NCBI GenBank assembly: GCA_030596245.1
Contig: JAUVKN010000001.1
Span: 1 to 39,728, forward strand
Length of the DNA stretch: 39,728 nucleotides
Origin: Bacteroidia bacterium
GTDB taxonomy: Bacteria > Bacteroidota > Bacteroidia > Bacteroidales > GCA-2748055
Direction: 5' to 3'
In this document: positions 1 through 39,728 of the stretch, piece by piece
Layout of the letters: each line of letters begins with the position of its first letter
How positions within the stretch are numbered: position 1 is the first letter of the stretch
Program-made: the position numbers and the translations under genes
Notes under the pieces: model-generated
Seen by the model: the letters and a program-made list of their open reading frames with translations, nothing else
What the model was told of the DNA's origin: nothing
The model's database searches: none

Positions 1-560
1 AAAGCGTTCAACTCACAGTCTTGTTTGTCATAGTTGCCGTGTTCGGGGTTGCGTATCCACTCGGTGGCAATGGATATGCTAAAGCCGTTGGAACATACGA
101 TCTTGGCTTCAAGCACATAGACGGTGTAGGTCGTTTTACCGTTCTTGGATGTCTTTTTCGGGCATCCGGGATATGGCTCGTAGTCAAAACTGTGGAGTCC
201 TGTGCCATCAACCGCCACGCTATGATAAAGTCTATCGAAACGGAACTTGTCGAACACCTTCCTGCGCACCAACACCCTGACCATCTCCTGCTTGAGCCTC
301 TCGAGGCATTCTTGCGGTAATTTCCGCAGCAGTTTGTCACAGGTGTCCGTGTCGGGGAGCCGACAGCCAAACACCCTTTTGTAGTTGGCTGCAAAGCGCC
401 CCTTCCGGGAAAGGTTGTCCATGCTGTTGCGTGAACCATGCTTGAAAAGGAATATAGCTATAACGGCCATCAGCACCTCCTCAGTTTTGTAATCAGGGGA
501 CTTCCGGTAATCGGGAAGTGAGGAAAGCATCTCAAGGAATTGGGGGAAGTGTCTGTTCAT
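1..560 (-). CDS. DDE transposase (IS4/IS5-superfamily-like), N-terminal ~186 aa; the ORF runs off the left window edge
   Basis: Absent from the ORF track because it has no stop inside the window. My translation of the minus strand from the ATG at 560-558 stays open to position 1: MNRHFPQFLEMLSSLPDYRKSPDYKTEEVLMAVIAIFLFKHGSRNSMDNLSRKGRFAANYKRVFGCRLPDTDTCDKLLRKLPQECLERLKQEMVRVLVRRKVFDKFRFDRLYHSVAVDGTGLHSFDYEPYPGCPKKTSKNGKTTYTVYVLEAKIV... The 'VAVDGTG' block (candidate first catalytic Asp) after a helical N-terminal region fits DDE_Tnp_1-type transposases. The family call is from memory only. Confidence 0.55.
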   Translation of the reverse strand, partial: MNRHFPQFLEMLSSLPDYRKSPDYKTEEVLMAVIAIFLFKHGSRNSMDNLSRKGRFAANYKRVFGCRLPDTDTCDKLLRKLPQECLERLKQEMVRVLVRRKVFDKFRFDRLYHSVAVDGTGLHSFDYEPYPGCPKKTSKNGKTTYTVYVLEAKIVCSNGFSISIATEWIRNPEHGNYDKQDCELNA

Positions 561-756
561 GGCAATGGCTGTTTGCATCGCGAAGCAGAACCCCTGGTAA
601 CAGCTGAGTTTTGCCCTGCATCCATTGCGCTTTTGTTCTTTGTTCTTCTTTTTGTTTCTCTTCTAAAAAAGGTGGGAAAAAATATCGGAAATTACAAAAC
701 AAAATACCCGGAAAAATTACGTATTAATTTTATTATCAGTACTTTAAAGGTGTAAT

Positions 757-796
757 AAAAAACGCCAGTGAATAGGTGGCTACCTCCTGGCGTTTT
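757..796 (-). terminator. Stem-loop with U-tract (intrinsic-terminator-like on the minus strand)
   Basis: aaaacgccag (759-768) pairs with ctggcgtttt (787-796). An inner aggt/acct stem lies in the loop. On the minus strand the stem is followed by T6 (complement of A757-762); on the plus strand only T4 follows. It sits about 200 bp upstream of the transposase ATG and may insulate the IS from read-through. Confidence 0.4.
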
Positions 797-1024
797 AAAA
801 AAATGAAAAATGAAACCACAACATTATTTGTTCGGCGGCTGCGTCGCCTTTGTATCATCCTGATAATAAAGGCGTTAGAAAGGCAGCCTGCAATGTGGCG
901 TCTTCTATAAAGTTAGTGCGAAAAATATTTCTCTCAAAATTTCCCTGCAGCTTAATTCTCAGACTATTACGGATATGCAAATTTACAAGCGGAATCGCTG
1001 AATCTTATGGAAAAGGGATATTAA

Positions 1025-1126
1025 TTATCCAGTTATTATACTTATTTGGTGCTTTTCGGATAATAAATATCCATTGATAGATATTTATTATCCAAATCAA
1101 CATCAATATAGTTAATAACTGGATAA
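1025..1126. repeat. Two nested perfect 14-bp inverted repeats in an AT-rich region
   Basis: Outer pair: ttatccagttatta (1025-1038) and taataactggataa (1113-1126). Inner pair: ggataataaatatc (1058-1071) and gatatttattatcc (1080-1093), with an 8-bp spacer. Checked base by base. All four arms begin or end with TTATCC/GGATAA. Confidence 0.9.
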
Positions 1127-1219
1127 AACATATCTATTCCTGATTTTTTTTCGTCCTTAGTGTCGACATCAGCCCTGTCTGTACCATATACCAGACCAAT
1201 CATAAATGCTGCTCCTTAT

Positions 1220-1258
1220 CCGCCCCTGAGGGCTGTCCCTGTGAGCCGCCCCTGAGGG
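1220..1258. repeat. 13-bp direct repeat ccgcccctgaggg x2, 26 bp apart
   Basis: Copies at 1220-1232 and 1246-1258. gtccctgt (1235-1242) is the reverse complement of acagggac (1303-1310). Confidence 0.85.
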
Positions 1259-1260
1259 AT

Positions 1261-1300
1261 GCTGCTACAGTGGAGTGCTGCTACAGTGGAGTGCTGCTAC
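1261..1300. repeat. 16-bp tandem repeat gctgctacagtggagt x2.5
   Basis: Identical units at 1261-1276 and 1277-1292, then a partial gctgctac at 1293-1300. Confidence 0.9.
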
Positions 1301-1322
1301 GGACAGGGACCCAAGCTTGTAA

Positions 1323-1440
1323 GTGCTCGACCGCAGGCAATAGTGTGCTCAACTGCAGGCAATAGTGTTCTCAACTGCAGGCAATAGTGTTCTCGATCGC
1401 AGGCAATAGTGTGCTCGACCGCAGGCAATAGTGTGCTCGC
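1323..1440. repeat. 22-bp head-to-tail tandem repeat x5 plus an 8-bp partial (iteron-like)
   Basis: Units start at 1323, 1345, 1367, 1389 and 1411. Consensus is gtKctcRAYYgcaggcaatagt. Units 1 and 5 are identical, and the core gcaggcaatagt is invariant. The partial gtgctcgc is at 1433-1440. The array ends 80 bp upstream of the PLD-like start. Confidence 0.9.
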
Positions 1441-1519
1441 GTAGTCCATGGGCAGGGCTTTGAAAGGCCAACCCTAAATAGTTAATTATCAGTCAAATCA
1501 ATAGAAAAATGAAACGAGC

Positions 1520-2554
1520 GTGAAATTGATCAAACCTTCTGAAATTTCTGCCAGGATTCTCACATTGCTCGATGAGAGTGATGAAAGGGTCATCATAGTA
1601 TCTCCCTATATGAAGATTTCGAAATGGTATAAGTTCATGAATAAGGTCAATGGATTGAAAACCAGGAGGATCCTCATAGAGATATATGTCAGGGACGACC
1701 CTGACAACACAGCCACCTATCGTGATCTGGATCAATTGGCACTGGAGTATAAAAAGATTCCTCACCTGCACAGCAAACTATACCTGAATGAAAGATACGG
1801 CATCGTAACTTCCATGAATTTGCTGCTAAGCTCTGAGATCAATTCCCTGGAAATTGGATATGCCACGGAAACCTGGACGGAATACAATGACTTGTTAGGT
1901 TTTTATCACAGGTATATCCACATTGGTGAACCGGTTCACTGTGATACAATAGCCGGCCGGCCGGCCGCAGACCTGAAAGAGATTATGCATAGCATCAGGG
2001 AAGAACTCAAAAGAACCTCGAAGAACTCATGGCTCTGGCTTGCGGAAAATGCGCTGCATATCAGCACTGGCCGGAATAACTACAGCGTTTCGATCAACGA
2101 CGGCTACCTGAGAATCACCGCTAGTTTGAGAATTGCTTCCGCAACAAAGCAGAAAAGCATTCAGCGCTCCTCATTGATCGCGAAAAAAGTCGGAGATCTC
2201 ACTGCCATGAAGGTCGATATGCATCCTGGTCCTAAGCATGGTCCTAAGCCTGGTCCTAAGCCTGGTCCTAAGCTTGGTTCTAAGCCTGGCCTTAAGCCTG
2301 GTCCTAAGCCTGGTCCTAAGCCTGGCTCTACGCCTAGTCCTAAGCCTGGTTCTGAGCCTGGCCTTAAGTCTGGTCCTAAGCCAGGTCTTAAGCCTGAAAT
2401 CCTACAACTATCCGGACAGGCACAACACACATTGAAAAGCACCTGCATCACCGGGATCCTGGAAGCTGAAGCGGATTACATGATGGAATCTGTAATAAGG
2501 TTTATTGATGCCACGGAGGATCTGGTATGTCAGGAAGCGTTTAATAGCTCATAA
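1520..2554 (+). CDS. Single-HKD phospholipase-D-superfamily (Nuc-like) protein with an internal (PGPK)14 low-complexity spacer
   Basis: 344-aa ORF with a GTG start at 1520; the upstream ATG at 1509 is out of frame and hits a stop. HKD-like motif HSKLYLNERYGIVTSMNL (HxKx4E...TSxN), preceded by 'VIIVSPYM', as in PLD-like nuclease domains. No signal peptide. A middle region follows, then 14 tetrapeptide repeats, then a ~50-aa C-terminal tail. Confidence 0.6.
   Translation: MKLIKPSEISARILTLLDESDERVIIVSPYMKISKWYKFMNKVNGLKTRRILIEIYVRDDPDNTATYRDLDQLALEYKKIPHLHSKLYLNERYGIVTSMNLLLSSEINSLEIGYATETWTEYNDLLGFYHRYIHIGEPVHCDTIAGRPAADLKEIMHSIREELKRTSKNSWLWLAENALHISTGRNNYSVSINDGYLRITASLRIASATKQKSIQRSSLIAKKVGDLTAMKVDMHPGPKHGPKPGPKPGPKLGSKPGLKPGPKPGPKPGSTPSPKPGSEPGLKSGPKPGLKPEILQLSGQAQHTLKSTCITGILEAEADYMMESVIRFIDATEDLVCQEAFNSS
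2225..2392 (+). repeat. 12-bp coding tandem repeat cctggtcctaag x14 (PGPK and variants)
   Basis: In frame with CDS 1520..2554. Reads PGPK HGPK PGPK PGPK LGSK PGLK PGPK PGPK PGST PSPK PGSE PGLK SGPK PGLK. Confidence 0.95.
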
Positions 2555-2606
2555 AGCCCTTATTACCCAGGATAGCATTGGGCTTACTGAGGAGCAGAAG
2601 CTGGTG

Positions 2607-2726
2607 GACAAGATCCCAGACAAGATCCCAGACATAATCCCAGACAAGATCCCAGACATAATCCCAGACATAATCCCAGACAAAATCCCAGACAAAATCC
2701 TAGACAAAATCCCAGACAAAATCCTG
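2607..2726 (+). repeat. 12-bp tandem repeat gacaaRatccca x10 (reads DKIP/DIIP in the frame of ORF 2505..2729)
   Basis: Ten contiguous units start at 2607, with variants aag/ata/aaa at unit positions 4-6. A TGA follows at 2727-2729. The array begins 53 bp after the PLD-like stop, in a different frame. Confidence 0.95.
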
Positions 2727-2907
2727 TGAAAAACCGGCCAGGGTGTCCCGATAGGTTCTTCCTATGACGAAAAAAAAAGTTAGTGCAGCAGATGGAGCTT
2801 TTTTACCTGGAAAACTATCACGATTAATTGCTGTTTTCATTATCGTTAATTAACAATCCTCAAACTAACGATGACGAAAACAGGAGTGAAACGCTCATGA
2901 CATAGGA

Positions 2908-4329
2908 TCAGGATTTATCAAATCCTTTTCTTTCCATCCTGCCCCACGTGTTTCTTTTGAACAGTTTGTCGATATTTCCTTTGATGGACATTAGCATGAT
3001 CAGTGGATGGTAGAATATCGGTTCCAGGAATGCGGTACCGATCAGCCTGAATACATCCCTTCGCTTCTCATATTTATGGAAAGTGACCTCCTCGAACAAT
3101 ACGGACCAGATGGAGAGAGAAACAGCAAAAAAATAGACAAATCCAAACAATAGCAGGAAGAATGGCCAGTTCAGTTTCCCGGAGATCACCAGAAAGATGA
3201 ACCACAGGATTCCCAGGAATTCAATGATTGGGGCCAGGTACTCAAACATCAGCCAGTAGGGATATCCCAGCATTCCCAGTTTTCCATACCGTCGGTTGAA
3301 CAGGAGTTTTCTATGGATGATCAGCGTCTCCAGGGTCCCACGGGTCCATCGACTGCGCTGTCTTGCCAGCACTTTCAAGGTGGATGGCACTTCTGTCCAG
3401 CAGAGCGGATCGGGTATATAGACCACATCATAGCTCATGTTATTGTCGACCATATATCTCCTCATACGCACTACAAGTTCCATGTCCTCCCCCACAGTAT
3501 CGGTCCTGTAACCTCCTGATTGAATGACAATTTCACGATTGAACATTCCAAGGGCACCAGAAATAAGTAACAGACCATCCAACTCACTCCATGCCATCCT
3601 GCCCATCAAAAATGCCCTGGTATATTCCATGACCTGGGCCCTGGGCAAAAACTTCTTTGGAAGGTGTACCTTCTTAATATGTCCTCCCGATATCTCGCAC
3701 GAATTGGCTATTCGGATCACCCCACCTGCACCAATCACTTTTTTTTCCTTAGACTCAGTAAATGGCTTTACCAATTTAAGAAGGGCATCCGGTTCCATGA
3801 TGGAGTCAGCATCAATGCTCACTACGAGTTCGTTCTTGGAGACATTCAGTCCGGCATTCAGAGAATCTGCTTTCCCCCCATTCACTTTATCTATCACTGT
3901 CAGCTTTTTAAACGACCTGTTCTGTGACTTATACACCCCGCGTATCCGCTTGCAGGGCAACCGATAGTCAAAGTAGTAGTTGACCTTCTCCAACTCATAG
4001 GTTTCGATCATCTTCTCCAGAGAATCATCCGAACTTCCATCGTTGACCACAATTACTTCATAATTGTTATAGTAGAGCGATAGCAGGGTCCTGATATTAT
4101 CAAGGATGGTGCGGCTTTCGTTAAAGGCCGGAGCGATCACCGAAAGGGTTGGGGCCAGTGGGGAAGAGACGATGGAATTATAGTCCACATAGCTGTTTTT
4201 TCTCAGGTACTTCCTCAGAGAGATGGCCGAAAAAACAGTAAGTATCAGATACACGCTGAATATCAATGCAGTAATGATAAACACTGCATGCAGCACAAAA
4301 AACTTTAATATGTCAAACAATCCACTCAT
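2908..4329 (-). CDS. Membrane-embedded processive family-2 glycosyltransferase (PgaC/IcaA/BcsA-type polysaccharide synthase)
   Basis: 473 aa. N-terminal TM helix, then APAFNES...VVNDGSSD, SIDADS, GEDMEL and RQRSRW (the D, D, D, Q/RxxRW processive signature), then a C-terminal multi-TM region. The ATG lies 2 nt after the stop of the upstream gene. Confidence 0.85.
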   Translation of the reverse strand: MSGLFDILKFFVLHAVFIITALIFSVYLILTVFSAISLRKYLRKNSYVDYNSIVSSPLAPTLSVIAPAFNESRTILDNIRTLLSLYYNNYEVIVVNDGSSDDSLEKMIETYELEKVNYYFDYRLPCKRIRGVYKSQNRSFKKLTVIDKVNGGKADSLNAGLNVSKNELVVSIDADSIMEPDALLKLVKPFTESKEKKVIGAGGVIRIANSCEISGGHIKKVHLPKKFLPRAQVMEYTRAFLMGRMAWSELDGLLLISGALGMFNREIVIQSGGYRTDTVGEDMELVVRMRRYMVDNNMSYDVVYIPDPLCWTEVPSTLKVLARQRSRWTRGTLETLIIHRKLLFNRRYGKLGMLGYPYWLMFEYLAPIIEFLGILWFIFLVISGKLNWPFFLLLFGFVYFFAVSLSIWSVLFEEVTFHKYEKRRDVFRLIGTAFLEPIFYHPLIMLMSIKGNIDKLFKRNTWGRMERKGFDKS

Positions 4330-4331
4330 GC

Positions 4332-5594
4332 TTAATAGATTCGGCCGTCCAGTACGTGCCTGATAATGATCTGATAGTTTTTATACTCTGATTTTGATTT
4401 CATCAATTTAATGAGCATTGAAATACCTGGCTCATCGGTATTCTCCATGGCCTTGGTGGCGAGAATCTGCAGCTGCACATCCTCTTCCATATCCAGGACC
4501 GATTTCAGAAAGTTCAAATGCCGCTCTTCAGGGATCCTTGCAAATGCATTCAATATTTCAAGTTTATTCCTATTGGATTCCCCTTCATAGATCTTTTTCA
4601 TGGCTGGAAGTGAACTTTTCAACCTGAGTTCTCCGCATACCTTATATGCAGTGCGACGCACCTCATCGTTCTCATGTTCGAAAAGCCTGATTATGGCTGA
4701 CCCGGCACCCTTTTGTTTGAACCAGGAAACCATCTCCAGTGCAAAAATGAGCACACTGATGTTCTCCGATTCGAACCATTGTTTGAAAGCAGGCACCTTA
4801 AGGTTGTGCTGGATTAAAAGTTCATGAAGGGTAATCTGCTCCCAAATGGCCAGAGGTTTTTCCATGAGGTACAAGAAGTGGTATGGATTGTCGTCCGACA
4901 AACTTACCATGGCAATCTGAGCCTCCATCCTCAATATCTCATTGTTGGAGTTCAGGCTTTCTATGATCCTCTCATTGGCCTCCCTGATACCCATAAAGGC
5001 CAGTTCCCTGAATCCCTTCACATTTTCATGCCATTTCCTGCTGTAAGCTTTTTCAAGAGAATCTTTCATCAAACCCAGCAACAGGTAAAGCTTTTTAATG
5101 ACCTCCTTGATCTCTCCCTTCAGGTTGATGCTCAGGTCAATCATCTGATCGATGAGTATCTGACGGTTAAACTTATTGGAAGCAATCCGCTCCAGGTCCA
5201 TAAATGCATGATCCAATTTATCCTCTTCAAAGAGATAATCCATCAACTTTTGCTGGTACTCCTCTTTCAGGTACTCTTTCAATTTTTGCTCCCGCTGCAT
5301 TCTGCCCCTGTTCAGCAGGATAATAATCAGCAATGTAATCAGGGTCACAATCGAATAGAGGATCACCACGTACAGAATGGTAATGAAGAGAGAGGATTTA
5401 TCAAACTTCACCATGACCCGTTCCGAATAGCGGCTTATGAAATTATCCTCCTGAATGTTGTCATTGGCATAGACCGTTTCTGTGGAATCCTCTGTTTCGG
5501 GGTATACCGGGACCTGTGCTGAAACAAAAAACAGACCTATGGATACCACTATCCAGGGTAGCAAAAAGATCAGATATATTTTTAAACTCTTCAC
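4332..5594 (-). CDS. Two-TM inner-membrane protein with a cytoplasmic coiled-coil and HEAT/ARM-like repeat domain
   Basis: 420 aa. The GTG start overlaps the stop of the upstream gene (GTGA at 5591-5594). Hydrophobic segments are IYLIFLLPWIVVSIGLFFVSA and LFITILYVVILYSIVTLITLLIIILL. Then a charged helix (RMQREQKLKEYLKEEYQQKL) and repeated helical hairpins, e.g. LFEHENDEVRRTAYKVCGELR and VLDMEEDVQLQILATKAM, which look like HEAT repeats. Confidence 0.7.
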   Translation of the reverse strand: MKSLKIYLIFLLPWIVVSIGLFFVSAQVPVYPETEDSTETVYANDNIQEDNFISRYSERVMVKFDKSSLFITILYVVILYSIVTLITLLIIILLNRGRMQREQKLKEYLKEEYQQKLMDYLFEEDKLDHAFMDLERIASNKFNRQILIDQMIDLSINLKGEIKEVIKKLYLLLGLMKDSLEKAYSRKWHENVKGFRELAFMGIREANERIIESLNSNNEILRMEAQIAMVSLSDDNPYHFLYLMEKPLAIWEQITLHELLIQHNLKVPAFKQWFESENISVLIFALEMVSWFKQKGAGSAIIRLFEHENDEVRRTAYKVCGELRLKSSLPAMKKIYEGESNRNKLEILNAFARIPEERHLNFLKSVLDMEEDVQLQILATKAMENTDEPGISMLIKLMKSKSEYKNYQIIIRHVLDGRIY

Positions 5595-6766
5595 TTTATT
5601 ATTCGGATGTAAAATCCTGCCCTCAGGTCAAATCGATGACGGTACTCATCGACATCAAACTCTTCATAGGAGTAGCCGGTCATCACATTCAACCGAAGAA
5701 TGTGGTTGATCTGCTTCGAGTATTCGACCCGGCCTGACATGGCTCTCAGCCTGTCCAGATCTGACACAACCAGCAGTGGTTCGTCGGGAGCGGTACCATA
5801 TCCCAGTGTGAGTGAGAGGTAGTTGAATTTATCTTCAAAGTACCTTCTGGCACTCAGGTAGTAGGAACCTGAAACACCATAATCTTTAAAAAACAGATAA
5901 TTCCTGAAAGAGAACCAGTAATCACCGGCATATTTCTCTCCGGAAAATGTCAGGAAAGTAAAGTGTTGGTCCCAATAGAAGTAACGGAGTCCGGCCGACA
6001 GGGCAAAACCCTTCGGAAGCACCTGCCAGATCTCTGCTGCTGCCCTGTGTCCGGGCAGGTAATTGACTGCTCCATCTGGCGAGAATCCGTAGCCCGCCAT
6101 GGCATAGTTCTTTTTCCCAAGATTCAGGTAACCGTCCATGTTCAACTGAATGTCTGTGGAGGGATTGTCAACCCCCGCATGATACCCGCCATTCACATAG
6201 GGAGACAGGGTTCCCATCTTCAATGGTATATTTCCGCCGGCAGTCAGCATATGCCAGTTCCGCACATAGGGCTTGCTGAAATGGTCGTAGGAGTAGAAGA
6301 GGAAAAGCTCGGGCAGATCCTGTTTTGAGCCCTGCTGATATTTTGCCAGCAACTGTTTCTCCATGATTAACGGGGAGTCTGGTTCCAGCTCAAGGGCGCG
6401 GGCAGCATACTCTTCAAGTTTTGCCCAGTCGTTTTCCCAGTAAGCAAGATCCACACGGGTTTCATGTGCTTCGAAAAGATCGGGCTCCTTTGATAGCACT
6501 TTTTCAAGGATCATATAGGCCGAATCGTATTTGGCTTCCCACCCATATATCCTGGCCAGGTAGAGGGCCACATCAAAATAATCCGGGTTCTCATCCATGA
6601 TCCTGTGACCAATTGATATCGCTGTGGCATAGCGGTTCTCATTCGCATGTTCTCTCATCAATGCAAACCCAGCTTCAGGAGTGGCATAGGTTTCCTGCAG
6701 TTCCTGGGCAGCCAATTGATTCAGTAAAAAAAACAGAAAGATGGTCAGTGAAGTGAAATTACGCAT
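5591..6766 (-). CDS. Outer-membrane protein: N-terminal TPR-like repeats plus C-terminal beta-barrel (YaiO-like from memory)
   Basis: Signal peptide MRNFTSLTIFLFFLLNQLAAQE. I prefer the ATG at 6766; the track's GTG at 6775 is the alternative. TPR-like helices follow (YFDVALYLARIYGWEAKYDSAYMILEKVL, WAKLEEYAARALELEP). The remaining ~230 aa is rich in alternating aromatic/Gly strands (GYGFSP, SAGLRYFYWD, GSYYLSARRYF, LTLGYGTAP, MTGYSYEEF). Confidence 0.65.
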   Translation of the reverse strand: MRNFTSLTIFLFFLLNQLAAQELQETYATPEAGFALMREHANENRYATAISIGHRIMDENPDYFDVALYLARIYGWEAKYDSAYMILEKVLSKEPDLFEAHETRVDLAYWENDWAKLEEYAARALELEPDSPLIMEKQLLAKYQQGSKQDLPELFLFYSYDHFSKPYVRNWHMLTAGGNIPLKMGTLSPYVNGGYHAGVDNPSTDIQLNMDGYLNLGKKNYAMAGYGFSPDGAVNYLPGHRAAAEIWQVLPKGFALSAGLRYFYWDQHFTFLTFSGEKYAGDYWFSFRNYLFFKDYGVSGSYYLSARRYFEDKFNYLSLTLGYGTAPDEPLLVVSDLDRLRAMSGRVEYSKQINHILRLNVMTGYSYEEFDVDEYRHRFDLRAGFYIRIIK

Positions 6767-6774
6767 GGTACACA

Positions 6775-7137
6775 CTATGTTTTTTCAGCAACGGATTGGA
6801 CCATTTCGAGCAAGACATCCGGATCAAAAGGTTTGGTCAGATACCCTTTTGCTCCAAGTTCCAGGGCATGATCTTTCGTTTCATCCAGTGTAATACCTGA
6901 AATGATGATCACTGGGATTTTCGTTTCCATTTTGGTATTCACATAACGTACCAGTTCAAGCCCTTTTGTATAGGGCATATTAATATCAGTTATCACCAGG
7001 TCAATTTCTTCATTATCAAGTATTTTGATAGCTTTATCTCCATCTGCTGCCTCCAATATTTCATAACCACACCTGGCAAGAGAAAAAGCGATGGTCTTAA
7101 GGGCAATTGGATTATCTTCACAAACAAGTATTCTCAT
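6775..7137 (-). CDS. Stand-alone CheY-like receiver-domain response regulator (no output domain)
   Basis: MRILVCEDNP... DLVITDINMP (phospho-acceptor Asp) ... VIIISG ... YLTKPF (conserved Lys). 120 aa from the ATG at 7137; the track starts one codon earlier at a TTG. Confidence 0.85.
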   Translation of the reverse strand: MRILVCEDNPIALKTIAFSLARCGYEILEAADGDKAIKILDNEEIDLVITDINMPYTKGLELVRYVNTKMETKIPVIIISGITLDETKDHALELGAKGYLTKPFDPDVLLEMVQSVAEKT

Positions 7138-7163
7138 CAATTCTGTGGTTACAATAATAAAAA

Positions 7164-9803
7164 CTACTGGATGATCACCCGGTGCATCTCCTTTTCACTG
7201 TCAAAAATAATACTAAAGATATAAACACCCGGTACAACATCACCAATTCTTATCCCTGACGAAGCGTTTATTAATGGCTTATGAGCTATCTCTCTTCCGG
7301 TCATGTCGGTCACAACCACCGATGCGTTAACAAATGGCTGCAAAGACTTTATGAAAAAAATATCTTTCCCGGGATTTGGATATATGGTGAACCGGTTCCC
7401 TCCATCTCCAACAAGGGCCATCCCATATCCAAGGGGATATCCTACCCTGATATTCACAGGGATCAGGGTGGAATTGGTGTATCCGTCATTCAGGTAGTAG
7501 CTAAAGAGATCATCGCCCTGGAATCCCTCCACAGGATAATAGTTAAAGCTGCCATTGGGATGTAGATGAAGGGTGCCGTGACCAGGACTGTTCCCAAAAG
7601 AGAGTTCGGCACTCATTTCATTGCCATCGATATCAAAATCGTTGGCCAACAGACCCCCTTCCATTGCGATAGTCAGGTTACCTCCCGGGATTATCTCAAA
7701 GCTATCTGCACGTCCGATTGGCGGAGAATTAAACAGGGGTAGTTCCCTTTTCAAATAAAAAAATGATTGCTTCTTCCTTTCGATGGGTGGTTCATTCTGA
7801 ATCTTCTCATAATCCCAGAAATTCCAGGAATAGGCGTCACTTCGATAGAGCCCCCCAGCTCCAGCCACGGTAACAGCAATGCCATTTGTCAGTGTGTCCT
7901 CCTGCACCATCACTATACCATTACCATCGTGATAGGAGAGGTAATGCATGGCTCTCCTTACAGTTGGAGCCGGGAAATTGATCAGAGTCCATGGGATCCG
8001 GATCTCCAGACTATCGTTAAAAACTGTTACCGCATTGAGCAGCTGGTAAGGGTCATCCGAGCTGGAGATGTTCAATTTCCCGATGTATTGGGTAATATCA
8101 TAGGAGTAATTTGTTTTCCACCTTACGCGGTTCCAGATCCCCACATCACTGCTGGTGGAAACCACCGTATCGATCCTTACCGGGGCTTTAATCCCGTAAA
8201 CGTCATAGGAGGGAATCACAAACAGATCGGTCCTCTCTCCTCCAATGGGAATACTCAGGGCAAACTCTGCCCTCAACGTATCCACACCATCCCCTATGGA
8301 TACCCCATTGGGAAGAATCGATTCTCCAAGATCCCGTGCATAAGTGTCAAAAGCAACCCATAGCGTATCCCCTTGATGCATTTCTGTATCCATATAGAGG
8401 CGAACCCTGAAAAAAGTATAATCGGAAGATATCCTGATTTGTGAAACAGGTTCTCCTGGAAAAGATCCTGATTCCACGAATGGTTCAGGTGGCGGCGCAT
8501 AAGAAAGAATCCCGAAATTCTGTTCCGGAGATGTAATATTATGCCAGAGATGCCGGTACTCTTTGTCAGAATAAGGATTGGTGATCCACGTCTGTTTGAA
8601 CCATTCATCGATGAGTGAGAACTGAATACCGCCGGCACATCCTGATCCAAGGATATTGTCAAGCATCCTGATCGTATACCGGCCCTGCTCTTTTTCGGTA
8701 ATCCCCCCGTGGTGCATGCCTGTGGGGGACAAATGACCGCTGCCCCAGCTGGAAGGAACCCCAAACTCCGCTATCACAAGTGGTATTCCCTCATAGTGCT
8801 TTTTCAGCTCCTTCAGATAACCCAGGTAACCATTCGGACCAATGGAATCTGATTCAACACTGTAATAAGGGTCCTGGATGATGAAGTCGGGATAGTAGGG
8901 ATATGCGTGGTAACCGATAAAGAATCCGCCGGACGAATCGGATACTACCACATTGGCCAGATCAATTTTCTCATCATCTTCATGACTCCCGGCTATATTT
9001 TGTTCTGTGGGATGAACCAGCGGATCCAGGGTAGGCCATGTGGAAATGCCTGCAGGTCGCACTGTACCATAAAGATCCATTTCATAGATCATCAGGCTGT
9101 CAAGCCTCCGGGTAATCCATACCTCGGCAGGGTCCCCTCCACCGGAAAGATGGAAATAAGTGCCCTGGAATTCTGTTTCTCCGGCATGAGCCTGATTGGT
9201 AAGGGCTACTTCAGCAGGAAAGATCTCCCTGCCGATTAGAAATCCAACCACCCAGTTTGAGATGTTTGCGGTATAATTACCATAGGCCTTCCCGAACCGA
9301 TGGCCTATTTCAATATCTCCATGAACAGCGTTTACCACCTCCCTGATTTCATGATCGAACATGGCAGAGAGGTCATATAGATCTTTGGCGGATTCCTGCT
9401 CTTCCAGCCATACCCCCTGAATCAACAGCAAAGGATTACCCGGGTGATCCAGGTTATATTGATACAACTCCTCATAGAACCTGGGATAATGAAGTGTGTA
9501 GATCCGAATGGTATTATATCCGGCTTCTTTGACCAGGTAAAACCAACGCCTGTAATCCTCACGACTCGCAGCCAGTTGTCCGGGCTGAGTTCCAGGAATG
9601 GATACACCCATATTGATACCCTTGATGAATATCGGGATATACTCTTTCCCGTTCCAGATGGCAAATCGGTCATCCTTTATGGTGTAATCTCCTTTAAAGG
9701 AGTCTTCCATTCCTGAGGATACTTTGTGCTGAGAATAAACAGTCGACGAATTTACTCTGATAATCAGGATAATAAGCAATAGCGGAATCTGTTTCAATGT
9801 CAT
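7164..9803 (-). CDS. Secreted multidomain protein: clan GH-A-like (beta/alpha)8 glycosidase region, cadherin/VCBS-like domain and T9SS C-terminal sorting domain
   Basis: I prefer the start at the ATG 9803 (MTLKQIPLLLIILIIRVNSSTVYSQ is a signal peptide) over the track start at 9884. TIM-barrel-like motifs: FIKGINMGV, GYNTIRIYTLHYPRFY, VVGFLIGREI, PLVIAEFGVPSSWG (candidate nucleophile Glu), GGIQFSLIDEWFK. Cadherin-like: LLANDFDIDGNEMSAEL...GHGTLHLHPNGSFNYYPVEGFQGDDLFSYYLNDG. CTD: FTIYPNPGKDIFFI...PGVYIFSIIF...HRVIIQ. The GH family cannot be assigned by eye. Confidence 0.7.
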   Translation of the reverse strand: MTLKQIPLLLIILIIRVNSSTVYSQHKVSSGMEDSFKGDYTIKDDRFAIWNGKEYIPIFIKGINMGVSIPGTQPGQLAASREDYRRWFYLVKEAGYNTIRIYTLHYPRFYEELYQYNLDHPGNPLLLIQGVWLEEQESAKDLYDLSAMFDHEIREVVNAVHGDIEIGHRFGKAYGNYTANISNWVVGFLIGREIFPAEVALTNQAHAGETEFQGTYFHLSGGGDPAEVWITRRLDSLMIYEMDLYGTVRPAGISTWPTLDPLVHPTEQNIAGSHEDDEKIDLANVVVSDSSGGFFIGYHAYPYYPDFIIQDPYYSVESDSIGPNGYLGYLKELKKHYEGIPLVIAEFGVPSSWGSGHLSPTGMHHGGITEKEQGRYTIRMLDNILGSGCAGGIQFSLIDEWFKQTWITNPYSDKEYRHLWHNITSPEQNFGILSYAPPPEPFVESGSFPGEPVSQIRISSDYTFFRVRLYMDTEMHQGDTLWVAFDTYARDLGESILPNGVSIGDGVDTLRAEFALSIPIGGERTDLFVIPSYDVYGIKAPVRIDTVVSTSSDVGIWNRVRWKTNYSYDITQYIGKLNISSSDDPYQLLNAVTVFNDSLEIRIPWTLINFPAPTVRRAMHYLSYHDGNGIVMVQEDTLTNGIAVTVAGAGGLYRSDAYSWNFWDYEKIQNEPPIERKKQSFFYLKRELPLFNSPPIGRADSFEIIPGGNLTIAMEGGLLANDFDIDGNEMSAELSFGNSPGHGTLHLHPNGSFNYYPVEGFQGDDLFSYYLNDGYTNSTLIPVNIRVGYPLGYGMALVGDGGNRFTIYPNPGKDIFFIKSLQPFVNASVVVTDMTGREIAHKPLINASSGIRIGDVVPGVYIFSIIFDSEKEMHRVIIQ

Positions 9804-9830
9804 ATTGATCAAACAGTGATGGCAAGAAAA

Positions 9831-9838
9831 GTTTGTTG
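9831..9838 (-). promoter_or_regulatory. Candidate Bacteroidota sigma-A -7 box TAcaTTTG for the 2908-9803 operon
   Basis: The minus strand reads tacatttg, an exact match to the published TAnnTTTG consensus, 28 nt upstream of the ATG at 9803. It overlaps the 13-bp palindrome tttgttgaacaaa (9822-9834). No convincing -33 TTTG lies at canonical spacing. Motif only. Confidence 0.35.
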
Positions 9839-9888
9839 AACAAATGTAAGAAAATTGGTCCAGCAACCCTGATAAAATTTTCAACGAT

Positions 9889-11154
9889 TTATCCCAGGTC
9901 CCTGATCAGAAGCTCAATGTTCTGGACGCCCCGCTGTTCTAAAATCAACTCTTTGTTGATCATGACCCTTTCGATGGTGGAGTGGTCGAAGTATCGAATG
10001 GTGACAAGCTCCAGCCCCGTCTGGTAAGCCACCTTATATTTCTCCTCCAGTTCATCCACCACCAGCCTCAGTTTCCGCTTGTTATTGTTTACGATAATTT
10101 GAAAACTGATGGCTGAATTTTGCATCATGTTGATCTTCAGTCCGTGCTTATTAAGGATTCCGAAGATCTCCTCCAGGTTGTCCTCGTTGATAAAGGAGAA
10201 ATCGAGCGGTGAGGTACGGATCAATACCTGATCCATTTTAAAAATGAAGGATGGCGTCAGCTTGTCATAGGAGAGGTTCCCCACCAGTGTTCCGGGCGCC
10301 TCCGGATCCACAAAGGATTTTACATGCAGGTTGATGTTTTTATTCTGTAGTGGTTTTATGGTTTTCGGATGAATGACGCTGGTCCCAAAATAGGCAAGTT
10401 CGATGGCATCCAGGTATGACAGCTTCTCCAGCAGTATGGTATCATCGAAATATTTGGGATCTGCATTGAGCACCCCCGGCACATCTTTCCATATGGTTAC
10501 ACTTTTTGCCCTCAGCATAAAGGCCAGTATGGCTGCTGTGTAATCCGATCCCTCCCTTCCCAGGGAGGTGGTCTGGTCATTGATGGTGGAAGCCAGGAAG
10601 CCCTGGGTAATCAGGATCCGCTCGCCATTGAAGGTAAATTGCTCATTGACCAGGTGGGAAGAGAGTTCCCAGTCCACACGCGCTTCACGCCAGTTGTTGT
10701 CGGTTTTTAGTGCCCGGCGGATATCCATCCACCTGGTTGCAACACCCGATTTATTCAGAAAATGGCTGATGATGGTGGTGGAGAGCAACTCCCCGTAACA
10801 GATCAACTGATCATAATCGTAGTCATAATTCAGGGTGGGCTCCTTGGTTAGTCGGTCGAAGAGCTCCTCAAACACCTCGTTCACATTAGCAAATACCAGG
10901 TGATCTTTATCTTCAAAGAGTCCATTCACGATATCCAGGTGGTAGGCCTTTAACTGTTTATACTCATCCCGGAGGTCTTCCTCTCTCTTACCTGCATAGC
11001 ATTCGATGATCCGCTCAAGGGAATTGGTGGTTTTCCCCATGGCAGAAACCACCACCACGATCTCTTCATTCTGGAAACGTTGAAGAATTTCAACAATATT
11101 CTTCACTGCGCCTGCACTTTTTACAGAAGCGCCACCAAATTTGAATACAAACAT
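9889..11154 (-). CDS. Aspartate kinase
   Basis: 421 aa. MFVFKFGGASV...VVVVSAMGKTTN...GREGSDYTAA, with a C-terminal ACT-like region. Confidence 0.9.
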   Translation of the reverse strand: MFVFKFGGASVKSAGAVKNIVEILQRFQNEEIVVVVSAMGKTTNSLERIIECYAGKREEDLRDEYKQLKAYHLDIVNGLFEDKDHLVFANVNEVFEELFDRLTKEPTLNYDYDYDQLICYGELLSTTIISHFLNKSGVATRWMDIRRALKTDNNWREARVDWELSSHLVNEQFTFNGERILITQGFLASTINDQTTSLGREGSDYTAAILAFMLRAKSVTIWKDVPGVLNADPKYFDDTILLEKLSYLDAIELAYFGTSVIHPKTIKPLQNKNINLHVKSFVDPEAPGTLVGNLSYDKLTPSFIFKMDQVLIRTSPLDFSFINEDNLEEIFGILNKHGLKINMMQNSAISFQIIVNNNKRKLRLVVDELEEKYKVAYQTGLELVTIRYFDHSTIERVMINKELILEQRGVQNIELLIRDLG

Positions 11155-11186
11155 TCTGATACGGTTTTAATTCGTAAATTGAGGCT

Positions 11187-11194
11187 CAAAATTA
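11187..11194 (-). promoter_or_regulatory. Candidate -7 box TAatTTTG upstream of aspartate kinase
   Basis: The minus strand reads taattttg (exact TAnnTTTG), 33 nt upstream of the ATG at 11154. Motif only. Confidence 0.3.
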
Positions 11195-11221
11195 ATCATA
11201 GCAAAGATCTTAAAAAAACAG

Positions 11222-11593
11222 ATGAAGGTAATAATCAGTTTTGCTACTTACCAGGTTGAAGCGGAATTGTATGATACGCCCACAGGCCGGTCTATTTATG
11301 CAGCATTGCCCATTCAACGGAATGTAAACCGTTGGGGTGATGAAATCGATTTCGAGATCCCTGTTCAATCGACCCTGGAAGCAGATGCAAAGGCAGAGGT
11401 CTCTGTGGGAGAGCTGGCGTACTGGCCCAATATGCCCGCCTTCTGCATTTTCTTTGGTGCAACCCCGGTTAGCACAGGAAACACACCGGTGGCAGCAAGC
11501 CCGGTAAACGTGTTCGGGAAACTTTCAAAGATCGATTTAGAGAAACTCCGACGGATCCCTGACGGTGAGAATGTGGCTGTAGAGGTTGGTTAA
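11222..11593 (+). CDS. Cyclophilin-like fold protein (Cyclophil_like family)
   Basis: 123 aa. ...AELYDTPTGRSIYAALP...WGDEIDF...GELAYWPNMPAFCIFFG...VNVFGKL matches my recollection of the PF04126-type family. Confidence 0.65.
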   Translation: MKVIISFATYQVEAELYDTPTGRSIYAALPIQRNVNRWGDEIDFEIPVQSTLEADAKAEVSVGELAYWPNMPAFCIFFGATPVSTGNTPVAASPVNVFGKLSKIDLEKLRRIPDGENVAVEVG

Positions 11594-12723
11594 AGCTCAA
11601 GTCTGATCATCCGTGCTATCCGCTCCCCGGTCCTTTTCAGCAGCTCCCCGGCATGCCTGATGGCAAAGTCCAGTTCAGATGGTTTTTCCAGAATGGGCAG
11701 GATTACATTAAATCCCATCTGGTACAACACCTCACTCCCCTCCTCCAGGGTCCCGGCAATTCCTATCACCGGTTTCCCATGTTTTTGGGCCAGTTGAGCC
11801 ACACCAAATGGAGTCTTCCCAAACTGGGTCTGACCATCCATTTTTCCCTCTCCGGTAATCACCAGATCGGCTTGCATGATTTTCTCTTCAAGACCCACTG
11901 TCTCCGCAATCATATCGAAACCCTTCATCAACCTGGCTCCCAGAAAAGCCATCAATCCGGCTCCCAGTCCACCTGCAGCACCCGCACCGGGCACATGTGA
12001 TATCTCTTTTCCCAATTGTTGCCTGATGAGCTCTGCAAAATGTTCCAGGTTATGATCCAGTTTTTTTACCATATCCCTGTCAGCTCCCTTCTGGGGTCCA
12101 TAGATTGCCGAAGCACCTTCGGGGCCGGTCAACGGATTGGAAACATCACATGCCACCAAAATATCCAAATCTGCAATTCTGGGATCCAGACCCTCCATGT
12201 GGATCCTTTCCACATCACCCAGAGCTCCACCTCCAGGTCCGGATGAGATCTCTCTGCCGCAGGTAAACTTTACCCCCAGAGCCTCCGCCATTCCCGCTCC
12301 TCCATCATTGGTGGCACTGCCTCCAATCCCAAGCAAGAGCTTTTTACAACCCCTTTCCATGGCATTTTTTATCAGCTCACCGGTGCCAAAAGTTGAAGTC
12401 ACCCAGGGATCTCTTTCTCCAGGTATTAACAACTCAATCCCCGAGGCAGCTGCCATCTCTATGACAGCAGTGGAACCATCTCCGGTGATCCCATAAAAAG
12501 AGTTGATCTCACGCATTAATGGATCTTTTACAATCCACTCAATCCGTTTTCCACCTGTGGCATCTATGACCGATTCCACAGTTCCCTCTCCACCATCAGC
12601 CATAGGCGCAATCTGAAAATCGGTTTCGGGCATGATTCTCTCTATCCCCCGTCTGAGGGATATGGCTACCTGACGGGCACTCATACAGTCCTTAAAAGCA
12701 TCGGATGCAAGTAAAATATTCAT
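11590..12723 (-). CDS. Glycerate kinase
   Basis: 377 aa. MNILLASDAFKDCMSA...APMADGGEGTVE...GGSATNDGGAGM...VITGEGKMDGQT aligns by eye with GlxK/GarK. Confidence 0.9.
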   Translation of the reverse strand: MNILLASDAFKDCMSARQVAISLRRGIERIMPETDFQIAPMADGGEGTVESVIDATGGKRIEWIVKDPLMREINSFYGITGDGSTAVIEMAAASGIELLIPGERDPWVTSTFGTGELIKNAMERGCKKLLLGIGGSATNDGGAGMAEALGVKFTCGREISSGPGGGALGDVERIHMEGLDPRIADLDILVACDVSNPLTGPEGASAIYGPQKGADRDMVKKLDHNLEHFAELIRQQLGKEISHVPGAGAAGGLGAGLMAFLGARLMKGFDMIAETVGLEEKIMQADLVITGEGKMDGQTQFGKTPFGVAQLAQKHGKPVIGIAGTLEEGSEVLYQMGFNVILPILEKPSELDFAIRHAGELLKRTGERIARMIRLEL

Positions 12724-12817
12724 GTTTTTTGCATTGGGATGAGCAATAAAATTAACATAATCAACACAGATTTAAATATTTTGAATACTTTAATCTCATC
12801 AACTAAAATCACACAAC

Positions 12818-14500
12818 ATGTCTGTAGGAGTTCTGGCCCTTCTCGCCTCGCTGCCCATTGTCTCTATTTTTGTCTTTATGGTAGGATTCCGATGGCCTGC
12901 CACCAAAGCCATGCCTGTGGCCTTTGCCATCGCTCTTATTCTTGCCTTAATGGTGTGGAAAACTCCTGTCAACTGGATTCTCGCCTCTTCGATCAATGGC
13001 CTGGTGATCGCCTTTAAGATCCTGTTCATAGTCTTCGGGGCCCTGCTGGTCCTTTTCACCATGCGAGAGAGTGGAGCCATTGAAACCATTAACAGGGGAT
13101 TTACCAGCATCTCAACCGATAAAAGGGTTCAGGCCATCATCATTGCCTGGTTGTTTGGAGGGTTTATTGAAGGGGCGGCCGGCTTCGGAACCCCAGCTGC
13201 ACTGGCCGCTCCACTCTTGCTTTCCCTCGGTTTCCCGGCACTTGCTGCAGTCATGGTGGCACTGATCGCCAATGTGACGCCAGTCTCCTTCGGGGCTGTA
13301 GGTACACCCACTCTCATTGGGGTCCAGTCATCTTTGGATATCCCTTCAATACAGCAGTCTATTGCTGAATCCGGACTAACCTATACAGAATATATACAAC
13401 AGATCGGGGTCTGGACTGCAGCACAACATGCCTTACCCGGATTGATCCTTCCCCTGATCATGGTGGCCATGATGACCCGGTTTTTCGGGAAGAATAGAAG
13501 CATAAAGGAGGGCTTAGCCATTTGGCCTTACGCCCTGTTTGCCGGATTCTGTTTTGTGGGTCCATATCTGCTGGTGGCCATTTTCCTTGGGCCAGAATTT
13601 CCCTCTTTACTGGGCGGACTTCTTGGGCTGGCCATCCTGATTCCAGCCACCAAAGCCGGATTCCTGGTGCCAAAGAAAACCTGGGATTTCCCTGACAAGA
13701 GTTCGTGGGAAAAGAACTGGGTGGGTTCCATCAGCATGGATAGCCAGTCAAATACGGGAAAGATCTCAATGTTTAAAGCCTGGTCCCCCTATATGATCAT
13801 TGGGTTGTTGCTGGTCCTTACCAGGGTCAGGTCGCTGCCTTTTGGTAATTGGATAAAATCTGCCAGCGTAGGGTATTCCGACCTGTTTGGAACCACCGTA
13901 AACGGCACTGTTGATCCGCTCTACAATCCTGGAATCATGCCTTTTATTCTTGTGGCGCTCTTATGCATACCCCTTTTCGGCATGAAAGGTAAACAGGTAG
14001 GCGCAGCATGGTCAGAAGCGATCAGGAGAATGAAAAGTCCGCTTATTGCCCTGGTGTTTGCCGTGCCCATGGTACGGATCATGATGCAATCGGGCAACAA
14101 TCCGGATGATATCGTGGGTATGCCCATCGCAATGGCCACAGCCATGACCAGCATTTTCCAGGGAGCATGGCCATTGATAGACTCTTTTGTGGGGGCTCTG
14201 GGTTCTTTTATGTCGGGTTCCAATACAGTATCCAATATGTTGTTTTCACTGTTCCAGTATTCCATTGCCGATCAGCTGGGAATTTCCACCATCCTTATTG
14301 TTAGCCTTCAGAATATTGGAGGGGCCATGGGCAACATGATCTGCGTACATAATGTGATTGCAGCATGTGCGACGGTGGGCCTTGTTGGTGTGGAGGGCCT
14401 CCTGATCAAACGAAACCTGATCCCCATGTCGCTGGTAGGTTTGATTGTTGGCATTATAGGAGTGATTCTGGTTTATACAATAGGATCGGGAATCATGTAA
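12818..14500 (+). CDS. LctP-family permease (L-lactate/glycolate permease family)
   Basis: 560 aa, polytopic. [27 protein letters not shown]...[14 protein letters not shown] closely mirrors the LldP/GlcA signature region. Confidence 0.9.
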
Positions 14501-14518
14501 AGATTTCTTGATTTTTGC

Positions 14519-14526
14519 TATGTTTG
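14519..14526 (+). promoter_or_regulatory. Candidate -7 box TAtgTTTG upstream of mfd
   Basis: Exact TAnnTTTG ending 14 nt before the ATG at 14540, which implies a very short leader. Motif only. Confidence 0.25.
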
Positions 14527-14539
14527 CGCTTGAGAAATC

Positions 14540-17500
14540 ATGATCAGGAACCCATACCCATCTCATCCTCTTTTTCCCGGACTGACAGAATCACTTAAGG
14601 AGACAGCGTGCCAGGTTCAGTACCTTGACGGGCTTTCCGGCTCTTCCAGGTCTACCCTGATCCATGCCTGCCTGAATGAATTGAAGGGACCACACCTGAT
14701 CCTGTTTCACGATAAGGAGGAAGCTGCCTATTTCTATACCGATCTGGTCACTCTTGAGGGAACACCGGACAGGACCCTGTTCTTTCCCTCCTCCTATAAA
14801 AGATCGGTTCAGTACCAACAGACCGATGAAGCCAATATCATTACCCGGACCCAGACTCTCAGGCGCCTGACGGAGCGGAGGGTGGCAAGCTTTATCATCT
14901 CCTACGCAGAAGCCCTGGTGGAATCTGTGGTGACCCGGCGACAGCTGGGGGAGACCACCCTTGAAGTAAAACAGGGGGAGAAAATCGACATGGCTTTCCT
15001 GGAGGAAGTGTTAGAGACCTATGGATTTCAACTGGTTGAGTTTGTGTATGAACCCGGACAATACTCCATCAGGGGAGGCATCGCAGATGTATTTTCCTAT
15101 GCTTCCAGTCACCCTTGTCGCATCGACTTCTTTGATGATGAAGTGGATTCTATCCGGATCTTTGATACAGATACCCAGCGATCCCTGGAGACGGTAAAAA
15201 AGGTGAACATCATTCCCAACATCCAATGGGAAAATGAGATGGGAGAGAAACGCATCTCATTTCTGGACTACATTCCTGCAGGGACAACCCTGTGGATGGA
15301 TCATCCAGACCTGATAACCGACCACATTCAATCCCTGTACGACCGGACAGAATTGGAGACCGATGCAGAAATGAAGATCGACAAATCAAAATTCCTTAAG
15401 TCAGGCCAAGAGATCAAAGCGCAGATGGGGCAATTTGGACAGGTGATCTTCGGAATGGTCAACCAGGGAAAAGAGTATAGTTCCTGGAGTTTCCGGACCT
15501 CTCCACAACCCGCTTTTCAAAAGAATTTTGAGATGCTCACCTCTCATATGAAGGAGCGTACTGCCGAAGGATATACCAATTATATCCTCTCCGATAATGA
15601 GAAACAACTGGAGCGACTACGTGCCATTTTTGAAGAGATTGATCCGGAATTGCAGTACCAGGCCATCTCCAATACCATTCATGAGGGTTACCTGGATCAC
15701 GACCTGAAATTATCATTCTATACCGACCATCAAATCTTTGAACGGTACCACAAATTCAGGTTCCATGATCGGTTCAGCAGGAGAGAATCTGTATCGGTCA
15801 AAGAATTGATCGGCCTCAACCCTGGTGATTATGTGGTGCATGTGGATCATGGTATCGGAGTTTTTGGGGGACTTGAAAAGATCGATGTGAACGGGAAAAT
15901 CCAGGAGGCCATTAAACTGGTGTACAAAGACCAGGATGTGCTCTACGTCAACATCCACTCCCTGCATCGCATCTCCAAATACAAGGGAAAAGAGTCAGGA
16001 CCGCCCAAAATCTATAAGCTTGGGACCGGTGCATGGCAGAAGCTGAAAAACAATACCAAAAAGAAGGTACAGGACATTGCCCGGGAGCTGATCCTGTTGT
16101 ATGCCCGAAGAAAGGATCAGAAAGGATTTGCATTTTCGCAGGACACCTACCTGCAGCAAGAACTGGAATCTTCTTTTATATATGAAGATACGCCAGATCA
16201 ATTAAAGGCTACCGCAGATGTGAAGAGTGGAATGGAAGCGAAATTTCCCATGGATCGGCTGGTATGCGGGGATGTGGGTTTCGGCAAGACCGAAGTTGCC
16301 ATACGGGCAGCTTTTAAGGCTGTCACCGACAGCAAACAGGTGGCAATACTGGTCCCCACCACCATACTGGCTTTCCAGCACTACAACACCTTTAAGGAGA
16401 GGCTGAAAAGATTCCCCTGCAGTGTGGATTACCTGAGCAGATTTCGAAGTTATGCCGATCAGAAACGCATTGTTACGAAACTTATTGAAGGTGAGATCGA
16501 CATTATTATCGGAACCCATAAGCTGGTAAGCAAAGATATCGCTTTCAAGGACCTGGGATTACTCATCATTGATGAGGAACAAAAGTTCGGGGTAAGTGTG
16601 AAGGAGAAACTGAAGCAGCTGAAACTGAATGTGGACACCCTTACCCTGACAGCCACTCCCATTCCCAGAACCCTTCAATTCTCGCTGATGGGATCCAGGG
16701 ACCTCTCCATCATCAATACACCACCACCCAACCGTCACCCCATCATCACCGAACTGCATCCCTTCAATGAGGATATCATCAAAGAGGCCATTGAATATGA
16801 GGTGAGCCGTGGTGGACAAGTTTTCTTTATTCACAACCGGGTACAAAATATACTGGAAATCAAGGATATAGTAGATCGCTTGCTGCCCGATGTCCGGTCG
16901 GTGGCAGCCCACGGTCAGATGGAGGGAAAGAAGCTGGAGTCGGTCATACTTGATTTTATGCAGGGAGATTATGATGTACTGATTGCCACCACCATCGTCG
17001 AATCGGGACTGGACATCCCCAATGCCAACACAATAATTATCAACAACGGACAGCACTTTGGACTAAGTGACTTGCACCAGCTCAGGGGACGTGTGGGCCG
17101 GTCCAACAAAAAAGCCTTCTGCTACATTTTTGCACCTCCTGTTACCCTCCTCTCATCTGAAGCCAGAAGAAGACTGAAAGCTGTGGAGGAGTTTTCAGCG
17201 CTGGGGAGCGGATTAAACATTGCTTTACAGGATCTGGATATCCGTGGTGCCGGCAACCTCCTGGGCGCGGAACAGAGTGGTTTTATTGCAGATATAGGGT
17301 TTTATGCGTACAACAGGATCCTCAATGAGGCCATCCTTGAACTGAAAGAGACCGAATTTAGTGATCTATATGAAAAACCCGTTGAATCGACCTTGGATGA
17401 AGAGGTGCTTCTTCCTGATTGTCATATCGATACAGACCTTGAATTGCTGTTTCCTGATAGCTATGTTTCTAACATCAGTGAACGGGTGGAACTCTACAGG

Positions 17501-17866
17501 AAACTTGATGCCATTGGCAATGAAAAGGCGATGGAGGAGTTCCGCGAAATGCTCACCGACAGATTTGGTCCATTACCATCTCCATCGGAAGAATTATTGC
17601 AAGTTGTAGAGCTTAGATGGCTGGCCCAGCGTAGTGGTGTTGAAAAAATAGTGTTGAAGAAAAGCGTATTGATCACGTATTTTGTAAGTAATCCGGAATC
17701 TCTCTTCTACAGTTCTCAAAAGTTTAAGGAGGTGATCGGAAACATTCAGGCAAATCCGGGTATTTTCCGCATGAGGGAGGACCAGGATAAACTGAGCCTG
17801 CGAAGCGATCAGGTAGATTCTGTTCAGAAAGCATATCAAATAATGCAGAAACTAAGTAACGGATAG
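14540..17866 (+). CDS. mfd: Transcription-repair coupling factor
   Basis: 1108 aa. UvrB-homology N-terminus, CarD-like region (GDYVVHVDHGIG), superfamily-2 helicase motifs (GDVGFGKTEVA, IIDEEQKFG, QLRGRVGRS) and a TRG/C-terminal domain. Confidence 0.95.
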   Translation: MIRNPYPSHPLFPGLTESLKETACQVQYLDGLSGSSRSTLIHACLNELKGPHLILFHDKEEAAYFYTDLVTLEGTPDRTLFFPSSYKRSVQYQQTDEANIITRTQTLRRLTERRVASFIISYAEALVESVVTRRQLGETTLEVKQGEKIDMAFLEEVLETYGFQLVEFVYEPGQYSIRGGIADVFSYASSHPCRIDFFDDEVDSIRIFDTDTQRSLETVKKVNIIPNIQWENEMGEKRISFLDYIPAGTTLWMDHPDLITDHIQSLYDRTELETDAEMKIDKSKFLKSGQEIKAQMGQFGQVIFGMVNQGKEYSSWSFRTSPQPAFQKNFEMLTSHMKERTAEGYTNYILSDNEKQLERLRAIFEEIDPELQYQAISNTIHEGYLDHDLKLSFYTDHQIFERYHKFRFHDRFSRRESVSVKELIGLNPGDYVVHVDHGIGVFGGLEKIDVNGKIQEAIKLVYKDQDVLYVNIHSLHRISKYKGKESGPPKIYKLGTGAWQKLKNNTKKKVQDIARELILLYARRKDQKGFAFSQDTYLQQELESSFIYEDTPDQLKATADVKSGMEAKFPMDRLVCGDVGFGKTEVAIRAAFKAVTDSKQVAILVPTTILAFQHYNTFKERLKRFPCSVDYLSRFRSYADQKRIVTKLIEGEIDIIIGTHKLVSKDIAFKDLGLLIIDEEQKFGVSVKEKLKQLKLNVDTLTLTATPIPRTLQFSLMGSRDLSIINTPPPNRHPIITELHPFNEDIIKEAIEYEVSRGGQVFFIHNRVQNILEIKDIVDRLLPDVRSVAAHGQMEGKKLESVILDFMQGDYDVLIATTIVESGLDIPNANTIIINNGQHFGLSDLHQLRGRVGRSNKKAFCYIFAPPVTLLSSEARRRLKAVEEFSALGSGLNIALQDLDIRGAGNLLGAEQSGFIADIGFYAYNRILNEAILELKETEFSDLYEKPVESTLDEEVLLPDCHIDTDLELLFPDSYVSNISERVELYRKLDAIGNEKAMEEFREMLTDRFGPLPSPSEELLQVVELRWLAQRSGVEKIVLKKSVLITYFVSNPESLFYSSQKFKEVIGNIQANPGIFRMREDQDKLSLRSDQVDSVQKAYQIMQKLSNG

Positions 17867-17871
17867 CACAG

Positions 17872-18612
17872 ATGAACCTTGTTCTCGACCTTGGAAATAG
17901 TTTTGGAAAGATCGCTGTTTGCGAAGGCACCCAGGTGATTGAAGCTGCCACCTACGAAAAAGTCACCAGCAAGGAGATAGCCTATTTTCATGCCCGTTAT
18001 GCAGGCCTGAAAGGAGCAATTATCTCTTCGGTGGTGAATTACTCCAGAGAGATCATCGACTACCTGAGCAACCTCTACAACACCTGTATCGAGCTGGATC
18101 ACTCCACTCCAATTCCCCTGAAAAACAGGTACCGAACCCCGGATACCCTGGGTTACGACCGAATTGCTGCTGCAGTAGGGGCATATACTATTTGTCCGGG
18201 TAAAAACGTTCTGGTAATAGATGCCGGAACGGCCATCACCTATGATATTGTTACATCGAAAGGTGAATACCTTGGGGGAAATATATCCACGGGCCTGGAA
18301 ATACGGTTTAAATCACTGAACAAGTACACCAACCGTCTGCCACACCTGGAACGTCCCAATGAGCAACCACCTCTATTGGGAACCAGTACCAGGGAGGCCA
18401 TCCAATCGGGCATCGTGAACGGATTGCTGTTCGAGATGGACGGATTCATTGGCGCCTTTAGTCAGGACCACCCTACATTACAGGTGGTTTTAACGGGGGG
18501 AGATGCAAAATACTTTGTAGGAAAGTTAAAAAGTAGCATCTTTGTGGACCTGAATCTGAACCTGATCGGACTTAACAGAATACTGGAGCACAATGCATCT
18601 GAGAAAATATAG
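17872..18612 (+). CDS. coaX: Type III pantothenate kinase
   Basis: 246 aa. MNLVLDLGNS...GYDRIAAAVGA...VIDAGTAITYD...GGNISTG... typical CoaX/ASKHA motifs. Confidence 0.85.
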   Translation: MNLVLDLGNSFGKIAVCEGTQVIEAATYEKVTSKEIAYFHARYAGLKGAIISSVVNYSREIIDYLSNLYNTCIELDHSTPIPLKNRYRTPDTLGYDRIAAAVGAYTICPGKNVLVIDAGTAITYDIVTSKGEYLGGNISTGLEIRFKSLNKYTNRLPHLERPNEQPPLLGTSTREAIQSGIVNGLLFEMDGFIGAFSQDHPTLQVVLTGGDAKYFVGKLKSSIFVDLNLNLIGLNRILEHNASEKI

Positions 18613-19906
18613 AAACCTGATTGTAACTTTTCCTGTCACCCTTATTATCACCCTTCTTGTCACGACACCACTGTTAAGCCAGTTCAATACCTATTCACCT
18701 TACACCCGGTTTGCACTGGGTGACCTGGCAAAACCGGGAATCGGACAGAACCAGGCCATGGGAGGCACCGGTCTTGCCATTCATGAAAACAACAGGATCA
18801 ATTACCTGAATCCGGCTTCCTTCTCAGCCCTTGACAGCACTTCGGTCTACTTTGATTTTGGGGCCAATACTTTTCACAATGAGTATAAGACAGAACAACA
18901 TACCAATACCTGGTGGAACATGAATCTGCACCATGTGGCGTTTGCCTCTTCCATGGGCAAATACTTCGGAGTTTCTGCAGGAATTATTCCCTACAGCAGC
19001 ATCGGGTACAACATCAAACAGGAATATAACGATTATATAAACGGAGAGGCAATGGACACCTATTATAAAGGGGATGGGGGTATCATGAACTTTTATGTGG
19101 GTACTGCGGTGAAACTATTCGACCAGATCTCTGTGGGTGTTACCATGAACTATCTGATGGGGAGACTTACCCGGGAACGCCAGGTGGATTTTCCAACAAA
19201 CTCAGCCTACTCATCCATCTCTACGCAAGAGGATTTCGATCTCAGGAAACCAATTTTCAGTTTTGGCTTACAATACAATAAGGTCATTAAAGATAAGTTT
19301 TTCTTTACCCTTGGGGGCATATACGATCTGAAAACCAATGTTAATGCCAATTTACAATACGAGGCTGTGAATGAAATCTACCCATTTGATACGATCTCAA
19401 TCAATGATCAATTGATCCGCCCCGCATACATCCTTGGACAGGACACCACCCTCAGAAGTTTTACCATCCCCCAGAAAAAAGGTGTGGGCATCGCGCTGGG
19501 CATACCCAACAAATTGACCGTTACAGGTGACTATTACATGCAGGACTGGACAGGTTCTATGTCAGGGGAAAACTATACCACCACCAATGCCACATCCATG
19601 CATTTTGGCGCTGAGTATACCCCTGATGCTGAAGCCCTAAGAGGTTTTCACAAGCTTATGACATACCGTCTTGGAGGGTATTACTCCAACTACTATCTGC
19701 AGGTGAACGATACCCAATTGGAAGACTATGGCATAACTTTTGGACTGGGGTTACCGATAAGAACCATGAAATCGAGCATAAATGTGGCTTTCACACTGGG
19801 CACCAGGGGTACTACCGAGTACAATTTAGTGGAAGAAAATTATGGAATTATTACATTTAATGTAACTTTACACGATCTGTGGTTCCGGAAACGGAGATTT
19901 GATTAA
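18593..19906 (+). CDS. Predicted outer-membrane beta-barrel protein (unassigned family)
   Basis: 437 aa. Signal/TM N-terminus (LIVTFPVTLIITLLVTTPLLSQ) and Gly/aromatic alternating strands throughout. Overlaps the coaX end by 20 nt. Confidence 0.55.
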   Translation: MHLRKYRNLIVTFPVTLIITLLVTTPLLSQFNTYSPYTRFALGDLAKPGIGQNQAMGGTGLAIHENNRINYLNPASFSALDSTSVYFDFGANTFHNEYKTEQHTNTWWNMNLHHVAFASSMGKYFGVSAGIIPYSSIGYNIKQEYNDYINGEAMDTYYKGDGGIMNFYVGTAVKLFDQISVGVTMNYLMGRLTRERQVDFPTNSAYSSISTQEDFDLRKPIFSFGLQYNKVIKDKFFFTLGGIYDLKTNVNANLQYEAVNEIYPFDTISINDQLIRPAYILGQDTTLRSFTIPQKKGVGIALGIPNKLTVTGDYYMQDWTGSMSGENYTTTNATSMHFGAEYTPDAEALRGFHKLMTYRLGGYYSNYYLQVNDTQLEDYGITFGLGLPIRTMKSSINVAFTLGTRGTTEYNLVEENYGIITFNVTLHDLWFRKRRFD

Positions 19907-19926
19907 ACCATGTAAACCTTGACAGC

Positions 19927-21282
19927 ATGAAAACTAAAATCCTCAAAACCATATTCTTGGCGATACTGTCCCTTTTGTTTATTCTGCCCGCCAGTTCACA
20001 AAAAGGAATTGAGGACGGATCCAAATACGGTAAAGGTCAGGATAGCATCAATTGCATCAAGAACCTCTCACTTTACAGAGAGTTTTTTAAGCACAGCAAT
20101 TACAAGGATGCCATTGGCCCATGGCGGGGAGTGTTCGGCGAATGCCCTGCATCAAGCGAACGGATGTATGTTGAAGGAATTACCATGTACCGCAGTTTCA
20201 TTGAGTCAGCTTCCGACCCTGTAAGGAAGGATGCCCTGATTGACACCATGTTGCTCATTTATGACAGGCGCGCCAAGTATTATGGGGGGGAAGGGAATGT
20301 CCTCGGAAGAAAAGGGATCGATTTGCTTCGCTACCGCAGACTTGATAGTGAAGGCAGTCCTGATGTAGATGCTATGGAAGAGGGTTATGGCTATCTGAAG
20401 CGGAGCATTGAAATCCAAAAAAGTAAGACCAGGGATGCAGTAATGGTCACGTTTATTTCAGCAAGTATCTCCCTGAACAACTTTGAAAGAATAGAGGACA
20501 ATCAGGTAATTGATGATTACTTTATGGTAACTGCCATCATTGATAAGCTACTGACTAAAAGCTCCCGCTGGCCACGTGCCAAAGGCCTCATCGATGACAA
20601 CATGCTGAAAAGCGGGTTGCTTACATGTGAGGCACTGAATGGCTATTTTGAACCTCAATACCAGGCAAATCAGGATGACAAGGAGTTCCTTGAGAAAGTA
20701 ATCACATTCTATACGGCCGCAGGATGTGACCGGTCTGATCTTTATGTGACAGTCTCTGAAAAAATGTACGAAATTGAACCGGGCCCTAAGTCAGCACACA
20801 ACCTGGCCATCCTGTTTATAGCCAAAAATGATTTCCATAAAGCCGCTCAATATTTAAAGGAAGCTGTGGTGGGTATCGACATAGACAATGCCACAAGAGC
20901 AGACTGGTTCTATGAACTGGCCGTTGTGAGCAGTGCGAACAAAGATTACTGCGATGCAATTATCTACGCAAAAGAGGCCGTTGCCAATAAAAGTAATCAT
21001 GGCAAAGCTTATATTATCATGGGGGATGCAATTATTGCTTCCCGTGACAGACTGGGGGACGATTTTGAAAAGAGCACTGCCTTCTGGGTTGCTGCTGACA
21101 AATACACCAAGGCCAAAAGTGTAGATCCCAGTGTAACTGCTGATGCCAATAAAAAGCTGAATAATTATGCCGGTCATTATCCCAACCACGAAGAGGTCTT
21201 CTTCAGGGACTTAAAAGATGGCGATTCCTACCAGGTAAAGGGGTGTATAAACGAGTATACCACCGTAAGGTCAAGGAAATAA
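19927..21282 (+). CDS. Secreted helical-repeat (TPR-like) protein
   Basis: 451 aa. Signal peptide MKTKILKTIFLAILSLLFILPASSQ. Helix-rich with TPR-like blocks (AAQYLKEAV, DYCDAIIYAKEAVA, GKAYIIMGDA). Function not recognisable. Confidence 0.5.
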   Translation: MKTKILKTIFLAILSLLFILPASSQKGIEDGSKYGKGQDSINCIKNLSLYREFFKHSNYKDAIGPWRGVFGECPASSERMYVEGITMYRSFIESASDPVRKDALIDTMLLIYDRRAKYYGGEGNVLGRKGIDLLRYRRLDSEGSPDVDAMEEGYGYLKRSIEIQKSKTRDAVMVTFISASISLNNFERIEDNQVIDDYFMVTAIIDKLLTKSSRWPRAKGLIDDNMLKSGLLTCEALNGYFEPQYQANQDDKEFLEKVITFYTAAGCDRSDLYVTVSEKMYEIEPGPKSAHNLAILFIAKNDFHKAAQYLKEAVVGIDIDNATRADWFYELAVVSSANKDYCDAIIYAKEAVANKSNHGKAYIIMGDAIIASRDRLGDDFEKSTAFWVAADKYTKAKSVDPSVTADANKKLNNYAGHYPNHEEVFFRDLKDGDSYQVKGCINEYTTVRSRK

Positions 21283-21302
21283 GCACAACTATCTCATATA
21301 AG

Positions 21303-21330
21303 AAAGGCTGTCTCATCGACGGCTTTTTTT
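21303..21330 (+). terminator. Rho-independent terminator after CDS 19927..21282
   Basis: aaaggctgtc (21303-21312) pairs with gacggctttt (21318-21327), with two G-U pairs and loop tcatc. The T-run extends to 21330. Confidence 0.65.
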
Positions 21331-21488
21331 ATTATTCTGCAGGATATTCCAAACCTCGCTGAATTTAGCAATGCTGAGCTCGCAAGCTCGGTTCTTTGTT
21401 TCACAAAAAAATATAGGCTTCGGTTTAGGAAATCCTACAGAAAAAAAAAGCCTGCCCCCTGGAGCAGATGTTTTATGAACAACCTTAG

Positions 21489-21505
21489 TTTGTGCAATGC
21501 ACAAA
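21489..21505. promoter_or_regulatory. Perfect 17-bp palindrome TTTGTGCAaTGCACAAA (possible operator)
   Basis: tttgtgca (21489-21496), a (21497), tgcacaaa (21498-21505). It lies about 60 nt upstream of the likely lptC-like start. Confidence 0.3.
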
Positions 21506-21562
21506 GTTCAGCTGCGTTATAACAATGGCGGAAGGAAGCAGCTTTTTTTTATCTTTGTGAAG

Positions 21563-22126
21563 ATGAGTGTTTCAATCATATACCGGGCGGTCGCCCTGCT
21601 AGTTCTGACTATGCTGTTCGGGGGGTGTGAGAATGACATTGAAAGGATTAATTTACTCACAGATGAGACTAAAACACCAAGAATAAAAGGCTCCAACATT
21701 GAGGTCATATACAGCGACTCGGCCAAGGTCCAGGTCCAGATTCTATCACCCTCATATCAGCAGTTTTTAGATGTGGAGCGCCCCTATATGGAGTTTCCTG
21801 ATGGTCTGGAAGTCTACTTTTACGACGATTCTATGAAGGTTGAATCGGAGATCAGGTCCGATTACGCTATCTATTATTCTGAAGAACGGTTGTGGCATGC
21901 CATAGGCAATGTGGTGGCACGGCGTCTCGACAATGGGGATGCACTTCACACCGATGAATTGTTCTGGGATGAAGGAAAAAAGTTTATCTATTCAGACTCC
22001 TACACCAGGATCCAGAACGAAGATGGTACTTTCTACGGAAAAAGAGGATTCGAATCACACCAGAACCTTACAAACTGGCAATTAAAAGGTACCAGTGGAA
22101 CAGTAAATGTATCAGATGAAGAATAG
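21563..22126 (+). CDS. lptC: LptC-like periplasmic LPS-export protein (lipoprotein form)
   Basis: I prefer the ATG at 21563 (MSVSIIYRAVALLVLTMLFGGC is a lipobox) over the track start at 21497. The body (IEVIYSDSAKVQVQI...LEVYFYD...HTDELFWDEGKKFIYSDS) resembles Bacteroidota LptC/OstA-like beta-jellyrolls. From memory only. Confidence 0.55.
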   Translation: MSVSIIYRAVALLVLTMLFGGCENDIERINLLTDETKTPRIKGSNIEVIYSDSAKVQVQILSPSYQQFLDVERPYMEFPDGLEVYFYDDSMKVESEIRSDYAIYYSEERLWHAIGNVVARRLDNGDALHTDELFWDEGKKFIYSDSYTRIQNEDGTFYGKRGFESHQNLTNWQLKGTSGTVNVSDEE

Positions 22127-22301
22127 CGCATCAGGATTATTTGAAGTGGTTTGGTTTGTACTGGGCGGACTCATGCTTTTCATGGCAGTTGATGTTACAC
22201 AGAGCTCCGGATTTAGTGACAGCTGGTACTATTATCTCTTCTCCATACTGGCCTTTCTTATCTATTTTTTCAGGAGAAGAATGCGAATTTCACGCCGTTA
22301 A
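22107..22301 (+). CDS. Small two-TM membrane protein (hypothetical)
   Basis: 64 aa (or 61 aa from the ATG at 22116). Two hydrophobic helices (LFEVVWFVLGGLMLFMAV, YYYLFSILAFLIYFF) and a basic tail RRRMRISRR. Wedged between lptC-like (20-nt overlap) and the next gene (3-nt gap). Confidence 0.4.
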   Translation: MYQMKNSASGLFEVVWFVLGGLMLFMAVDVTQSSGFSDSWYYYLFSILAFLIYFFRRRMRISRR

Positions 22302-22304
22302 AAC

Positions 22305-23582
22305 ATGAACTATCTCATTCTGATCTTCCTTATTCTGGTTTCCATCCTCTTTTCAGCATTCTTTTCGGGGATGGAAATCGCATTTATATCGGCTAACAAA
22401 CTTAGAATTGAAATTGACAAAAAGCAGAAGAAATTATTTGCCGGAATCGTCAGCTTTTTTACCAAGCAGCCATCCAGGTTTATTGCCACCATGCTGGTGG
22501 GGAACAACATTGCACTGGTTATTTACGGGATTTCCTTCGCCATGCTGCTGGAAGAACCCATCACAACCTTAATAGGAGATAAATCCGATATTGCCTTATT
22601 AATGGTCCAGACTCTGATCTCAACATTGATAATACTACTCACAGCTGAATTCCTGCCCAAAACCCTTTTCAGGATAAACCCTAACAACTCCTTGCGTCTT
22701 CTCAGCATACCCATCATGGTATTCTACGTGATCCTCTATCCGATTATGCTGCTTACCATCGGTATCTCCAATTTCACCATGAGATATCTGCTACGGGTTC
22801 GGCCCGATACAGAAACCACCAAGCCTGTTTTCAGCAAGGTAGACCTGGATCATTTTCTGACCACAGTACAACCCGAACAAAAAACCGGCAATGAAGAGAT
22901 CGAAGACCTGAAGATCTTTAAAAATGCATTGGAATTCTCCAGTCTAAAGGTGAGGGATTGCATGATCCCTCGTACCGATGTGGTTGCCCTTATGATCGAG
23001 GCTTCGCTGGATGAACTGACACAACGGTTCATCGAAACCGGACTCAGCAGGATCCTTATCTACAATGATACCATCGATAATGTGATAGGATATGTCAACT
23101 CAAAAGACCTGTACCGAAAGCCCGATCAGATTAAATCATATCTGAAACCCATCCAGATTGTACCCGAAACACTCCCTGTGAATCAACTACTTACTGGATT
23201 TATAAAGGATGGTAAGAGCATTGCACTGGTTGTGGACGAATTTGGCGGAACTTCGGGTATCATCACCACTGAGGACATTATAGAGGAGATCTTTGGTGAA
23301 ATTGAGGATGAACATGATACCCGTGATCTGGTGGAAAAAATGCTGGACGAATACCGTTACCTGTTATCAGGGCGACATGAGATCGATTATCTCAATGAAA
23401 AGTATTTCCTGGCTATTCCCGAATCGGAAGAGTATGATACCCTTGCGGGTTATATTATCTATCATTACGAGAGTATCCCCGAAAAAGAGACCACAGTAGC
23501 CCTTGATAACTTCCTGATTACCATAACAGATGTGAGCTCAAACCGCATCGAAGAGGTAGAGCTGAAGGTGATCCATTCCTAA
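22305..23582 (+). CDS. CNNM(DUF21)-CBS pair-CorC/HlyC domain membrane protein (hemolysin/GldE-like family)
   Basis: 425 aa. N-terminal 4-TM DUF21 region, CBS-like region (VRDCMIPRTDV...NVIGYVNSKDL), and the CorC_HlyC C-terminus (GGTSGIITTEDIIEEIFGEIEDEHD...LAGYIIYHYESIPEK). Confidence 0.8.
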   Translation: MNYLILIFLILVSILFSAFFSGMEIAFISANKLRIEIDKKQKKLFAGIVSFFTKQPSRFIATMLVGNNIALVIYGISFAMLLEEPITTLIGDKSDIALLMVQTLISTLIILLTAEFLPKTLFRINPNNSLRLLSIPIMVFYVILYPIMLLTIGISNFTMRYLLRVRPDTETTKPVFSKVDLDHFLTTVQPEQKTGNEEIEDLKIFKNALEFSSLKVRDCMIPRTDVVALMIEASLDELTQRFIETGLSRILIYNDTIDNVIGYVNSKDLYRKPDQIKSYLKPIQIVPETLPVNQLLTGFIKDGKSIALVVDEFGGTSGIITTEDIIEEIFGEIEDEHDTRDLVEKMLDEYRYLLSGRHEIDYLNEKYFLAIPESEEYDTLAGYIIYHYESIPEKETTVALDNFLITITDVSSNRIEEVELKVIHS

Positions 23583-23686
23583 TAGGCTAAATTTCATCCA
23601 TACTATTATTATTATACCTCTAATTATTACTATATTCGTACGCTCAAATTTTTAGGAATAAACATCGTTTAAATAGTTTTATATAA

Positions 23687-25840
23687 ATGGCAACATTACA
23701 GAACATTAGAAACAAAGCGGGATTGCTTATAGCCATCGTGATTGCACTGGCACTTGCTGCATTCATTTTTGGTGATATGATGGGATCGGGTTCTCCCTCA
23801 GGAAAGAGAACCGTTGCGGAAATCAATGGAAAAGGAGTTGGTATACAAGATTATCTGGATAGGGAAAAGAGCCTTCGGGAGTTTTACCAGCTAAACGCGG
23901 GTGGACAGTCACTCGATGCCGAACTGGAGCAACAGATCCAGCAGGAGACCTGGAGAAGACTGGTTAGGGAAACCATCATGGCACGTTCATACGAAAAGCT
24001 GGGAATATATGTGAGTACAGACGAATTGAAAACCATGGTAACAGGTGACCAGTCCACTGGATTAGGTGGAAATCCGGCTTTGAGTGAACCTCATCCCATT
24101 GTTCGTCAAATGTTTTCCAATCCGGAAACCGGTTTGCTGAACCGGGCAGTAATGACCAACTATTTCAGCGCCCTGGATAATCCTCAATTTGCACAGGAGA
24201 AAAGACGGTGGTTGTTTATTGAGAAGGAAATTGTGGATGAAAAGATGAACCAGAAGTATTTCAACCTGGTAAGAAAAGGATTTCAGCCCTCGTCACTGGA
24301 TCTGAAAGATTATGTTACTGAAACTGGAAAAAGTACAGATTTTGCGTTTATCTCGAAATCCTTTTCTGAGGTGGCCGATGAGGAGATCACCTTTACGGAA
24401 TCGGATCTGAAACAGTATTATAAAATTCACAAAGAGAGATATAAGCAGGATGCTTCCAGAACCTTCCAGTATGTGGTTTTTGCAGTGGAACCCAGCGAAA
24501 AGGATGTGGAAAGCGCCAATTACTGGACAGATCAAACCAAGACTGAGTTGTCACGTACTTCTGGTGAAGATGTACCCCGTTATGTGAATGGTACCTCTGA
24601 TGAGCCTTTCGATGTCAGGTATTACACCTTTGACGAACTTCCTGGAATCATCAGGGATTCTGTATTCAATTCCTCTTCAGAGGAGATCTTTGGCCCCTAC
24701 CGGGAAGAAGATGCGTTCAAACTAGCCCGTTTGCACGATACTCAGATGCGCCCCGACTCTGTCAGGGTCAGACACATCCTGCTCTCACTTCAGGCCTATG
24801 AGGGCAATAAGCTGGTGATCAATGAGCTGGCTGACAGCCTTGTGGGAGTCATTAACAGTGGAGGCAACTTCAATCAGATTGCACTTGAATATTCAGCCGA
24901 TGAGAGCAACAGAGCCATCGGTGGTGACCTGGGTTGGTTTATTGAGGGCAATATGGTGACTGAATTCAACAACGCATGTTTTGAGAATAAGAGCGGTGAC
25001 CTGGTTACTGCAGAAACCCAATACGGAACCCACATCATCAGAATAGAAGATCAGAGTCGTCCTGTACAAAAAATTCAATTAGCAACCATTGTCCGGAACA
25101 TTTATGCAGGCGACGAAACCAACCAGGATTATTATAACCGGGCAGTCAAATTCAGGGGCAAAGCCACCGATTTGGAAAAATTCACCGAGCAGGCACGCGA
25201 ATTCGGGCTCGATCCCAGGTTTGCACCTAACATCACAAAGGATCAGCAGACCATACCTGGAATTGAAGAACCCAAACAGATGACTAAATGGGCCTACTCA
25301 GCCGATCTCAACAGTGTAAGTAATATTTTCAGTCAGAGCGATGATAAATATATCGTGGCAGTACTTACCGAATCCAAGGAGGAAGGATATGCTGAACTGG
25401 AGAAGATTCGTTCAGAGATCACGATGGCGGTAAAGAAAGAGAAGAAAGCGGAAATACTGGCTGAAAGATTGAATGAGCAGCTCGCCGGAGTGACTGATCT
25501 GTCACAGTTCGGGATCGACAACAACGAAAATGTGGGTGAAGCAACACAGGTGAAATTTGCCAACACTTATGTTTCAGGCGTGGGACTTGAGCCTTACATC
25601 GTAGGTGCTGCCATGTACCTTCCGGTTGACCAGCTATCGGAGCCCCTGGTTGGAGAGAGTGGTGTGTTTGTGTTATCGGTGACCAACCGCACTGAACCTG
25701 CTGTGGATGAGACCATAGATCCTGCCGTGGAATCGAGGCTCAAGTACAGCCTTGAATCCCGGAGCAACTATGAGGCCTACAACGCCCTGCTGGATGCAGC
25801 CAAGGTTCAGGACAACCGCCTCGACCTCTTCTACAACTAG
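23687..25840 (+). CDS. PpiD-like membrane-anchored periplasmic chaperone with a parvulin-type PPIase domain
   Basis: 717 aa. N-terminal anchor AGLLIAIVIALALAAFIFG, a SurA_N-like region, and a parvulin block VRVRHILLS...GGDLGWF...GTHIIRIED. Confidence 0.8.
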   Translation: MATLQNIRNKAGLLIAIVIALALAAFIFGDMMGSGSPSGKRTVAEINGKGVGIQDYLDREKSLREFYQLNAGGQSLDAELEQQIQQETWRRLVRETIMARSYEKLGIYVSTDELKTMVTGDQSTGLGGNPALSEPHPIVRQMFSNPETGLLNRAVMTNYFSALDNPQFAQEKRRWLFIEKEIVDEKMNQKYFNLVRKGFQPSSLDLKDYVTETGKSTDFAFISKSFSEVADEEITFTESDLKQYYKIHKERYKQDASRTFQYVVFAVEPSEKDVESANYWTDQTKTELSRTSGEDVPRYVNGTSDEPFDVRYYTFDELPGIIRDSVFNSSSEEIFGPYREEDAFKLARLHDTQMRPDSVRVRHILLSLQAYEGNKLVINELADSLVGVINSGGNFNQIALEYSADESNRAIGGDLGWFIEGNMVTEFNNACFENKSGDLVTAETQYGTHIIRIEDQSRPVQKIQLATIVRNIYAGDETNQDYYNRAVKFRGKATDLEKFTEQAREFGLDPRFAPNITKDQQTIPGIEEPKQMTKWAYSADLNSVSNIFSQSDDKYIVAVLTESKEEGYAELEKIRSEITMAVKKEKKAEILAERLNEQLAGVTDLSQFGIDNNENVGEATQVKFANTYVSGVGLEPYIVGAAMYLPVDQLSEPLVGESGVFVLSVTNRTEPAVDETIDPAVESRLKYSLESRSNYEAYNALLDAAKVQDNRLDLFYN

Positions 25841-26002
25841 CGCTTGCAACTATAGGTTCGCAACGGCATCCTTTGCGGATAATATAGCGCTGCTGAACCT
25901 GATGCTGCGCACCAGCTTAGGCAGCTAACATATCATCCGCTTCAGATGGCAAGGCTGCTTCACTGACAAATGCTCACAGGAGCAAGGCTAAATAAAATAA
26001 TG

Positions 26003-26031
26003 AAAGGGTGCCCAACCGGGTGCCCTTTTTT
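26003..26031. terminator. Rho-independent terminator between the convergent ppiD-like gene and ftsZ (possibly bidirectional)
   Basis: gggtgccc (26006-26013) pairs antiparallel with gggtgccc (26018-26025), with two G-U pairs and loop aacc. T6 follows at 26026-31 and A3 lies upstream. Confidence 0.7.
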
Positions 26032-26050
26032 ATGATTTGTGGAGTTTTCA

Positions 26051-26093
26051 GTTCTTGAAGGTATACTCAGCTAGTGAGCATACCTTCAAGAAC
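26051..26093. other. 14-bp perfect inverted repeat hairpin directly after the ftsZ stop
   Basis: gttcttgaaggtat (26051-26064) and ataccttcaagaac (26080-26093), with a 15-nt loop. No U-tract on either strand. Confidence 0.8.
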
Positions 26094-26096
26094 CGT

Positions 26097-27533
26097 TTAA
26101 TCCACATTGTCGTGCAGGTAGGAGTTATCGGGTCTTAGTTTGGGCCCCTCTTCTCCGTCGTCTTCATCGGTTAAGCGGTAGCGCGACACCTCCTGGTCCT
26201 CAGAGTGCTTTTGCTGGTCGATGGGTATCTTCTTCCGCACATAGGCTGGCACATTTTCCAATTCCTCGATCTCATCGTCACCGGATCCGGAGAGGTAACC
26301 CCGCTCTTTCAGTCTATCATGGGTCTCTTTTAAGTTTCTTACCCGGTCGGCCATCTTCTTCTCCTTATCTTCCGGAGTGGATTCCTTGGACTGCGACATA
26401 AGGATGTACTCCTCGGCACTCTCTCCCTCCTTCACATCAAACTCCAGTGCCTTCTGGTGAGGAACAACATTTGATTGTGGCTTCCTTCGCTGAGAATCCT
26501 GACCAGGATCCCGCAGAGGTACAAAATGTTTCTGTTTTTTACCCACGTATAGCTCAGGAATACTGTTCATTTTGAATCCTGTGGCAATGATGGTCACGCT
26601 GATCTGATCACCCAGCGATTCATCGTTGCCCATTCCCCAGATCAGGGTAGTGTCCCGTGTGGCTGCACTCACCACATAATCGGTGACCTCGGAGATCTCA
26701 TCCATGGTGATCTCTGAGGATCCCGAAGTAATATTCAACAGAACACTTCTTGCTCCATTGATGTCGTTGTTGTTCAAGAGCGGGGAAGTAAGTGCATCAG
26801 CAATGGCCTGTTGGGCCCTGTTCTCACCAGAGGCAGTTGCCGAACCCATAATGGCCACACCACTATCGTGCATCACGGTTTGCACATCGGCGAAATCCAC
26901 ATTGATGTATCCGTGTACGGTGATAATTTCGGCGATCCCTTTGGCTGCAATGGCCAGAACATCATCGGCCTTTTCAAACGCATTGCTTACTTTCAGGTTA
27001 CCGTATATCTCCCGCAGTTTTTCGTTGTTGATTACCAGCAGGGAATCCACATGGTCCTTCAGTTCGTTGATCCCCTCAATGGCCTGGTTGATGCGTTCAG
27101 GACCCTCAAATCGAAAGGGAATGGTGACTATGGCAACGGTCAGTATTCCCATTTCTCTTGCAGCACTGGCGATCACCGGCGCAGCACCGGTACCGGTGCC
27201 TCCACCCATACCGGCAGTAATGAAGACCATGCTGGTATTACTGGATAATACCTCCTTGATCCTATCGATGCTCTCCATGGCTGCCTCTTTGCCGATATCT
27301 GCTTTACTACCGGCACCCTTGCCTTCGGTAAGCGTATCACCAAGTTGCAATTTCACCTGGACAGGACTGCTATGCAACGCCTGTGCATCGGTATTGCATA
27401 CCACAAAATTTACATCCTTGATCCCTTTCCGGTACATGTGGTTCACCGCATTGCTGCCACCTCCCCCTACTCCAATCACTTTGATGATGGAGGAGCACTC
27501 TGGCGGCAGATCGAAATTCATTAAATCTTCCAT
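26097..27533 (-). CDS. ftsZ: Cell division GTPase FtsZ
   Basis: 478 aa. VIGVGGGGSNAVNHM, GMGGGTGTGAAP, and a long disordered linker before the C-terminal peptide. Confidence 0.97.
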   Translation of the reverse strand: MEDLMNFDLPPECSSIIKVIGVGGGGSNAVNHMYRKGIKDVNFVVCNTDAQALHSSPVQVKLQLGDTLTEGKGAGSKADIGKEAAMESIDRIKEVLSSNTSMVFITAGMGGGTGTGAAPVIASAAREMGILTVAIVTIPFRFEGPERINQAIEGINELKDHVDSLLVINNEKLREIYGNLKVSNAFEKADDVLAIAAKGIAEIITVHGYINVDFADVQTVMHDSGVAIMGSATASGENRAQQAIADALTSPLLNNNDINGARSVLLNITSGSSEITMDEISEVTDYVVSAATRDTTLIWGMGNDESLGDQISVTIIATGFKMNSIPELYVGKKQKHFVPLRDPGQDSQRRKPQSNVVPHQKALEFDVKEGESAEEYILMSQSKESTPEDKEKKMADRVRNLKETHDRLKERGYLSGSGDDEIEELENVPAYVRKKIPIDQQKHSEDQEVSRYRLTDEDDGEEGPKLRPDNSYLHDNVD

Positions 27534-27545
27534 GGGTTCAGTTTT

Positions 27546-28877
27546 CTACATTTTCACATCAGTCTCGTCAAATATATCACTAAGGGTATTTTTCAGGCTT
27601 TCCAGGATCTTTCCTTTCTTGACCCCTTTCTTTACCTTTTTAGTCTCCTTAGTATAATCTGCAAACTCTTGATTTTCTGCCTCTTTTTGTTCTGAGATGA
27701 CCATCTCTTCCTGTTTCTCCTCATAATAGTCAAGACCCTTTAACAGCAAGCCCACCGAAGTGGAGAACATGGGTTGGTTTATCTCGTCGGACGAATCTGC
27801 CGCCATCTTTTCTCCCGGGAACCCGATGCGCACATCCATCCCTGTTTTGAATTTCACCAGCTGATTCAGGTGTTTCAGCATGGATCCACCGCCAGTGAGT
27901 ACGATTCCTGCACTAAGCTTTTCCATGTAACCCGAATTTTCAATCTCGTAACTGACCGCATCGATGATCTCCTCCATACGGGACTGAATAATATAAGCCA
28001 GGCTCCTGAAACTGATCTCTTTGGGATCCCTTCCTGAAATACCGGGAATGGTTACCACTTTGTCCTCCTGGGCCAGGTCGCCCAACGCTGATCCAAACTG
28101 GATCTTTAACGACTCGGCCTGCCGCTGAAGGATGGCACAACCCTCCTTAATGTCCCTTGTGATCACATTGCCACCAAAAGGAATGACTGCTGTATGTCTG
28201 ATCACATCATCATAATAGACCGCCACGTCTGTGGTACCACCTCCGATGTCTACCAGGGCTACTCCAGCTTCCATCTCATCGTCAGTGAGAACTGATGCAC
28301 TGGAGGCCAGAGGCTCAAGTACCAGTTGCTTCACATCCAGACCCACCCGGTTAATACACTTCTCAATATTTCTGGCCGAGGAGATCTGTCCGATTACAAT
28401 ATGAAAGTTGGCTTCCAGACGCTTCCCGAACATCCCCACCGGATTCTTTACACCGGTTTCATTATCCACAATGTAACTCTGAGGTAGCACATGAATGATC
28501 TCTTCCCCCACATCTACCGGGATCTTATACATATCATCGATGAGGTGCTGCAGGTCAGCCCGCGTAATCTCATCATCATAGGCGTCTCTGTTAATATATC
28601 CTCTGTTCCGAACAGATTTGATATGTTGTCCCGCAATCCCCACAAACACTTCATTGAATTTAATCTCCGATTGCTCAATCGCTTCGGAAGAAGTGGTCTG
28701 GATCGCATTGACGGTCTCTTCAATATTGAGAACGACCCCACGCTTCACACCCTTGGATGGTGTTTGGCTGATCCCCAGGACTTCCAGTTTGTCCTGTTCG
28801 TTCAACCGGCCCACCAGGCTTACGATTTTGGTCGTACCAATATCAACCGCAGCTACGATTTTTCCGTTTGTTGCCAT
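27546..28877 (-). CDS. ftsA: Cell division protein FtsA
   Basis: 443 aa. Actin-like ATPase motifs (AVDIGTTKIV, LVDIGGGTTDVAVY, LTGGGS) and a basic amphipathic C-terminus. Confidence 0.95.
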   Translation of the reverse strand: MATNGKIVAAVDIGTTKIVSLVGRLNEQDKLEVLGISQTPSKGVKRGVVLNIEETVNAIQTTSSEAIEQSEIKFNEVFVGIAGQHIKSVRNRGYINRDAYDDEITRADLQHLIDDMYKIPVDVGEEIIHVLPQSYIVDNETGVKNPVGMFGKRLEANFHIVIGQISSARNIEKCINRVGLDVKQLVLEPLASSASVLTDDEMEAGVALVDIGGGTTDVAVYYDDVIRHTAVIPFGGNVITRDIKEGCAILQRQAESLKIQFGSALGDLAQEDKVVTIPGISGRDPKEISFRSLAYIIQSRMEEIIDAVSYEIENSGYMEKLSAGIVLTGGGSMLKHLNQLVKFKTGMDVRIGFPGEKMAADSSDEINQPMFSTSVGLLLKGLDYYEEKQEEMVISEQKEAENQEFADYTKETKKVKKGVKKGKILESLKNTLSDIFDETDVKM

Positions 28878-28881
28878 AGTC

Positions 28882-29637
28882 TTATCGTTTAGTACAAATT
28901 ACTTGGTTTGTATATTTTAAATTAATAGTTCCATACGTGTTCCAGCCATGTTTGGAGAGTCCCTGTTTATAGAGCAACTCCAGATTCCTCAACTTTTTTT
29001 CCCACTGATCCATGCTTCCCAGAAGTATATGATGTGCTCCCACCCTGGGGATTAGTTCGTATTCTCCTTTGCCGTTCACATAGATCTGTACAATCTGCTC
29101 CTTCCAGAAGGGGTGATCGGACAGGAAACTACTGAACCGGTGAATCTCCGTCAGCCGGGCACCCAGTTTACCATCCACTTCAGGAGATGGAATATTGCCC
29201 GAGGCCAGAAGGATCAAAGGGGTGAACTGCTCTGAAAGAGGAAGCATCACTCCATCCCTGTCCAGGTAAAAGCCCTCTCTCCCATTGGGCATGATCCTGA
29301 TCAATGGGACCCTCTGCTCAACCCGCACCTCAAGCCTGCCAGAAATATCTTTACTCACCTCCGCATTCCCGATATAAGGATCTTTCTCAATCGTTCTCTC
29401 CAAACTTCGGATATTGATTTCCGTTAGGGGGTATCCCTGGAGGTGGATATCGGTCTCTTCCAGCAGAGTTCTGATATCAGTCCGGGTTACAAACCGGTTA
29501 TGGACCGTGTCGGACATGATCACTTCAATGCGGTTGCAAAGTACCTTATCAGCCTCCCCGGAGACAAATCCCATGATGACTACAAACCATGCAGCAATCA
29601 GAATCCAGACCAATATTTTTAATATCCTGCTTATCAT
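28882..29637 (-). CDS. ftsQ: Cell division protein FtsQ (POTRA-containing)
   Basis: I prefer the ATG at 29637, which makes an ATGA overlap with the murC stop; the track's GTG at 29652 is the alternative. A single TM (ILVWILIAAWFVVIMGF) followed by POTRA-like and FtsQ-like regions. Position in the dcw order supports the call. Confidence 0.75.
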   Translation of the reverse strand: MISRILKILVWILIAAWFVVIMGFVSGEADKVLCNRIEVIMSDTVHNRFVTRTDIRTLLEETDIHLQGYPLTEINIRSLERTIEKDPYIGNAEVSKDISGRLEVRVEQRVPLIRIMPNGREGFYLDRDGVMLPLSEQFTPLILLASGNIPSPEVDGKLGARLTEIHRFSSFLSDHPFWKEQIVQIYVNGKGEYELIPRVGAHHILLGSMDQWEKKLRNLELLYKQGLSKHGWNTYGTINLKYTNQVICTKR

Positions 29638-31007
29638 CTCTTTTTCATCCACTCCCTGAGGGGTGCTACAAACTGGTTTATATCTCCGGCACCCATGGTC
29701 ACCAGCAATGTGGGGTCCTGTTCCCTGACAACCCTCAACAGCTGTTCTCTGGATACCAATACTTTTTCTTTCAGATTTACCCTGTCAAAGATCATAGAGG
29801 CGCTTACCCCGGGAATGGGTTCTTCCCTTGCGGGGTAAATCTCCATAAGGATCAGGTGATCCAACATCTCCAGACTCCTGGCAAATTCATCCACAAAGTC
29901 ACGGGTCCGTGTGTAGAGATGAGGCTGGAAAATTCCTGTGAGTTTCTTATCCGGGAACAGTATCCTAACCGAAGAGAGGAATGCCTTGATCTCTTCAGGA
30001 TGATGGGCATAATCATCGATATAGATCCGCTTTTCGTGATGTATCTGAACGTCGAAACGCCGCTCGACACCTTCAAAAGAAGAGAGTGCCCTGGCTATGG
30101 TTTCCGGAGCAATACCCAGCTGATGAGCAACGGCGATTCCTGCCAGTGCATTCTCCACATTTATCATGCCCGGTATCCCAAGCTGAATATCCGGGATGAT
30201 CATATTGGGAGTTACCACTGTGAATCTGTAACCCAGACCATGAAGTGTTAGTTTACGGGTATGATAATCAGCCTGTTTATTATCAATGGAATAGCTATAT
30301 TGCTCAACATGGTTGGGAACCTGTGGTTCCAGACCATATTTGTGGATCAGTTTCCCCTTTTCACGGATCTGGGCGATGTATGATTCAAAACCCTTTCTGA
30401 TATTCTCCTCCGAGTGGTAGATGTCAAGGTGATCAGCATCCATGGATGAAACCACAGCAATCTCAGGAAACAGTGTCAGAAAAGAGCGATCGTATTCATC
30501 TGCTTCGGCGATGATGATGTTCGAGGTTGCATCCAGGTATAGGTTGCTCATTCTGTTTTTACCGATCCCTCCAAGGAACGCATTGCACCCAAGTTTGGAA
30601 CTGTGAAGAATATGTGCAAGCATGGTAGAAATGGAGGTCTTTCCGTGGGTACCTGCCACTCCTATACCCCTTCCGGTATTAAACACCTCACCCAGAGCCA
30701 CCGAGCGTTTGATCACCCGGAACCCTCTTTTGCGGAAATAGTCCAATTGCTGGTGCTGCTCGGGGAGTGCCGGGGTGTAAATCACCAGCGTACGTTCAGG
30801 ATTCCGGAAAGCAGCGGGGATCAATACCGGCTGGTCCTCAAAATGAATATCGATTCCCTCCCTGCTCAACTTATCGGTGAGCGCAGTGGAGACACGGTCA
30901 TAACCTGCTACCTCTTTCCCCTGACTAAGGAAATAGCGGGCCAGGGCACTCATTCCAATGCCCCCAACACCAATAAAATAGACGCTATTCAGGTTAGTCC
31001 AAATCAT
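29634..31007 (-). CDS. murC: UDP-N-acetylmuramate--L-alanine ligase
   Basis: 457 aa. YFIGVGGIGMSALA and GVAGTHGKTS. Confidence 0.95.
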   Translation of the reverse strand: MIWTNLNSVYFIGVGGIGMSALARYFLSQGKEVAGYDRVSTALTDKLSREGIDIHFEDQPVLIPAAFRNPERTLVIYTPALPEQHQQLDYFRKRGFRVIKRSVALGEVFNTGRGIGVAGTHGKTSISTMLAHILHSSKLGCNAFLGGIGKNRMSNLYLDATSNIIIAEADEYDRSFLTLFPEIAVVSSMDADHLDIYHSEENIRKGFESYIAQIREKGKLIHKYGLEPQVPNHVEQYSYSIDNKQADYHTRKLTLHGLGYRFTVVTPNMIIPDIQLGIPGMINVENALAGIAVAHQLGIAPETIARALSSFEGVERRFDVQIHHEKRIYIDDYAHHPEEIKAFLSSVRILFPDKKLTGIFQPHLYTRTRDFVDEFARSLEMLDHLILMEIYPAREEPIPGVSASMIFDRVNLKEKVLVSREQLLRVVREQDPTLLVTMGAGDINQFVAPLREWMKKR

Positions 31008-32119
31008 TTCTGATCCATAATTTTTAAAATCTCAGTAGCGATCCTTTGAGACGCATCTGCAATACCGAGTTGTTTGATATTCGATGATAATTCTTTCTGC
31101 TGTTCCCCACTCCCCAATAGTTTTAGCATTTTTTCCACCAGCTCCTCCCTGGCCAGTTGGTCAGTTACCATCATTGCTGCCTTCCTGGATACCAATGCTT
31201 CGGCATTTCGGGTCTGGTGGTCCTCTGCCACATTGGGGGAGGGAACCAGAATAACGGGTTTGCCAATAAGAGATAATTCAGAGATGGTGATGGCCCCTGC
31301 CCTGGAGATGATTACATCGGCCACACCATAAGCACACTCCATCTTCGAAATAAATGGCACAACACGGATGTTCTTCAGTGCACTCTTCCTTACCGCTTCT
31401 TCAGCCTCCTTATAATACTGTTTCCCACATTGCCACAGCACCTGCAAATCATCGCCGCCCAACTTACCTAATCCCTCCAGAATGCTATGATTCAGCGTCC
31501 GGGCTCCACCACTTCCGCCTACTACCAGACAAACCTTTTTACCCTCCTCAAGCCCAAATTCTTCCAGGCACTTCACATGGTCACCGGACAGTTCCAAAAG
31601 GTTTTGACGAACCGGATTCCCGGTTAGTACGATCCTTTCTGCCGGGAAATAACGGTCCATTTGTTCATAGGCAACACAGATGGTGCGGGCTGAACGGGCA
31701 AGTAAACGGTTGGTCACTCCGGCATATGAGTTTTGCTCCTGAATCAGGATGGGCACCCGCTTTCTGGCGGCTGCTTTGAGAATAGGACCACTGGCATAAC
31801 CTCCAACTCCCACAGCCACATCCGGATCAAACCTGCGAATGATCCTGCGGGAGCGGATCATACTATCCAATAGTTTGTAAAAAAAGCTCACATTTTTCAA
31901 TGTGATCCTTCGCTGAAATCCTGTCACTGGCAGACCTTCTATGGCATAACCGGCCTCGGGAACCTTCTCCATCTCCAACCGGCCCAAAGCCCCCACAAAA
32001 AGGAACTCCATACCAGGATCCTTTTCTTTCAGGGCATCCGCTATGGCAATGGCCGGAAAGACATGTCCCCCGGTTCCACCTCCTCCAATGAGTATGCGAT
32101 ATGGTCTATCCCTATTCAT
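31004..32119 (-). CDS. murG: UDP-GlcNAc:lipid I N-acetylglucosaminyltransferase
   Basis: 371 aa. GGGTGGHVFPAIAIA...SRAGAITISE. ATGA overlap with murC. Confidence 0.95.
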   Translation of the reverse strand: MNRDRPYRILIGGGGTGGHVFPAIAIADALKEKDPGMEFLFVGALGRLEMEKVPEAGYAIEGLPVTGFQRRITLKNVSFFYKLLDSMIRSRRIIRRFDPDVAVGVGGYASGPILKAAARKRVPILIQEQNSYAGVTNRLLARSARTICVAYEQMDRYFPAERIVLTGNPVRQNLLELSGDHVKCLEEFGLEEGKKVCLVVGGSGGARTLNHSILEGLGKLGGDDLQVLWQCGKQYYKEAEEAVRKSALKNIRVVPFISKMECAYGVADVIISRAGAITISELSLIGKPVILVPSPNVAEDHQTRNAEALVSRKAAMMVTDQLAREELVEKMLKLLGSGEQQKELSSNIKQLGIADASQRIATEILKIMDQK

Positions 32120-33515
32120 TCACTTCAAATTCTACCTTCTGATCGTCGGAATGCTTATTAGTTCCCGATTTTTTCACCAGATCCTCAGCTTCTTTGGCAG
32201 CAACTGTAGCCTTACCCGCAACACTTTTATCGTTCTTTGTGTTCTTCTTCGCGTTTCGGCTCAGTTCCTCCGGTTGCCCACCTGCCTCTTTTGATTTTTG
32301 ACTTGCCTCTTCACCTTCAACGTTGTTCTTCCGCTGGCGCGTCAGATCCTTCGATTGCGGCTCTCGCTTCAGTTCCTCCGGTTGTAACTGTTCACTTTCA
32401 ACCCTGGTTCCCCAGCTCACCGAAAGGATCATGCCGGTGGCCATACTGGTGAAAAAGATAGAGGATCCACCCATGCTTACCAGGGGAAGAGTCTGGCCGG
32501 TGACCGGTACCAGTCCCACTGCCACTGCCATATTCACAAAGGCTTGAAGCACCAGCCCCATTGAGAGGCCAAAAGCCAGAAAAGCGCCGTAGGTGCTTCG
32601 GCTTCGACGGATAATCAATCCCGCCCTGAAAAAAAGCCAGAGATAGAGGGCCAGCACCAGTACCCCTCCAACCAGACTCCCATACTCTTCAATAATAATG
32701 GCATCGATAAAATCTGAATATGGATGGGGCAACAGATTTCGCTGGGTACTGTTTCCCGGCCCTTTCCCAAATAAGCCACCCTGTACAATGGCCACTTTGG
32801 CCTGGTTTGCCTGGTAGTTGTCACCTTCGCCATCCACATAGTTTTCGATGCGATGTTTCCAGGTGGACATACGTCCCTCCTTGTTGACCAACAGGGCCCC
32901 GCCAATAAAGACAGAAAGGGCAAAAATCCCTGTAAAAACCATTAAAGCCAGGTATTTAACAGGTATCCGACCAACAAACATAAGGGAAAACGCCGTCAGG
33001 AAAACAATAGCTGCGGTTGAAAAATTGGCCGGCAAAATCAATGCACAAGTCCCAATAATGGCCAATGAGATCTTAACGAATACACCCTTGAAATCTTTTA
33101 TATTATTCTGATTCACCGACAGTATCTTGGCCAGGTACATAACCACTGCAATCTTGGCAAAGTCGGAGGGTTGTATGGTGAGTCCGGTTCCTGGGATCTG
33201 TAACCACCTGGTGGCCTCATTGATGTTGGTGCCGGCAATAAGTGTAAGGATCAACAATGGAATGGCCAGGTAAAGCGCAACTATCGAGATCCGACTGAAA
33301 ACCCTGTAAGGGATCATGTGAACAAAGAAAATGATCAGCAGACCCAAAAGGATAAATTTCAACTGACGGAACAGGTAAAAGAAGGTATTGCCCTCACGGT
33401 GCTGGTAGGCCAGTGAACCGGTGGAACTATAAACAGACAACAATGAAATCACCAGGAGGATCAACACCACAATCCAGATTATCTTGTCACCTTTTATGTA
33501 CCTTCTGACTTTCAT
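32112..33515 (-). CDS. ftsW: FtsW/SEDS-family peptidoglycan polymerase with a ~97-aa charged C-terminal tail
   Basis: 467 aa. Polytopic SEDS core (…HPYSDFIDAIIIEEYG…LPLVSMGGSS…), then RVESEQLQPEELKREPQSKD...DDQKVEFEVNE. Confidence 0.9.
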   Translation of the reverse strand: MKVRRYIKGDKIIWIVVLILLVISLLSVYSSTGSLAYQHREGNTFFYLFRQLKFILLGLLIIFFVHMIPYRVFSRISIVALYLAIPLLILTLIAGTNINEATRWLQIPGTGLTIQPSDFAKIAVVMYLAKILSVNQNNIKDFKGVFVKISLAIIGTCALILPANFSTAAIVFLTAFSLMFVGRIPVKYLALMVFTGIFALSVFIGGALLVNKEGRMSTWKHRIENYVDGEGDNYQANQAKVAIVQGGLFGKGPGNSTQRNLLPHPYSDFIDAIIIEEYGSLVGGVLVLALYLWLFFRAGLIIRRSRSTYGAFLAFGLSMGLVLQAFVNMAVAVGLVPVTGQTLPLVSMGGSSIFFTSMATGMILSVSWGTRVESEQLQPEELKREPQSKDLTRQRKNNVEGEEASQKSKEAGGQPEELSRNAKKNTKNDKSVAGKATVAAKEAEDLVKKSGTNKHSDDQKVEFEVNE

Positions 33516-33544
33516 TTACATTTGCTCCATTTGCGTTTTTTATT

Positions 33545-34891
33545 TTAGAGCCCCCTGACTGCAACCTTGAATTGTCTGCCCCTGTCCTCGAAACTTTCAA
33601 AAAGATCGAAACTGGCGCAAGCAGGGGAAAGCAGGACAGTTTCTCCGTCCCTTGCCAGGTAGTAGGCAGCCTTCACAGCCTCTTCCATATTTTTTGACTC
33701 CACAATGGATTCCACTTTACCACTAAAAGCCTTGATTACCCGGTCGTTGTCTTTACCAAGGCAAACAATGGCCTTCACCTTGTTCTCCACCAGGTTGTAG
33801 AGCTCACTGTAATCGTTGCCCTTATCCACTCCACCAACAATCCATATTGTCTTCCCATTCACACTCTCAAGGGCGTACCAGGTTGAGTTAACATTGGTGG
33901 CTTTTGAATCATTTATAAAGTTGATGCCATGTACCTTCAAGACGTTTTCGAGCCGGTGTTCCACTCCCTGGAAATCCATCAGGGCCTCCCTGATCACATC
34001 GTTCCGGATTTTCAATACATTACCGGCGATCCCGGCAGCCATACTGTTGTAGGTATTATGCCTGCCCTTCAATGAAAGCTCTTCCACCGACATGGAGAAA
34101 TCCACATCATCAAACTCGATGTGCATCTCTTCATCATTCGCCACCCAGGCCACATCATTCTCTTTTTTATGGTAGGCAAAGGGCAGCTGCTCCGCCTTTA
34201 AAACAATTTTCTCCAGCTCCTTGATGGTGATCTCATCATCAGAACAGAAAACGAAATACTCATCCTCAGTCAGATTCTGCGAAACCCTGAATTTGGAATC
34301 CACATAGTTCTGAAAATTGTAATCGTACCGGTCAAGATGATCGGGGGTGATATTCAGGAGTATGGCTATATCTGCTTTGAACTCATACATCCCGTCGAGC
34401 TGGAAGCTGCTGAGTTCCAGCACATAGTAATCGTAGCCTTCGACGGCTACCTGGAATGCAAAACTTCGCCCCACATTTCCGGCGATACCCACATTCAATC
34501 CCGCCTTGCGCATCATATGATGGATCAGTGAGGTGGTGGTGGTCTTTCCATTGCTGCCTGTAATACAGATCTTCTTCGCATTGGTATACCTTCCGGCAAA
34601 CTCAATTTCGGATATGATCCGGATTCCCTTCTTTCGAAGAAGCTTCATAATCGGGACACTTTCGGGAATTCCCGGACTCTTGATGACTTCCGAAGCATTG
34701 AGTATCAAACGTTCGGAATGTCCTCCCGATTCATAAATCACATGATACTCATCCAGCAGGTTACGGTAAAATGGTTTGATCTTGCCGGCATCTGAAACAA
34801 AAACATCATATCCTTTTTGCCGGGCTAAAATAGCAGCGCCCGTCCCACTTTCACCTGCACCAAGGATGACTATACGTTCTCTGTTTTCCAT
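33545..34891 (-). CDS. murD: UDP-N-acetylmuramoylalanine--D-glutamate ligase
   Basis: 448 aa. ILGAGESGTGAA and ITGSNGKTTT. Confidence 0.95.
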   Translation of the reverse strand: MENRERIVILGAGESGTGAAILARQKGYDVFVSDAGKIKPFYRNLLDEYHVIYESGGHSERLILNASEVIKSPGIPESVPIMKLLRKKGIRIISEIEFAGRYTNAKKICITGSNGKTTTTSLIHHMMRKAGLNVGIAGNVGRSFAFQVAVEGYDYYVLELSSFQLDGMYEFKADIAILLNITPDHLDRYDYNFQNYVDSKFRVSQNLTEDEYFVFCSDDEITIKELEKIVLKAEQLPFAYHKKENDVAWVANDEEMHIEFDDVDFSMSVEELSLKGRHNTYNSMAAGIAGNVLKIRNDVIREALMDFQGVEHRLENVLKVHGINFINDSKATNVNSTWYALESVNGKTIWIVGGVDKGNDYSELYNLVENKVKAIVCLGKDNDRVIKAFSGKVESIVESKNMEEAVKAAYYLARDGETVLLSPACASFDLFESFEDRGRQFKVAVRGL

Positions 34892-34910
34892 AGGGTTTCT
34901 CTAGTTAGAT

Positions 34911-36161
34911 TTATCTGATCTTCAGGGTTACAATGGATATCACCGCCAGCATGATTCCCACAATCCAGAACCTGGTCACGATCTTGGGTTCGGGAAATCC
35001 TTTTTTCTGGTAGTGGTGGTGGATGGGGGACATGAGGAAGATCCTCCGTCCCGCACCGTATTTTCTTTTGGTTCTTTTGAAATAGCTCACTTGCAGGATC
35101 ACCGACATGCTCTCCACAAGGTAGATACCACATAGGATGGGGATCAGCAATTCCTTGCGAATGATCACTGCAAACACTGCAATGATCCCGCCGAGGGCAA
35201 GACTCCCCGTATCCCCCATAAATATCTGGGCCGGATAGGAGTTGTACCACAGGAATCCGATGGTTGCACCGGTGAAAGCCCCTGCAAAAATAATCAGCTC
35301 ACCAGCATATGGTATATGCATGATGTTCAGGTAATTAGAAAAGATGGCATTGCCCGATAACCAGGCCAGGATGCCCAGTGTAACACCAATAATCGCAGCC
35401 GAGCCGGTGGCCAGTCCGTCCAGTCCGTCAGTAAGATTGGCCCCATTGGATACAGCAGTTACAATGAATATTACTGCCAGAACAAAGATGATCCAAACCA
35501 GGCTATCGGCATACTTACCAGAGAACCAGACCAGCCACGAATAATCAAACTCATTGTTCTTTACAAAAGGAATGGTGGTGAGTGGTTGCTTATGTTCCTG
35601 TACTATATAGAGGTTCCCGGCATCGTCTACCTGCATCTCCTGTGACTTGTACTCCTGAAAATTATCCTCGGTAATGGTGATCCTCTCACGGATCATTACA
35701 TCGTCACTTAAATAAAGGGTCAGGCCCACGATCAGGCCCAGCACAATCTGACCAATGATCTTAAATTTCCCGCGCAATCCATTCTTATTCTTCTTAAACA
35801 CCTTGATATAATCATCCATGAATCCGATTAGTCCCAGCCAGACAGTGGCAATCAGCATCAGAAGGATGTAAATGTTGGTGAGATTGGCAAAAAGCAGCAC
35901 GGGCACGATGATCGATGCAAGGATAATAAGCCCTCCCATGGTGGGGGTTCCCTGTTTTTGATCCTGTCCCTCCAGTCCCAGGTCACGAACCGATTCCCCG
36001 ATCTGTTTGCGATGGAGAATACCTATAATCCGCTTGCCAAAAATCATGGAGATCACAAGGGAGGTGATCACAGCAAAGGCAGCCCTGAAAGAGAGGTACT
36101 GGAACATTCCGGCTCCCGGGATATCAAACTGGTCGAGGTATTCAAACAGGTGATATATCAT
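34911..36161 (-). CDS. mraY: Phospho-N-acetylmuramoyl-pentapeptide transferase
   Basis: 416 aa. [26 protein letters not shown] and SPIHHHY. It has a ~50-aa loop insertion relative to the E. coli protein as I recall it. Confidence 0.95.
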
Positions 36162-37615
36162 GTTTTTTCCTTTAAATTCATTTTCAGTATCTCCATATCG
36201 TCAAAGGCTACTTTCTCACCACGGATCTCCTGGGTTTTCTCATGGCCTTTTCCTGCTACCAGAATGATGTCATGATCTCCTGCAATGATGCAAGCGGTAC
36301 GGATGGCCTCCTCCCTGCTCTCGATGCGCATGGTATGTTCCTGCAGTCCGGGTGGGATCCCCGCCATCATCTCCTCCAGTATGGCCTCCGGATCTTCGTC
36401 CCTGGGATTATCCGATGTGAGGATCACCTTGTGACTGGTCTGAGCTGCTATTCGTGCCATGTTGGGGCGCTTGCCCCGGTCCCTGTTGCCTCCGGCCCCT
36501 AAAACAGTGATGATCTCACCCCCTGTTACATTGACTTCACGGATGGTGTCCAGAACATTTTGGAGCGCATCAGGAGTATGTGCATAATCCACGATCCCAA
36601 TGGTGCCTTTTTCCGAGTGAAAAGTCTCAAACCGACCCGATACCGGGTTTACCTGACTGATACCCTTGATCACATCTTCCGGGTGCTGACCCAGGAGTAC
36701 CGATACTCCATATACACAAAGCAGATTGCTCGCATTGAAACGACCCGGCAGTTTTATCCATACCTCCTCACCGTTGATCTCTATGGAAGAACCCTCCATG
36801 TGCATCTCGTTGATCTTTCCCCTAAATTCGCAAAGAGAGCGAAGACTATAGGTATGTGCCTCGGCCATACAGTTCTGAAGCATTACTTTTCCATTCTTAT
36901 CATCCCCGTTCACAAGCGCAAATGCATCTCCCGAAAGTTGATCGAAGAACCGTTTTTTCACCGTGAGGTAATCCCTGAAATCCTTATGATAATCGAGATG
37001 ATCACGGGTGAGATTGGTAAAGACTCCTCCATTAAACTCAAGTCCATCTATGCGCTCCTGGTCAATGGCGTGGGAGGAAACTTCCATGAAACAGTACTCA
37101 CATCCGTAATCGACCATTTCTCGCAGGTATGCATTGATTTGCAGTGGATCGGGTGTGGTATGGGTGGCTGGACGGGTCTCTTCCCCGATGAGTACCTGGA
37201 TGGTGGAGAGCAATCCCGATTTGAAACCAAGCCGGGTATGCATCTGGTAGAGCAGCGAAGCAATGGTGGTCTTGCCGTTGGTACCAGTAATCCCCACCAG
37301 GTGTAATTCCCGTGACGGGTACCCATGAAATGCAGATGACAACCGGGCCAGCGCCTTTCGGGAATCAGTTACCCGGATCCAAACTGCACCTGTTTCCGGG
37401 CTGGATGGATCATCTTCACAAACGATAGCACCAGCCCCGGCCGTAAGTGCCTGGTCTATAAACCTGTGTCCGTCCGAATGGGTTCCTCTGATAGCTACGA
37501 AGAGATCCCCGCTCCGAACTTCCCGGGAGTCAAAAGTGATGCCGGTAATGTCCAGGTTTTCATTACCTGTCATTCCGACTATCTCCAATTCCTGTATGAT
37601 CTCTTTTAAATTCAA
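36158..37615 (-). CDS. murE: UDP-MurNAc-L-Ala-D-Glu--2,6-diaminopimelate ligase
   Basis: 485 aa. [10 protein letters not shown] and [10 protein letters not shown]. The TTG start at 37615 directly abuts the ftsI TAA stop. The N-terminus aligns by eye with full-length MurE, so the TTG is plausible. Confidence 0.92.
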
Positions 37616-39728
37616 TTATCCCTCCTTCATACTCATATTTAGTGTGACGACCGACCCTTTCAAAATCCTGCTCCCTGCCTGAACCGATTGCTTTCTTATG
37701 GTACCCCTGCCATCCACCACCACCTTCAATCCTTTACTCTCCAACAGGTAAAGAGCATCCTTCAATCCCATATCCACAACGTTGGGCACCACCTCTTCCG
37801 AAATGAGCCGGGAGGAGAGTACCACACCCTCAGGTGTGCTCCTTGTAGATACCCAAGTGGCTTCCCCTTCGGTCTGTTGAAGAGGAAGGTTCAGGTATTC
37901 AAAAGTGGATGCAAGGGCATCTCCGCTTCCGCTTTTGGAATAGGGTGCCTGAATGGTCTCATCTGCAAGTGTTACCTGGTTGTCGTGCATTTCATATTCA
38001 CGTACATAAATCCGGTCCGTTATCTCCCGGAAAATTGGGCCAGCCACGAGGTTTCCATAATAGATGCGCTTTGACCTGGCATTCACTACAACAATGCAGG
38101 AATACTTAGGATTGTTGGCTGGAAAATACCCAACAAATGAAGCCATGTAAAGCGCTTTCGTATAACCCTCCTTGTTCAGCGCCAGCTGTGCTGTTCCGGT
38201 TTTACCAGCAATCTTGTAATGGCTGTTGGTCAGGTTCCTGGCAGTACCACTATCCACTACTCCTTCCAGCATGCTTCTGACCTGTCCCAGGGTTTCCCGG
38301 GAACAGATGTGGTTATTCAAAACTTCTGTATCAAAGCGTTTCACCATTTTTCCATGAGATCGCATCTCTTCCACGAATATGGGCTTCACCATTTTTCCGT
38401 TGTTGGCCACAGCATTGTAGAAGGCAAGAATTTGCAATGGGGTCATCCGAACTTCGTAGCCAATGGACATCCATGGCAGTGAGAGTCCCGACCAGAGCTC
38501 ACTGTCGGTATACTTGATCTCGGGCTTTCCCTCACCTCTGATTTCAAGCCCCAATTTCCGGTTCAGTCCCATTTTATATAACCGGTCCACAAACTGCTCT
38601 GGCTGCTTTTTGTAGCTCTCATTGACAATCTGGGAGATCCCAACATTGGAAGAAGCTTCAAATGCACGCTGAACAGTGATCTCCCCCATACCTTCTGCCC
38701 CACTGTCCTCCATTTTCTGTCCATAGTAGTATGTTTTCCCATCACCAACATCTATTTTGTCATTCGGATGGACGTGACCGTCTTCCAGCAGGGCGATCAT
38801 CGAAGCCAGCTTAAAGGTGGATCCAGGCTCGGTGCTTTCTCCGACGGCAAAATTGTAGTTTTCGCGATAGTTTCCATCTTCCTCCAAGGCCAGGTTAGCA
38901 ATGGCCCTTACCTTTCCTGTCTCTACTTCCATCACCACCACCGTTCCATGATCGGCACCGTGCTTCAACAATTGGGAATGCAACGCATTCTCGGCCACAT
39001 CCTGCAAATCCACATCGATGGTTGTAATAATGTCATATCCATCTTTGGGTTCGATCTCGTTGGCATCATTGATGGGCATCCAGATATCTCCCCGGATCTT
39101 TCTCATAAGCCTGTATCCTTCCACTCCCTTCAATTCCGTATCGAATGCCCCCTCCAGACCAACCACGCTCTTTAAGTCTTCGCTCATGGTATATCCCACA
39201 GTCCTGGCTGCCAGCATTCCATAGGGCTTTACCCTTCTGTTCTGCTGCACATAGATTACTCCGCCCTGGTATCTGCCCGCATCATAGATGGGGAATTGTT
39301 TCACCTGCTGCAACTGGGTGTAGCTTACATTTCGCTTTACCAGAAAATAGCGGTTTCCGTTCTCCTGGGCTCGTACCAGCTCACGTTTATAGGTGGACCA
39401 ATGCCGGTCCTGGAACATGTTGGAGAGAGCCTTTGAAAGCTGATCAACACCCCTGTCAAAAATCTCGCGGGTGAAAGATTCTGACCGGAAGTCCATTCGA
39501 ATCTCATAGAAAGGCACTGAAACAGCCATTAGACGTCCGTCGGAAGAATAGATGTTACCACGATTAGGCTCGATCACCTTATGGCGGATGGTACTATTCT
39601 CCTCCTGGGCCCAGATCTCCTTTTCAAAGATCTGAAGTTGGAGGGCCTTTCCGAGTATGAGCAATCCAATAAGTAAAATCCCCAGATAAACCAGGGATGT
39701 CCGTATCAATATGTCCCGTTTTAATGAC
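37616..39728 (-). CDS. ftsI: Class B penicillin-binding protein (FtsI-type transpeptidase) with a C-terminal PASTA-like domain; 5' end probably outside the window
   Basis: SxxK (GSTFK), SxN (SSN) and KTG(T) (GKTGTA) motifs, and the N-terminal anchor LVYLGILLIGLLILG. The track starts at a TTG (39709), but the frame stays open to 39728 (...SLKRDI-), so the true start is likely beyond the edge. Confidence 0.9.
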   Translation of the reverse strand, partial: SLKRDILIRTSLVYLGILLIGLLILGKALQLQIFEKEIWAQEENSTIRHKVIEPNRGNIYSSDGRLMAVSVPFYEIRMDFRSESFTREIFDRGVDQLSKALSNMFQDRHWSTYKRELVRAQENGNRYFLVKRNVSYTQLQQVKQFPIYDAGRYQGGVIYVQQNRRVKPYGMLAARTVGYTMSEDLKSVVGLEGAFDTELKGVEGYRLMRKIRGDIWMPINDANEIEPKDGYDIITTIDVDLQDVAENALHSQLLKHGADHGTVVVMEVETGKVRAIANLALEEDGNYRENYNFAVGESTEPGSTFKLASMIALLEDGHVHPNDKIDVGDGKTYYYGQKMEDSGAEGMGEITVQRAFEASSNVGISQIVNESYKKQPEQFVDRLYKMGLNRKLGLEIRGEGKPEIKYTDSELWSGLSLPWMSIGYEVRMTPLQILAFYNAVANNGKMVKPIFVEEMRSHGKMVKRFDTEVLNNHICSRETLGQVRSMLEGVVDSGTARNLTNSHYKIAGKTGTAQLALNKEGYTKALYMASFVGYFPANNPKYSCIVVVNARSKRIYYGNLVAGPIFREITDRIYVREYEMHDNQVTLADETIQAPYSKSGSGDALASTFEYLNLPLQQTEGEATWVSTRSTPEGVVLSSRLISEEVVPNVVDMGLKDALYLLESKGLKVVVDGRGTIRKQSVQAGSRILKGSVVTLNMSMKEG

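Follow-up and report, generated by a model that had tools for sequence, protein, structure and literature searches.

Organization of the locus

Five minus-strand open reading frames lie nearly end to end at positions 2,908 to 9,803 of the window, that is, of the whole 39,728-nt stretch of DNA that was analyzed. In 5′ to 3′ order they encode a hydrolase-like protein, a receiver, an outer-membrane barrel protein, a HEAT-repeat protein and a family-2 glycosyltransferase (GT2). The features discussed below are as follows.

9841..9848, minus strand: TACATTTG, candidate Bacteroidota −7 promoter element, 38 nt 5′ of ATG 9803, in an 85-bp gap
7164..9803, minus strand: 879-aa secreted accessory enzyme; signal peptide, clan GH-A-like (β/α)8 domain, β-sandwich, Big_9/cadherin-like domain, T9SS type-A C-terminal domain (CTD)
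8484..9686, minus strand: predicted (β/α)8 catalytic domain, residues ~40–440; Glu193 just after β4 (GRE), Glu346 at the end of β7 (AEFG)
7167..7385, minus strand: T9SS C-terminal sorting domain, residues 807–879 (PF18962, E = 1.2e-07; TIGR04183, 39.6 bits, cutoff 23)
7202..7209, minus strand: TATTTTTG, second TAnnTTTG, within the 3′-terminal part of the hydrolase gene, ~64 nt 5′ of the receiver ATG
6775..7140, minus strand: stand-alone CheY-type receiver, 121 aa from TTG 7140 (ATG 7137); Response_reg, E = 2.1e-27
5591..6775, minus strand: 394-aa outer-membrane protein; signal peptide (LAA|QE), ~110 aa of TPR, YaiO-type β-barrel ~159–394
4332..5594, minus strand: 420-aa bitopic co-subunit; HEAT_2, E = 3e-10; always directly 5′ of GT2 in Bacteroidales loci
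4335..4412, minus strand: C-terminal tail of the HEAT protein, residues 395–420, ...YKNYQIIIRHVLDGRIY, nearly invariant
2908..4329, minus strand: 473-aa processive family-2 glycosyltransferase (predicted); N-terminal TM, GT-A domain, QRSRW, C-terminal TM bundle

The hydrolase-like gene ends with TAG at 7166–7164, and the possible receiver starts are TTG 7140 and ATG 7137. The receiver stop is TAG 6777–6775, with barrel starts at GTG 6775 and ATG 6766; the barrel TGA overlaps the HEAT GTG in the GTGA at 5594–5591; and the TAA that ends the HEAT gene (4334–4332) lies 2 nt before the GT2 ATG at 4329. Judged from the sequence, HEAT and GT2 are translationally coupled. The reading frames, junctions and motifs listed in a preliminary description of this DNA are read straight from the sequence and were all correct. 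On its two sides the cluster is bordered by an aspartate-kinase-like gene and by a gene for a repeat protein without annotation; a close clade also retains the unrelated aspartate-kinase gene upstream, as expected of plain synteny among near relatives. Inspection of the cluster and its flanks revealed no deacetylase, epimerase or acetyltransferase, in agreement with the preliminary description. No SusC/SusD or transporter genes were found near the cluster, and neither the window nor the surroundings of the Bacteroidales loci encode a histidine kinase.

The preliminary description had also pointed to the exact TAcaTTTG motif in the 85-bp gap. The motif is there, but its presence alone is weak evidence: TAnnTTTG occurs 17 times in the window versus 22.6 expected, so that it is not enriched. 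Among related loci, 11 of 23 carry TAnnTTTG 10–80 nt 5′ of the orthologous hydrolase gene, versus ~0.026 expected per stretch. It is plausible, but unproven, that TACATTTG is a promoter element of the operon, an assignment inferred from the published Bacteroides consensus. Since some loci lack the hydrolase gene (see below), transcription must there start upstream of the receiver; TAnnTTTG was found 10–80 nt 5′ of the receiver in 7 of 25 and 6 of 44 loci, and TATTTTTG as an internal promoter for the four downstream genes remains speculative.

Products of the five genes

Domain searches confirmed four of the five products as first described (GT2, HEAT, TPR plus YaiO barrel, and receiver). GT2 contains the motifs VNDGSSD, SIDADS, GEDMEL and RQRSRW, and residues D97, D173/D175, G280-E-D282 and Q324-R-x-R-W328 were invariant in 70 of 70 orthologues. 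Its Pfam matches were Glyco_tranf_2_3 (E = 3.3e-23) and Chitin_synth_2 (E = 9.4e-10); NodC was a further family match, and the top NCBIfam match, PgaC_IcaA, scored 131.6 bits, far under the equivalog cutoff of 422.3. PgaC was the closest E. coli synthase (26% identity over 328 aa, E = 3e-28), and the alignment with BcsA spanned GT2 residues 4–413. The likeness to both runs the whole length of GT2, TM regions included, and hydropathy predicted a single N-terminal TM followed by a C-terminal hydrophobic bundle. The processive character first proposed is thus upheld. By these criteria GT2 is a processive, membrane-embedded synthase type, an assignment of activity that is not experimental.

The HEAT protein has at least 1413 homologues. 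It consists of a signal peptide (VSA|QV), a variable segment of ~25 aa, a conserved helix (52–64), a TM (~68–95) and a predicted cytoplasmic HEAT/ARM solenoid. Foldseek and PDB profile searches with it (AF2 model, pLDDT 77.3) returned only designed ARM/alphaRep proteins and importin-α; the fold class of the solenoid is the peptide-binding ARM/HEAT type. The last 17 residues of its tail show little or no change across all 79 complete Bacteroidales orthologues, even where overall identity drops to 46%, and the tail has a pLDDT below 50 in the isolated AF2 model; we infer that this segment may fold on a partner.

The receiver shows a full set of phospho-acceptor residues (E8, D9, D52, S/T81 and K103, invariant in 70 of 70 orthologues), in agreement with its earlier designation as a CheY receiver. 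The domain search found no output domain on it, so it must act by protein contact.

The outer-membrane protein matched YaiO (E = 3.4e-33), TPR_19 and TPR_14 in Pfam and scored 92.5 bits against TIGR04390 (OMP_YaiO_dom; cutoff 32), as anticipated for a short TPR plus YaiO-type barrel protein. Judged by eye on the conservation profile, the barrel is small, with ~12–16 amphipathic strands; their exact number is unresolved. A literature search on YaiO found only PCR-marker papers, and polysaccharide export has not been shown for any YaiO protein.

In the hydrolase-like protein, Pfam and NCBIfam identified Big_9 at 692–781 and Por_Secre_tail at 807–878, and the A2 profile matched solved T9SS CTDs (E = 7e-10). 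Residues 1–690 had no Pfam, NCBIfam or PDB match; the label "glycosidase-like" therefore lacks sequence confirmation, but gains support at the level of fold. With the AF2 model (pLDDT 77.8, pTM 0.79), the top Foldseek match was a GH157 endo-β-1,3-glucanase (E = 2e-11), followed by GH2, GH72 and GH5; the match is remote (13% identity, TM 0.34/0.43), and neither GH153 nor GH20 appeared in the top 50. E193 and E346, which occupy the canonical positions of the fold, were invariant in 21 homologues and conserved in 58–59 of 59 locus-derived orthologues. The (β/α)8-domain family comprises 1287 clusters at 50% identity, and no Pfam model covers the domain. Structural modelling thus supports a clan GH-A-like (β/α)8 hydrolase fold for the N-terminal domain, whereas catalysis is inferred.

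Conservation of the cluster

The gene order was compared in 80 species-level Bacteroidales genomes, counting only loci on contigs that were long enough. The receiver-barrel-HEAT-GT2 order was kept at every locus (69/69 for the receiver, 69/69 for the barrel and 71/71 for HEAT), so that the neighbours are co-conserved with GT2 at 100% in Bacteroidales. The quartet persists in two clades whose flanks are unrelated, as well as in the cultured Mangrovibacterium, and no further conserved neighbours were found in the Bacteroidales loci compared. The hydrolase gene adjoins the cassette in 41 of 51 loci and is absent from 10; in another clade it is convergent, downstream of GT2. Its incomplete occurrence and two different positions mark it as an accessory. 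As far as gene order can tell, the conserved unit is four genes, not the five originally grouped together. T9SS export of the hydrolase, also part of the original account, fits the sorting domain found here but is clade-specific: its counterpart in a more distant Bacteroidales clade combines a signal peptide with N-terminal Ig-like domains and lacks a C-terminal sorting domain.

Outside these genomes, metagenome contigs of unknown taxonomy again carry HEAT and GT2 as a pair, the GT2 being only 41–56% identical; in most cases a receiver gene lies close by. HEAT lay directly 5′ of GT2 in 25 of 31 divergent environmental loci by Pfam and in 42 of 57 by a local HMM. A receiver domain was found upstream in 40 of the 50 loci with enough upstream sequence and in none of the other 10, and Response_reg was detected in 15 of 24 second or third upstream genes. 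The ORF calling behind these counts was crude, the HEAT HMM was home-made and weak, and the Pfam sample was small. The HEAT+GT2(+receiver) core is thus not confined to the Bacteroidales loci. Two environmental loci, L085 and L115, have the order HK-RR-HEAT-GT2, with a PAS histidine kinase directly upstream of, and overlapping, the receiver gene start in L085. Some environmental loci encode Hpt domains, and YaiO or TPR proteins also occur in them. Since some relatives have a CE4 deacetylase, and in locus L089 a GGDEF-receiver protein adjoins a HEAT-GT2 fusion, the absence of modifying enzymes and of c-di-GMP signalling holds for the present locus but not for the family.

Natural fusions link the parts further (HEAT-GT2, GT2-hydrolase, hydrolase-deacetylase and TPR-hydrolase-TPR). 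In L089, HEAT and GT2 form one 949-aa protein. The HEAT protein, earlier assigned to the "PgaD/PelD position", is indeed a bitopic membrane protein, but this understates its role: by position and fusion it is an obligate and, by inference, physical partner of GT2 that is still uncharacterised. In P0406 an orthologous GT2 (44% identity over 460 aa) carries the hydrolase domain, set behind an additional TM that would put this domain outside the cytoplasm; elsewhere the domain is fused to a CE4 deacetylase or embedded in TPR arrays, one with a weak BcsC-barrel match. Its persistence by the cassette after rearrangement, these fusions and the invariant Glu residues at β4 and β7 suggest that the hydrolase belongs to the pathway.

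A proposed exopolysaccharide machine

We propose that these genes specify a synthase-dependent exopolysaccharide machine, of a type not yet described, whose gate is two-component phosphorylation and not c-di-GMP. We consider this probable, though by no means secure: product and gating are inferred, and the evidence is all computational, without an observed polymer, phenotype or transcript. GT2 would polymerise a β-linked glycan from a UDP-sugar, threading the chain through its own C-terminal TM bundle. The sugar is undetermined, a GlcNAc-containing β-polymer being slightly favoured over a β-glucan. Beside the synthase, the HEAT protein would be held in the membrane by its TM and conserved juxtamembrane helix, with solenoid and invariant tail on the cytoplasmic face, and would be the subunit for docking and gating. 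Once phosphorylated through an unlinked histidine kinase, the receiver would bind the HEAT protein and switch synthesis on; this binding is pure inference. In the periplasm the chain would be taken up by the TPR domain, and the YaiO barrel would then carry it across the outer membrane; outside the cell, a surface-exposed hydrolase or transglycosylase may trim, release or remodel it.

The same export machine could operate without gating through HEAT, which might be a structural or assembly scaffold, a role that has been proposed for PelE, or might bind another ligand, c-di-GMP for example; the receiver would then have a different target (the barrel, T9SS or motility, say) or be a phosphate sink. 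Scaffolding is a generic use of HEAT folds, the loci surveyed gave no receiver-HEAT fusion, about one fifth of environmental loci (10/50) show no receiver, and the GGDEF-receiver beside the L089 fusion leaves room for c-di-GMP sensing by the HEAT domain in some lineages. We nevertheless judge this unlikely, though it cannot be set aside: the receiver is adjacent in all 69 Bacteroidales loci and common in divergent ones, it needs protein contact for want of an output domain, and the order HK-RR-HEAT-GT2 in L085 and L115 puts it in a shared transcription unit.

A divergent Pga (PNAG) system, in which GT2 is a PgaC orthologue making poly-β-1,6-GlcNAc and the rest are lineage-specific replacements, seems improbable. 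PgaC_IcaA is the highest-scoring curated family, PgaC the closest E. coli synthase, the NodC and Chitin_synth_2 families also use UDP-GlcNAc, and CE4 deacetylase fusions exist in relatives; but the score falls far short of the equivalog cutoff, homologues of PgaA, PgaB and PgaD are not present, and the locus lacks a deacetylase although PNAG export in Pga depends on PgaB. The hydrolase fold, moreover, is nearest to β-glucan-active clan GH-A families, with no GH153 or GH20 among the top 50 matches.

We give very little credence to a periplasmic or membrane-anchored glycan (osmoregulated-glucan-like, lipid- or protein-linked), with barrel and hydrolase serving, for example, uptake or turnover of an external glycan. 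An export role has not been demonstrated for barrels of the YaiO family, and the hydrolase is dispensed with in some loci and T9SS-secreted, as many nutrient-acquisition enzymes are; yet the TPR-barrel protein stands by a processive GT2, SusC/SusD and transporter genes are missing nearby, and the hydrolase domain is fused to synthase, CE4 deacetylase and TPR scaffolds in relatives. Inherited synteny without functional meaning, which the aspartate-kinase gene kept in the close clade might suggest, is hardly tenable given a quartet kept where all flanks differ (distant clade, Mangrovibacterium, environmental contigs), three independent fusion types and start and stop codons that overlap or nearly abut.

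Comparison with known systems

The reading of the locus as a synthase-dependent exopolysaccharide operon with non-canonical parts, the core of the preliminary description, was supported by every in silico test available. A literature search found no description of this gene set, in keeping with the view that no characterised system has this combination: synthase, HEAT partner and phosphorylation-type switch form a parts list undescribed for any studied system, and the most likely task of the cluster is the synthesis and export of a sugar polymer. The locus shares with other synthase-dependent systems their export hallmark, a TPR plus barrel protein next to a processive GT2, and differs from Pga in the score and missing homologues given above. 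Elsewhere c-di-GMP is received by the PilZ domain of BcsA, PgaD, PelD, Alg44 or the MshEN domain of NfrB, whereas here the receiver and the HEAT protein would together do that job.

Organization of the locus

Five consecutive minus-strand genes occupy positions 2908-9803, as the preliminary description had proposed, and the junctions between them were read directly from the sequence. In order of transcription the genes are:

7164-9803, minus strand: hydrolase gene (secreted enzyme, 879 aa)
6775-7140, minus strand: receiver gene (121 aa)
5591-6775, minus strand: barrel gene (394 aa)
4332-5594, minus strand: HEAT protein gene (420 aa)
2908-4329, minus strand: GT2 gene (473 aa)

Junctions between the five genes (minus strand; read from the sequence)
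Hydrolase stop / receiver start: TAG 7166-7164; TTG 7140 / ATG 7137
Receiver stop / barrel start: TAG 6777-6775, touching GTG 6775; ATG 6766
Barrel stop / HEAT start: GTGA overlap (TGA and GTG), 5594-5591
HEAT stop / GT2 start: TAA 4334-4332, two bases, ATG 4329

The 85-bp gap upstream of position 9803 contains TACATTTG at 9848-9841, confirming that the TAcaTTTG motif reported earlier is present, and among 23 related loci 11 have a TAnnTTTG 10-80 nt ahead of the orthologous gene, against about 0.026 expected. Enrichment within the window was not upheld (17 occurrences observed vs 22.6 expected) and was dropped as evidence. That the motif at 9848-9841 is a promoter element is reasonable but unproven. 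A scan for sigma-70 promoters and terminators was also discarded, having given background levels; it is not meaningful for Bacteroidota.

Several other features of the window were recorded. A 344-aa ORF at 1520-2554 (plus strand), which converges on the GT2 gene, had no Pfam match at 1e-5 and was conserved beside the cassette in no related locus; at 2225-2396 it contains 14.3 copies of the 12-nt unit CCTGGTCCTAAG, which encode a PGPK-type low-complexity tract. The intergenic space between this ORF and the GT2 stop at 2908 holds, at 2607-2724, 9.8 copies of a second 12-nt unit, GACAAAATCCCA (91% matches), an array that could be a terminator/spacer region or could bind a protein. Two adjacent plus-strand ORFs of 437 and 451 aa (18593-19906 and 19927-21282), likewise without a Pfam match at 1e-5, are flanked by genes for a type III pantothenate kinase on one side and an LptC-like protein on the other. 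The same-strand ORF run at 26097-39709 (minus strand) is probably a division/cell-wall (dcw) cluster, an assignment that rests on the two genes with which it begins, FtsZ (26097-27533) and FtsA (27546-28877).

Conservation of the cassette in Bacteroidales

Each GTDB species was represented by one genome in a scan that gave 254 loci with a relative of the HEAT protein. The best 80 of the 254 were analyzed, and all came from Bacteroidales/Bacteroidota MAGs. Partners were counted where enough contig was available, and there they adjoined the HEAT gene in constant order and strand.

Partners of the HEAT protein gene in related loci
GT2: 71/71 loci
Barrel: 69/69 loci
Receiver: 69/69 loci
Hydrolase: 41/51 loci

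Co-conservation with the GT2 across related genomes, on which the earlier interpretation depended, was thus established for the receiver, the barrel and the HEAT protein. The hydrolase gene was upstream on the same strand in 17 loci, convergent just downstream of the GT2 gene in 24 and missing from 10. On these data the predicted functional unit is a four-gene core with an accessory enzyme. The only further conserved neighbours found were antisense shadow ORFs and a common Gfo/Idh/MocA-type oxidoreductase in variable positions. The cultured Mangrovibacterium diazotrophicum shares the cassette arrangement, and HEAT homologues were found in M. lignilyticum, Gaoshiqia sp. and Sunxiuqinia sp. We also observed that in seven loci of the close clade (L001, L004, L008, L013, L016, L028 and L031) the hydrolase gene is missing and an aspartate-kinase gene abuts the receiver gene, so that clean loss or gain has taken place between near relatives.

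The synthase and its HEAT-repeat partner

Pfam and NCBIfam both placed the GT2 in the processive group (Glyco_tranf_2_3, Glyco_trans_2_3, Chitin_synth_2). Its top curated family was PgaC/IcaA (TIGR03937), at 131.6 bits, which is below the equivalog cutoff of 422.3; the CelA model scored 43 bits, far under the PgaC value. By BLASTP the protein was 26% identical to E. coli PgaC over 328 aa (E 3e-28), matched YaiP weakly and over the GT-A domain only (27%, E 3e-10), and had no significant match to NfrB. An alignment with BcsA spanned residues 4-413 (E 1e-7). Hydropathy revealed a single N-terminal transmembrane (TM) segment and a hydrophobic bundle at the C-terminus, and D97, D173xD175, G280-E-D and Q324-R-x-R-W were invariant among 70 orthologues. 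The invariant motifs, the hydropathy profile and the BcsA and PgaC alignments bear out the earlier assignment as a processive GT2 with a TM bundle. The protein has what defines the generic class, a membrane-embedded processive GT2 with D/DxD/(T/G)ED/Q(R/Q)xRW motifs and a TM bundle; its function as a channel is inferred.

HEAT_2 was the sole domain match of the HEAT protein, and an exact look-up of this protein in the contig index gave no match. An AlphaFold model (pLDDT 77.3) comprised a signal-peptide helix, a disordered variable stretch, a conserved short helix at 52-64, a long TM-plus-cytoplasmic helix at 68-122 and an α-solenoid that extends as far as residue ~385. Searches with Foldseek and with a profile against PDB retrieved only designed armadillo/alphaRep proteins and importin-α, and no partner from a polysaccharide system. 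The last 17 residues (YKNYQIIIRHVLDGRIY) were almost invariant among 79 orthologues, down to 46% overall identity, and had a pLDDT below 50 in the model. A PilZ-like or I-site-like reading of the RHVLDGR in this tail was considered and dropped, since it fits neither RxxxR nor RxxD. Adjacency, translational coupling and natural fusion mark the HEAT protein as an obligate partner of the GT2. Its earlier placement in the position of PgaD/PelD holds insofar as a membrane partner lies beside the synthase; no PgaD homologue was detected by BLASTP at E<=1.

The receiver and the outer-membrane barrel

The receiver is a bare receiver domain (Response_reg, E 2.1e-27) in which E8, D9, D52, S/T81 and K103 were invariant in 70/70 orthologues. 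It therefore has the acidic pocket, phospho-acceptor Asp, Thr/Ser and Lys expected of a CheY-like protein; phosphorylation itself is inferred. No PilZ, GGDEF/I-site, MshEN or GIL match was found in the five products with Pfam or NCBIfam. The parts agree with the suggestion that a CheY receiver replaces a c-di-GMP receptor, a receiver being present and c-di-GMP domains unmatched; that the phospho-receiver fills the regulatory slot of such receptors remains an inference.

The barrel protein consists of a signal peptide, about 110 aa of TPR (TPR_19/TPR_14) and a YaiO-type barrel, which scored 115.5 bits with PF19413 (cutoff 23.9) and 92.5 bits with TIGR04390 (cutoff 32). Pairwise BLASTP against E. 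coli YaiO was not significant. The number of strands, ~12-16, was estimated by eye from the amphipathicity profile only. With TPR and YaiO in one 394-aa protein at 69/69 loci, the short TPR+barrel protein described earlier is real, and it fits the generic definition of a periplasmic TPR scaffold with an outer-membrane β-barrel.

The hydrolase

The secreted enzyme carries a VYS|Q site in a hydrophobic segment at its N-terminus and, towards the other end, a Big_9/cadherin-like domain followed by a C-terminal T9SS type-A sorting domain (Por_Secre_tail, residues 807-879 of 879, exceeding both cutoffs). The predicted cleavage sites of three products expose Gln, namely LAA|QE (barrel), VSA|QV (HEAT) and VYS|QH (hydrolase), in agreement with the Bacteroidetes Q-rule as set out in PMC5837995. 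The sorting domain supports the claimed T9SS export of the enzyme in this window but not generally: in the distant clade, where the hydrolase gene lies convergently downstream of the GT2 gene, the enzyme begins with Ig-like domains and lacks a sorting domain at its C-terminus, so that T9SS export is a local feature. In L045, a locus with the distant-clade hydrolase, the product of 12494-15244 (minus strand) has at residues about 114-170 an internal N-terminal domain resembling T9SS sorting/FlgD-Ig, based on CHU_C and FlgD_ig matches slightly under cutoff; its true C-terminus lacks a sorting domain.

Residues 1-690 had no Pfam, NCBIfam or PDB match, whether searched as a single sequence or as a profile, and a Pfam domain covered this region in 0 of >2,400 homologues. 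An AlphaFold model built with 21 homologues (pLDDT 77.8, pTM 0.79) consisted of a (β/α)8 barrel followed by a β-sandwich. Searching by fold alone proved informative: the top structural match of the model was the Labilibaculum GH157 endo-β-1,3-glucanase (E 2e-11, 13% identity, TM 0.34/0.43), followed by GH2 enzymes, Gel4 (a GH72 transglycosylase) and a GH5. Glu193 directly follows β4, Glu346 lies where β7 ends, and both are invariant; in the model this is the geometry of the clan GH-A acid/base and nucleophile. The label "glycosidase-like" is thus justified by fold (clan GH-A-like, two Glu) but not by sequence. The enzyme may act on the polymer, but the support is at fold level only and activity is inferred; the gene is co-localized in 41/51 loci, and the domain occurs in the GT2 fusion described below. 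The cassette encodes no deacetylase, as stated earlier.

Environmental relatives and natural fusions

The catalytic domain of the hydrolase had 1,287 relatives among representatives of 50%-identity clusters, of which 30 were sampled for fusions. TPR arrays flanked the domain in nine of the 30; two gave a weak BcsC-barrel match, one of them (P0414) TPR-flanked. Three were fused to a CE4 polysaccharide deacetylase and one, P0406, to a GT2 sharing 44% identity with that of the window across 460 residues. The order in P0406 is GT2, one extra TM helix and hydrolase domain, and the extra helix would place the hydrolase outside the cytoplasm.

A metagenome scan with the GT2 alignment yielded at least 568 further loci, of which 80 were kept, and the cassette recurred on many contigs of unknown taxonomy. 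The gene directly upstream of the GT2 gene encoded a HEAT/ARM protein in 25/31 Pfam-checked loci, and the next gene upstream a receiver domain in 15/24, with Hpt and GGDEF domains also present; with local HMMs, the upstream HEAT protein was found in 42/57 loci and an upstream receiver in 40/50. These counts are approximate, resting on crude ORF calling with stop-to-stop ORFs, stricter thresholds and Pfam checks. Within that limit, they show a putative ancient core of TM-HEAT protein and GT2, usually with a receiver, to which barrel and hydrolase would be add-ons.

Genomic context was recovered for three loci. L085 encodes a PAS histidine kinase, a receiver, a HEAT protein and a GT2-hydrolase fusion, in that order; L087 encodes HEAT, GT2 and TPR proteins with a convergent hydrolase-CE4 fusion; and L089 encodes a hydrolase, a GGDEF-receiver protein and a 949-aa HEAT-GT2 fusion. 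Directly upstream of the HEAT-GT2 fusion in L089 (7265-12147) lie an ODP/metallo-β-lactamase-like protein and the GGDEF-receiver protein, which is of ODP-GGDEF-receiver type. This arrangement suggests a link, in some family members, to c-di-GMP and perhaps to a di-iron sensor of the oxygen or NO type.

Proposed mechanism and product

The cassette comprises an intact processive synthase with its obligate HEAT partner, an output-less, phosphorylatable receiver in the same unit, a TPR-barrel outer-membrane protein and a hydrolase-like enzyme that adjacency and fusion link to the synthase. We are confident that it is a dedicated unit for polysaccharide synthesis and export. In the model that we propose, the GT2 would make and translocate a β-linked glycan. 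The HEAT subunit would dock at the cytoplasmic face of the GT2, its invariant unstructured tail being the likely contact. The phosphorylated receiver would bind the HEAT solenoid and activate synthesis, in place of the c-di-GMP receptors on which Bcs, Pga, Pel, Alg and Nfr rely. Export of the chain would fall to the TPR-YaiO protein, and the T9SS-delivered enzyme may trim or remodel the polymer at the surface. We lean towards this model as a whole, with considerable reserve. The gating step from receiver to HEAT protein is tentative, and we stop short of favouring it. More speculative still is a broader proposal: that the receiver-HEAT-GT2 triad represents a large unnamed synthase family switched directly by two-component phosphorylation, in which the phosphorylated receiver docks on the HEAT/ARM protein and opens or activates the synthase. 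This would make it the first synthase-dependent secretion system to be gated by a phospho-relay instead of c-di-GMP, and its hydrolase would come from a GH family not in Pfam.

Two readings of the product can be drawn from the data. The closest GT2 families, all of which use UDP-GlcNAc, and the CE4 fusions among relatives point to a putative GlcNAc-containing polymer. A β-glucan is indicated by the nearest hydrolase folds and by the GH16 neighbour that L087 has.

The textbook way of making biofilm polysaccharides is by synthase-dependent systems (cellulose, PNAG, alginate, Pel, Nfr), and to our knowledge all well-studied Gram-negative examples are switched by c-di-GMP. If the conserved version with a HEAT protein and a phospho-receiver holds, both its regulatory logic and its kind of synthase partner would be new. 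YaiO-type barrels, among them that of the long-unexplained yaiO locus of E. coli, would gain a candidate function, as would a domain family of about 1,300 clusters without a Pfam model. Among uncultured Bacteroidales of sediment and soil the cassette is common; there are cultured carriers among the Prolixibacteraceae (Mangrovibacterium, Gaoshiqia and Sunxiuqinia), making the hypothesis directly testable.

Comparison with known systems

Source annotations of the genes were generic ("HEAT repeat domain-containing protein", "cellulose synthase/PNAG synthase-like glycosyltransferase", "Ig-like domain-containing protein"). Literature searches for YaiO and for synthase-dependent systems with HEAT, Bacteroidota, T9SS, TPR or response regulator did not turn up any account of the cassette, which is absence of evidence and not proof; within this open-access-leaning scope, the statement that no characterized system has this combination still stands.

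The nearest characterized relative of the inner-membrane processive GT2 belongs to the Pga system of E. coli (PgaABCD, poly-β-1,6-GlcNAc), which also resembles the cassette in having an adjacent small membrane partner, a TPR + β-barrel exporter and a polymer-processing enzyme, a part that the hydrolase may play here. However, PgaA, PgaB and PgaD had no BLASTP match at E<=1 to any of the five products. The partner PgaD has 137 aa, whereas the cassette has a 420-aa HEAT solenoid; the exporter PgaA has 807 aa, as against 394 aa for the YaiO-type protein; and, unlike Pga, the cassette lacks a deacetylase and appears to be controlled by a receiver rather than c-di-GMP. Judged by sequence, the synthase is nearest to PgaC, and the locus fails every other criterion for a Pga system. 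The barrel type differs from those of PgaA, BcsC, AlgE and PelB.

The E. coli yaiS-yaiP-yaiX-yaiO cluster resembles the cassette in carrying a GT2 (YaiP) and a YaiO-family barrel on one strand, both barrels matching the YaiO model. YaiP, however, is of a different GT2 lineage, YaiO lacks TPR, and the cluster has a deacetylase and an IS2-disrupted acyltransferase but no HEAT protein, receiver or GH-A-like enzyme. In E. coli K-12 (NC_000913.3, 380069-384616) the cluster runs yaiS (deacetylase), yaiP (GT2), yaiX (acyltransferase, interrupted by IS2), yaiO (barrel), and it looks like a decayed, never-characterized synthase-type polysaccharide locus; the yaiO literature is almost wholly on its use as a PCR marker.

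The remaining systems are more remote. Nfr (NfrB-NfrA-YbcH, E. coli), a minimal synthase-dependent system, is alike, by annotation, in combining a GT2, TPR + barrel and one accessory protein. NfrA and YbcH had no meaningful BLASTP matches to the five products; NfrA has 990 aa, and Nfr has no HEAT partner, receiver or hydrolase. NfrB is annotated with its own c-di-GMP-binding C-terminal domain. The likeness to Pel (PelA-G, Pseudomonas aeruginosa) is by analogy only. PelE is an inner-membrane α-solenoid (TPR-like) scaffold beside the glycosyltransferase, PelA has hydrolase and deacetylase domains and PelB has TPR and a barrel, an arrangement paralleled by the hydrolase-CE4 and TPR-hydrolase-TPR fusions among relatives of the cassette; but the Pel glycosyltransferase, PelF, is a soluble GT4 rather than a membrane GT2, and regulation is via the c-di-GMP receptor PelD. 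Bcs (BcsA-BcsB-BcsC-BcsZ) shares the synthase architecture and the combination of TPR and barrel, and has a glycoside hydrolase of its own, whereas the cassette has no PilZ domain, no BcsB, and a GED instead of a TED catalytic loop. With Nfr, Pel and Bcs, the logic is shared but the parts are not. EpsW of Myxococcus xanthus is also a stand-alone receiver dedicated to exopolysaccharide, and the NCBIfam EpsW model was among the matches of the cassette's receiver, at 57.7 bits (cutoff 200); M. xanthus EPS is made via the Wzx/Wzy pathway, not by a GT2 synthase. Set against these systems, the data support, with refinements, a predicted synthase-dependent exopolysaccharide secretion system whose obligate co-subunit is new, whose regulatory input is probably new, whose barrel is of an unstudied type and whose hydrolase domain has no Pfam model.
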